Assembly (NCBI GenBank): GCA_050049035.1
Contig: JASFWU010000001.1
Coordinates: 1-37,768 of the forward strand
Origin: Akkermansiaceae bacterium
Lineage (GTDB): Bacteria; Verrucomicrobiota; Verrucomicrobiia; Verrucomicrobiales; Akkermansiaceae
DNA: 37,768 nt
Direction: 5' to 3'
In this document: positions 1 to 37,768 of the stretch, piece by piece
How positions within the stretch are numbered: the stretch's first letter is position 1
Layout of the letters: every line of letters begins with the position of its first letter
Notes under the pieces: generated by a model
Seen by the model: the letters and a program-made list of their open reading frames with translations, nothing else
What the model was told of the DNA's origin: nothing
Database searches by the model: none
Translations under genes and position numbers: made by a program

Positions 1-118
1 TAGGGGTTTTCACTCACGGACCGGAAACTAAGGAAGATTCCTTTGCCCTGAGAAGTTTTCTCACTCGAAAAGTGATGATTTGGGGTCAGGGAGGAAAAAG
101 GTTTCTCTCGCTCTCCAA

Positions 119-883
119 TTAGATCGCTCCCAAAGCCCGGGCTTTTTCTTTCTGTGCCCTGGTGAGGACAATGACCACGGAGACGGCAAAGATAGTGGCG
201 GCGATGGTGAGGCCGTGGGCGATGACCAGATTCTGGTTTTGATGGTGAATCGCGTTGATGGTGTCGGAATAGTCACTCTTTCGGTTCAAGAAAGCGGATC
301 CGATATTCATCACCACATAACTGAGCCACCAAAGCCCAACAAGGTTCCCGCCCCGGAATTGTTCGGCAACCTCGTTCCGAATGAACGACATCGCTTGATA
401 AGGTTTCCACAGATTGGCGAAGGGAATGAAATACCAGCCGACCGCCCATCCCGGAGTGAAAGTCTCGGCAGAGCTTTGCAGGTTTTGCAGGCTGGTGATG
501 CGGTCAAGACGGGTAGGGGGTCTGGCACTTCGAAATAACCAGGCGTTCTTGCAGGACATGTTTTTCCACATGCACCATAAGATGATGGAGGCAGCGAGAG
601 TGACCAGGCTGGCCGTGTGGAGTTGTGATTCAATCTCTGCCCAACGATCCACCTCATCTGCCGTCTGAAGATCTTCGAAAAAGCGAGTGAACGCTTCATT
701 GTAGGACATGATGGCGTAGATCCGTCCTCCCGAGATGAAGGCCCCGGTCAGGAAAACGCCGATCACCAATTTGGAAATCAGGCCAAGGTCGCGATAGGGC
801 CCGTAAGGGGAAGTGCCCAATTCTCCTGCCGCATGCATGGAGATTGGATCCTCGGCTGGGGCGGCATAAGGATTGTCGCTCAC
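119..883 (-). CDS. DUF4328-like integral membrane protein
   Basis: 254-aa ORF with an N-terminal NPYAAP tail and several hydrophobic helices. It carries the signature FTPGWAVGWYFIPFANLWKPYQAM, which I recognise from DUF4328-type proteins. Family recalled from memory, not searched. Confidence 0.65.
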   Translation of the reverse strand: MSDNPYAAPAEDPISMHAAGELGTSPYGPYRDLGLISKLVIGVFLTGAFISGGRIYAIMSYNEAFTRFFEDLQTADEVDRWAEIESQLHTASLVTLAASIILWCMWKNMSCKNAWLFRSARPPTRLDRITSLQNLQSSAETFTPGWAVGWYFIPFANLWKPYQAMSFIRNEVAEQFRGGNLVGLWWLSYVVMNIGSAFLNRKSDYSDTINAIHHQNQNLVIAHGLTIAATIFAVSVVIVLTRAQKEKARALGAI

Positions 884-990
884 GACCGGAAATCTGGGGG
901 AGATTGACCGGGGCTGAAAGCCCTGTTCGGTGGATTCACGGGAAATCTTCTCATGACGAGCTGAAAATGAGCGATTTTTGAATCATCGGG

Positions 991-1025
991 TTGACAAAAA
1001 TGAACTTTCAGTAATTACTGAAAGT
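991..1025 (+). promoter_or_regulatory. Putative promoter plus operator: TTGACA hexamer (991-996) followed by a perfect 22-bp palindrome AACTTTCAGTAATTACTGAAAGTT-like core (1004-1025)
   Basis: CTTTCAGTAATTACTGAAAG (1005-1024) is exactly self-complementary, and the flanking A1004/T1025 extend the palindrome. It sits directly in front of the in-frame GTG at 1026 of the wHTH regulator gene. The AT-rich centre (TAATTA) is at -10 distance from the TTGACA hexamer. Confidence 0.55.
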
Positions 1026-1547
1026 GTGAGCGAGGAACGGTCCAGATTGGAGCAAGCCAGAGAGGAGTTTGTGACCCAGTGGGGGGTCATGGGCGCCCAG
1101 TGGGGCATCAATCGCACGATGGCTCAGATTCATGCTCTTTTAATGACTTCTCCTGATGCCATGAGCACCGACGAAGTGATGGAGGCTCTGAGCATCAGTC
1201 GTGGAAACGCCCACACCAATCTCAAGGAGTTGGTCGGGTGGGGACTGATTCGGATCGTTATCAAAAAAGGCGAACGCAAGGAGTTCTTCGAGGCTGAGAA
1301 GGACGTCTGGGAGATTTTCCGCCGGGTGGCCCGTGAAAGGAAGCGCCGCGAAATTGATCCTGCTCTAGAAACCCTCCGAAACTGCAAGGAAGCCACCGCC
1401 GACATGACTTCTTCGGAAGGGAAGGCTTTCCATAATCAAATGGATCAATTGGAGGACTTCGTCAGCTTTGCCTCAAAGATGGGGGATCGGGTCGCCTCCA
1501 TGCAACACGGCAAGGCCATCCGTCTGGCCATGAAATTCTTCGGTTAG
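1026..1547 (+). CDS. GbsR/MarR-type winged-helix transcriptional regulator
   Basis: The ORF track gives 978..1547 from a TTG start. I prefer the in-frame GTG at 1026 (173 aa), because the palindromic operator occupies 1004-1025. The segment STDEVMEALSISRGNAHTNLKELVGWGLIRIV..KGERKEFFEA matches the GbsR-family wHTH pattern. Confidence 0.7.
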   Translation: MSEERSRLEQAREEFVTQWGVMGAQWGINRTMAQIHALLMTSPDAMSTDEVMEALSISRGNAHTNLKELVGWGLIRIVIKKGERKEFFEAEKDVWEIFRRVARERKRREIDPALETLRNCKEATADMTSSEGKAFHNQMDQLEDFVSFASKMGDRVASMQHGKAIRLAMKFFG

Positions 1548-1592
1548 CCCGAAACTCCTGCTCAAAACTCTCAAGCCAACAATCACAATACA

Positions 1593-1614
1593 AACTTTCA
1601 GAAAATCCTGAAAA
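1593..1614 (+). promoter_or_regulatory. Second copy of the operator motif (AACTTTCAG-N6-CTGAAAA) upstream of the DCC-family gene
   Basis: AACTTTCAG (1593-1601), 6 nt, then CTGAAAA (1608-1614). Half-sites and spacing match the 1004-1025 palindrome, with one mismatch in the right arm. It lies 18 nt upstream of the ATG at 1632, in an A-rich leader. Confidence 0.5.
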
Positions 1615-1631
1615 AACAAAACAAAAAGAAA

Positions 1632-2117
1632 ATGAACCTTCCAATCCATGTTCAGAAAATCGAGGTGTTCTACGACGGGCGTTGTGGAATGTGCTGCACC
1701 TTTCACGAGTGGATCCAACGACAGAAGCGGGCCTTCGGTATCGACTTTCTGCCCTACCAGTCGGACGAAGCGGAACGTGTTTTTCCGGGCCTGCATACCC
1801 TTGATCCGGCTCGCGAGATGATTGTGCGGACAGACGACGGGACTCTGTATCGCGGGGCCGAAGCCTGGGTCTGGTGTCTTTACAGTTGCTCGGGTTACCG
1901 CGGTCTCGCAAAGAGGCTGGCCAGGCCCGCGATGCTGGCGGTTGCAATCCGGGTGTGTCGCCTGCTCGCTGCCAACCGTCATGGGTTGAGCAAGATCTTC
2001 TTTCGCAAGAAGGACCGCGAAGTACGAGAAACCCTTCACCAAATGCCATCGCCCGAATGTCCGGACGGCGCCTGCGATTTTGAGCGCGACGAATGGCGCA
2101 ACGAACTCATGCATTGA
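1632..2117 (+). CDS. DCC-family thiol-disulfide oxidoreductase (DUF393)
   Basis: 161 aa. The N-terminal VFYDGRCGMCC motif (YDGxCxxC) and the overall size are typical of DCC1/DUF393 proteins. Confidence 0.8.
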   Translation: MNLPIHVQKIEVFYDGRCGMCCTFHEWIQRQKRAFGIDFLPYQSDEAERVFPGLHTLDPAREMIVRTDDGTLYRGAEAWVWCLYSCSGYRGLAKRLARPAMLAVAIRVCRLLAANRHGLSKIFFRKKDREVRETLHQMPSPECPDGACDFERDEWRNELMH

Positions 2118-2142
2118 AATCTCAATCCAAACCAAAAATACC

Positions 2143-2514
2143 ATGAACGAAACCACCATTACTTATGCCATTTATCTTCTGATCGCGATTCCCGTGACCA
2201 TCTGGGTTGCGAAGACCCTGCATCGCAACGGGCGTGTCTTTCTCATCGAGTGCTTCGGCGGGGATGAGGGTATGGCCGATAGCGTCAACCACCTCCTCGT
2301 GGTCGGCTTCTATCTCATCAACATCGGGTTCGTCACCCTGTATCTCAAACTCGATGTCAATGTCGTTGGGACGACGGGAGTCTTTGAGGCTCTCAGCAGC
2401 AAACTGGGAGTGGTTCTGTTAGTGCTCGGAGCGATGCACTTTCTCAACTTGCTCGTTTTCAGCCGCCTGCGTGACCGGGGAAACCGGACCACCCCTCCAC
2501 CTCTCAATATGTAG
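2143..2514 (+). CDS. Small multi-pass membrane protein, unknown function
   Basis: The ORF track starts at 2080, which overlaps the previous gene. The ATG at 2143 (MNETTITYAIYLL...) gives 123 aa with about three hydrophobic helices. It is same-strand and tightly packed in the operon. No family recognised. Confidence 0.5.
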   Translation: MNETTITYAIYLLIAIPVTIWVAKTLHRNGRVFLIECFGGDEGMADSVNHLLVVGFYLINIGFVTLYLKLDVNVVGTTGVFEALSSKLGVVLLVLGAMHFLNLLVFSRLRDRGNRTTPPPLNM

Positions 2515-2620
2515 AAACCCAAGACGATGATGAATTGGATCATTTGGCTTCTACGGAAGACCAGGAAGAGGCCTCTCAAAAGACGCCGCCGCTTAACCCG
2601 TTTGTTGGAAATCTAGAGCA

Positions 2621-3049
2621 ATGAAAGACTGGCTGGAATACGGACTTTGGTTCGCAGGATTTGGTTTCACAATGTTGGTTATTGCCAGCTTTTGGATCCC
2701 CGGGATCCTGGGTTGGAAAGAGAAGCTTCAGGCTCTCACGCCCTTGATGCGCGAACTCTTCTGGACCTACGCTGCCTATATCTTTGCAAGTCACATCTTC
2801 TTTGCCGTCCTGACCCTGGGATTCCAGGAGTGGTTGTTGAGTGGCACGGGTGCCGCGGGGGCGATGTCGGCCTTCATCTGTCTCTGGTGGACCGTCCGGG
2901 TTTATCTGCAGTTCTTCGGTTTTGATCTCACCGAAGTCGAAGATCGTCCCGCCAACCGGGTGGCAAAACACCTGCTCACTCTGTTGTTTGTCTATCTCAT
3001 GATCTTCTTTGGAATCCTGACCTGGTGGAACTTTGGAGGTGCGGGATGA
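2621..3049 (+). CDS. Four-helix membrane protein, unknown function
   Basis: 142 aa, Trp/Phe-rich with hydrophobic helices. Its stop overlaps the next gene's start (ATGA at 3046-3049), which suggests translational coupling. Confidence 0.55.
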   Translation: MKDWLEYGLWFAGFGFTMLVIASFWIPGILGWKEKLQALTPLMRELFWTYAAYIFASHIFFAVLTLGFQEWLLSGTGAAGAMSAFICLWWTVRVYLQFFGFDLTEVEDRPANRVAKHLLTLLFVYLMIFFGILTWWNFGGAG

Positions 3050-3921
3050 TTGAAGTGATCGGAGTTATCGTGTTGATGCTACTGGGAATTGTCTCGGGGC
3101 GATGGCGTCTACCTCTTGTCGTTGGCTGGGTCCTTGTGATCGCTTTGGTTGGCGGAACTCATCTTATCCTGCTGCAGTTCGATCCCATCGCCCGGATGGT
3201 TGGCATCTGTGTCGTGCTCCTTGCGGGAATGAAGGCGCTCGTCTACCGGGCTTGGGGAGGCAAACTGAGTTTGGGAAGATACCTCGTTTTCGCCCTCGGA
3301 TGGTTCGGGATGGACCCGGGCAGTTTTGGGAAGAGGCGTTCGGGTTTGAGCTGGAAGAACGATCTTCTTTTGGGTGTACTCCTGATGGTTCTCGGCACGC
3401 TTGGGGCGTGGGTGGTCTGGAAAATGGAGTGGCAGCAGATTCTTGTGATGTTTTTCCCGATGAGTCTGGGATTCCACTTCGGAGCTCTCCGTGTCCTGAA
3501 AGGCGGGTTGCGAAGAGCGGGATTTCCGGTGCGGACTCTGTTTCCAAATGTCCTTCGAGCCAGAGGTCTGGGTGACTTTTGGAGCCTACGCTGGAATGTG
3601 GGCTATTCCCAAATGATGCAGCGTCTGGTTGGACGTTCGGTGGACCGGTGCTTCGGGCGAGCCTGGGGAGTGATGGCAGTGTTTTTCGTGTCGGGCTTGC
3701 TTCACGAGGTGGCGATCACGCTTCCGGTCAATGCGGGCTATGGTCTGCCGACCCTTTACTTCAGCGTCCATGGACTCCTCGTGGTTCTTGAGACCAAGTG
3801 GGGCAGGAGTTTTGGAAAAGTCGGAGCCCTCCTCCTCGTGATGGTTCCGCTTGGCTTTCTCTTTCCGCCTGAGTTTCAGAGCGAGGTGATCGCGAGATGC
3901 CTGATGATTTTTGAACGATGA
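3046..3921 (+). CDS. MBOAT_2 / wax-synthase-like membrane O-acyltransferase family protein
   Basis: 291 aa from the ATG at 3046, polytopic. DFWSLRWNVGYSQMM resembles the FWxRRWH motif, and SGLLHEVAITLP contains the conserved His of the MBOAT_2 family. It has ATGA overlaps with both neighbouring genes. Confidence 0.6.
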   Translation: MIEVIGVIVLMLLGIVSGRWRLPLVVGWVLVIALVGGTHLILLQFDPIARMVGICVVLLAGMKALVYRAWGGKLSLGRYLVFALGWFGMDPGSFGKRRSGLSWKNDLLLGVLLMVLGTLGAWVVWKMEWQQILVMFFPMSLGFHFGALRVLKGGLRRAGFPVRTLFPNVLRARGLGDFWSLRWNVGYSQMMQRLVGRSVDRCFGRAWGVMAVFFVSGLLHEVAITLPVNAGYGLPTLYFSVHGLLVVLETKWGRSFGKVGALLLVMVPLGFLFPPEFQSEVIARCLMIFER

Positions 3922-4853
3922 AAAAGAAGAAGTTGATTGTCACGGGAGCCAATGGCTTCCTCGGAAGATATCTCTGCCATTGGTTTGTCAAACTCGGCTG
4001 GGAGGTGGTTGCGATTTCGCGCCATGGCGGAGTTCCGGAGGTGGCGCGTGATGTCCGCTGGGACGGTCGGACAACCGGCGCCTGGTTCCAGGAGCTTGAT
4101 GGGGCGGATGTGGTCGTGAATCTTGCGGGGAAGAGCGTGAATTGCCGCTATGGCGAGAAGAACAAGGCTGCAATTTTTGCCAGTCGCCTCGAAAGTACGA
4201 AAGTTCTCGCAGAAGCAATCAGTGGCTGTGATTCACCGCCGGGGCTCTGGCTCAATTCCAGCACCGCCACGATCTATCGTCATGCCGAAGACCGGCCCCA
4301 GGATGAGGAGGGTGGAGAGTTGGGCGAGGGGTTTTCGGTCGAGGTTGCCAAAGCCTGGGAGAAAGCCTTTTTTGAAAGCGAAGTGCCGAACGAGGTCAGG
4401 CGCGTCGCCTTGAGAACCGCGATTGTTCTGGGGAATGAACCGGGTTCGGTTTTCGATTACTTGCGTCGAATTTCCTGGCTAGGGCTGGGCGGCCGCATGG
4501 GCAGCGGAAAGCAAAAGATGAGCTGGATCCATGTTGATGACTTCTGTCGAGCGATCGAGTGGATGACTGAAAAAGACGAGCTCCGTTCGTATTACAATCT
4601 CTCTGCTCCCAATCCCACCGACAATGCAGGTTGCATGGCGGGCTTTCGAAAGATCACCGGGCGAAGCTTTGGTTTGCCTGCCGAAAAGTGGATGCTTGAG
4701 ATTGGAACCTTTCTCATGCGTTCCGAGACCGAGCTGGTTTTGAAAAGCCGATGGGTGCTGCCAAAGCGGCTGGTGGAAGAGGGATTTGAGTTCAAATGGA
4801 CTGAGTTCGAGCCGGCTTTGGAGCACCTCGAGGGAAGGCCCGGGCCGGTGTGA
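3918..4853 (+). CDS. TIGR01777/YfcH-type epimerase-family SDR with C-terminal DUF1731
   Basis: 311 aa with an N-terminal Rossmann motif VTGANGFLGRYL. The C-terminal VLPKRLVEEGFEFKWTEFEPALEHL is typical of the YfcH/SDR39U1 tail. Confidence 0.8.
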   Translation: MKKKKLIVTGANGFLGRYLCHWFVKLGWEVVAISRHGGVPEVARDVRWDGRTTGAWFQELDGADVVVNLAGKSVNCRYGEKNKAAIFASRLESTKVLAEAISGCDSPPGLWLNSSTATIYRHAEDRPQDEEGGELGEGFSVEVAKAWEKAFFESEVPNEVRRVALRTAIVLGNEPGSVFDYLRRISWLGLGGRMGSGKQKMSWIHVDDFCRAIEWMTEKDELRSYYNLSAPNPTDNAGCMAGFRKITGRSFGLPAEKWMLEIGTFLMRSETELVLKSRWVLPKRLVEEGFEFKWTEFEPALEHLEGRPGPV

Positions 4854-4912
4854 AGGAAACAGGGATGGACGGGATCTAAAGGATGTTGGTGTTGGGAAAC
4901 TGATGGACTCGC

Positions 4913-5491
4913 ATGAGCGGTCCTTTTTCTTCTGCATTTGCCAGATTCGTTTTCTTTGTTATCTCGGAGGGCGCAATGGCATTTCGAGCAAAACCGCGTG
5001 GACACGTGGCGGTCCCCCTGTTGATCTTCGGAGGACTGGCGATCCTGCTTGGAATGGTGGCGGAGATGCGCGGAATCTTTACCGCGCCCACGGCATTCCT
5101 TCTTGAGGCCTGGCAAAGCGGCGGGCTCGAAGTACGTGCCGAAATGGGCTTGCCGGGACGGGTCGGGATCCTCGTGACCACAATTGCTTCCTTCGCCCTG
5201 GCCGGTGCCATTCTTGGGACTCCGGGGACGGGACGGCGTTTGGTCCTCGGACTGACCGCGATCTTTCTTTCGCTGAGTTTGATTCCCGCCTTCGCGGTGT
5301 GGGGGATTTTCTGGAAACCTTTTGGAACGGTTCTGGCAATCGCCTGGGCCGCCTTTTCGTCCACGATTTACGCTGCGCGACATGAAATGCCTTGTGAGGT
5401 GATTGACTTACCCGAAGCGGGAAATGTCATTCGCATGGATGGAGAACTCGAAGAGGTGAAGTCGAAGAGTCGGAGCAATGGCCAGGGTTGA
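4913..5491 (+). CDS. Hypothetical multi-pass membrane protein
   Basis: 192 aa, Ala/Gly/Leu-rich helices, codon usage like the neighbouring genes. Its 3' end overlaps the recR start by 14 nt. The start is uncertain, with an alternative ATG at 4976. No family recognised. Confidence 0.45.
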   Translation: MSGPFSSAFARFVFFVISEGAMAFRAKPRGHVAVPLLIFGGLAILLGMVAEMRGIFTAPTAFLLEAWQSGGLEVRAEMGLPGRVGILVTTIASFALAGAILGTPGTGRRLVLGLTAIFLSLSLIPAFAVWGIFWKPFGTVLAIAWAAFSSTIYAARHEMPCEVIDLPEAGNVIRMDGELEEVKSKSRSNGQG

Positions 5492-6077
5492 GTTTCCGGC
5501 GGAGGTGCTGGCATTGGTGAAGGAGTTGAAAAGGCTCCCGGGTGTTGGCCCCCGCAGTGCCGAGCGGATTGCGGTTTATCTTTTGCAAAATCCCAAGGCA
5601 GCCCCGCTCGACCTGGCCGGTTCTCTTCATGATTGTGATCGTGAAGTAAAGGCCTGTCCGACTTGCGGTTTTTTTATGGGACGTTCGGGATGCGAGGCCT
5701 GCTCGGAGCAGGGTCGGGATACCTCGACTCTCTGTGTGGTCGAACAACCCACCGACATTCTTCCCATTGAGCGGTCCGGCGTTTTCCGTGGTCAATATCA
5801 CTGCCTCGGAGGAAAGCTCTCGCCCCTCGATGATGTGCGTCCGGAGGACCTACGCATCGGAGGCCTGTTACGCCGGTTGAAAAACAAACTCGGCACCGAA
5901 GTGATTCTGGCCACCAGTTCGGATGTCGAAGGGGAAGCCACAGCCAATTATCTGTGTGAAGTGCTCGCCGGTGTGGGCTGCAAAGTCACTCGGTTGGCCC
6001 AGGGTCTTCCGGCAGGCGGGGGATTGGAGTTCGCTGACGAGTTAACGCTTTCGAGGGCCTTTGAAGGTCGGCGGTAA
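5478..6077 (+). CDS. recR: Recombination protein RecR
   Basis: 199 aa. It has the helix-hairpin-helix LPGVGPRSAERIA, the C4 zinc finger CPTCGFF..GCEAC, the Toprim segment LCVVEQPTDILPIE and the DVEGEATANYL motif. Confidence 0.95.
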   Translation: MARVEFPAEVLALVKELKRLPGVGPRSAERIAVYLLQNPKAAPLDLAGSLHDCDREVKACPTCGFFMGRSGCEACSEQGRDTSTLCVVEQPTDILPIERSGVFRGQYHCLGGKLSPLDDVRPEDLRIGGLLRRLKNKLGTEVILATSSDVEGEATANYLCEVLAGVGCKVTRLAQGLPAGGGLEFADELTLSRAFEGRR

Positions 6078-6122
6078 GAACGCGCGATCTTGATTTTAGC
6101 GTGATTTGTTGCAAAGATCATC

Positions 6123-6141
6123 AGAGCGATATCGCTCTTTT
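6123..6141 (+). terminator. Possible weak intrinsic terminator after recR
   Basis: AGAGCGATATCGCTCT is a perfect 16-bp palindrome (6-bp stem plus ATAT loop if folded) followed by TTT. It lies 46 nt after the recR stop. A TTGACA hexamer follows immediately at 6140-6145. Confidence 0.35.
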
Positions 6142-6165
6142 GACAACACCTCACTTTCCCAATCG

Positions 6166-7506
6166 ATGATTTCTTTTTGTTACCGCGTTTTCGCGGTGTT
6201 TTTCTTGCTGCAGCCGGTCGACCTGATCGCCCAGAATCGCCGACCGGTCCCGGACCATTCCTCCTGGGTGTTGGACCAGAAACTCTGGGAAACCACGATG
6301 ACCGATCTGGCAAAGAAGAACCCCATGATGCGGTTCAAGTTTCTATCGGCAAATCAAAGAGGACTCCGTTCCCCGATTCGTGGCCGCCTTTTCGGGGTGC
6401 CGACAGGCGAGGTTCTCGTCAAAGGTGCTGAGAAAGGTGGTAAGATCGAAGGAGTCACCATTTCGATTTTCAACCGGGGGGATGACCGGGCCATTTCGAT
6501 TGCCGACATGAACCAGCGGTTTGCAACAATCGGGCGGGTCCTCTCGGAGAAGACCAAGAGCGAGCCCAGGGATCGGTCCCAGAGCAAAGCGGTCAACCTC
6601 AAGAGCCTGATGTGGACCTCCGGGAAGTCGGCCTACCTTCTTGAGATGAGTTCGAGTCGTTCGACCGCCGAGTTTTTACGCCTGAGGGTGGCCCCGGTGG
6701 GCAAGGCCTCGAAGGAAACGAAAACGGTCAATCGCCGGAGGCTTTCACAAAATGTCGTTCGGGAAACCAATGGAGATGTTTGGATTAAAAACATCCCCAT
6801 GGTTGATCAAGGTCGCAAAGGATACTGCGCTTGTGCCACCGCCGCGCGAATCTATCAGTATTATGGTTTGGGAACGACCCAACACGAGATTGCCCAAATC
6901 GCCCAGGCTGGACCGCAGACCGGAACCCTGCCCTCGCTGATGGTATCGGCTCTCAAAAAGGTCACCACCAAAATGGATTCACGGGTGCTCACCCTTTATG
7001 AATACCCCAAGGGCATTGCGGAGACGAATGTGCGCAGCAGCAAGTACTTGTCCGGAATCAAGGAAGTGAACTCCGACGTCAACAAGTATCAAGCACTGGC
7101 CAAAAAGATGGGCGTGGGAGCTCTCACCATCAATGGTGAGCGGGGAGGCAAGGTGTCCCGAAACACCGCCATCAGCATCTTTGCAGCCCGGCAAATGATG
7201 AAAGGGGACATCTTCAGGGAGGTCATGGTGAAGAAGTCGAATTACAGCCGTTTCCAGTCACAGATTCGCAAGTATATCCGTGAGGGGGTGCCGGTTGCGT
7301 GGAGCCTTCAGCTCGGCATGTTTCCCGAAAAGGGCCTTCCGCAAGCGAGAGGCGGGCACATGCGCCTGATCATTGGCTACAACGAACGCACCAAGGAGGT
7401 GATTTACTCCGACTCATGGGGTGCGGGCCACGAGAGGAAGAAAATGCCCATGGCGAATGCCTATTGCATGTCGAATCTGCTCCTGGCGCTCCCGCCGCTT
7501 CACTGA
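6166..7506 (+). CDS. Secreted protein with C-terminal papain-like (C39-like) cysteine peptidase domain
   Basis: I prefer the ATG at 6166, which gives the signal-peptide-like MISFCYRVFAVFFLLQPVDLIAQ. The C-terminal half has a candidate nucleophile in KGYCACATAARIYQYYG and a His in GGHMRLIIGYNERTKEVIYSDSWG, resembling the Peptidase_C39_2 layout. The N-terminal ~200 aa are unassigned. Confidence 0.5.
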   Translation: MISFCYRVFAVFFLLQPVDLIAQNRRPVPDHSSWVLDQKLWETTMTDLAKKNPMMRFKFLSANQRGLRSPIRGRLFGVPTGEVLVKGAEKGGKIEGVTISIFNRGDDRAISIADMNQRFATIGRVLSEKTKSEPRDRSQSKAVNLKSLMWTSGKSAYLLEMSSSRSTAEFLRLRVAPVGKASKETKTVNRRRLSQNVVRETNGDVWIKNIPMVDQGRKGYCACATAARIYQYYGLGTTQHEIAQIAQAGPQTGTLPSLMVSALKKVTTKMDSRVLTLYEYPKGIAETNVRSSKYLSGIKEVNSDVNKYQALAKKMGVGALTINGERGGKVSRNTAISIFAARQMMKGDIFREVMVKKSNYSRFQSQIRKYIREGVPVAWSLQLGMFPEKGLPQARGGHMRLIIGYNERTKEVIYSDSWGAGHERKKMPMANAYCMSNLLLALPPLH

Positions 7507-7928
7507 GCACATTCCGGACAGCGTCCGAAGAATTCCAGTTCGTGGTAAAGATCCACAAAGCCGGTTTCCTGACGAATCTCCTCCTCGAGTTGATGGACCG
7601 GACACGGCGCGTCAATGGCCTTGATGCTCCCGCATTCGGTACAGATCAGGTAGTCGCGATGCACCCCGGGGATGAGGAGGGTAAAGTAGGCCGCCCGTTC
7701 ATGCAGGCCGAGGCGACGAACCATGCCTTTTTCGGTCAGTCGCTGGAGGAGTCGAAAGACCGTCGCTTTATCACATTGGTTGGCGAGATGTCCGCAGGAA
7801 GTGAATTCGCTCAAGGTCATCGGACGGTCGCACTCCCGGAGACAGGTCAGGATGGCTTCGAGCGCTTTGGTCCGACGAAGGCCGGCTGCTTTGGCCCTTT
7901 CAATGAGCTTTTCGAGAGGCGGGATCAT
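7500..7928 (-). CDS. Fur-family metalloregulator (Fur/Zur/PerR type not resolvable)
   Basis: 142 aa with an N-terminal wHTH (RRTKALEAILTCL...TVFRLLQRL). The two CxxC pairs, YLICTECGS and FFGRCPEC, are typical of the Fur-family structural Zn site. The His-rich regulatory motif is reduced to VHRDY. Confidence 0.85.
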   Translation of the reverse strand: MIPPLEKLIERAKAAGLRRTKALEAILTCLRECDRPMTLSEFTSCGHLANQCDKATVFRLLQRLTEKGMVRRLGLHERAAYFTLLIPGVHRDYLICTECGSIKAIDAPCPVHQLEEEIRQETGFVDLYHELEFFGRCPECAQ

Positions 7929-7961
7929 GGTCGAAAGGCAAACGAGTTTAGTCAGGTCCTG

Positions 7962-8987
7962 CTAGAGAAGGTTGGGTTGATCCGGACCGGACGGAGGAGG
8001 ATTCGCGCCAATTTTCGTGTAGGCCGCCGGCATGGCCACCCGGCCGCGGGGGGTTCGCTTCACAAAGCCTTGCATGATGAGGAAAGGTTCGTGGACCTCC
8101 TCCAGAGTCGAGGCGTCCTCGCCAATGGCCACCGCGAGGGATGACAGTCCCACCGGGCCCCCGGTGAACTTGTAGATCATGGCCTCGAGAATGCGCTTGT
8201 CCATTTCGTCGAGGCCGTCTTCATCGATCTCGATCATTTCGAGCGCGGCTTCGGCAGTGGGGCCGGTAATGACGCCATCGGAGCGGACTTGCACGTAGTC
8301 GCGCACCCAGCGAAGAAGGTTGTTGGCAATCCGGGGGGTACCGCGGGAACGGGAAGCAATGGTAAGGGCTCCATCGTCCTGCATTTTCAGTCCGAGGATT
8401 TCGGCGGACCGCTTGAGAATCACCGCCAGCTGGTCGTGCGTGTAGTAATCGAGCCGGTTGATGAGACCAAAGCGGGAGCGCAGAGGAGAGGTCAGCATGC
8501 CGGAGCGCGTGGTGGCTCCGACGAGGGTGAATTTTGGCAGCTGCAACTGGATCGAGCGGGCGGAGGGGCCTGAGTCGATAATGATATCGAGCCGAAAGTC
8601 CTCCATCGCCGGGTAGAGATATTCTTCGATGGCGGGGTGGAGGCGGTGGATTTCGTCGATGAAAAGAATGTCGCCTCGTTGCAAATTGGTGAGAATTCCG
8701 GCGAGGTCTCCTGCTTTTTCGATCTGGGGACCCGAGGTGGTGTGCAGAGTGGTGCCTACGGCGGTGGCGACAATGTTGGCGAGAGTGGTTTTCCCGAGGC
8801 CGGGAGGGCCCGAGAGGAGCACGTGCTCCAGAACATCTTCGCGGCCCTTGGCCGCCGCCACCATGAGCATCAGGCGTTCGGTCACCTTTTCCTGCCCGTG
8901 GAATTCCTCGAATCCCGGCGGGCGCAGGCTGAGGTCTTCCGGCGTGTCCGGAGCGTTCGTTGCTTCTTGGAAGTAGGACTCCGACAT
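7962..8987 (-). CDS. ruvB: Holliday junction branch migration ATPase RuvB
   Basis: Walker [24 protein letters not shown], and the RuvB-typical [16 protein letters not shown]-terminus. The start is chosen at MSESYF (8987); the ORF track's alternative start is 9032. Confidence 0.95.
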
Positions 8988-9107
8988 ACGCTGAAGGTGC
9001 GGGAGTGAAGCATGGCGGGAGTTCGGATGCACCCGAAATTTTCTGAGGAATGGGCTTTACAGGTGAAAAAGTGCGGGTAAGGTCCCGCCCCCCGAACCGC
9101 AGGTCTC

Positions 9108-9272
9108 ATGAAAGTTCTCTCTTCTCTCGCTTCCGCCAAACGTCGCCACGCTGACTGCCAAGTCGTCAAGCGTAAGGGGACACTTTACGTCATCAACAAA
9201 ACCAATCCTCGTTTCAAGGCCCGCCAGGGAACGACCAAGGGGACCAAGATGTCCAAGAAGGGCGTGAATTGA
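9108..9272 (+). CDS. rpmJ: Ribosomal protein L36, Cys-poor type B (YkgO-like) with a 13-aa Lys-rich C-terminal extension
   Basis: Not in the ORF track because it is only 54 aa. My own translation is [54 protein letters not shown]. The first 41 aa match the non-zinc L36 paralog pattern, with only one Cys. A strong terminator follows. Confidence 0.85.
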
Positions 9273-9302
9273 TTTTCTCATTGTTCTTGTTTTCGTGTTT
9301 CG

Positions 9303-9335
9303 AAAAGCGGCCGTCCGGAGGGGCGGCCGTTTTTC
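9303..9335. terminator. Bidirectional intrinsic terminator between convergent rpmJ and the MidA-like gene
   Basis: AAAAGC-GGCCGTCC-GGAG-GGGCGGCC-GTTTTT. This is an 8-bp GC-rich stem with one G-U pair and a 4-nt loop, with an A-tract upstream and a T-tract downstream. Confidence 0.65.
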
Positions 9336-9344
9336 ATTTCCGCC

Positions 9345-10466
9345 TCAGGGAAAGGAACGCTCAACCTTTCCTTTGGTGAGTTCCAAAGTGTAGAACCGGT
9401 TACCAAATTGGCTCGGGTGAATCAGGGTCTGGAACTGGCTGATTTCCCGGGCAGACGGGGATTGCAACAACCATTCCTTTCCGCAGTAGGTGAGAAAACG
9501 GCTTTGGTTGAGGGCAGGGTGAACCTTGAGCCCGAGTTGACCGGCGGCTTCTTCGAATGCGGAAAAATTGACATCGGCCGTGAGATCCTGTTCTCCGGGC
9601 GAATCGAGAGGATGGACCTTGGTTTGATGATTTCGGTAGCAGCGGAGGGTGCCTGCGGTGCGAGCCGGGTGCAACAGGGAATCGGCATCGAGCCCGTAGT
9701 CGATCCAGAGGTGCAAACCCCGCTCAAAAATCCGCTCAAAGGGAGCAAGGAACGAGGTGAAATCAGGTGTCCCTTCAGCGAGATATCCGTCGGGAAGGGT
9801 CCGGGGAAGGGGCGGACCGGCTTCGCGCAGATCCCACTCCAGCCGGTTGCTTTTCTCGGTCACGAACACTTCATGCCATCCGCAGCCGGTCTTGAGAAAT
9901 AGGGGGACGGGGAGGGCATCGAGGACCTCATTGGCAACGAGAACTCCGATTGTGGCCCTGCATTCGTCGGGTGAGGAAACGATCCGGGCCCGGTCGCCCA
10001 GGCGTTTCTCGAGAAGAGCCCGACGCAAGGGCAGGGGCTCGCTGATGACGTAGTCGATGGACCTTGCAAAGTCGGGGTGGTGGGCCCGGGCGGCGGCCAA
10101 AACATCCAGGGCAAGCGAGCCATCGTGTGCACCGGGTTCGAAAATAGTGAAAGTGGACGGAGAGCCGTTGGCTTCCCAAAAGCGATGAAATCTCCGGGCA
10201 AGGAGAAGCCCGAAAACCGGCCCCACCGAGACGCTTGTCATGAAATCCCCCGCTTTTGAAACGGTGGCCGCTTGGTCGCGGGCATAGTAGCCAAGTTTCG
10301 GATCATAGAGGCAGCGTGCCATGTAGTCGGAAAATGAAATCGGACCATTTTCCCGAATGCTTTCGATGATCCCGCGACCCAAGTCAGTGATTGCCCCGCT
10401 GGTCGATCGGGGGTAAGGAAACGCCTGTTGCAGGGCTGCGAAATCCGCGGGATCTTGAGACATCAT
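9345..10466 (-). CDS. MidA/NDUFAF7-family (DUF185) SAM-dependent methyltransferase
   Basis: ISFSDYMARCLYDPKLGYYA and GDFMTSVSVGPVFGLLLAR are hallmark motifs of this family. The start is taken at MMSQDP (10466); the ORF track's alternative is 10508. Confidence 0.8.
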   Translation of the reverse strand: MMSQDPADFAALQQAFPYPRSTSGAITDLGRGIIESIRENGPISFSDYMARCLYDPKLGYYARDQAATVSKAGDFMTSVSVGPVFGLLLARRFHRFWEANGSPSTFTIFEPGAHDGSLALDVLAAARAHHPDFARSIDYVISEPLPLRRALLEKRLGDRARIVSSPDECRATIGVLVANEVLDALPVPLFLKTGCGWHEVFVTEKSNRLEWDLREAGPPLPRTLPDGYLAEGTPDFTSFLAPFERIFERGLHLWIDYGLDADSLLHPARTAGTLRCYRNHQTKVHPLDSPGEQDLTADVNFSAFEEAAGQLGLKVHPALNQSRFLTYCGKEWLLQSPSAREISQFQTLIHPSQFGNRFYTLELTKGKVERSFP

Positions 10467-12966
10467 GTTCGGGAAAAGGAAAAAGAGGCGAAGACGCTGG
10501 TTTTTCAAGCGAAAGGGATTCTGGATCTTTTGCTTGTTCTGCCTGCTGTTGGCTGCCGGTGCGGCTTACTATGGCAATCAGCGCCTTGATCCATACCGTG
10601 AACTGGCAGCCGAGTATGACCTGTCCCGGGTCGGCGAAAAGGAGGAGATGAGCTTCATCCATGACCGGGGAGGGCGCGAGATCGGGACGATGTTCGTCGA
10701 GAATCGTTTTTCCATTCCGCTGGAGGATGTCCCGCCCGTTTTTGTCAATGCGGTGCTGGCCCAGGAGGATCAGCGGTTTTACGAGCATGATGGTGTTGAC
10801 TGGGTCGGGGTGGCCCGGGCTGCGTATCTTAATTTCCGGAGCAACAGCATTACCCAGGGGGCCGGGACCATTACCATGCAGTTGGGCCGGAAATCCTTCG
10901 ATCTTCTCGGCGAGGCCGAGCGCAAGGATTGGTCCGGATATGAAAGGAAAATTGTGGAAGCTTTCGTGGCGCTTAGAATTGAGGAGCACTTCCGCAACCT
11001 CCGAAGATCGGAGTTTGGTGAGGATGAAGAAGGCCTGAAGAAAGCGGCCAAGGAGGACATCCTCGAGATGTATCTCAATCTGGTTCCCTTTGGCTCGGGT
11101 TTTTTTGGAGTCAGGTCGGCGGCTTTGGGATATTTTGGGAAGGAGCCCAAGGATCTCAGTGTTTCCGAGTGTGCCTCGATTGTGGCTTGTTTGAAGAGTC
11201 CCCAGCGAATTTCTCCACTCAACAATCCCCAGGAGAACAAGATGAACCGGGACATGGTGCTGACTCGAATGGCCAAAGAGGGGATGATTAGCGAGGAGGA
11301 ACGGGTCCGCCTGACAAGGGAACCGGTGCGGGTGAACCCGAACCCGATTCGGCGCGGCAAGTCGTTCTTATACGAAATTGTGGCCCGGCAAGCTCGTGAT
11401 CTCGTCGGAGAAGAAGCCCTCTCACGAGGTGGTTACACCATTCGCACCACCATTGATGCGGCGGTCCAGCGGGCTGCCGAGGAGTCCCTGGTCAAGGGGT
11501 TGCAGACTGTTGAGTCGAAGGAGGATTACCGGCATCCACGGTATTCGGACTACGATCCGTCCGGAGGGGTGCCCCAATACCTTCAGGGTGCGGCCTTGAT
11601 GGTGGATCATGAAACGGGAGAGGTGATTGCCCACGTGGGTGGCCGGGACTACGCCCATTCCCAGTACGACTTCATCGAAAACGGAAAGCGCCCCCTGGGA
11701 ACAGCCTTCTTTCCGTTTGTCTATGCTTCATCTTTTGAAAACGGGAATCACCCCGCGACGATTCTCACAGATGAGCAGATGGACTTGCGCAAGTTGCAGG
11801 TCGGAGGATTGGAAGGAGTGGCCGGCGAATGGGGAATGGAAGTGACCAACCCGGGATACGAAGGTCAGATCACCTCACGGCGTGCCCTCGCTGTTTCCAA
11901 GATTGCCGCAACGGTCGAGCTTGGCCAGAAGGTCGGGCTATCCAGGATTCACGAGACCGCGTCGGAGTTTGGTTTGGAGATTCCCGGTGAAGACTTGCTC
12001 AACCGGATGTTGGTGGGCTTTGACAAAGTGAGCATGCCCGAAGTCGTCTCAGCCTATTCCGCCTTTCCACGGGGAGGAACGCGGGTGACCAGCCGGCAAT
12101 ACATTCTCGAGATCCGCGATATTGAGGGGCGGGTGGTGTATCCGGTGAATGAAGACGGTCCCGCCCTCGAAACCGCCCCGGCCTGCTCCGAGTCCACTGC
12201 ATTTCAGGTCCACCACATTTTGAACGAAGTGCTTCGAAAGGGAAACCTCGCGGAGGATGCCAAAGGACTGAAGCCCGGCTTGATGTCGGGAGGGGGAAAG
12301 ACCGGAACACCTTACGGAATGAGTGATGCCTGGATGGTGGGTTACAACAGCCGGGTCACCTGTGCCGTGTGGGTGGGGTTTTACGAGGGGGATCGCGAGG
12401 CCATCCACCAGACCGCTTTCGCAAGGCGTTTGGCCTATCCGATCTGGCAGGAAATGATGAACAATTCCCAACCTGCCTTTTTGGGAAAGGAGATCGCTGT
12501 TCCCGATTCCCTGGAAAGGGTCGCGGTCTGCCGGGTCTCGGGCATGCGTTCCACCCGTTACTGTAACGAATCGGTGGTTGACCCGATCACCGGGCAGATT
12601 TCGTTTCCAAGTACCAGCTACCTGGAATACCTTCGGAAAGGGCAGGAACTCGGCATCTGTTCCGTCCATGGTCCGGGAGTTGATGTGGAGGCCCTTGCCG
12701 ATCGGGCCAGGGGAAACGGAAATCTCAATACCATTCCCATCAAGTCCAAAGCTCCTCTCCTGCTCGGATTTGATCCATACGACAGTGAAACCCCGACCCT
12801 CGGTATGGTGGATGAGAACGCACGCGCGTGGTTGACAGATGATGGGACCCTTGTGGTGGAGGACACCGTCCGGGGTGAGCGTGCCGCTTATCTGGAATTA
12901 CCACCTCCTCCACCTTTCAGGCTTCCTTCGTCGGATGATGTTCCGCAGATTCTGGAAAGAAATTGA
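10465..12966 (+). CDS. Class A penicillin-binding protein (PBP1A family): intact GT51 glycosyltransferase, divergent transpeptidase motifs
   Basis: 833 aa with a basic tail and a TM helix. GT51 motifs are present: EDQRFYEHDGVD, GAGTITMQLGRK, RKIVEAF, KEDILEMYLN. The transpeptidase region aligns with PBP1A, but it reads GTAFFPFVY where SxxK is expected and SKI where SxN is expected. KTGT is retained. Confidence 0.9.
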   Translation: MFGKRKKRRRRWFFKRKGFWIFCLFCLLLAAGAAYYGNQRLDPYRELAAEYDLSRVGEKEEMSFIHDRGGREIGTMFVENRFSIPLEDVPPVFVNAVLAQEDQRFYEHDGVDWVGVARAAYLNFRSNSITQGAGTITMQLGRKSFDLLGEAERKDWSGYERKIVEAFVALRIEEHFRNLRRSEFGEDEEGLKKAAKEDILEMYLNLVPFGSGFFGVRSAALGYFGKEPKDLSVSECASIVACLKSPQRISPLNNPQENKMNRDMVLTRMAKEGMISEEERVRLTREPVRVNPNPIRRGKSFLYEIVARQARDLVGEEALSRGGYTIRTTIDAAVQRAAEESLVKGLQTVESKEDYRHPRYSDYDPSGGVPQYLQGAALMVDHETGEVIAHVGGRDYAHSQYDFIENGKRPLGTAFFPFVYASSFENGNHPATILTDEQMDLRKLQVGGLEGVAGEWGMEVTNPGYEGQITSRRALAVSKIAATVELGQKVGLSRIHETASEFGLEIPGEDLLNRMLVGFDKVSMPEVVSAYSAFPRGGTRVTSRQYILEIRDIEGRVVYPVNEDGPALETAPACSESTAFQVHHILNEVLRKGNLAEDAKGLKPGLMSGGGKTGTPYGMSDAWMVGYNSRVTCAVWVGFYEGDREAIHQTAFARRLAYPIWQEMMNNSQPAFLGKEIAVPDSLERVAVCRVSGMRSTRYCNESVVDPITGQISFPSTSYLEYLRKGQELGICSVHGPGVDVEALADRARGNGNLNTIPIKSKAPLLLGFDPYDSETPTLGMVDENARAWLTDDGTLVVEDTVRGERAAYLELPPPPPFRLPSSDDVPQILERN

Positions 12967-12967
12967 T

Positions 12968-14191
12968 ATGAGTGTGAGTTCTCCGCCAAATCGTTGGACC
13001 CCTTTCCAGTGTCCCGCCTGCCATGCCTTGTTCCGGATCCGGAGTTCCGATGTCGGGAAGACCGGACGTTGTCCGGTTTGTGAAGCGGCGGTCGAGGCTG
13101 TCGGGAGATCTTCCATCTCCGGACCGGCAGTGGTTGAAGAGCGTGAGAAGACAACCCGCGAACTCCTCGACAAGGTGGCGGTGGCGCGGGAAATGACCCC
13201 CGATGAGATTGAAGCCCGCGAAGCCGAGGCTCGAAATCGAAAGCGTGTTTATCTGGGCGAGAGACGCGGCAAGGGAACCTCCGGTTGGCATGAGCATGGG
13301 GAAGAAGGCGGTCGAAAGAAGACCACCTGGATGATCTGGGTGAGCGGCTTCCTCCTGCTGGCACTCGCGGCAACCTTTGGTTACACCTACATTGTTGGTA
13401 AGGAAAAACCCAAAGCGGCGACGGAAACTGACCTTGCTGCTGTTGAGATGCTGGAGAAGTTCCAGACGGTGCCCAACCCGAAGGCGAATCCGGAGAAGGA
13501 CGAGGTTGCCGACTTGATCGACCGCTACGGCGAATATGATGTGGCCAAGATCGAGGAGACCCTGAAAAATTTTTTGAACGCGGAGACGGTTGAAGAGAAA
13601 AAGAAGTTTGTGCGTAACCCGGAGAGAGTTGGACCTCTGATGGACAAGCATTACTCCCGGGTGCCCTATGAGCCGGAGGGGCTGGAATCGATCAATAAAA
13701 ACCAAATCTCCTACCGAAAGGAGATGGTGATCATGAACGTGCAGACGGCTGACTTTGTGAGCCATTCCGTTCAGATCGAACGCCTTCCAGGCGACGTGGA
13801 AAAGTATGCCGTGGAATGGGAAGCCTGGGTTGGCTATGGCGACTATCTGCCGGAGGAGATGCGCTCCCTCAGGCCCGTTGAGCCATTCCTGGTCCGCGTT
13901 TTGATGGATGACCAGAGCTATTATAATTATGGGTTTTCCGATGACAAGAAATGGCAGTCTTATGGCATCAAAATCGGCGAGGAGCGGTATAGTTTTCTCG
14001 GGTATGTTCCGAGGGATTCGACCCTCAACGAAGAGCTTTCGGTTGTCCGGAAAGCAGGAGGAGCCATTCCCATGATTATTCGGGTGGTTTATCCTCCGAA
14101 TGCCCGGGCCAAAGACCAGGTGGAGATCGTCGAGGTGGTTTCCGTGAATAGTTGGATTCTTTCCGCACCAGACGACAAGGACGATGAGTGA
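12968..14191 (+). CDS. Zinc-ribbon, single-pass membrane protein with extracytoplasmic domain, unknown function
   Basis: The ATG at 12968 lies 1 nt after the PBP stop and gives 407 aa. It has an N-terminal CPACH...CPVCE ribbon, a TM helix WMIWVSGFLLLALAATFGYTYIV and a ~230-aa C-terminal domain. No family recognised. Confidence 0.6.
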   Translation: MSVSSPPNRWTPFQCPACHALFRIRSSDVGKTGRCPVCEAAVEAVGRSSISGPAVVEEREKTTRELLDKVAVAREMTPDEIEAREAEARNRKRVYLGERRGKGTSGWHEHGEEGGRKKTTWMIWVSGFLLLALAATFGYTYIVGKEKPKAATETDLAAVEMLEKFQTVPNPKANPEKDEVADLIDRYGEYDVAKIEETLKNFLNAETVEEKKKFVRNPERVGPLMDKHYSRVPYEPEGLESINKNQISYRKEMVIMNVQTADFVSHSVQIERLPGDVEKYAVEWEAWVGYGDYLPEEMRSLRPVEPFLVRVLMDDQSYYNYGFSDDKKWQSYGIKIGEERYSFLGYVPRDSTLNEELSVVRKAGGAIPMIIRVVYPPNARAKDQVEIVEVVSVNSWILSAPDDKDDE

Positions 14192-15578
14192 CCCTGCGCG
14201 TTCTCCGGAGGAAAAGGCTCTGAAGATCAATCTTGATTCCTCGATTTACGGGACCTTTGCCGAGATTGGAGCCGGCCAGGAGGTGGCCAACTGGTTCTTC
14301 CGGGCGTCCGCCACCGCTGGCACGGTGGCGAAATCGATTTCGGCTTATGACATGACCATCAGCGACGCCCTTTACGGCAAGTCGGGGAGGTATGTCTCCC
14401 AGGAGAGGGTCGTTGATATGGTGAACTACGAGTACGATCTCCTGGAGAAGAGATTGGCCGGGCCCCGCGGAAAGAAATCCCGCTTCTTTGCCTTCACCAA
14501 TACAGTCCGTGCGAGGGGATACAATGACTCCGGAGATTGCCACGGGTGGCTGGCCATCCGCTACCAGCTGCAGTCCGGACGACCCTCCGGAACCATCGTT
14601 CTCCACGTCAATCTTCTCGATCAGGAAAACGTTGATCAAATGGAGGCCCTCGGAATTTTGGGGGTGAATTTGATTGATGCCGCTTATCACGCCATCGGCG
14701 ATCTTCAGAAGTTTGTCGCATCACTCACGGAGTTCATTTCTCCGGGCCGGATCGAGATCGACATGTTGAAGTTCCATGGAGAGTCCTTCATGTCGGTGGA
14801 CAACCGGATCTGTGCCTTGGAACTGGTCAGGCAGGGAATGTCTCCCACAACCATCTTCATGCCCGATGGGGAAGTGGCCCAGGCGGCCGATGTCTTTTAC
14901 AAAACACCGCTTCTCATCCTCCGGGGAAGTTTTTTCCCGGTCACCAACCTGCATCTCGACATGCTCCAACAGGCGGGGCGGGTCTTCCCTCCCGAAAGTG
15001 CTGCGACGGATGCCCGGGAGTGCCGCGAGGTGTGTGAATTGTCATTGAGCAATCTCTTGCGTGACGGTCAGGTGGATCTGGTGTCATTCCTTGATCGTGC
15101 CGATGCCCTCCAGTCATTGGGCAAGGTGGTGATGATTTCCAATTGCCCCGAGTTCCACCGGGTTGCCACCATTCTTCGGCGATACACCAGCGAGCCCATC
15201 GGGATGATTCTCTCAATCGGGCTCCTGAATGAGTTGTTCAAGGAGAAGTGGTCGGAGTCGCTGCAAGGTGGCATCCTCGAGTCTTTCGGGCGCCTCTTTA
15301 AGAACCAATTGTCCCTCCTCGTCTATCCGTGGCAAAATCGCAATCAAGGGGAGTTGGTTACCGCCAATAACTTTCGGGCGCCGGATGGACTGACCCATCT
15401 GTATGAGCACTTCCTCGAGAACGGAATGATCTCCGACATTGGATGTGGTGATGAGAGATTGCTGGAGATGACGGGGCGACGCATCCTTGCGGCAGCAAAA
15501 GAAGGAAGCAATTGGGAGGAATGGGTCCCCGCGGAAGCCCGCGACCTCGTTCGCAACGCCCTCAAGGCGGACGTCTGA
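14184..15578 (+). CDS. Conserved soluble protein of unknown function
   Basis: 464 aa, overlapping the previous gene by 8 nt. The N-terminal block INLDSSIYGTFAEIGAGQEVANWFF...TVAKSISAYDMTISDALYG looks like a conserved family I cannot name reliably. Confidence 0.6.
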   Translation: MSDPARSPEEKALKINLDSSIYGTFAEIGAGQEVANWFFRASATAGTVAKSISAYDMTISDALYGKSGRYVSQERVVDMVNYEYDLLEKRLAGPRGKKSRFFAFTNTVRARGYNDSGDCHGWLAIRYQLQSGRPSGTIVLHVNLLDQENVDQMEALGILGVNLIDAAYHAIGDLQKFVASLTEFISPGRIEIDMLKFHGESFMSVDNRICALELVRQGMSPTTIFMPDGEVAQAADVFYKTPLLILRGSFFPVTNLHLDMLQQAGRVFPPESAATDARECREVCELSLSNLLRDGQVDLVSFLDRADALQSLGKVVMISNCPEFHRVATILRRYTSEPIGMILSIGLLNELFKEKWSESLQGGILESFGRLFKNQLSLLVYPWQNRNQGELVTANNFRAPDGLTHLYEHFLENGMISDIGCGDERLLEMTGRRILAAAKEGSNWEEWVPAEARDLVRNALKADV

Positions 15579-15613
15579 ATCGGCGGAGCTGTGCATTGAG
15601 GGCCCGGGTGGAT

Positions 15614-18007
15614 TTACCTGGCCGGTTTCCAGTCGGGGAACCGGCTCTCAAGGCGGCTCTTGAAATCCTGGGCGACAGCCTGGTTGCCGGCTTTCGTCGC
15701 TGCCTGGAAACCTCCGTGAAGTGCACGAGGTTGCATGAGGGGATCATCCGGAACCATGGCCACGGTGGTCTGGAACTCTTTCAGCGATTCCTCCCAGTCT
15801 TCCCTGGCTAGGGCAACCTCAGCCCGGATGAGGTGGAAGCCGGCGATGCGGGGGCCGGCTACCTTGAGTTCGATCCCCTTTCTGGTGGCCTCCAGAGCCT
15901 CGGGATATTTTTTCAAACCCAGCCGGGCCTCGGCAAGATCAAGATAAGAGTCGGCCACCCATTTTGGTTTTTGCTTTTGTTCGAGCAGTAAAAGACTGGT
16001 GGCCTCGCCTTTTTCATACTGGCCGGAACGGTTCTGTGCTTTGGCCAGAATCCGCCAGACCGCGATCTCTGCATTGGTCGGGAAGGTATTGGCTGTTGCC
16101 CGTTCCAGGTATTGGGCGGCCAAACCGGATTCCCCGTCGTGGAACAGCTGGACCCCGAGCCATGAAAGAATGTGCCTCGGGATCATCTTCGCCGGAGCCT
16201 GGCGGTAGACTTCCTGCAGTGATTGGTGAAGGGCGCTGGTATTACGCATTTCGAAGGCTCCCAGGATGAGAAGGTCGCCAACCTGTTGGTTGTAGATTTC
16301 CGGAGCCTGTGTCCTCGCTTTTCGCAAGTAGGGAGGAGCCTCGGAAAATTTCTTGAGCTTGTGATATCCCCAACCAATCCGGTAATTGGCATTTGCCAGG
16401 GTGGCAGCGGGAAGATCTGGATAGTTGGCGAGGATCCGGCGGAGCCGTTCGATCATCCCCTCATATTTTTGCTCCTGTTGAAGAACCCGGGCACTTCCCT
16501 GCAAGGCGAAGGTGGTGTGAGCCGTGGAGGTTTCCATCGCGAGGACTGCTTCAAAATCGCGAAGAGCCGAGGTGGCGTCACCGACGGCAAGGTAAGCTTC
16601 GGCCCGCTTGTTGAGCGCGGCGGCCCGCTGGCGGTGCTTCGGGAAGTCGGCGAGAAGGCGGGTAAAGCTTCGGGCGGCGCCATCGAACTGTCCTGACTCG
16701 CTCAGGGCCCAGCCATGCTTGAAAAGATATTCCTCCCGATAAGCCGGAGGCAGTTTCTCGTCATCGATTGCATTAAAGGCCATCGCGGCTCCCGCCATGT
16801 CCCGTTTGTTAAAAAGTGCTTCGCCTTTGAAGAAATGAGCCTTGTGAATATTGGGGTGATCTTTGAAGCCCCGGGCGTAAATTTCCAGGAAGATGTCGAC
16901 GCGTTGCGCCAGGCCGGGATGGGCGAGGTGGTGATCGCAAACCAAACACTGGAAGGAAGCCTGAAAGGCTGTTGGGGTCTCGGGAAGGGCGCGATCGACC
17001 CGACGGTAGCACGCCCGCGCCTCGCGATATTGTTTTAAGATCAGATAAGCATTGCCGGCCCGCATGCTTCGGCGGGCTTCCGTTTTCCCGGTCGCCCCAA
17101 AGTCGCCGCGCTGGTAAAGGCTGATCACGGTGCTCCATTCTTTTTTTTTGCTGTAAAGCCCCATGAGAGAGGTCTGTGCCTTGGCTTTGTTGGTGGCGAG
17201 ACTCCTTCGCTCCTCATTGGTGAGCGACGGGTCATCCACCCGCATGTTGAGGATGGTCCGGAGATGGGAGTCCTGGGCATCCTCCTGGCCAAGCTCCGCC
17301 GAAGCGAGACCGGTGTAAAAAATCGCCTGCGAACGATATTGCGTATCGGCGCCGGCTGCGAGGAGGGGGCGAAGAACTCCGATGGTGGCCTTGAATTTGT
17401 CCGCCTGAAAAAACTGATAACCCAACAGAAATCGGGCCCAGTCCTGATGGTGATGTTTTGGGGTGTCGAGAATCTCGCGGAGGGACGAAATCACCTCATC
17501 CCGTTTGTTGAGCTTGAGCAGGCACTCCACTTCTTTCGTCTTGGCAATCTGGCGAAGCTTTTCGTCGGACAATTGCTTCGACGCGATCGCGAAATAGGTG
17601 GCTCCTTCCTGCCACTTTTCCTCCACCAGAGCGAGGTAGGCCATTTGGCGGGCCGCACTGCCGACATATGGTCCCCTTCGATGCCTCGTGATCAGAAAGC
17701 GATAAGTTTCCCGAGCCGCTTCGATCTGTCCCAGGCTTTGGCGGGCGTATCCCAGATGGAAACGCGCAGCGACCTCGTTCCGGCTGCCGGAGAAGCGTTC
17801 CAGATATCTCACGTAGAGCCCGACGACATAGTTCATGTAGCGCGCCTTTTCATACCTGTCCTGTTGGGCCATCCCGGCGGCGTAGTATCGCTCGGCCTCT
17901 TGAAAGGCGGCAGCTTCAGCCGTGCTCTGTGCGCGAACCAGGGAACCCGTCAGAATGACGAGGGCCAGTGGTCCAATACGGAACAAAAGGGAAAAGAAAG
18001 GAGGCAT
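15614..18007 (-). CDS. Secreted tetratricopeptide-repeat (TPR) protein
   Basis: 797 aa with the signal peptide MPPFFSLLFRIGPLALVILTGSLVRAQS. It is built from repeated ~34-aa Ala/Tyr/Leu-patterned helical repeats throughout. Confidence 0.8.
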   Translation of the reverse strand: MPPFFSLLFRIGPLALVILTGSLVRAQSTAEAAAFQEAERYYAAGMAQQDRYEKARYMNYVVGLYVRYLERFSGSRNEVAARFHLGYARQSLGQIEAARETYRFLITRHRRGPYVGSAARQMAYLALVEEKWQEGATYFAIASKQLSDEKLRQIAKTKEVECLLKLNKRDEVISSLREILDTPKHHHQDWARFLLGYQFFQADKFKATIGVLRPLLAAGADTQYRSQAIFYTGLASAELGQEDAQDSHLRTILNMRVDDPSLTNEERRSLATNKAKAQTSLMGLYSKKKEWSTVISLYQRGDFGATGKTEARRSMRAGNAYLILKQYREARACYRRVDRALPETPTAFQASFQCLVCDHHLAHPGLAQRVDIFLEIYARGFKDHPNIHKAHFFKGEALFNKRDMAGAAMAFNAIDDEKLPPAYREEYLFKHGWALSESGQFDGAARSFTRLLADFPKHRQRAAALNKRAEAYLAVGDATSALRDFEAVLAMETSTAHTTFALQGSARVLQQEQKYEGMIERLRRILANYPDLPAATLANANYRIGWGYHKLKKFSEAPPYLRKARTQAPEIYNQQVGDLLILGAFEMRNTSALHQSLQEVYRQAPAKMIPRHILSWLGVQLFHDGESGLAAQYLERATANTFPTNAEIAVWRILAKAQNRSGQYEKGEATSLLLLEQKQKPKWVADSYLDLAEARLGLKKYPEALEATRKGIELKVAGPRIAGFHLIRAEVALAREDWEESLKEFQTTVAMVPDDPLMQPRALHGGFQAATKAGNQAVAQDFKSRLESRFPDWKPAR

Positions 18008-18138
18008 TTTGAGCTTTCCGGGGCGGGGTAAGGTCGGGCTTCACGAGACGCTCTCACGGCTTCCCGTAAAGATCAATCACTGGAATTCCGGAAACAGGAA
18101 GCTTGCGGCCCGGGGCGGAAGACGATAACGCCCACCGC

Positions 18139-18441
18139 ATGGAACATCACGTTTACTTTTGGTTGAAGGAAGAACAGCAGGGGGCGGATCAACGCGCCGT
18201 TTTTGAAGAAGGCCTCAAGGCACTCTGCAAGTCGCCTTTCATCGCTTCATCACACTGGGGTCCGCCCGCTGCCACCGCTGATCGGCCGGTGACTGATCAC
18301 TCCTTCGACTACGCCCTTTCCGTGAAGTTTGACTCCATGGAAAACCACGATTCCTATCAGGAAAACGACCCGGTCCACGATGAGTTCATTGATACCTTCA
18401 AGGAATGGTGGGCCAAGGTTCTTGTCATGGATGTGGCGTGA
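18139..18441 (+). CDS. Dabb (stress-responsive alpha/beta-barrel) domain protein
   Basis: 100 aa from MEHHVYFWLKE. The HxVxF start and the SxxxHDxYQxxPxH-like segment (MENHDSYQENDPVHDEF) are typical of the Dabb family. Confidence 0.75.
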   Translation: MEHHVYFWLKEEQQGADQRAVFEEGLKALCKSPFIASSHWGPPAATADRPVTDHSFDYALSVKFDSMENHDSYQENDPVHDEFIDTFKEWWAKVLVMDVA

Positions 18442-18471
18442 GTTGGTGTCGCCAAGTGCCCTCAAAATAAA

Positions 18472-18502
18472 TGAGGGTAAAGGAATCGGACCTTTACCCT
18501 CA
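18472..18502 (-). terminator. Strong hairpin with a T-tract only in the minus orientation
   Basis: TGAGGGTAAAGG-aatcgga-CCTTTACCCTCA forms a perfect 12-bp stem. On the plus strand it is preceded by AAAATAAA, so read on the minus strand it is followed by TTTATTTT. There is no T-run on the plus-strand side. Confidence 0.45.
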
Positions 18503-18643
18503 CTTGGATTAACTGCGTCTCCCAAAACTTAATGGGATTACAGTGAAGCTAAGAAAAAATTCCCTCCCTTCAAGAGAAATCTTGGGTTCCTCTGAATTTT
18601 CCCTTTCGCTTTTCCGTAGTAATTTCCGGACCCTCTGAGACCC

Positions 18644-19270
18644 ATGATGTTAAGACTTTCCTTGTTCGTGTTCCTAACCCTGACCGGTTTCCTTTTTTCG
18701 GCCCCCAAGGTCGAAATCGAGAAACTGGGACGTTCTCTCGGCGGGTGGACCGATAAGAACGGGAAGGCTGCCAAGTTTGAGGTGTCCGGTTCGCGCTATC
18801 GCAGCTGGAAGCCCGAGATCAGCCCGACTCCAACGGGCGGGATTTTTGTCTCGATCCGCATCGATCACCTCCGCGGACTCCTCGCCACCGACGATCACGC
18901 CAGTCTGGAAATCACCTTTGATAAAGAGGGAAATGTCTCCTCCGCCCGCAGCTCCATCGCCCTTCAGGGCCGCCGGGTTACCAGCGATCTCATTGAAGGA
19001 ACCGGGAAGCTGGGCGCCCAATTGATCGGGATGGACCTCGCCGCAAAAGTGGGCACGGAGATGATTTCCAATCTTTCGGGCAAGATCCTCCGGGAAAACA
19101 TCCGCGAACCAGGTCGGGTCTCGTTCCCGGCCGTTCTCCAGCACCAATACAACCTGCTCTGTCTCGCCGTGGCCGTGGCAGATAAGGAAAAAGAGGATGG
19201 CGAAGCGCCAAAAGAGGACACTCCAGAGCGCAAAGCAGCTCCTCTCAAGATCGAGACACCGAAGAAATAA
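18644..19270 (+). CDS. Secreted hypothetical protein with Lys/Glu-rich tail
   Basis: 208 aa with the signal peptide MMLRLSLFVFLTLTGFLFSAP. Third-position codon bias matches the neighbouring genes, unlike the antisense ORF 18674..19339. Confidence 0.6.
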   Translation: MMLRLSLFVFLTLTGFLFSAPKVEIEKLGRSLGGWTDKNGKAAKFEVSGSRYRSWKPEISPTPTGGIFVSIRIDHLRGLLATDDHASLEITFDKEGNVSSARSSIALQGRRVTSDLIEGTGKLGAQLIGMDLAAKVGTEMISNLSGKILRENIREPGRVSFPAVLQHQYNLLCLAVAVADKEKEDGEAPKEDTPERKAAPLKIETPKK

Positions 19271-19369
19271 TCCACCTCCAACTCTACCGGTGGTTCCTTC
19301 GGTGAAATGGACGATCATCGAGAAGGCTTGCGATCTCATAAATCCCTTGAAAACAAAGGGTTCCAGAGC

Positions 19370-19387
19370 TTGTGAAATTTTTCACAA
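19370..19387 (+). promoter_or_regulatory. CRP/FNR-family type binding site TTGTGA-aatttt-TCACAA upstream of actA
   Basis: This is a perfect TGTGA-N6-TCACA with matching flanks (8+8 inverted repeat). Its centre is about 55 nt upstream of the actA ATG. An extra TTGTGA half-site lies at 19395-19400. Confidence 0.5.
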
Positions 19388-19433
19388 ATTCCCCTTGTGA
19401 ATCAATCTGAGCAGACCTAAGAAGCTCCCAGCG

Positions 19434-20195
19434 ATGGCAAACTTCTTTCCCCGTTGGACAAACTTGTTGCCGCTTAAAATTGCGGTTTGTCTCGGTGCTC
19501 TTGGAGCGACGGTGGTTGCTGGTATTACCTACTACGCAACTCCGAAGGCCCAGCGTGTCGGTTACCAGCCGACCCAGCCGATCCATTTTGATCACAGCCT
19601 CCACGTGAGCCAGTTGGGCATGGACTGCCGCTACTGCCATAGTTTTGTGGAGCATTCCGGCCACGCCAACGTTCCGACGGCCAATACCTGTTGGAATTGT
19701 CACAAGAACATCAAGAAGGGCTCGCCCAAGCTGGCCGGCCTCCGCGCTGCGATGGGGGTCGACGAGGACCACGTCGCTCTCACCGACGCCGACGGTAACC
19801 CGATTGAGGGACAGCCCATCGAGTGGGTCCGGGTTCACAAGGCTCCCGATTACGTTTATTTCAACCACTCAGCCCACCTCAACCGCGGGATTTCCTGCCA
19901 AAGCTGCCACGGCGACATCCACAAGATGGAAAAGGTGTATCACGCCGAGAGCCACTCCATGGGATGGTGCCTCGAGTGCCACCGCGCGCCGGAGAAGCAC
20001 CTCCGTCCGCTCGAGGAAGTCTACAATTTGAATTACGACCCGAAGGTCTATCTGGAGGAGAACGAGGTCATCGATACCTCGGGCATGATCGTCGCCAAAG
20101 GCGAGCGCATCACCGATCCGGAAGACTTTGGAAAACTCCTCAAGGCTCACTGGGGCATTCAGCCCAAGGAGTCCTGTGCCACCTGTCACCGTTAA
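19434..20195 (+). CDS. actA: Alternative Complex III subunit ActA, pentaheme cytochrome c
   Basis: 253 aa with an N-terminal anchor helix and five CxxCH motifs (CRYCH, CWNCH, CQSCH, CLECH, CATCH). It is the first gene of an actABCDEF-ordered cluster. Confidence 0.9.
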   Translation: MANFFPRWTNLLPLKIAVCLGALGATVVAGITYYATPKAQRVGYQPTQPIHFDHSLHVSQLGMDCRYCHSFVEHSGHANVPTANTCWNCHKNIKKGSPKLAGLRAAMGVDEDHVALTDADGNPIEGQPIEWVRVHKAPDYVYFNHSAHLNRGISCQSCHGDIHKMEKVYHAESHSMGWCLECHRAPEKHLRPLEEVYNLNYDPKVYLEENEVIDTSGMIVAKGERITDPEDFGKLLKAHWGIQPKESCATCHR

Positions 20196-20213
20196 TTTTT
20201 CTGACCACCGAAG

Positions 20214-23200
20214 ATGAGCAAACGCGTCTGGAACCCACCTGTCGCTCCTCAGAAGGGAGATTTGACCACCTCTTGGCGGAGTGTCGGTGAAAAAGAAGGG
20301 ACCGCTTCCTTCCGGAATCTCCTGGAGAAGGAGTTCCCTGCGGGCGACACCCTGACCGAAGAAGAACAAAAGGTCTCCCGCCGGAATTTCTCCAAACTGA
20401 TGGGGGCTTCATCGGCTCTTGCCGGTTTGGGCCTTGCTTCCTGCCGTCGTCCGGAAACCTACATTGTTCCATACAAGAAGGCTCCGGAGTGGATCGTTCC
20501 CGGAACTCCTCTTTTTTACTCAAGCACCCGCCCAAAGGCCGGCGGTGCGGTTCCCCTCGTGGTCACCACCTACGAAGGTCGCCCGACCAAGGTTGAACCC
20601 AATCCCGAGCACCCTGACTCTTCGGGCACCTGCGCTCAAACCCAGGCTTCGGTTCTCGACCTCTACTCTCCTTCGCGTTCCCGCAAGCTTCTCAAGAATG
20701 GTAAGCCGGCCCGCCAGGGTGAGCTTCAGGCTGTTCTTCAAGGACTTGATCTTTCCAAAACGGCCCTCGTTTTCGGGGAAGACGACTCTCCCACCCGGAA
20801 CCGCCTCGCCAAAGGGCTGGCGGCCAAAGGAGCCAAGCTCTACTCCTACGAAGCCGTCGCTGGCGAGCCCCTGACACCGGGCACGGCTCAAGTGGTCGAC
20901 TTCTCCAAGGCCAGCCGCATCCTTTCGCTGGACTGCGATTTCCTCGCCACCGATCCGATCGGCAACAGCAAGGCCTTCTCGAAGAAGCGCCAGGGCGGAA
21001 ACGCCAATTACGATCAGAAAGGTGACGTCGCTGCTGACAAGATGAACCGCCTTTACCAGGTGGAGACCCAGTTCAGCCTGACCGGCGGAATGGCCGATCA
21101 CCGTCTCCGCGTCACCCCAAGCCGGGTTCTCATGATTGCGGGCGAAATCGCCAAAGCACTGGGGCACGGATCCTACAAAGCGGAAGAAGGGGACAAAAAG
21201 GCTCTCTTTCCGGGCGCCGAAGATGCGGTTGATAAGTTTAATCAATGGATCAAAGCCTGCAAAGAGGATCTCGAGGAAGCCGCAAAAAAAGGTGAAGCCC
21301 TTATTCTCGCTGGTTCCCGCCAGTCGGCCGAGGTCAAGCAGATCGCCGCTTTCCTTAACGAGAAGCTTGGTTCCAAAGCGGTCAAAACCGTCAAGACCGA
21401 TCTCGGTCAGTATGGTTCGCTGACAGACCTCACTGCCAAGCTTGATGCCGGTGAAGTCGAGAACGTTCTTCTCCTCACGCCGTCGAATCCCGTCTTCGAT
21501 GCCGATGGCTTCGCTGATTCTCTCAAGAAAGCCAAGCTGAGCATCCACTGGGGTCTTCGCACTGACGCCACCGCTCACGCCTGCACCTGGCATGTTCCGG
21601 CGGCCCACTACCTTGAAAGCTGGGGCGACGCCCGCACCGAATCCGGCGTTCTTTCGCTGATTCAGCCCATGATTCTTCCGCTTTACGGCGGAATCTCCGA
21701 GATCGACCTCCTCCACGTCCTTGGTGGAGGAAAGTTCGGCGAGGGAGAGCTCCTTCCTTCCATGGGGGAGGTCAAAACCACCTTTGCTGAAGTCACAGGC
21801 AAGTCGGATCCCGAATCCTGGCGTAAGGCACTTGAGGAAGGGTTTGCTCCGGGCACTTCCTACACCGCCGCCACGTCCGAGACCACTCTTCCGGAGGTCA
21901 AACTGCCTTCACTTCCGAATGCCAAATCGCTCGAAGTGGTTTTCTCAACCGATGCTTCTGTTCTCGATGGACGTTTCATCGACAACGCCTGGCTTCAAGA
22001 GGCTCCCGATCCCGTCACCAAGCTGACCTGGGACAACGCGGCCCAGGTTTCTCCGGTAACCGCGAAGGAACTGGGGATTTACGACCGGGTCGTCAAACTC
22101 GAGACCTCGACTGCGGACGAAGCCCACACCGGCGTCGACGGAGGTCCGGGTGAGGGTGAAAACGCCCGCGCACCGTTCATCACCGTGAAAATCGGAGGTC
22201 GCGAACTGGAGATTCCCGTTCTCATTGCCTTCGGACAAGCCGACAATTCCATCGTCATCCCGGTGGGTTACGGTCAGGCCGCCGACGATGATCGCGCTGG
22301 GGTCGCTGCTCTCGATCCGAAGCACCCAACCGTGGGTGATGTCGGACTCAATACCGGTTTCAACACCTACCTTCTTCGTTCATCAGAAACTCCCTACATG
22401 GCAACGGGTGCCGAGGTTGCGGTCTCGGACGAATACTACGAGATCGCCCTGACCCAGGAGCACAACTCGATGTATGGACGAGCCCTCGCCCGCGAGATTT
22501 CCACCCAGGAAACGAGCGGCAAGAGTTTCGAAGAACAGAAGGAGGGAGTGAAGAAGCAGGGGATGGATTCCCACGCTCCCAAGAACATTTCCCTCTACAA
22601 GGCCCAGGGCGGTGTCTGGTCCAAGACCGAGCTCGCCGAGAAAACCCACCTCGCTGACGAGATTCACCAGTGGGGGATGGCTATCGATCTCAACACCTGC
22701 ACCGGTTGCAACGCCTGCCTCGTCGCCTGCCAGGCGGAGAACAACATTCCCGTGGTCGGTAAATCCCAGGTGGCCATGGGTCGCGAGATGCACTGGATTC
22801 GCATGGATCGCTACTTCTCCTCCCAGGAATACAAGTACGAAGACGGACACAAGGCCAAGGGTGACGACGGAAACAAGGTGAAGAATCCCGAGTGGGTTAC
22901 GCAGAACCCCGAGTCCATTCCCCAGCCTGTCGCCTGTGTTCAGTGCGAGATGGCTCCTTGCGAGACCGTTTGCCCGGTCAACGCCACCGTTCACACCGAG
23001 GAAGGCCTCAACTCCATGGCCTATAACCGCTGTATTGGAACCCGTTACTGCGCCAACAACTGCCCTTACAAGGCTCGTCGTTTCAACTTCTTCGATTACA
23101 ACAAGCGCAACCCACTCATCAAAGGAAACCTCTACAAAGGACCTTTCGGCGAGAAGCAGGTCGGAACCGCTCCGCACCTTCAGCGCAACCCGAATGTCAC

Positions 23201-23666
23201 CGTCCGGATGCGCGGCGTCATGGAAAAGTGCACCTACTGCGTGCAGCGTCTCGAGTCCGCCAAGATCAAGCAGAAGCAACAACAGAAGGTCAACAAGTAT
23301 GCCGCCGGCAAGAAGTCGCACGAGCTGACCGTCGACCGCACCAAGGACCTCCGCGTCAAGACCGACAGCGTCAAGACCGCCTGTCAGGATGCCTGCCCGT
23401 GCGATGCCATTTCCTTCGGGAACCTCCTCGACGAAAAGTCGAAGGTGGTTCGCGCAAAGGGCAACGACCTCGATTCGGTCCGCGCCATCATGGAGCATGT
23501 CACCGGCAAGGAATACACCCCGGTCAAAGGCAGCGCCCGCAACTACGACCTTCTGCAATACATCGGAACCCGCCCGCGCACGAGCTACCTCGCCCGCGTC
23601 AAGAATCCGAACAAGGAGATGCCTGACTTTAAGTTCCTCGGTCAGGCCACCATCAACATTCACTAA
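20214..23666 (+). CDS. actB: Alternative Complex III subunit ActB (fused molybdopterin-like B1 and 4Fe-4S B2 domains)
   Basis: 1150 aa with the Tat-like signal SRRNFSKLMGASSALAGLGLASC and a large MopB-like domain. Ferredoxin clusters follow: CTGCNACLVAC, CVQCEMAPCETVCP, CIGTRYCANNCP, CTYC and CQDACPC. Confidence 0.9.
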   Translation: MSKRVWNPPVAPQKGDLTTSWRSVGEKEGTASFRNLLEKEFPAGDTLTEEEQKVSRRNFSKLMGASSALAGLGLASCRRPETYIVPYKKAPEWIVPGTPLFYSSTRPKAGGAVPLVVTTYEGRPTKVEPNPEHPDSSGTCAQTQASVLDLYSPSRSRKLLKNGKPARQGELQAVLQGLDLSKTALVFGEDDSPTRNRLAKGLAAKGAKLYSYEAVAGEPLTPGTAQVVDFSKASRILSLDCDFLATDPIGNSKAFSKKRQGGNANYDQKGDVAADKMNRLYQVETQFSLTGGMADHRLRVTPSRVLMIAGEIAKALGHGSYKAEEGDKKALFPGAEDAVDKFNQWIKACKEDLEEAAKKGEALILAGSRQSAEVKQIAAFLNEKLGSKAVKTVKTDLGQYGSLTDLTAKLDAGEVENVLLLTPSNPVFDADGFADSLKKAKLSIHWGLRTDATAHACTWHVPAAHYLESWGDARTESGVLSLIQPMILPLYGGISEIDLLHVLGGGKFGEGELLPSMGEVKTTFAEVTGKSDPESWRKALEEGFAPGTSYTAATSETTLPEVKLPSLPNAKSLEVVFSTDASVLDGRFIDNAWLQEAPDPVTKLTWDNAAQVSPVTAKELGIYDRVVKLETSTADEAHTGVDGGPGEGENARAPFITVKIGGRELEIPVLIAFGQADNSIVIPVGYGQAADDDRAGVAALDPKHPTVGDVGLNTGFNTYLLRSSETPYMATGAEVAVSDEYYEIALTQEHNSMYGRALAREISTQETSGKSFEEQKEGVKKQGMDSHAPKNISLYKAQGGVWSKTELAEKTHLADEIHQWGMAIDLNTCTGCNACLVACQAENNIPVVGKSQVAMGREMHWIRMDRYFSSQEYKYEDGHKAKGDDGNKVKNPEWVTQNPESIPQPVACVQCEMAPCETVCPVNATVHTEEGLNSMAYNRCIGTRYCANNCPYKARRFNFFDYNKRNPLIKGNLYKGPFGEKQVGTAPHLQRNPNVTVRMRGVMEKCTYCVQRLESAKIKQKQQQKVNKYAAGKKSHELTVDRTKDLRVKTDSVKTACQDACPCDAISFGNLLDEKSKVVRAKGNDLDSVRAIMEHVTGKEYTPVKGSARNYDLLQYIGTRPRTSYLARVKNPNKEMPDFKFLGQATINIH

Positions 23667-23696
23667 CCTTCCAATCCTTTCCCGCGACTGAAACCC

Positions 23697-25226
23697 ATGG
23701 CCGAAGCGACCACATCGTCCGAGACTTCCGAAAGCACGGTGAAGATTCCCGTTCTTGAGCGCGAGAAGTTGATTCTCAACGAGCGTTCCTATAGCTGGAT
23801 CACCGATCGTATTTGCGGAGTGGTGGAAGGCCGCCAGCCCTTCCTCTGGTGGATCCTCTTCATTCCCTCAGCCATCATCGCCCTCGTCGGGGTGGTGGGC
23901 GGCCTGACCTACCTCGTTTCGACCGGGGTGGGGGTTTGGGGAAATACCAACCGCGTGATGTGGGGATGGCCGATTGTGAACTTCGTGTTCTGGATTGGTA
24001 TCGGTCACGCCGGAACGCTCATTTCCGCGATTCTTTTCCTGACTCGTCAAAACTGGCGGACCTCGATTAACCGTGCCGCGGAGGCCATGACGATTTTCGC
24101 GGTGATGTGCGCGGGGATTTTCCCGGCCTTCCACGTCGGTCGCGTTTGGATGGCCTGGTTCCTTGCTCCTATTCCCAACTCAAATGCGATCTGGCAGAAC
24201 TTCAAGTCGCCACTCCTTTGGGACGTTTTCGCGGTTTCGACTTACTTCACCGTTTCCTTGATCTTCTGGTTCCTCGGCATGGTGCCAGATCTCGCTACCA
24301 TCCGTGATCGCTGCAAGCCCGGCATCCGGAAGTTCATGTATGGCATTTTCTCCCTCGGGTGGCGCGGCGGCAACCGCCAGTGGAGCCACTACGAAATGGC
24401 ATACCTCCTTCTCGCTGCTCTTTCGACTCCGCTCGTGCTTTCGGTGCACTCGGTGGTCTCCTTTGACTTCGCAACTTCGGTGGTGCCCGGTTGGCACACC
24501 ACCATCTTTCCTCCCTACTTCGTGGCGGGTGCGATCTTTGGCGGATTTGCGATGGTGCTGACGATCATGATTCCCGCGCGGGCCATATACGGTCTGCACG
24601 ACATGATCACGATGAAGCACATCGACAACATGGCGAAGATCATTCTCCTGACGGGAACGATCGTGGGATACGCCTACTTGATGGAGCTCTTCATCGCCTT
24701 CTACTCCGGTGCCAAATACGAGGGCGCCGCCTTCACTTACCGCGCGACCGGCCCCTACTGGTGGGCTTACGCCGCGATGATGGGTCTCAACGTGATTTCA
24801 CCCCAGATCTTCTGGTTCAAGAGCATGCGCGAAAACCTCTGGGTCGTCATGGCCGTCGCGATGTGCGTGAACATCGGGATGTGGTTTGAGCGATTCGTGA
24901 TCATTGTCACCACGCTCGCCCGGATGTGGTTGCCTGGTGACTGGAAAACCTACAGTCCGAGTGCCGTCGATATCCTGACCTTTGTGGGAACGATCGGCAT
25001 GTTCCTCGCGCTCTTCCTTCTCTTCCTCCGCTTCCTGCCGTGCATCAACATCGCCGAGGTCAAATGGACCCTCAAGGAGAGCGATGCCCACGCCGAGGAC
25101 AAGGAGGCCCATCCTGATGAGGGCGTCGAGTTGATCGAGGCCTACCAATACGAAATTCACGAGAATCCCGAAGGATCCGCCAAAGAGGCCGGGATTGAAA
25201 CCGAAGCAAAACCTGTCGAGGCATGA
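23697..25226 (+). CDS. actC: Alternative Complex III subunit ActC (NrfD/PsrC-like quinol-interacting membrane subunit)
   Basis: 509 aa, polytopic NrfD-like protein in the canonical position after actB. Its stop overlaps the actD start (ATGA). Confidence 0.88.
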
Positions 25227-25780
25227 GCAAGAAAGTTCGTCGAGTATACGGCTACCTGGCCGAGTTCAAAAACGCCTCGCAGCTTTACAAGGCTGCCGAG
25301 AAGGTGCGCGATGCCGGCTTCAAGAAGTGGGATTGCTACACGCCATACCCGGTCCACGGTCTTGATGACGCGATGGGCGTGAAGCGTTCCATCCTGCCTT
25401 ACTTCGTTTTCGTGGGAGGCCTCACCGGATTCATCACCGCGATTGTTCTCGCTTACACCACGCAGGTGGGACTTTACCCGACCGTGGTGCAAGGCAAGCC
25501 GGCCAACATTTTCACCACCGCGGCCTTCTTCCCGGTGATGTTCGAGCTCACCATTCTCTTTTCCGGTTTCACCGTTCTTTTCGGGCTCCTTGGCCTGATG
25601 GGACTGCCCCGCTGGAACCACCCTCTCTTTACCAGCAAGAAGTTCGCCCGCGTGACCGACGACAAGTTCTTCATCGCGATCGAAGCGCGTGACGCCAAGT
25701 TTTCCGCCGAAGGAACGAAGGAGCTCTTGAGCGAAATCGGCGGCGACAACATCGAACTCGTGGAGGACGACTCCGAATAG
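25223..25780 (+). CDS. actD: Alternative Complex III subunit ActD (DUF3341)
   Basis: 185 aa. It has an N-terminal soluble segment [40 protein letters not shown] and two TM helices, typical of ActD. Confidence 0.85.
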
Positions 25781-25783
25781 ACC

Positions 25784-26410
25784 ATGAAATACTTTTTCCT
25801 CAGCCTGATTGCTCTTTCGGTCCTGACCGTCGGGGTCTTTGGTTTCCGTGGCGATAAGTTCTCGCTGCCACCGCTTTGGATTTTTCCCGACATGGATGAG
25901 CAGGACAAGGTGAAAGCCCAAACTGCCAACAGCTTCTTCGAAGATGGCATGGGGGCCCGCAAGCCGGTTCTCGGAACCGTTCCCCGCGGAGCGCAGGCCG
26001 GAGTGATGCCGATTGAGTTCGGGGCCGGTCGTTCGGGATACTATTACGACGGCAAGACCGAAGGGACCTTCGGAAACGGACTGCCCGAAGAGCTTGCGAT
26101 CAAAACCGAGGCTGACATGACCGGCTTGCTTGGTCGCGGAAAGGAAGTTTACAACGTCCACTGTGCCATTTGCCATGGCAAGTCCGGCAACGGTAAGGGA
26201 GTGGTTTCCGCTTACCTCGCCAAGAGCGACCCGGTCATCGCGGTTCCGACTCTTCTCGACAAAACCAAGGACAAGTATCCCGACGGCTACATCTACGAAG
26301 TCATTACCAACGGAAAGGGCAATATGGGAGCCTACGGTCACAACGTTCTCGTGCGTGACCGGTGGGCCATCGTCTCCTACCTCCGCGCTCTGCAGGCCTC
26401 GGCGAAATAG
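25784..26410 (+). CDS. actE: Alternative Complex III subunit ActE, monoheme cytochrome c
   Basis: 208 aa with a signal/anchor helix and a single CAICH heme motif. GKGNMGAYG provides a candidate Met ligand. Confidence 0.85.
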   Translation: MKYFFLSLIALSVLTVGVFGFRGDKFSLPPLWIFPDMDEQDKVKAQTANSFFEDGMGARKPVLGTVPRGAQAGVMPIEFGAGRSGYYYDGKTEGTFGNGLPEELAIKTEADMTGLLGRGKEVYNVHCAICHGKSGNGKGVVSAYLAKSDPVIAVPTLLDKTKDKYPDGYIYEVITNGKGNMGAYGHNVLVRDRWAIVSYLRALQASAK

Positions 26411-26437
26411 CAATTTTTCATTCGATCTACCAAGAAC

Positions 26438-27805
26438 ATGGCACACCAAGTGACATCAAAAGACATCCCGACCAACGGGGAGCATCTGGAGAAGGGCAGA
26501 ATTGCCAAACTCCAGATGATCACTGCAGTGATTGGCGGCGGTGGCGTGCTGGCCAGCATCATTTACCTCCTTGCCGGCGGAGGAGTGGAAACGGGCGAGC
26601 ATGAATCAAACTGGGTTCACGGATCCTACGCCTTCTCTTGGCTCTTTGCGGTCTTCTTTGTCACCACCATCGCTCTTGGCGGTTGCTTTTGGACCTTCCT
26701 CCACAACCTCTCCAACTCGGGGTGGGGGACCTCGGTGCGCCGCATGATGGAAAACCTCGGCTTCGTTTTTCCTTTCCTCTTCGTCCTTTTCATTCCCTTC
26801 CTCTTCCCACAGGTCCAGCAGTATCTCTACGAGTGGATGACTGCTTACAGCGAAGGAGTAGAGCGGGCTGCAAAGCTCGATGTCCCTCATGCCACTGCCA
26901 AGGACGGTTTGATGCACAGCCCTGATGCTCACGATCACCTTCTTGCGGCCAAGACCTTCTACTTGAATCCCGGGTTCTGGCTAGCCCGCTTCTTCTTCTA
27001 CTTCGTCGGACTTGGCTTCTTTATCTTTCTCGTCCGGAAGTTCTCGATTGCCCAGGACACCGACAAGAATCCCGGCATCAAGAATCTCTTCGCGGCCCGT
27101 AAGCATTCTTCATGGAGCATGATCATCTTCGCGGTGACTTTGACTTTCCTCGCCCTCGATTTCGTGATGGCTCTCGATTACTCATGGTTCTCCACCATGT
27201 TTGGAGTTTACGTCTTCGCTGGTTCGGCCTTGAACTCGATGGCGGTCCTCATCCTTACCGGGATCATCCTGCAAAAGATGGGTTTTCTGAAGAACGTGGT
27301 GACCAAGGAGCACTACCACATCATGGGTAAGTTCTGCTTCGCCTTCACCATCTTCTGGGCCTACGTCTCCTTCTCCCAATTCTTCCTGATCTGGTATGCC
27401 AACATCACCGAGGAAACCCGCTACTTCCTTCTCCGGAACACCGAGAACTGGAACCTCGTCAGCCTTGCACTCGTCTTCATGCACTTCGGTCTGCCGTTCC
27501 TGGCCCTCCTTCGTTCGGACGTGAAGAAGAGCACGAAGTTCATGACGATCTTCTGCTTCTACATCCTCTTCATGCATGTGATCGACGTCTATCACATGAT
27601 CATCCCGGAACGCGGACCTTCGGTGGGTCTCGTTGTCCAGCATCATCCTGTCCTGTGGATTGGTGGATCCTGGGTCGGTGACATCCTCGCCTTGGCCATC
27701 ACGATCTCGGCCTTCCTCTTCCTTTACCTTCGGAACCTTACTTCGGCTGCGCTCTATCCTCACCGCGATCCCCGCATCCTCGAGTCGGCCAATCTTCACA
27801 ACTAA
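26438..27805 (+). CDS. actF: Alternative Complex III subunit ActF (second NrfD-like membrane subunit)
   Basis: 455 aa, polytopic, in the canonical position after actE. Confidence 0.85.
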   Translation: MAHQVTSKDIPTNGEHLEKGRIAKLQMITAVIGGGGVLASIIYLLAGGGVETGEHESNWVHGSYAFSWLFAVFFVTTIALGGCFWTFLHNLSNSGWGTSVRRMMENLGFVFPFLFVLFIPFLFPQVQQYLYEWMTAYSEGVERAAKLDVPHATAKDGLMHSPDAHDHLLAAKTFYLNPGFWLARFFFYFVGLGFFIFLVRKFSIAQDTDKNPGIKNLFAARKHSSWSMIIFAVTLTFLALDFVMALDYSWFSTMFGVYVFAGSALNSMAVLILTGIILQKMGFLKNVVTKEHYHIMGKFCFAFTIFWAYVSFSQFFLIWYANITEETRYFLLRNTENWNLVSLALVFMHFGLPFLALLRSDVKKSTKFMTIFCFYILFMHVIDVYHMIIPERGPSVGLVVQHHPVLWIGGSWVGDILALAITISAFLFLYLRNLTSAALYPHRDPRILESANLHN

Positions 27806-27810
27806 GAATC

Positions 27811-28185
27811 ATGGATCACACCCGCGACAATCCGCTCAAGCGTTTCAAGGCGTTCTGGATCGCCCTGCTTCTGGTCTTTTCCTTTGGCGTGGCCCTGATT
27901 CTTCTGCGCCCTCTCACTCACGGGGACAACGACGGAGCGATGGACATCACTGCCAAGGGACGCCTTGAGACCAAGGAGGCGATCGATCGCGAGCAAAGCC
28001 AGGCGCTCAACACCGAGGGCCTTGAAAGTGCCTACGCGGAACAGCTCAAGACCTTCGCCGAAAACAAAATGACCAAAGGTGCCATGCCGGTGCCCGGTGC
28101 AGCTCCCGCGCCCGCTCCCGAAGCGCCCGCCGGGGACAAGCCGGCTCCGGAAGCCGAAACCAAACCAGCGCCCGCGGCCGAGTAG
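27811..28185 (+). CDS. Small single-pass membrane protein with Pro/Ala-rich tail (ACIII-associated, ActG/ActH-like position)
   Basis: 124 aa with one TM helix (FWIALLLVFSFGVALILL) and the tail PVPGAAPAPAPEAPAGDKPAPEAETKPAPAAE. It starts 5 nt after actF. No homology recognised. Confidence 0.5.
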   Translation: MDHTRDNPLKRFKAFWIALLLVFSFGVALILLRPLTHGDNDGAMDITAKGRLETKEAIDREQSQALNTEGLESAYAEQLKTFAENKMTKGAMPVPGAAPAPAPEAPAGDKPAPEAETKPAPAAE

Positions 28186-28209
28186 ATTTTTTAACGGACA
28201 ACCCAACTC

Positions 28210-29697
28210 ATGTCAGAGACCACTTCCACCGCAGATCCCAAAGCTGTTGCTTTGCGTGCTTCGATCGATCGCTCTCTTCGCCACCCGGTGATGTTCTTCT
28301 TCACGAGCGGGTCGCTCTGGCTTTTCGGGGCGATCGTCCTTGGTCTCATCGCCTCGGCGAAGCAGCACTCACCCGGCTTCCTGAGTTCCTTCTCCTGGTT
28401 CGATGCCGGGAAGGTCGACGCCGCACACATGACCGCCCTGATCTACGGATGGGGCATGCAGGCGGCCTTCGGAATCATCATCTGGCTCATGGCCCGTCTC
28501 TCCCGCAAGGAGTGCACCAACGTGGGAACCATTCTTTGGGCCGGTCACATCTGGAATGCCGCAATCTCCTACGGCGTGATCAAGATCTTGATGGGGTTTG
28601 GTTCCGGCATCCAATACATGGAGCTTCCCGGTGAAGTCTGGCCGGTTCTTCTTTTCTGCTACGGACTCATCACCATCTGGTCGCTGATTCAGTTTCAGGT
28701 TCGCGACGCCGGGCACGTTTATGTGAGCCAGTGGTATCTCCTCGCGGCCCTTCTCTGGTTCCCGTGGATCACCTTGACCAGCTGGGCGCTCGTCTTTGTC
28801 TTCGACGGACACCCCCTCATGGCCACCGGGATCACCTCGTGGTTCAAAGGGACGCTCTTCACTCTCTTCTTCCTCCCTGTCGCCCTCGCGAGCGCCTACT
28901 ACCTCGCACCCAAGGTCACCGGGCGTCCGGTTTACAGCTACAACATCGCGCTCTTTGGGTTTTGGGCTCTCGCTTTCTTCGGTCCCTGGGCTGGAATGCA
29001 GAAGCTGACCGGGGCTCCCATTCCCCAGTTCCTTCCCTACGCCGGAGCGGCTTCGATGATTCTCATTCTCATCCCGGCCATCGCGGTTGGCTACAACATC
29101 ATCCGCACCATTCTCAGCAATGGCAGCCTGGTGGCGCAAAGCCCTTCCCTCCGCTTCTCGATCGCCGGAGTGGTGCTCTTCCTGCTCTTCGGGGTGCTCT
29201 CCCTTTTCCTTCACCTTCCTCCTTCGCTTCGTCTGACCCAGTTCAGCTTCAGCGGATATGGACTCGATATCCTGGGAATCTACGGCGTCTTTTCATTCTG
29301 CGCCTTCGGAGCCATTTACTTCGTGGTGCCCCGCATCACCCGACGCGAGTGGCTCTCCCGCCGCCTCATCAAGTGGCACTTCTTCTTCTCAATCTACGCC
29401 CTCGGAACCGTCGTCTTCTGCGCGGTCATGGGTGGGATCTCCCAAGGCAACGGAATTGAAGATCTCTCCCAGCCCTTCGGCACCATGGCTTCCCGGAGCC
29501 AGCAGTTCGCCTGGGGTGTCACCATCGCGTGGGCCTTCGTTCTCCTCGCCAACTTCCTCTTCTGTCTCCACCTCCTCCTGATGTGGGCCCGCCTTGGACG
29601 TCGTTCCTCGCACCCGACTCTTCTCAAGGAAGATCATGCCGGCAGCCCGCATGGTCCGGAAGGAGAGATCGACAACTACGGATCCGCTTCAGCCTAA
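28210..29697 (+). CDS. cbb3-type oxidase subunit I (CcoN)-like membrane protein lacking the CuB and most heme ligands
   Basis: 495 aa, about 12 TM helices. Clear CcoN-like blocks are present: QYMELPGEVWPV, VYVSQWYLLAALLWFP, YYLAPKVTGRPVYSYNIALFGFWAL and PWAG. At the ligand positions, GHNAVG reads KGTLFT, PHHLHY reads MQKLTG, and GHVHSG reads SGYGLD. Only the helix-2 His (AAHMTAL) is kept. Confidence 0.75.
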   Translation: MSETTSTADPKAVALRASIDRSLRHPVMFFFTSGSLWLFGAIVLGLIASAKQHSPGFLSSFSWFDAGKVDAAHMTALIYGWGMQAAFGIIIWLMARLSRKECTNVGTILWAGHIWNAAISYGVIKILMGFGSGIQYMELPGEVWPVLLFCYGLITIWSLIQFQVRDAGHVYVSQWYLLAALLWFPWITLTSWALVFVFDGHPLMATGITSWFKGTLFTLFFLPVALASAYYLAPKVTGRPVYSYNIALFGFWALAFFGPWAGMQKLTGAPIPQFLPYAGAASMILILIPAIAVGYNIIRTILSNGSLVAQSPSLRFSIAGVVLFLLFGVLSLFLHLPPSLRLTQFSFSGYGLDILGIYGVFSFCAFGAIYFVVPRITRREWLSRRLIKWHFFFSIYALGTVVFCAVMGGISQGNGIEDLSQPFGTMASRSQQFAWGVTIAWAFVLLANFLFCLHLLLMWARLGRRSSHPTLLKEDHAGSPHGPEGEIDNYGSASA

Positions 29698-29719
29698 AGT
29701 TTTCACGCCACTACACCCC

Positions 29720-30448
29720 ATGACTTTTAAAGCCTTCTTGATTGGTCTTATCGGCACCTTCGGTCTCCCGTGGTTGTTTGCGGTGATCATTCCTTTTGCG
29801 ACGATGCAGGGGCTCGACCCGGTCGAGTTTGAAGAAGACGGCCCCTCGACGGGCGTCTACAGCCCCAAGCGGGAAGGCCGGATCACCGAGGGTTCCATCA
29901 TCTACGGACAGGAAGGCTGCTACCAGTGTCACACCCAGGTCATTCGTCCGACCTATGCGGGTTACGATGTGCACCGCGATGAGTGGGCTGGCATCGGAAG
30001 CCCCAAGAAGAGCACTCGCCGTGAGACTCTTCCCTGGGATTTCGCACAGGAAAAAACCGCTCACATTGGCATCAGCCGCGTAGGGCCGGATCTTTCCAAC
30101 TTTGGCCGCCGTGTGACCCATCATCTCAAGGGCGGCGACACCACGCCCGAAGAGTGGGTTCTCATGCATCTTTATAATCCACAGGAGGTCTTCCGCTACG
30201 ACAGCCCGAAGGAAGTAGCGATCAACTCCACCTGCCCGTCCAAAGGCGGTCTCTTTGATGTCGTCGATGTCTACGGAGCCGGGAGCCGGACTCTCCCGGT
30301 GGCCATCGAAGAAGGAAAAGGGGTCATGCCCACCGACCGCGCCCGTGCTCTCGCCAGCTACCTTCTCTCCCTGAAAAAGGACACCTTTGGCAACCCCGTT
30401 CCGGAATCACTTAACTTCAACCCTCGAACTGCCAGTTCCGAAGAATAA
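29720..30448 (+). CDS. cbb3-type oxidase subunit II (CcoO/FixO)-like monoheme cytochrome c
   Basis: 242 aa from MTFKAFLIGL, which forms a TM anchor. The CcoO-like blocks are GQEGCYQCHTQVIRP, RVGPDLSNFGRR and WVLMHLYNPQEV. The ORF track's upstream start at 29594 overlaps the previous gene. Confidence 0.75.
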   Translation: MTFKAFLIGLIGTFGLPWLFAVIIPFATMQGLDPVEFEEDGPSTGVYSPKREGRITEGSIIYGQEGCYQCHTQVIRPTYAGYDVHRDEWAGIGSPKKSTRRETLPWDFAQEKTAHIGISRVGPDLSNFGRRVTHHLKGGDTTPEEWVLMHLYNPQEVFRYDSPKEVAINSTCPSKGGLFDVVDVYGAGSRTLPVAIEEGKGVMPTDRARALASYLLSLKKDTFGNPVPESLNFNPRTASSEE

Positions 30449-30449
30449 C

Positions 30450-31220
30450 ATGTCTGATTCATCGCAAAACAGCGACGCCCGTCCCGATCTCGAGGAATCG
30501 ATCAACGTCCCCGAGGCGCATGGAGCTTTGGCTAATAGCCAGGCCGCCGCAAGCCGTGAGAATACCGTTCGCGAAAACGGCATGGAGGCTGTTTCGCTTT
30601 GGCTGGTCTTGATCTCGGCGATCGTTGTCCTCGCTGCCGGTGCCACCATGGGCAAGGGAGGAGGATTTTTCAGCTACAGTGAGACGGTGATTGCTGGTTA
30701 TGTCCAGGAAGAGTCTCCAATCGAGATCCCTACTGAAGCTCAGCCGGAAGGCATCAAGAAGCTTCTTATGGCAGAAGGCAAAAAGGTCTATGCCAACTGT
30801 GCTTCCTGTCACCAAGCGAACGGACTTGGCCAAGCCGGGGTCTTCCCACCTCTGGCTGGCTCCGAATGGGTCACTGGAAACACCGAGGCCCTAGCAATGA
30901 TCATCAAAAATGGAGTTGCCGGGAAAATCGACGTCAAAGAAGTCACCTACAATGGCAACATGGCTGCCATCGGAGCCAACTTGAGTGCCAAGGAACTCGC
31001 CGCTCTCATGACCTACATTCGGAACGACTGGGGCAACGATGCGAGCATTGTGACACCCGAGATGGCAGCCGCCGCCATAAAAATTTCCGACGAACGTGCT
31101 GGCGGTCAGGTCTCTGCGGAGGAGCTGAAAAAATCGCATGACAAGATGCTCGAGGGTGACATTTTGGACCCAGAAACTCTTGTTGATCCGGACACTTTCG
31201 AGCCCGTAGCAGCTGAGTAA
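30450..31220 (+). CDS. Membrane-anchored class I monoheme cytochrome c
   Basis: 256 aa from MSDSSQ, starting 1 nt after the previous stop. It has one TM helix (VSLWLVLISAIVVLAAGA), a CASCH heme motif, a downstream YNGNMAA Met ligand candidate and MTYIRNDWGN. Confidence 0.8.
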   Translation: MSDSSQNSDARPDLEESINVPEAHGALANSQAAASRENTVRENGMEAVSLWLVLISAIVVLAAGATMGKGGGFFSYSETVIAGYVQEESPIEIPTEAQPEGIKKLLMAEGKKVYANCASCHQANGLGQAGVFPPLAGSEWVTGNTEALAMIIKNGVAGKIDVKEVTYNGNMAAIGANLSAKELAALMTYIRNDWGNDASIVTPEMAAAAIKISDERAGGQVSAEELKKSHDKMLEGDILDPETLVDPDTFEPVAAE

Positions 31221-31249
31221 AATCGACTAACCCGACCATAGAAATACCC

Positions 31250-33157
31250 ATGAGTGCGGACACCCACAGCGCCCAAGACACCCACGATCACCACGACGAC
31301 CACCACCACGTTCTTCCCTGGTGGCAAAAGTATCTTTTCTCGACGGATCACAAGACCATCGGGATTCAGTACGGTCTCGCGGCAGGTGCCTTCCTCCTTT
31401 TTGGTTTCCTTTTGATGATCGTGATGCGCTGGAGCATCGCCTACCCGCATGAGCCTCTTCCCGGCTACCTCAGCTGGATGTTCACCGACGGCTGGAAAGC
31501 ACGTTGGTTGGTCGATGGCAAGGTCACCGGCGAGACCTACAACATGTTCGGTGCGATGCATGGAACGATCATGGTTTTCCTGGGAGTCGTGCCTCTCGGT
31601 TTTGCTGCGTTCGGTAACTACGTCACGCCACTTCAAATTGGTGCGCCCGACATGGCTTTCCCCAAGCTGAACATGGCCAGCTTCTGGATCTACCTCCTCG
31701 GTGGGCTCGTGATGTGCATGTCCTTCTTCATGGAATCTGGTGCCGCCAAATCCGGATGGACCAACTACTCGCCATTGGCGGGATACGCCGACAGTCAGAT
31801 TGTGAACCAGTTCCTCGCGGGACAAACGCAATGGCTCATCGGTCTGGTCCTATTGATCACCTCGTCGCTCCTCGGCTCGGTGAACTTCATCACCACCATC
31901 ATCCAGCTTCGCGCCAAGGGCCTCACCTGGATGCGCCTTCCCTTCTTTGTCTGGGCCATGCTAGTCACCGGTTTCCTCCTTCTCCTGGCCTTCCCGCCAC
32001 TTGAAGCCGCCGGCATCATGCAGCTCATGGACCGTGTCACCGGTTCTTCCTTCTTCATGCCTTCCGGCCTCTTCTCCTCGGCAGACGGCGTTGCGATGGA
32101 CCTTTCCGGATCCGGCAGCCCGCTTCTTTTCCAGCACCTCTTCTGGTTCCTGGGACACCCTGAGGTTTATGTCCTTCTTCTTCCGGCCATCGCTTGCGTC
32201 GCGGAGATCATTCCCTGCAACACCCGCAAGCCGCTTTGGGGATACAAGTCGATGGTCTACGCGGTCATCGCTCTCGGATTCCTCTCCTTCATCGTTTGGG
32301 CCCACCACATGTATCTCACTGGAATGGGACCAGTCATTTCGACCTTCTTCCAAACCACCACAGTGTTGATTTCGGTGCCGTCGGTGATTCTTCTCACCTC
32401 ACTGATCATCTCGCTTTGGGGTGGCTCCATTCGCTTCACCATGCCGATGATCTGGGCCGCGGCCTTCCTTCCGATGTTTGGAATCGGAGGTCTCACCGGT
32501 CTGCCTTTGGCCTTCAACTTGGCGGATCTCCACCTTCACGACACCTACTACGTGATCGGTCACTTTCACTACGTGGTGGCTCCGGGCATCCTCTTCGGTC
32601 TCTTTGCCGGGGTTTATCACTGGTATCCCAAGATGACCGGTCGATACATGGACAACTTCCTCGGCCATCTTCATTTCTGGCCGTCCCTCATTTGCATGAA
32701 CTTCCTGTTCTTCCCCATGCTCACCCAGGGGATGGCTGGCTTCCACCGTCGTTGGTATAACGGGGGTGAAGGCTACATCGAGAAGGCCGCTGAAGGCGTG
32801 AACGTCTTCGGAATCACCGTTGCGGAGAAGATCTCCCTCAACGAGGTCATGACCGCTTCCGCCATTGCTCTCGCCATTTTCCAGGTTCCCTTCCTGATTA
32901 ACATGGCAGTCAGTTACTGGCGCGGCAAGAAAGTCACCAGCGACAACCCATGGGATGCCACCACTCTCGAGTGGGCCACCCCGACGCCTCCGGGACACGG
33001 AAACTTCACTTTCGAGCCTTCGATTTACCGGGGTCCTTACGAATACAGCCGTCCTGATCACGACACCGACTTCTTCCCGCAGTGGGAAGAGCCCAAGCGG
33101 GACAAGCCGGCTGAGAAACCTGCCGAGGCTCCCGAAAAGGAGACCACCAAGGCCTAG
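31250..33157 (+). CDS. ctaD: Cytochrome c oxidase (A-type heme-copper oxidase) subunit I
   Basis: 635 aa. All ligand motifs are present: FSTDHKTIGIQY, GAMHGTIMVF, LFWFLGHPEVYVLLLP (including the HPEVY Glu/Tyr of A1-type enzymes), WAHHMY and HDTYYVIGHFHYV. The N-terminus is His-rich (THDHHDDHHH). Confidence 0.95.
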   Translation: MSADTHSAQDTHDHHDDHHHVLPWWQKYLFSTDHKTIGIQYGLAAGAFLLFGFLLMIVMRWSIAYPHEPLPGYLSWMFTDGWKARWLVDGKVTGETYNMFGAMHGTIMVFLGVVPLGFAAFGNYVTPLQIGAPDMAFPKLNMASFWIYLLGGLVMCMSFFMESGAAKSGWTNYSPLAGYADSQIVNQFLAGQTQWLIGLVLLITSSLLGSVNFITTIIQLRAKGLTWMRLPFFVWAMLVTGFLLLLAFPPLEAAGIMQLMDRVTGSSFFMPSGLFSSADGVAMDLSGSGSPLLFQHLFWFLGHPEVYVLLLPAIACVAEIIPCNTRKPLWGYKSMVYAVIALGFLSFIVWAHHMYLTGMGPVISTFFQTTTVLISVPSVILLTSLIISLWGGSIRFTMPMIWAAAFLPMFGIGGLTGLPLAFNLADLHLHDTYYVIGHFHYVVAPGILFGLFAGVYHWYPKMTGRYMDNFLGHLHFWPSLICMNFLFFPMLTQGMAGFHRRWYNGGEGYIEKAAEGVNVFGITVAEKISLNEVMTASAIALAIFQVPFLINMAVSYWRGKKVTSDNPWDATTLEWATPTPPGHGNFTFEPSIYRGPYEYSRPDHDTDFFPQWEEPKRDKPAEKPAEAPEKETTKA

Positions 33158-33191
33158 ACTGAATCACTTCATTCCAATCCCTCACTGATCC

Positions 33192-34979
33192 ATGGAAATT
33201 CCATTTGTCGTTAATGCCCGGAAAGACACCGGTCTCTTCAACTCCAAGGTAGGCATCTGGCTCTTCCTGGCTTCCGAGGTGACCTTGTTCGGTGGTCTTT
33301 TCTCCGGGTATCTTTTCCTCCGACTCTACGCGGACTACCCTTGGCCCGAGCGCGCGCTTCCCGTCCTGCCCGGTCTCATCAACACCTTCGTCCTCATTGG
33401 ATCGTCGGTCACGGTGGTTTTCGCTTGGGCGGCGCTCAAGATGCGTGAGTGGAAAAAGTTTCAGCTCTACATGTCGATCACCTTGGCATGCGCGGCCATA
33501 TTCATGGTTCTGAAAGGAGTCGAGTATTCCGCCAAGTTTGGTCACCAAGGTGTTCAGATTGCTGGTGACGGACCGGTCCAGGGACGCGAAATCGTCGAGG
33601 GCCACGTCCACTATGCAAAGGTGGGCGAAGACGGGTTGATTGAGGAGGTCAAGAAAGAGAATAAGGACGACGAAGGAGTCTTCCTTGCCAATAAGGTTCT
33701 CTTCAAGGTCAGCGAATTGTCCTTCGTGCTTAAGCGCCCGACTCATGAGGCCTACGTCGATTCCATTTTGGAACAAGCGGCGGCTGCCGAATCAAAGATC
33801 ACCCTCACCGAAGCATACCGCGTCATTGATCCCGACCAGTTGATGGAGGGCAAGATGAGCCGTGAACAGCTACTCAAGGGCGACGAGGCCGTCGTGGTGG
33901 ACGCAGGTGAGGAGCTTTCCATCGATGCTCTCGACAAGATGGAGGATGCCTTTCTTGATGCGCGAAGCTACGATCAGAAGTTGTCGACCAAGTTTCTTGC
34001 TGCGTCCTGGGATTGGGTCCGTGAACAACCCGGATATTCCGAGAAAGAAATGCAGGGAACCTACGTGGTCACCGAGGAAATCTGGACCGACCGCCGTAAA
34101 GAAGATGCCGACAAGCTCAAGCAGCTGACTTTGCAGGCTCCGCTTTCAGTGTCCTTCAAAGTGGACCCGCCGTTCACTCTTGTTCTCGGGCCCAACGATC
34201 TTGTCAAGTATGACAAGGAAAGTGGCCAGCTTCGCGATGACACCACCATGGCCGGTGAGCTACTCCCAAGTCCGATCATCATGGGAGTCGATGCGCTTGA
34301 CTTCCGGACCACCGCGCAGCGTGCCGAGGCCGAGGGTCTTGATCCACTTCCAGTGATCGAGGGCACCTGGCTTCTCACCCACAAGCCTGTCCACCATCAC
34401 GGTGACGCCGGTGAAAAGGGCGAAGGCGGAGATGATCGAAACACCTTCAAGAAGATCTGGGATTGCCACATGGCCTGGCTCAAGACCGAGGAAAAGCGTC
34501 TTGCCGAGAAGGACCGGGAGCCCACCGACAATGATCGCTATCGGGTAAATTGGGACCAGATCATCGCCTACAAGGAACTCGATTATGACGCTGCGAAGGT
34601 TGAAGAATACTGCGCTGACCGTGATGACGACAAAGAGCTCTACAGCTCGGGTCTCTTCGATCTCAAGGGCTTTGCGGGTGCCAATCACAGCAAGTTCGAT
34701 TTCCCTCATCTCGAAATTCCCCGCGAGAGGGTGAACTTTGAGTCCACCTTCACTCCGAAGTGGAACACCTATTACGCCATCTACTTCACCATCACCGGTC
34801 TTCACGGTCTTCACGTGATCGGGGGCGCGATTGTTCTTGGTTACTACCTCTTCTTCGGACGGAAGATGTATGAATCCAATCCCGAGTGGCTGGCGAACAG
34901 GGTCGAGATTGGTGGCCTCTTCTGGCACTTTGTTGACCTCGTCTGGATCTTCCTCTTCCCGATCCTCTACTTGATGTAA
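33192..34979 (+). CDS. ctaE: Cytochrome c oxidase subunit III carrying a ~400-aa hydrophilic insertion
   Basis: 595 aa. The N-terminal ~115 aa (VGIWLFLASEVTLFGGLF...VLKGVEYSAKFGH) and the C-terminal ~75 aa (YYAIYFTITGLHGLHVIGG...GLFWHFVDLVWIFLFPILY) are canonical subunit III helices. A long acidic non-membrane segment separates them. Confidence 0.85.
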   Translation: MEIPFVVNARKDTGLFNSKVGIWLFLASEVTLFGGLFSGYLFLRLYADYPWPERALPVLPGLINTFVLIGSSVTVVFAWAALKMREWKKFQLYMSITLACAAIFMVLKGVEYSAKFGHQGVQIAGDGPVQGREIVEGHVHYAKVGEDGLIEEVKKENKDDEGVFLANKVLFKVSELSFVLKRPTHEAYVDSILEQAAAAESKITLTEAYRVIDPDQLMEGKMSREQLLKGDEAVVVDAGEELSIDALDKMEDAFLDARSYDQKLSTKFLAASWDWVREQPGYSEKEMQGTYVVTEEIWTDRRKEDADKLKQLTLQAPLSVSFKVDPPFTLVLGPNDLVKYDKESGQLRDDTTMAGELLPSPIIMGVDALDFRTTAQRAEAEGLDPLPVIEGTWLLTHKPVHHHGDAGEKGEGGDDRNTFKKIWDCHMAWLKTEEKRLAEKDREPTDNDRYRVNWDQIIAYKELDYDAAKVEEYCADRDDDKELYSSGLFDLKGFAGANHSKFDFPHLEIPRERVNFESTFTPKWNTYYAIYFTITGLHGLHVIGGAIVLGYYLFFGRKMYESNPEWLANRVEIGGLFWHFVDLVWIFLFPILYLM

Positions 34980-35016
34980 TCTCGATTTTCCCAACCGAAT
35001 CCAACCTCATTCACTT

Positions 35017-35412
35017 ATGGCTGATTCCATTGCAGAAGTTCAGAAAGCGAAAAAGCTCTACATGTTCATCGGGCTTCTTCTCTTCTTTTTCACCGTTGTC
35101 ACCGTCATGGTGGCCACTGTTGAGGACCTCGACTTTGGCGAGCACGGCTTCGACAAGGCTGATGCCATCATTGGTCTGCTCATCGCGGCCTTCAAAGCTT
35201 CCCTGGTGATGATCATCTTCATGCACCTCAACCATGAGAGGCCGTTGATCTACTTCGTCTACATCCTCGGAATCGTGATGGCCATTTTCTGTATGTGGCT
35301 GATTGGTTGGTCCAAGAGCGATATCACCAGCTTCGGTGATCCCAACGCGAAAGACGGTTTCTACGACCCTGCAAAACCTGCGACTGATCCCCACGGTGGA
35401 TCGGACGACTAA
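35017..35412 (+). CDS. ctaF: Prokaryotic cytochrome oxidase subunit IV family protein (COX4_pro/CyoD-like)
   Basis: 131 aa, three TM helices, with the family-typical FKASLVMIIFMHLNHE motif. It is positioned after ctaE. Confidence 0.75.
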   Translation: MADSIAEVQKAKKLYMFIGLLLFFFTVVTVMVATVEDLDFGEHGFDKADAIIGLLIAAFKASLVMIIFMHLNHERPLIYFVYILGIVMAIFCMWLIGWSKSDITSFGDPNAKDGFYDPAKPATDPHGGSDD

Positions 35413-35425
35413 CCGCATTCAAACC

Positions 35426-35629
35426 ATGTCGATCAAAGGCTTCCATCTCATCTTCATCTTTGTCGCGGCCCTTTTCAGTGCGGGTGTCGGGGTGTGGGCC
35501 TTGTTCCTGGATGACAAGTCCAGCGGGATCGGCACCAAGATCTTCGGCGGGGTCACTCTCGCTGCCGCAGTCGCTCTCGTGATCTACGGCATCTACTTTC
35601 GCCGCAAAGCCAAAGACATCATTGTCTGA
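35426..35629 (+). CDS. Small two-helix membrane protein in the oxidase operon
   Basis: 67 aa: MSIKGFHLIFIFVAALFSAGVGVWALFL...GGVTLAAAVALVIYGIYFRRKAK. It starts 13 nt after ctaF on the same strand. No family recognised. Confidence 0.45.
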   Translation: MSIKGFHLIFIFVAALFSAGVGVWALFLDDKSSGIGTKIFGGVTLAAAVALVIYGIYFRRKAKDIIV

Positions 35630-35655
35630 ATACCCAAATCCACCCCGAGACACCC

Positions 35656-35877
35656 ATGAACTCCATCCTCACTCCTTTGGCTTGCGCCACTTGCGCCCAG
35701 GCTTTCGAACACGGCGGAAAAGATGCCGCCGGATGGGCCATTGCCCTCATGCTTCTCGTCATCGTTCCTCTCGTGACGATGGTGGTTTGGTTCATGATCA
35801 AGATCGCAAAGCGCGAGAAGTCAGGCCTCGATCCTGAATTGTGCGACGACTACGTCGCTCCGCCCTCAAATTCCTAA
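35656..35877 (+). CDS. Small single-pass membrane protein with N-terminal CxxC
   Basis: 73 aa: MNSILTPLACATCAQAFEHGG, then a TM helix WAIALMLLVIVPLVTMVVWFMI. It ends 12 nt before coxB. No family recognised. Confidence 0.45.
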   Translation: MNSILTPLACATCAQAFEHGGKDAAGWAIALMLLVIVPLVTMVVWFMIKIAKREKSGLDPELCDDYVAPPSNS

Positions 35878-35889
35878 ATCTTTCCCGAT

Positions 35890-36696
35890 ATGTTTATTCC
35901 TCTCAACTGGTCAAAATGGCTCGGCATCCCGGAGAATTTCTCGGATCACGGAAGTAACGTTGATCACCTGATCGACATTGTTCACTGGTTCATGTTCGCC
36001 CTTTTCGTGGGCTGGACCCTCTTCTTCCTCTTCTGTCTCTGGAAGTTCCGCGCTTCCAAGAATCCGAAGGCCAGCTACCACGGAGTTCAAAACCACGTTT
36101 CCAGCCACCTGGAAATCGGTGTGGTCATTATCGAAGCCGTCCTTCTCCTCGGTTTTGCTTTCCCGCTTTGGTGGGAGCGCACCGATCAATTCCCCGAAGT
36201 GCAAAAGACCGACCCGACCCGCGTTCGCGTGATCGCTTATCAGTTTGGTTTCCAGTATCACTATCCTGGTAAGGACGGGAAGTTCGGGCGAATTGACCGG
36301 ACCCTCGTGAAAGGACCGGGCGATGCCTGCATCGACCCGGACGATCCCCAGGGATACGACGATTTCATCTCGGGCACGCTCAAGCTGCCCGTCGATCGCA
36401 ACGCCATCCTCCAGATCACTTCGACCGACGTCATTCACAACTACTCCATCGTCCCGATGCGCATCCAGCAGGACGCCATGCCCGGCAAGGACATCCCGAT
36501 GTGGTTCAAGCCGATCAAGGAGCTCGAGACCGGTGTGGTTTGTGGCCAGCTTTGCGGTGAGAACCATGCGGTCATGAAGGGCACCATGGAGGTGATTGCC
36601 CAGAAGAAGTATGACAGCTGGGCGATCGAGCAGAGCGACGCTGCCTTCAAGAAGTCACCGGGTGGCAAAGCCGCCAGTGAGGTGGCCAAGAGGTAG
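35890..36696 (+). CDS. coxB: Cytochrome c oxidase subunit II (CuA subunit, no fused cytochrome c domain)
   Basis: 268 aa with two N-terminal TM helices and a cupredoxin domain. CuA ligands are DVIHNYSI and CGQLCGENHAVM (C-x3-C-x3-H-x2-M). There is no CxxCH motif. Confidence 0.9.
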   Translation: MFIPLNWSKWLGIPENFSDHGSNVDHLIDIVHWFMFALFVGWTLFFLFCLWKFRASKNPKASYHGVQNHVSSHLEIGVVIIEAVLLLGFAFPLWWERTDQFPEVQKTDPTRVRVIAYQFGFQYHYPGKDGKFGRIDRTLVKGPGDACIDPDDPQGYDDFISGTLKLPVDRNAILQITSTDVIHNYSIVPMRIQQDAMPGKDIPMWFKPIKELETGVVCGQLCGENHAVMKGTMEVIAQKKYDSWAIEQSDAAFKKSPGGKAASEVAKR

Positions 36697-36719
36697 GGAA
36701 ATTGCCTGCGGGGCGATTC

Positions 36720-37634
36720 TTACATCATGTTGGCCGACTCCTTTTTAATCGGCTTGGGAATGTGGTGTTTCCGGGCCATGGCCTGATAAGTCAGGTTTGA
36801 AACGCCGCGGATGACATTGGCTCGTCCCGAGATCCAGCTGCCATAGGCTTTGGTGCGGGTCTTGCGTTCGATGATCCCCACAAGGATGTAAGGGTAGGTC
36901 TTTCCGTTTTCTCCTTTCGCGAGGAGAATCCCCATATCGCCGCAGCACATCGCAGTGCTGCCGGTCTTGTTAAACACCTTGGTTCCTTCAGGAACTGACC
37001 TCACGCGGGTGTAAAGCCGGTCGATGCCGGGTAAACCCATAAGCCGGAGAATCTCGGTTGAGTAGGGAAGTCGCTTGTTCCAAAGTTCGATGAGAAAGCG
37101 GGTGTAATCGGCAGCCGATTCCCGGTTGCTGTAGGTTCGTCCGCCCGCCGGGATGTATTCCACCAGGCTCAACTGACGACAAAGCTGCGGATAATGGGCC
37201 TTCAAGAGCCTCGAGGTTTTTGCGGGCCCACCGGTTTGCCGCATCACCCAATTGGTGGAGTCGTTGTCACTCTTTTGAATCATGAGCTCCATGTGCTTCC
37301 GGCTGATGGGTCCGTATCTCAGCTGACCGGCATTGACCTGATGAAAAAAGGCCAGCGCAAGGTAGGGCTTGATCATGCTGGCGGCCTGAAGGCTGGTGTT
37401 TTCGTTGATGCTGGCAAGCTTTTGGCGGGTGGTCAGGTCATAGACCACCCAGGCCGTCCGCTCGTTGCTTTGCACGGCGCCGCTGGCCCGCTGGGATTTT
37501 ACGAATCGTTCGATGGCGGTTTCCAAGGAGCTTTCGTTGTCATCTTTGGCGATGGCGGTAGTTGAGAGCCCGAGGGAGGTGATGAGAACTCCGGCAGCTG
37601 CCGGAACGAATGATGATCTCAAAATTCGCTTCAT
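36720..37634 (-). CDS. Secreted class A beta-lactamase-fold serine hydrolase
   Basis: 304 aa with a signal peptide. The three class A motifs are present: SMIK (SxxK in AASMIKPYL), SDN and KTGS. I could not see a clear omega-loop ExxLN, so true beta-lactamase activity is uncertain. Confidence 0.7.
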   Translation of the reverse strand: MKRILRSSFVPAAAGVLITSLGLSTTAIAKDDNESSLETAIERFVKSQRASGAVQSNERTAWVVYDLTTRQKLASINENTSLQAASMIKPYLALAFFHQVNAGQLRYGPISRKHMELMIQKSDNDSTNWVMRQTGGPAKTSRLLKAHYPQLCRQLSLVEYIPAGGRTYSNRESAADYTRFLIELWNKRLPYSTEILRLMGLPGIDRLYTRVRSVPEGTKVFNKTGSTAMCCGDMGILLAKGENGKTYPYILVGIIERKTRTKAYGSWISGRANVIRGVSNLTYQAMARKHHIPKPIKKESANMM

Positions 37635-37768
37635 GATTTTTAATTATTTCGATGGCCTAATCTCTCAGGAGATTGAAACAACACCTCTCTATGAAGCGAA
37701 AAAGCGGGGTCATTTCAAGAGTTTATGGAGATTCCAGGAATCCCGGTGGCAGAGGACAAAAAAGAACC

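Follow-up and report, generated by a model that had tools for sequence, protein, structure and literature searches.

In a 37,768-nucleotide stretch of an Akkermansiaceae genome (contig JASFWU010000001.1, hereafter the window), genes resembling those of a cbb3 oxidase lie between the genes for an alternative complex III (ACIII) and those for an aa3-type oxidase. A first-pass annotation read the first of them as encoding a CcoN homolog whose catalytic His residues are substituted. We asked whether this product, here called pCcoN, is indeed a subunit I without its metal ligands, whether its gene is maintained, and what such a protein may do beside ACIII. The features discussed are listed in Table 1.

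Table 1. Genes and ligand positions of the ACIII-pCcoN-aa3 region (window coordinates).
Feature	Position (nt)	Strand	Basis
Alternative complex III genes actA-actF	19434..27805	+	Pfam Cytochrome_C7, Fer4, NrfD, ActD, Cytochrome_CBB3; order common to related loci
actA, five CxxCH	19434-20195	+	Pfam and heme motif count
actB	20214-23666	+	ACIII gene set
actC	23697-25226	+	ACIII gene set
actD	25223-25780	+	ACIII gene set
actE, one CxxCH	25784-26410	+	heme motif count
actF	26438-27805	+	no Pfam hit; conserved in synteny
Small protein, 124 aa, N-terminal TM helix, Pro/Ala/Glu/Lys-rich tail	27811..28185	+	synteny
pCcoN, ligand-less C-family heme-copper oxidase subunit I (495 aa, 12 TM helices)	28210..29697	+	PF00115, AF2, Foldseek, dN/dS
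His73, sole surviving ligand (heme b His60 of P. stutzeri CcoN)	28426..28428	+	three alignments
Gly214 at CuB ligand His207 position	28849..28851	+	P0140 WFAH vs pCcoN WFKG
Gln264-Lys265 at CuB ligands His257/His258 positions	28999..29004	+	WAGMHH vs WAGMQK
Leu352-Asp353-Ile354 replacing helix 10 His-x-His (heme b3 His345, heme b His347)	29263..29271	+	GHAHLG vs GLDILG
CcoO-like monoheme cytochrome c, 242 aa, N-terminal TM helix	29720..30448	+	FixO Pfam, PDB CcoO chains, hhalign
TM-anchored monoheme cytochrome c, 256 aa, CASCH residues 117-121, Met171	30450..31220	+	Pfam Cytochrom_C, Cytochrome_CBB3
aa3-type oxidase genes	31250..36696	+	Pfam COX1 431.8 bits, COX3, COX4_pro, COX2; order same in all long-enough loci
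ctaD	31250-33157	+	COX1 431.8 bits
ctaE, large insertion	33192-34979	+	COX3
COX4	35017-35412	+	COX4_pro
coxB, CuA ligands present, no heme c domain	35890-36696	+	COX2

Identity and ligand positions of pCcoN

The pCcoN ORF opens with an ATG, and its product carries the blocks QYMELPGEVWPV, VYVSQWY, YYLAPKVTGRPVYSY and FWAL..PWAG, in which the first-pass annotation had recognised a CcoN homolog. The profile alignment and the structure comparison that it had proposed as checks both bear this out. PF00115 (COX1) matched residues 27-414 (E = 1.4e-33; 116.9 bits, gathering cutoff 34.8), which qualifies the protein as a subunit I of the superfamily. TIGR00780, the NCBIfam CcoN equivalog, reached only 83.8 bits against a cutoff of 583.15, so that pCcoN does not pass as an equivalog. 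The top PDB sequence matches were the cbb3 CcoN chains 9g6b_A and 3mk7_A (E = 1e-19 to 1e-16), and the closest canonical relative, protein P0140 from GCA_018398935.1, aligned over the full length at 33% identity (BLASTP, 266 bits). The AF2 model of pCcoN alone is confident (pLDDT 91.8, pTM 0.92). In Foldseek comparisons it matched 3mk7_A with TM scores of 0.84/0.89 (rmsd 2.1 A, about 20% identity), against 0.75-0.78 for NOR and 0.64-0.76 for A/B-family structures; solved structures of subunit I can be superimposed on the predicted 12-TM fold.

Six His ligands define the heme-copper oxidase superfamily. We examined their columns by HMMER against 3mk7_A, in a MAFFT alignment of 118 homologs with P. 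stutzeri CcoN, and by BLASTP against P0140. Five of the six are lost. All three CuB ligands are replaced (H207, H257 and H258 in P. stutzeri numbering are Gly214, Gln264 and Lys265), as is the ligand of high-spin heme b3 (H345, Leu352). Of the two His that hold low-spin heme b, H60 is kept as His73 and H347 is Ile354. HMMER placed H207 one residue on, at Thr215, where MAFFT and the P0140 alignment gave Gly214; neither is His. The cross-linked Tyr (Y251) and the active-site Glu (E323) correspond to Gly258 and Leu330 in the MAFFT alignment, and no His is present anywhere in residues 202-334 or 336-389. Because five of the six His, the Tyr and the Glu are lost, pCcoN cannot assemble a heme b3-CuB centre or reduce O2 by the known mechanism. 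The three alignments concur with the confident structural model, and together they support the reading of pCcoN as a ligand-less CcoN homolog.

These results agree closely with the first-pass annotation, which had His73 as the only ligand retained and was exact, in residues and coordinates, for Gly214 and Gln264-Lys265. It had assigned the lost heme b3 and heme b ligands to Gly349 and Gly351; the loss stands, and the positions need correcting by three residues, to Leu352 (nt 29263-29265) and Ile354 (nt 29269-29271). This slip is inconsequential, as the stretch from residue 336 to 389 is free of His.

The substitutions recur in relatives. Position 214 is Ser, Gly or Ala across the family, Gln occupies position 264 in 74 of 80 orthologs and Lys position 265 in 77 of 80, position 352 is Phe, Leu, Tyr or Met, and position 354 Ile or Val. 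The His73 column holds His in 79 of 80 Verrucomicrobiales orthologs, and Ala, Phe, Gln or Ser in most other ligand-less lineages. In FFT-NS-2 and L-INS-i alignments of 135 representatives, about 50 sequences were gapped at the 264/265 columns, so that we assessed these two columns in pairwise and small alignments instead. Across 132 ligand-poor representatives, five of the former ligand columns could be scored; their entropy percentiles ranged from 28 to 93, with four above the median. The 40 most conserved positions in this set are mainly Gly, Pro, Trp and Phe, and a family-wide search of it found no conserved metal-binding set. Column entropies and conserved residue types thus support the absence of a new active site in the ligand-poor family. 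We also considered that a salt bridge between Lys265 and Asp353 might occupy the former active site, and dropped the idea, as Asp353 is less than 80% conserved.

The CcoO-like partner and the neighbouring genes

The gene behind pCcoN, for which the ATG at 29720 is the most likely start, encodes the CcoO-like partner that the first-pass annotation had described. Its product scores 30.8 bits with Pfam FixO (cutoff 29.6), matches PDB CcoO chains at E = 5e-5 to 5e-3, and aligns by hhalign with the canonical CcoO encoded beside P0140 (probability 99.8%, E = 1.4e-29), StCPS falling over gsiMPp. A Foldseek search of its AF2 model (pLDDT 82) against the PDB returned nothing significant, CcoO chains included (best match SoxAX 1h32_B, E = 0.14), so the homology to CcoO rests on sequence and profile evidence.

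The heme site of this partner, previously taken to be intact, is so only in part. The CYQCH motif is in place (nt 29918-29932), and CxxCH, expected of a CcoO partner, occurs in 82 of 82 aligned CcoO-like sequences. The Met that completes His/Met ligation in CcoO (Met136 in P. stutzeri) is missing, and Cys172 (nt 30233-30235) takes its place. Cys fills this column in 77/77 orthologs (the fetched loci and locus L081) and also in locus L085; a set of 52 sequences shows no variation at C67, C70, H71, S170, C172 and P173. Ligand-less operons without a downstream aa3 oxidase retain the Met. That Cys172 serves as the axial heme ligand is inferred from its alignment position alone, without spectroscopy or structure. 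As aligned, the exchange of Cys for the axial Met in the pCcoN clade is a new point beyond the earlier annotation.

The third gene of the module encodes a second monoheme cytochrome c. It is orthologous to the CcoP-like third gene of the P0140 locus (L082, 12190-12972; 39% identity, E = 1e-33), and conservation of its CxxCH and Met across 82 orthologs is at least 95%. By this orthology it belongs to the ex-cbb3 module as its third member. In front of pCcoN lies the small membrane protein gene, without a Pfam or NCBIfam match. Most loci have a gene of similar architecture ahead of CcoN: syntenic tblastn matches (29-74% identity) occurred in 52 of 80 fetched loci, and a small gene (98-158 aa) holds the same place in each of nine additional loci whose sequence extends beyond the start of CcoN. 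The small ORF of the window is not homologous to CcoS/FixS, and with its 153-aa counterpart in L082 it has only low-complexity sequence in common.

The flanks are as first annotated. The ACIII set is complete, comprising pentaheme ActA, FeS protein ActB, NrfD-like ActC and ActF, ActD and monoheme ActE. The downstream oxidase has the subunit I His ligands and the subunit II CuA site of an aa3 enzyme: the CtaD translation shows GHPEVY, AHHMY and GHFHYV, and CoxB carries DVIHN...CGQLCGENHAVM and H...CxxxCxxxHxxM, with no CxxCH. TIGR02891 scored 546 bits, below its cutoff of 670.

Maintenance, distribution and relatives of the module

Full-length genomic orthologs of pCcoN are uninterrupted in 81 of 81 cases (the window and 80 fetched loci), collinear and without stops. 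Its dN/dS is 0.03-0.06 at dS 0.1-0.6, resembling that of the neighbouring ActF, CtaE and CoxB. Identity across the 80 fetched loci, which come from species-representative genomes, is 55-89% and comparable to that of ActF and ActB. Relatives form more than 130 divergent representative clusters. Judged by these frames and rates, pCcoN is under strong purifying selection and is not a decaying pseudogene, in line with the first-pass annotation's view of a full-length, operon-embedded ORF.

In the window and the fetched loci the operon reads ActABCDEF, small TM protein, pCcoN, CcoO-like protein, monoheme cytochrome c, CtaD-CtaE-Cox4-CoxB, so that the reported position between ACIII and a canonical aa3 oxidase recurs in Verrucomicrobiota. 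Down to 30% identity, every one of the 90 sufficiently long loci examined has the order ACIII, small gene, pCcoN, CcoO, cytochrome c. The operon of other lineages stops after the cytochrome c gene, and the ligand-poor modules of loci L087-L090 have no adjoining aa3 genes. The ex-cbb3 module is tied to ACIII and not to aa3, and since many ligand-poor modules lack adjoining aa3 genes, any bridging to aa3 is limited to the Verrucomicrobiales-type clade at most.

Of about 135 cluster representatives (50% identity) nearest pCcoN, 131 are ligand-poor and four canonical. In a neighbour-joining tree the four are basal and the 131 a derived group, most of whose named members belong to Verrucomicrobiota. 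Decay within the family is graded, from canonical members through an Opitutales member with four of the six His and ligand-less members with a Met-type CcoO to ligand-less members with a Cys-type CcoO and aa3. A pattern scan tuned to the pCcoN clade found relatives in 405 species-representative genomes; the alignment behind it was narrow, which biases the matches toward the QK-type clade. An 81-sequence diverse alignment contained no conserved stretch of 7-10 columns. Cultured carriers are Luteolibacter algae KCTC 22040, Luteolibacter sp. AS25 and Verrucomicrobiaceae bacterium 227.

The canonical locus L082 encodes ActA-F, a small TM protein, FixS, a CcoN with all ligands (P0140), FixO, a monoheme cytochrome c and a P-type ATPase. 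It shares with the window ActA-F, the small protein, CcoN, CcoO and the cytochrome, and P0140 shares with pCcoN the N-terminal IDxSxRxPV motif. Unlike the window, it has retained the six His, the Tyr and the Met of CcoO, is flanked by FixS (CcoS) on the upstream side and a CcoI-like P-type ATPase on the downstream side, and lacks aa3 genes. Within +/-10 kb, neither the window nor any of 86 other loci encodes a CcoS or CcoI homolog; among the loci compared, L082 alone has them. On these alignments and gene orders, the CcoN, CcoO-like and cytochrome c genes of the window are orthologs of those of a genuine ACIII-linked cbb3 oxidase. The P. stutzeri enzyme (CcoN-CcoO-CcoP, PDB 3MK7) likewise has the 12-helix subunit I fold, the gene order N, O, c-type cytochrome, and a CcoO with TM anchor and CxxCH. 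The window module differs from it in lacking five His, Tyr and Glu, in the Cys for the CcoO Met, in a monoheme third subunit, and in having no CcoS or CcoI nearby.

Flavobacterium johnsoniae and Rhodothermus marinus also have ACIII genes followed by A-family oxidase genes, the products forming ACIII-aa3/caa3 supercomplexes, and to our knowledge these clusters encode no CcoN- or CcoO-like proteins. In both, the link between ActE/ActA and CuA is a c-type heme domain: subunit II of R. marinus has a cytochrome c domain that receives electrons from ActE, and F. johnsoniae has an extra domain of ActA in its stead (PMC5928083). The window, in contrast, has three extra genes in between, a CoxB without a cytochrome c domain and an ActA with five hemes only.

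Possible roles of the module and their implications

The genes at 28210-31220 may be the remnant of a cbb3 oxidase once encoded directly behind ACIII, a dead oxidase that now acts as a scaffold or adaptor, and we give this an even chance of being correct. pCcoN, poor in cofactors, would serve as a membrane scaffold and keep the two single-helix c-type cytochromes in place at the electron exit of ACIII. In the aa3-bearing clade, the His/Met cytochrome c (30450-31220) would be the likely tethered carrier on a route from ActE through this cytochrome to CuA, because CoxB has CuA but lacks a cytochrome c domain, and ActA offers no additional one. The CcoO-like heme would be left without its electron acceptor, heme b. 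Its His/Cys ligation would probably lower its potential and make it redox-silenced or a switch, not a relay; the potentials of His/Cys hemes are lower by several hundred mV than is typical of c-type hemes (PMC9562282). The complete 12-helix fold, the strong purifying selection and the single operon with ACIII throughout support this proposal. Against it, ActE might pass electrons straight to CuA, in which case no additional cytochrome would be needed. His73, invariant in Verrucomicrobiales, and several conserved clade-specific His also hint at a residual or new cofactor or partner site, which a scaffold role alone leaves unaccounted for.

A rather unlikely alternative is that the module has remained a redox enzyme or sensor, with non-canonical chemistry. 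Its active or sensing centre would be the His/Cys heme c of the CcoO-like protein, or a heme in pCcoN held by His73 and a new ligand, with pCcoN as anchor or transducer; the chemistry envisaged is thiol/sulfur conversion as in SoxA/TsdA, or gas or redox sensing that gates ACIII output. Cys172 is invariant together with S170 and P173, the known His/Cys c-type hemes are catalytic or unusually low in potential (PMC9562282, PMC4423706), and besides His73, pCcoN has His25, His113, His454, His468 and His481 at least 97% conserved within its clade, of which at least His113 and His454 have no equivalent in P0140. SoxA, TsdA and DsrJ share with the CcoO-like protein a distal axial Cys on a CxxCH heme (for the latter inferred from alignment), and a low potential would be expected. 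No sequence or fold relationship to them was detected, however, and the conserved operon contains no sulfur-metabolism, sulfur-oxidation or signalling genes. A family-wide conserved metal-binding set is absent, and since other ligand-less lineages keep the CcoO Met and lose His73, this reading cannot cover the whole family.

It is improbable that pCcoN retains transport without redox chemistry, as a proton or ion pathway or a lipid or quinone site that aids energy coupling by ACIII. A complete 12-TM fold modelled with very high confidence, purifying selection over the full length, and a conserved cytoplasmic N-terminal motif and C-terminal tail are compatible with it. Yet E323 and the cross-linked Tyr have given way to small or hydrophobic residues, the conserved positions are mostly Gly, Pro and aromatic with no polar chain, and no driving reaction is left in pCcoN. 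A decaying pseudogene or neutral remnant awaiting deletion, an objection raised at first annotation and suggested by the lost catalytic residues and the low TIGR00780 score, is hardly credible in view of the open frames, low dN/dS and divergent clusters described above. A shifted alignment that hides an ordinary cbb3 oxidase, the other refuting condition set by the first-pass annotation and one suggested by the database name, is practically ruled out. Three methods concur, including the gap-poor alignment to P0140, and in 79-80 of 81 orthologs no His is found at, or up to three residues from, the places once held by the CuB and helix-10 ligands.

The adaptor or scaffold role remains the best-supported reading; it is an inference, and any physical association with ACIII or aa3 rests on operon linkage alone. 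A more tentative extension, possible but well short of an even chance, is that throughout Verrucomicrobiota the ex-oxidase has become a permanent structural part of ACIII, with the stripped CcoN docking ACIII to its exit cytochromes (and to aa3 in Verrucomicrobiales) and the His/Cys heme of the former CcoO acting as a redox-gated switch. If true, this would make pCcoN the first heme-copper oxidase superfamily member without cofactors to have a defined role outside catalysis.

Other respiratory complexes contain subunits whose fold outlived a cofactor or catalytic site: the N-terminal domain of ActB lacks molybdopterin, and subunit II of cytochrome bo3 lacks CuA. The NorC-like domain of qNOR is heme-less, and gNOR has Asp for one CuB His (PMC11214002). 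These have each lost one cofactor or ligand, whereas pCcoN is a core catalytic subunit that has lost essentially all. A 2024 survey found the active-site His completely conserved in all heme-copper families except gNOR (PMC11214002); a large selected clade without nearly all of the defining His (131 of about 135 clusters) stands against this. Our literature search for ligand-less or degenerate CcoN found nothing relevant. NCBI and JGI annotate the pCcoN and CcoO-like genes as 'cbb3-type cytochrome c oxidase subunit I/II', papers also call them cbb3 oxidase, and He et al. read such genes as a high-affinity oxidase in Verrucomicrobia. Surveys that score pCcoN in this way are probably in error. 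Because ligand-less genes are annotated and read as cbb3 oxidase, microaerobic respiration inferred from ccoN/ccoO counts in Verrucomicrobia-rich samples may be inflated. As cultured carriers exist, the function of pCcoN is directly testable, and the graded decay offers a natural series from respiratory enzyme to pseudoenzyme subunit that bears on how ACIII hands electrons to oxidases.

Fold and ligand positions of the CcoN homolog

The gene that follows alternative complex III (ACIII) and a small gene in this region encodes a protein, here called pCcoN, in which all sequence blocks that the first-pass annotation had likened to the cbb3 oxidase subunit CcoN are present. Pfam COX1 (PF00115) matches it with an E-value of 1.4e-33, and its top solved-structure matches are the cbb3 CcoN chains 9g6b_A and 3mk7_A (E-values of 1e-19 to 1e-16). 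Its score against TIGR00780, the CcoN equivalog, is 83.8 bits, far under the threshold of 583. An AlphaFold2 model, for which 81 family sequences served as input, was very confident (pLDDT 91.8, pTM 0.92) and contained 12 long helices. The model superposed on Pseudomonas stutzeri CcoN with a TM-score of 0.84-0.89 and an rmsd of 2.1 Å, with a poorer fit to NOR subunits (0.75-0.78) and A/B-family subunits (0.64-0.76). By fold and profile, pCcoN belongs to the heme-copper oxidase superfamily.

Feature coordinates in the window
Feature	Position	Strand	Length	Remarks
actA-F (ACIII)	19434-27805			
Small gene	27811-28185			one TM helix
pCcoN ORF	28210-29697	+	495 aa	
CcoO-like gene	29720-30448		242 aa	most likely start ATG 29720; CYQCH kept
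cyt c gene	30450-31220			
aa3 oxidase genes	31250-36696			CtaD, CtaE, Cox4, CoxB
CtaD	31250-33157		635 aa	
CtaE (subunit III)	33192-34979		595 aa	
COX4-coxB gap	35412-35890		480 bp	two small ORFs
First gap ORF	ending at 35629			MSIKGFHLIFIFVAALF...
Second gap ORF	35656-35877			

We determined the ligand columns by three alignments: HMMER against 3mk7_A, MAFFT with 118 homologs, and BLASTP against P0140, the closest ligand-complete relative of pCcoN (33% identity, full length). In P. stutzeri CcoN, H60 and H347 ligate heme b, H345 ligates heme b3, and H207, H257 and H258 ligate CuB, with Y251 as the cross-link; the 3mk7_A sequence used has His or Tyr at each of these positions. The three alignments concur in placing H60 at His73, H257/H258 at Gln264/Lys265, H345 at Leu352 and H347 at Ile354. 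H207 falls on Gly214 and Y251 on Gly258 in the MAFFT and P0140 alignments, while HMMER shifts H207 by one residue to Thr215, which is likewise not His. E323 corresponds to Leu330 in the MAFFT alignment. The by-eye placements of Gly214 and Gln264-Lys265 in the first-pass annotation were thus exact. It had also inferred the loss of the heme histidines, correctly, but had assigned them to Gly349 and Gly351 instead of Leu352 and Ile354, a three-residue slip of no consequence. pCcoN contains no His in residues 202-334 or 336-389. O2 reduction via the known heme b3-CuB chemistry is excluded for pCcoN, which meets none of the catalytic criteria of the cbb3 family.

The family as a whole has no replacement active site: of the five former ligand columns that could be scored, four have entropies above the median, and together they span percentiles 28-93. 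The best-conserved family positions in ligand-poor CcoN are Gly, Pro, Trp and Phe.

Many Met-type lineages (named for their CcoO axial ligand) carry Gln-x-Gln in helix 10, exactly at the old His-x-His (AQTQL, GQMQL and AQVQL; L083, L084, L088), and Gln is among the commonest residues at both columns in ligand-poor CcoN relatives. His to Gln is a single-base change, but its recurrence may reflect a packing or hydrogen-bonding requirement. Five other histidines of pCcoN (His25, His113, His454, His468 and His481) are at least 97% conserved in Verrucomicrobiales, and oxidase topology places every one of them on or close to the cytoplasmic side. The regions concerned include the conserved IDRSLRHPVMFF motif at the N-terminus and the RLGRRSxHPTLL..PHG..D tail at the C-terminus; the canonical P0140 has no His at the positions of His113 and His454. 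This set may be a metal or partner site.

Conservation and origin of the module

Relatives of pCcoN were found in 405 genomes in a scan with one genome per species. The best 80 of these 405 are all Verrucomicrobiota, mostly named as Akkermansiaceae, Verrucomicrobiales, Luteolibacter, Haloferula, Roseibacillus or Prosthecobacter, and include Luteolibacter algae KCTC 22040. Every sufficiently long locus has the order ActABCDEF, pCcoN, CcoO-like, cyt c, CtaD, CtaE, Cox4, CoxB. His is absent from the ligand columns almost everywhere in the 81 full-length orthologs, each of which is a single uninterrupted reading frame. Pairwise dN/dS of pCcoN was 0.03-0.06 at unsaturated dS (0.1-0.6), a range equalled by ActF, CtaE and CoxB in the same pairs. 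Intact frames and low dN/dS together rule out that pCcoN is a pseudogene. Its fold, partners and operon position are conserved.

When 1.84 billion representative proteins were searched exhaustively, 260 clusters matched at E ≤ 1e-30. Only four of roughly 135 full-length best cluster representatives had the full H-H-Y-H-H-H-H pattern; in a neighbour-joining tree with P. stutzeri CcoN as the root they were basal, and the other 131 formed the derived group. Source names were mostly from Verrucomicrobiota (Verrucomicrobiales, Opitutales, Terrimicrobiaceae), with other taxon labels on a few isolated MAGs. One distant, ligand-poor Opitutales member (P0133) kept four of six His.

The locus encoding P0140 (L082) is a genuine ACIII-cbb3 operon, with the order ActA-F, small gene, FixS, CcoN, FixO, monoheme cyt c and P-type ATPase. 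The cyt c of the window shares 39% identity with the third gene of L082 (E-value of 1e-33), and the CcoO-like family matches the L082 CcoO with an hhalign probability of 99.8%. Within ±10 kb, neither the window nor any of 86 other loci contains a homolog of FixS or CcoI, and since both serve cofactor insertion into CcoN, this fits a loss of metal centres. Distant ligand-poor members (30-44% identity) retain the arrangement of ACIII, small gene, pCcoN, CcoO and cyt c; the operon of L085 runs on into aa3, and those of L087-L090 stop after the cyt c gene. In P0232, a ligand-poor family member of 706 aa, pseudo-CcoN and CcoO are fused: one chain carries both PF00115 and PF02433, comparable to the bifunctional fusions of subunits I and II already known.

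The CcoO-like partner and neighbouring genes

In the CcoO-like protein, whose only cysteines besides Cys172 are the two in CxxCH, Cys172 (within 'NSTCPS') falls in the alignment column of the CcoO axial Met, which P. stutzeri has in 'SKMPSY' and L082 in 'GSIMPP'. Cys occupies this column in 77/77 orthologs (fetched loci plus L081) and in L085, and Cys172, S170 and P173 do not vary among 52 database homologs (46-76% identity). Met is retained in L082 to L084 and L086 to L090. The Cys type and an operon that continues into aa3 mark the same sub-clade, which is one clade and one evolutionary event, not a replicated correlation. The CcoO-like proteins of two soil-type ligand-less operons (L088, 11431-12417; L090, 11494-12393) have an insertion of ~90 aa directly after the heme motif, and the L088 operon has an Oxidored_molyb (sulfite-oxidase-like) gene behind it in the same orientation.

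The small gene between actF and the CcoN gene was detectable by similarity in 52/80 loci. A gene of similar build occupies this place in the window, in these 52 fetched loci and in the nine further loci that extend upstream of the CcoN gene, including the canonical cbb3 locus. The products (98-158 aa) have a Pro/Ala/Lys/Glu-rich tail and almost no sequence conservation, making this a candidate lineage-specific ACIII subunit.

In CtaE, the N-terminal (~residues 19-122) and C-terminal (517-595) COX3 helices are split by a hydrophilic, acidic/Lys-rich insertion of ~390 aa; ctaE is syntenic in all loci, yet only 40-75% identical. CtaD has all canonical ligand motifs and scores 546 bits against a TIGR02891 cutoff of 671. 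It is longer than a typical subunit I; its N-terminus is rich in His (DTHDHHDDHHH) and its C-terminal tail in Lys, Glu and Pro. Both ORFs in the COX4-coxB gap have predicted TM helices and may encode extra oxidase subunits; in L085 a 66-aa gene occupies the corresponding position.

Proposed function and comparison with known systems

We propose that pCcoN could be a scaffold holding the two single-helix cytochromes at the ACIII exit. In known ACIII-oxidase supercomplexes, the link is made by a cytochrome domain of subunit II or ActA (PMC5928083). In contrast, CoxB in the clade of the window has CuA but lacks a heme c domain, and ActA is limited to five hemes. Because of this difference, the His/Met cyt c encoded between both complexes would probably serve to tether ActE to CuA. 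With no heme b to reduce, the CcoO-like heme would probably be silenced or used as a switch via Cys ligation; c-type hemes with His/Cys ligation lie several hundred mV under +198 mV in potential (PMC9562282). We give this combination of scaffold, tether and silenced or switching heme an even chance of being correct. Its main rival, in which the His/Cys heme or a residual His73 site has taken on a new sensing or catalytic function, we consider unlikely without dismissing it.

In its inferred function, pCcoN comes closest to a structural pseudoenzyme subunit, with parallels in the molybdopterin-less ActB domain and the heme-less NorC-like domain of qNOR. Active-site histidines are described as completely conserved in all families except gNOR (PMC11214002), and we found no description of a ligand-less CcoN in the literature searched. 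The same gene arrangement was noticed in freshwater Verrucomicrobia and interpreted as a high-affinity cbb3 oxidase (PMC5615132, Text S1), and database names of these proteins are cbb3 subunits I and II. This variant, in which a cbb3 module stripped of its cofactors has become fixed behind ACIII, is real and strongly conserved, and it seems not to have been described before. Its function is inferred rather than shown, and since cultured carriers exist, the module is directly testable.

What the first reader, a model, noticed from the sequence alone, without database searches (positions are those of the whole stretch)
33540..34755. About 400-aa hydrophilic domain inserted into a periplasmic loop of cytochrome oxidase subunit III
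CtaE here is 595 aa, against roughly 200-270 aa for typical bacterial subunit III. Canonical helices flank the insertion: ...AAIFMVLKGVEYSAKFGH upstream and YYAIYFTITGLHGLHVIGG... downstream. The intervening segment, about residues 118-520, is acidic and has no TM helices, no CxxCH and no obvious metal motif except a short HHHGD. By standard subunit III topology, this loop (between the helices equivalent to V and VI) faces the P side. The enzyme would therefore carry a large extra periplasmic domain next to where cytochrome c and ACIII would dock. I do not recognise the inserted domain.
Basis: partly seen in the sequence, partly recalled or inferred. Interest (0 to 1): 0.65.

Follow-up and report, generated by a model that had tools for sequence, protein, structure and literature searches.

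The report
Oxidase subunit III with periplasmic domain
In a whole order of bacteria (Verrucomicrobiales), the normally membrane-buried subunit III of the aa3 cytochrome oxidase carries a 220-530-residue folded domain of unknown type on its outer face; the domain is real and expressed, but its role is only inferred.

Summary
ctaE (33192-34979, +) is one intact 595-aa gene. It encodes a five-helix subunit III whose loop between helices 3 and 4 is about 4 residues in solved homologues and 405 residues here (118-522, net charge -33).

It is not an assembly artefact. Contigs from four independent studies are collinear without indels. Metatranscriptome contigs cross both junctions. Thousands of homologues share the architecture, including cultured Prosthecobacter and isolate 'Verrucomicrobiaceae bacterium 227'.

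Family topology and the positive-inside rule place the insertion in the periplasm.

A roughly 70-residue beta module and a few residues are conserved order-wide; the periphery varies. HHHGD is not conserved.

The gene always lies in one ACIII / cbb3-like / aa3 cluster.

Best reading, which is inferred: a rigid, non-redox, built-in accessory subunit on the oxidase's outer face. It probably packs on enlarged subunit I loops and faces ACIII.

This is a new variant of a known kind, of moderate interest.

The parts
33192..34979 (+). ctaE: cytochrome oxidase subunit III, 595 aa, single intact ORF
   Evidence: ORF list. Pfam COX3 61.8 bits against a 23.8 cut-off. 100% identical proteins occur in other assemblies. 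DNA contigs of 4 studies are collinear.
33192..33542 (+). N-terminal core, residues 1-117: transmembrane helices 1-3 (equivalent to helices III-V of seven-helix subunit III)
   Evidence: AF2 helices 14-48, 58-83 and 87-117. Foldseek matches COX3 chains with probability 0.99. Aligns to 2yev_A 609-719. Mean column identity 93%.
33543..34757 (+). Inserted periplasmic domain, residues 118-522 (405 aa, pI 4.7)
33546..33728 (+). Membrane-proximal N-terminal beta region (residues 119-179) with the invariant G137-H138 ('EGH') motif, starting directly after helix 3
   Evidence: AF2 strands 119-124, 132-139, 141-144, 150-153 and 169-179. G137 and H138 are 33/33 in the divergent alignment and at least 85% in the 60-sequence alignment.
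33921..34127 (+). Long helices (residues 244-277 and 296-312). The stretch about 263-316 is largely absent from short-insert relatives, so it is a later addition.
   Evidence: AF2 secondary structure. Column occupancy in the 60-sequence alignment.
34119..34322 (+). Conserved central beta module (residues about 310-377) with RDDT (348-351), G355 and VDxxDFR (366-372). This is the part shared by the whole order.
   Evidence: hhalign of window-type against Prosthecobacter-type insertions: probability 98.9%, E 3e-17 over these columns. D349, G355, D367 and D370 are near-invariant.
34380..34442 (+). Variable acidic, His- and Gly-rich loop (residues 397-417) containing HHHGD
   Evidence: pLDDT below 50. 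No conservation. Absent in short-insert relatives.
34443..34508 (+). Helix 418-439 with W423 and H426 ('WDCH')
   Evidence: AF2. W423 and H426 are 31/33 but only 50-85% in the wider family.
34707..34748 (+). C-terminal beta hairpin (residues 506-519) leading into helix 4
   Evidence: AF2 strands 506-509 and 514-519. G496, S518 and P522 are conserved.
34758..34976 (+). C-terminal core, residues 523-595: transmembrane helices 4-5 (equivalent to VI-VII)
   Evidence: AF2 helices 526-562 and 564-594. Pfam COX3 profile 180-255. Mean column identity 97%.
31250..33157 (+). ctaD (subunit I, 635 aa) with enlarged P-side loops
   Evidence: Pfam COX1 3.9e-129. Insertions against M. smegmatis CtaD in loops I-II (+21), III-IV (+5), V-VI (+15) and XI-XII (about +15). 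The loop I-II insertion is conserved in all loci.
35017..35412 (+). ctaF (subunit IV-like, 131 aa)
   Evidence: Pfam COX4_pro. Syntenic in all loci.
35426..35629 (+). Conserved small membrane protein (67 aa, two hydrophobic helices), a candidate extra oxidase subunit
   Evidence: 34 homologues in the related loci.
35656..35877 (+). Conserved small membrane protein (73 aa) with an N-terminal CxxC and one helix
   Evidence: 32 homologues, all with the CxxC.
35890..36696 (+). coxB (subunit II, CuA motif CGQLCGENHAVM, no cytochrome c domain)
   Evidence: NCBIfam CoxB 7.6e-32. Motif conserved. No CxxCH.
19434..27805 (+). Alternative complex III genes actABCDEF, upstream in the same orientation
   Evidence: Pfam hits: multiheme c (ActA), Fer4 (ActB), NrfD (ActC), ActD, cytochrome c (ActE). 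The assignment of actF rests on its position and on conserved synteny, not on a family hit (none). Five CxxCH in ActA.

Best explanation
ctaE encodes a five-helix subunit III of an aa3-type oxidase. A lineage-specific, independently folding alpha/beta domain (405 aa here, 220-530 aa in relatives) has been inserted into the very short P-side loop between helices 3 and 4. Shown: it is one gene, it is transcribed, it is under constraint, and the domain occurs only in this position in subunit III across Verrucomicrobiales. Inferred from family topology: the domain lies in the periplasm. The model gives no flexible linker at either end: strands start one residue after helix 3 and end a few residues before helix 4. 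Most of the order-wide conserved residues lie in these strands or in the central beta module (G137-H138, RDDT, VDxxDxR, G496, S518); that the module lies near the base is an assumption, since no coordinates were available. The helices and His/acid-rich loops vary. I therefore take it to be a rigid, non-redox superstructure, a built-in accessory subunit on the outer face of the oxidase. It probably packs against the enlarged P-side loops of subunit I. Subunit III is the subunit that contacts ACIII in the one solved ACIII-aa3 supercomplex, so the domain probably forms part of the periplasmic interface. There it would hold ACIII's heme module, or a membrane-anchored cytochrome c, in register with CuA. 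The docking role is inference, not demonstration.
For: The gene is single and intact, with canonical halves and an approximately 4-residue loop in homologues. DNA from four studies is collinear and RNA contigs span both junctions. The architecture is conserved in 1421 + 6695 homologues, including Prosthecobacter fusiformis, P. debontii and isolate 227. The AF2 fold is confident and starts and ends at the membrane helices. The domain is found only inside COX3 proteins among 1.84 billion representatives. A core module is homologous across subfamilies, with conserved base residues and a variable periphery. There is no CxxCH, almost no Cys, and no known cofactor motif. Synteny with actD-F, the cbb3-like genes and ctaD/F/coxB is invariant in 35 species-level genomes and in a more distant Verrucomicrobiota MAG. 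The P-side loops of CtaD are co-enlarged and conserved. Subunit III with five helices mediates the ACIII contact in F. johnsoniae (PMC8361435).
Against: No direct evidence shows any contact with ACIII, cytochrome c or subunit I; no multimer model or coordinates were available. In P. fusiformis, actABCD are not immediately upstream of the cluster, so tight genetic linkage to the whole ACIII is not universal. The neighbouring membrane-anchored cytochrome c is itself acidic (pI 4.6-4.7), which argues against simple electrostatic steering by an acidic pad. The invariant His and Asp residues could instead indicate a metal or catalytic site. The insertion evolves much faster than its flanks (29-75% against 81-98% identity), which is unusual for a tight interface.
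Confidence: 0.45

Rival explanations
1. The domain carries a metal site, or acts as a metal or proton buffer. Examples would be a Cu, Zn, Mn or Ca site built from H118, H138 and D349/D367/D370, with the His-rich loops collecting copper for CuA/CuB assembly, detoxifying reactive species, or buffering protons at the exit side.
For: H118, G137-H138, D349, D367 and D370 are invariant or nearly so across inserts down to about 20% identity. His content is 3.3-4.3%, and most members have a 20-residue window with 4-7 His. A conserved neighbouring small protein carries a CxxC that, from the charged residues after its helix, would face the periplasm. Sco1, CtaA and CtaB follow the cluster in relatives.
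Against: There is no match to any metal-binding family. H426 and H499 are only 50-85% conserved in the wide family. His-rich windows move around the sequence and lie in low-confidence loops. Cys and CxxCH are absent. Clustering of the conserved residues in space could not be checked because no coordinates were available.
Confidence: 0.2
2. The domain binds something outside the respiratory chain. It could tether the oxidase to peptidoglycan, to the outer membrane or to another periplasmic partner, or act as a spacer in the enlarged periplasm of these bacteria.
For: It is a large, rigid, surface-exposed periplasmic domain with a variable periphery. It has no redox motif. One weak, non-significant RodZ_C hit was found (E 0.12).
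Against: No significant match to any cell-wall-binding or protein-interaction family was found. The domain never occurs outside subunit III.
Confidence: 0.1
3. The insertion is a tolerated, largely functionless expansion of a permissive loop that drifted in size.
For: Length varies from about 220 to about 530 aa, with clade-specific additions. It evolves much faster than the rest of the operon.
Against: It is retained without frameshift or loss across an order and thousands of sequences. It has a confidently folded core, an invariant motif set and a homologous central module at E 3e-17. No complete homologue among those listed lacks it.
Confidence: 0.1
4. The insertion is an artefact or a removable element: two genes fused by a sequencing error, an intein, or a cytoplasmic domain.
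For: None beyond the unusual length.
Against: Independent assemblies are collinear with no indel. RNA contigs span both junctions without joints. No Hint/intein or other Pfam domain was found and no intein-like fold. Composition matches the flanks. Homology-based topology and the K/R distribution place it outside.
Confidence: 0.02

Closest known systems
Five-helix subunit III of A-family heme-copper oxidases (E. coli CyoC, B. subtilis QoxC, actinobacterial CtaE, F. johnsoniae aa3 subunit III)
   Same: Same five transmembrane helices, same order, and adjoining model positions on either side of the insertion. Same operon partners. In F. johnsoniae and M. smegmatis this subunit is the contact to complex III or ACIII.
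   Different: Those proteins are 180-206 aa with a loop of a few residues and no extramembrane domain. This one has 405 extra residues and scores far below the NCBIfam equivalog cut-offs (81 against 190 bits).
Thermus thermophilus caa3 oxidase subunit I/III fusion (PDB 2yev)
   Same: Best-scoring solved relative of the membrane core (E 2.9e-19). It is another case of subunit III being remodelled by gene-level rearrangement.
   Different: There the change is an end-to-end fusion to subunit I. The V-VI loop stays short and no new domain is added.
Supernumerary P-side subunits and accessory proteins of other oxidases (mitochondrial COX6B/Cox12; LpqE and SOD on the mycobacterial III2IV2 supercomplex). 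Functional analogy only, from general knowledge.
   Same: These are non-catalytic protein masses sitting on the outer face of complex IV near subunits II and III, and they influence partner docking or supercomplex stability.
   Different: They are separate polypeptides with unrelated folds. No sequence or structural similarity to them was detected here.
ACIII-aa3 supercomplex of Flavobacterium johnsoniae (EMD-7447 / PDB 6BTM)
   Same: ACIII genes are adjacent to aa3 genes, and the five-helix subunit III is the interaction subunit.
   Different: The F. johnsoniae subunit III is described as a plain five-helix subunit, with no insertion mentioned. F. johnsoniae ActA has a sixth, mobile heme domain, which is missing here (five CxxCH). 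Here a divergent cbb3-like gene set lies between ACIII and aa3.

Membership tests
Cytochrome oxidase subunit III (Pfam PF00510 COX3) | Profile match above the curated gathering score | tested here: met
   61.8 bits against a 23.8 cut-off, in two stretches.
Cytochrome oxidase subunit III (Pfam PF00510 COX3) | Helical bundle superposable on solved subunit III | tested here: met
   The AF2 model has 5 helices. Foldseek matches COX3 chains of bovine, E. coli, mycobacterial and other oxidases with probability 0.94-0.99 over about 108 residues (helices 1-3). Helices 4-5 are supported by sequence only.
Cytochrome oxidase subunit III (Pfam PF00510 COX3) | Encoded with subunits I, II and IV of an A-family oxidase | tested here: met
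   ctaD, ctaF and coxB are adjacent. The arrangement is conserved in the 35 related loci, where the contig extends far enough, and in the 3 further genomes.
NCBIfam equivalogs CtaE_Actin / CyoC / QoxC | Whole-protein score above the curated cut-off | tested here: not met
   81, 78.7 and 77.7 bits against cut-offs of 190, 223.75 and 239.9. It is a superfamily member, not one of these equivalogs.
Periplasmic (P-side) location of the V-VI loop | N-in topology with an odd number of helices before the loop | tested here: inconclusive
   Three helices precede the insertion, and K/R are enriched in the N-terminus and loops 2-3 and 4-5. The N-in orientation of subunit III is established from solved structures, but no experimental sidedness or dedicated topology predictor was available.
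Intein | Hint domain and splice-junction motifs | tested here: not met
   No Hint or intein Pfam hit at E<=1 in 23 members. No Hint-like fold by Foldseek.
Cytochrome c or cupredoxin redox domain | CxxCH heme motif, or a Cu-binding Cys/His/Met set with a cupredoxin fold | tested here: not met
   No CxxCH. Cys frequency about 0.2% or lower. No cupredoxin or cytochrome match.
ACIII-aa3 respiratory supercomplex | Co-encoded ACIII and aa3 oxidase | tested here: met
   actA-F lie upstream in the window. actD-F/aa3 synteny holds wherever the 35 loci extend far enough upstream, and in a distant Verrucomicrobiota MAG and isolate 227. actABCD are not adjacent in P. fusiformis.
ACIII-aa3 respiratory supercomplex | Physical association through subunit III | not testable with these tools
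   Known only for F. johnsoniae. It needs purification, cryo-EM or multimer modelling.

The most novel reading that the evidence does not exclude
The insertion is a previously undescribed protein fold that serves as the periplasmic bridge wiring alternative complex III (and perhaps the neighbouring cbb3-like oxidase's cytochromes) to the aa3 oxidase. That would make an obligate supercomplex whose interface is encoded inside subunit III. Alternatively, it holds a new metal site on the P-side of a heme-copper oxidase.
Probability: 0.3. Interest if true: 0.65.

Novelty: new variant of a known kind. Interest (0 to 1): 0.5.

Why it matters
Subunit III is described in textbooks as a purely membrane-embedded subunit. 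Its known roles are lipid binding, protection from suicide inactivation and, in some bacteria, contact with complex III. Here a whole bacterial order that is abundant in seawater, fresh water and soil has added 25-60 kDa of folded periplasmic protein to it. The outer loops of subunit I are enlarged as well, the CuA motif is altered (Gln for Glu), and two conserved small membrane proteins are encoded alongside. So the outer face of this oxidase differs from every solved example.

If the domain mediates ACIII docking, it would show how supercomplex interfaces can evolve by domain insertion rather than by adding subunits. It would also give a tractable handle, through loop replacement in cultivable Prosthecobacter, to test what supercomplex formation contributes.

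The domain has no Pfam family and no PDB neighbour, so it is also a candidate new fold family.

Tried and rejected
1. Assembly artefact or fused genes. Rejected by independent contigs, RNA contigs and thousands of homologues.

2. Intein or mobile element. No Hint domain, composition identical to the flanks, and an order-wide vertical pattern with conserved synteny.

3. Known domain by sequence. Pfam on 23 window-type and 5 short-type inserts gave only noise (E>=0.047). NCBIfam gave nothing. A PDB profile search gave 0 hits at E<=10.

5. Free-standing homologues or other host proteins. The exhaustive profile search found 48 representatives. Nine of ten tested are COX3 proteins, and the tenth (P0154, 236 aa) and the other short hits look like fragments.

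6. HHHGD as a metal motif. Not conserved.

7. Electrostatic pad for a basic cytochrome c. The adjacent cytochrome c is acidic.

8. Clustering of conserved His and Asp in 3D. This could not be done because model coordinates are not exposed.

9. Literature. Four full-text searches found no description of this insertion. The primary ACIII supercomplex paper is not held.

10. Outgroup without the insertion. I did not find one, because searches are saturated by insertion-bearing sequences. The point of origin within Verrucomicrobiota is therefore not fixed.
Full report
**1. The observation**

Pfam COX3 matches it above threshold but in two pieces.

NCBIfam models of five-helix subunit III (QoxC, CyoC, actinobacterial CtaE) match residues 19-122 and 517-595 at adjoining model positions. 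In the profile alignment to the Thermus caa3 I/III fusion, the two halves abut at residues 719/723. The canonical protein is therefore complete, and its approximately 4-residue loop has been replaced by residues 118-522 (nt 33543-34757).

This segment has no hydrophobic stretch, 84 acidic against 51 basic residues (pI 4.7), two Cys and no CxxCH. Its GC and GC3 are like the flanks and ctaD.

**2. Reality of the feature**

A search with the whole protein gave 1421 homologues. The 120 best listed carry the insertion (apart from 403-497 aa partial sequences): complete ones are 544-644 aa, with two longer variants of 733 and 795 aa. Identity goes down to 47%, and hits are named Akkermansiaceae, Verrucomicrobiaceae or Verrucomicrobiales where named.

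- A short-insert relative (P0162, 441 aa) retrieved 6695 more proteins. The 120 listed are 413-547 aa and include cultured Prosthecobacter fusiformis and P. debontii.
- Near-identical DNA occurs in at least 20 metagenome runs of at least 10 studies from seawater, algae, biofilm and wetland.
- Contigs from four of these studies are collinear over 33100-35100, with three base substitutions and no indel or joint.
- Metatranscriptome contigs from marsh, marine and freshwater samples cover the insertion and cross both junctions (33447-33761 and 34732-34997) without joints.

Fusion by sequencing error, RNA-level removal and pseudogene status are thus excluded.

**3. Sidedness**

AlphaFold2 with a 66-sequence alignment gives five membrane helices (14-48, 58-83, 87-117, 526-562, 564-594). 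Helices 1-3 superpose on solved COX3 chains (Foldseek probability up to 0.99).

In all solved A-family oxidases the subunit III N-terminus is on the N-side. This is established knowledge and is consistent with the I/III fusion in 2yev. The loop after the third helix of the five-helix form (= helix V) is therefore on the P-side. The K/R distribution agrees: N-terminus 3, loop 2-3 4, loop 4-5 3, loop 1-2 1. I regard the periplasmic location as well supported but not experimentally shown.

**4. What the domain is**

The insertion alone is modelled with pLDDT 85.4 and pTM 0.78, in agreement with the full-length model. Its parts, in order:

- Beta strands start one residue after helix 3 (119-124, 132-139 and following).
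- A small alpha/beta part.
- Two long helices (244-277, 296-312).
- A beta module (319-370).
- Short helices.
- A disordered acidic/His loop (397-417) containing HHHGD.
- Further helices (418-475).
- A beta hairpin (506-519) that runs into helix 4.

A profile of the insertion was scored against 1.84 billion representative proteins and found only 48 hits. The complete hits start the match at about residue 117-118. Of ten hits with unusual geometry, nine are COX3 proteins and the tenth (P0154, 236 aa) has no family hit. The remaining short hits look like fragments of the same protein. The domain was therefore found only as part of subunit III, never as a separate protein.

**5. Conservation pattern**

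Within the window's subfamily the membrane core is 93-97% identical by column and the insertion 61%. Across loci the insertion is 29-75% identical while its flanks are 81-98%.

Across 33 very divergent members (inserts 251-526 aa, down to about 20% identity), these residues remain conserved: H118, G137, H138, D349, G355, S360, D367, D370, W423, H426, L437, G496, S518 and P522.

In a 60-sequence alignment that includes the Prosthecobacter type, the order-wide invariants shrink to G137-H138, RDxT (348-351), G355 and VDxxDxR (366-372). H426 and H499 are only 50-85% conserved there. Regions 142-156, 263-316 and 398-419 are subfamily-specific additions.

hhalign shows that the central beta module (residues about 310-377) is homologous between the two subfamilies (probability 98.9%, E 3e-17).

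His is mildly enriched (3.3-4.3%), and most members have a His-rich window, but its position varies.

H118 belongs to the canonical core, because it aligns with His in the Thermus and mycobacterial proteins.

**6. Context**

The gene order in the window is:

- actABCDEF
- a divergent CcoN-like, CcoO-like and CcoP-like set (far below the curated cut-offs)
- ctaD, ctaE, ctaF
- two small membrane proteins
- coxB

. The part from actD to coxB is conserved in all 35 species-level genomes found, as far as each contig extends. All of these are Verrucomicrobiales, Akkermansiaceae, Verrucomicrobiaceae or less precisely labelled Verrucomicrobiota. It is also conserved in isolate 227 and in a more distant Verrucomicrobiota MAG with a 469-aa CtaE. 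In P. fusiformis the cluster starts at actE, and actABCD are not adjacent.

Further features of the neighbours:

- CtaD carries insertions in four P-side loops relative to M. smegmatis CtaD. The loop I-II insertion is conserved in all loci.
- CoxB has no cytochrome c domain, and its CuA motif reads CGQLCGxxHxxM throughout the clade.
- ActA has five hemes and no sixth-heme domain. ActE is basic (pI 8.7). The anchored cytochrome c is acidic.

**7. Mechanism**

The literature held here states that in the F. johnsoniae ACIII-aa3 supercomplex the contact is made by a five-helix subunit III. The equivalent CtaE/CtaF make the contact in mycobacteria (PMC8361435).

Three things point to the most likely role. 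These are the rigid mounting of the domain, its conserved strands next to the membrane helices with a variable periphery, and the absence of any redox motif together with the co-enlarged subunit I loops. I read the domain as a fixed periplasmic superstructure of the oxidase, a built-in accessory subunit. It probably contributes to the periplasmic interface with ACIII and to the positioning of the electron donor relative to CuA (confidence 0.45). The steps from 'periplasmic domain' to 'docking' are inference.

The main rival is a metal or proton-buffering site formed by the invariant His and Asp residues and the His-rich loops (0.2). Envelope tethering (0.1) and neutral expansion (0.1) remain possible. 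Artefact, intein or cytoplasmic location is effectively excluded (0.02).

**8. Comparison and novelty**

The protein is a member of the COX3 superfamily but not of the curated CtaE/CyoC/QoxC equivalogs. It differs from every solved subunit III I could align by having an extramembrane domain in the V-VI loop. A 382-aa COX3 chain in PDB 9f5x matched only through its last two helices, and I did not examine its extension.

Four full-text searches found no description of the insertion. Database annotation is simply 'cytochrome c oxidase subunit 3'.

I class it as a new variant of a known kind, containing an apparently undescribed domain family. Interest is moderate (0.5). It is surprising for oxidase specialists and experimentally accessible in cultured Prosthecobacter, but domain accretion on oxidase subunits has precedents and the function is still inferred.

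Noticed in passing
window 28210-31220 (+): Between ACIII and the aa3 genes lie three genes resembling CcoN (495 aa), CcoO (one CxxCH) and CcoP (anchored monoheme, pI 4.6). They score far below the curated cbb3 cut-offs (for example 83.8 against 583 bits). The set is conserved in the related loci wherever the contig reaches that far upstream. It may be a divergent C-family oxidase or a NOR-like enzyme. The 'anchored cytochrome c' may belong to it rather than to aa3.
   Followed up: partly
window 35426-35629 and 35656-35877 (+): Two small membrane proteins lie between ctaF and coxB and are conserved in 34 and 32 related loci. One is 67 aa with two helices. The other is 73 aa with an invariant N-terminal CxxC (AC[AS]TC) followed by one helix. 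Neither has a Pfam or NCBIfam family. They are candidate extra subunits or copper-handling factors.
   Followed up: partly
window 31250-33157 (ctaD): Subunit I is 635 aa. It has insertions in four P-side loops relative to M. smegmatis CtaD (I-II +21, III-IV +5, V-VI +15, XI-XII about +15) and a charged C-terminal tail. The loop I-II insertion is almost invariant in the family and longer in Prosthecobacter.
   Followed up: partly
window 35890-36696 (coxB): The CuA motif reads CGQLCGENHAVM. The Glu that bridges CuA and the Mg/Mn site in canonical oxidases is Gln in 36 of the 38 loci (one has Asn, one 'CAQLCG'). There is no fused cytochrome c domain.
   Followed up: partly
window 19434-20195 (actA) and 25784-26410 (actE): ActA has five CxxCH and lacks the sixth-heme mobile domain of F. 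johnsoniae. ActE is basic (pI 8.7), in contrast to the acidic subunit III domain (pI 4.7).
   Followed up: no
L006 7653-9818; L032 7653-9365; proteins P0030 (795 aa), P0135 (716 aa), P0109 (644 aa): Some relatives carry a further 50-200 residues inside the insertion, mostly just after the first beta strands, so the domain keeps growing by accretion.
   Followed up: no
L036 (Prosthecobacter fusiformis) 1-4345: In P. fusiformis the cluster begins with actE-actF. An aminotransferase gene lies upstream, and actABCD are not adjacent, so the ACIII genes appear split in that genome.
   Followed up: partly
window 36720-37634 (-): A 304-aa secreted class A beta-lactamase-like protein (Pfam Beta-lactamase2, 1.1e-19) is encoded on the opposite strand just after coxB.
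   Followed up: no
window 27806-28209: This roughly 400-nt gap between actF and the CcoN-like gene corresponds to a 122-160 aa gene without any family in isolate 227, P. fusiformis and the distant MAG. I did not examine it in the window.
   Followed up: no
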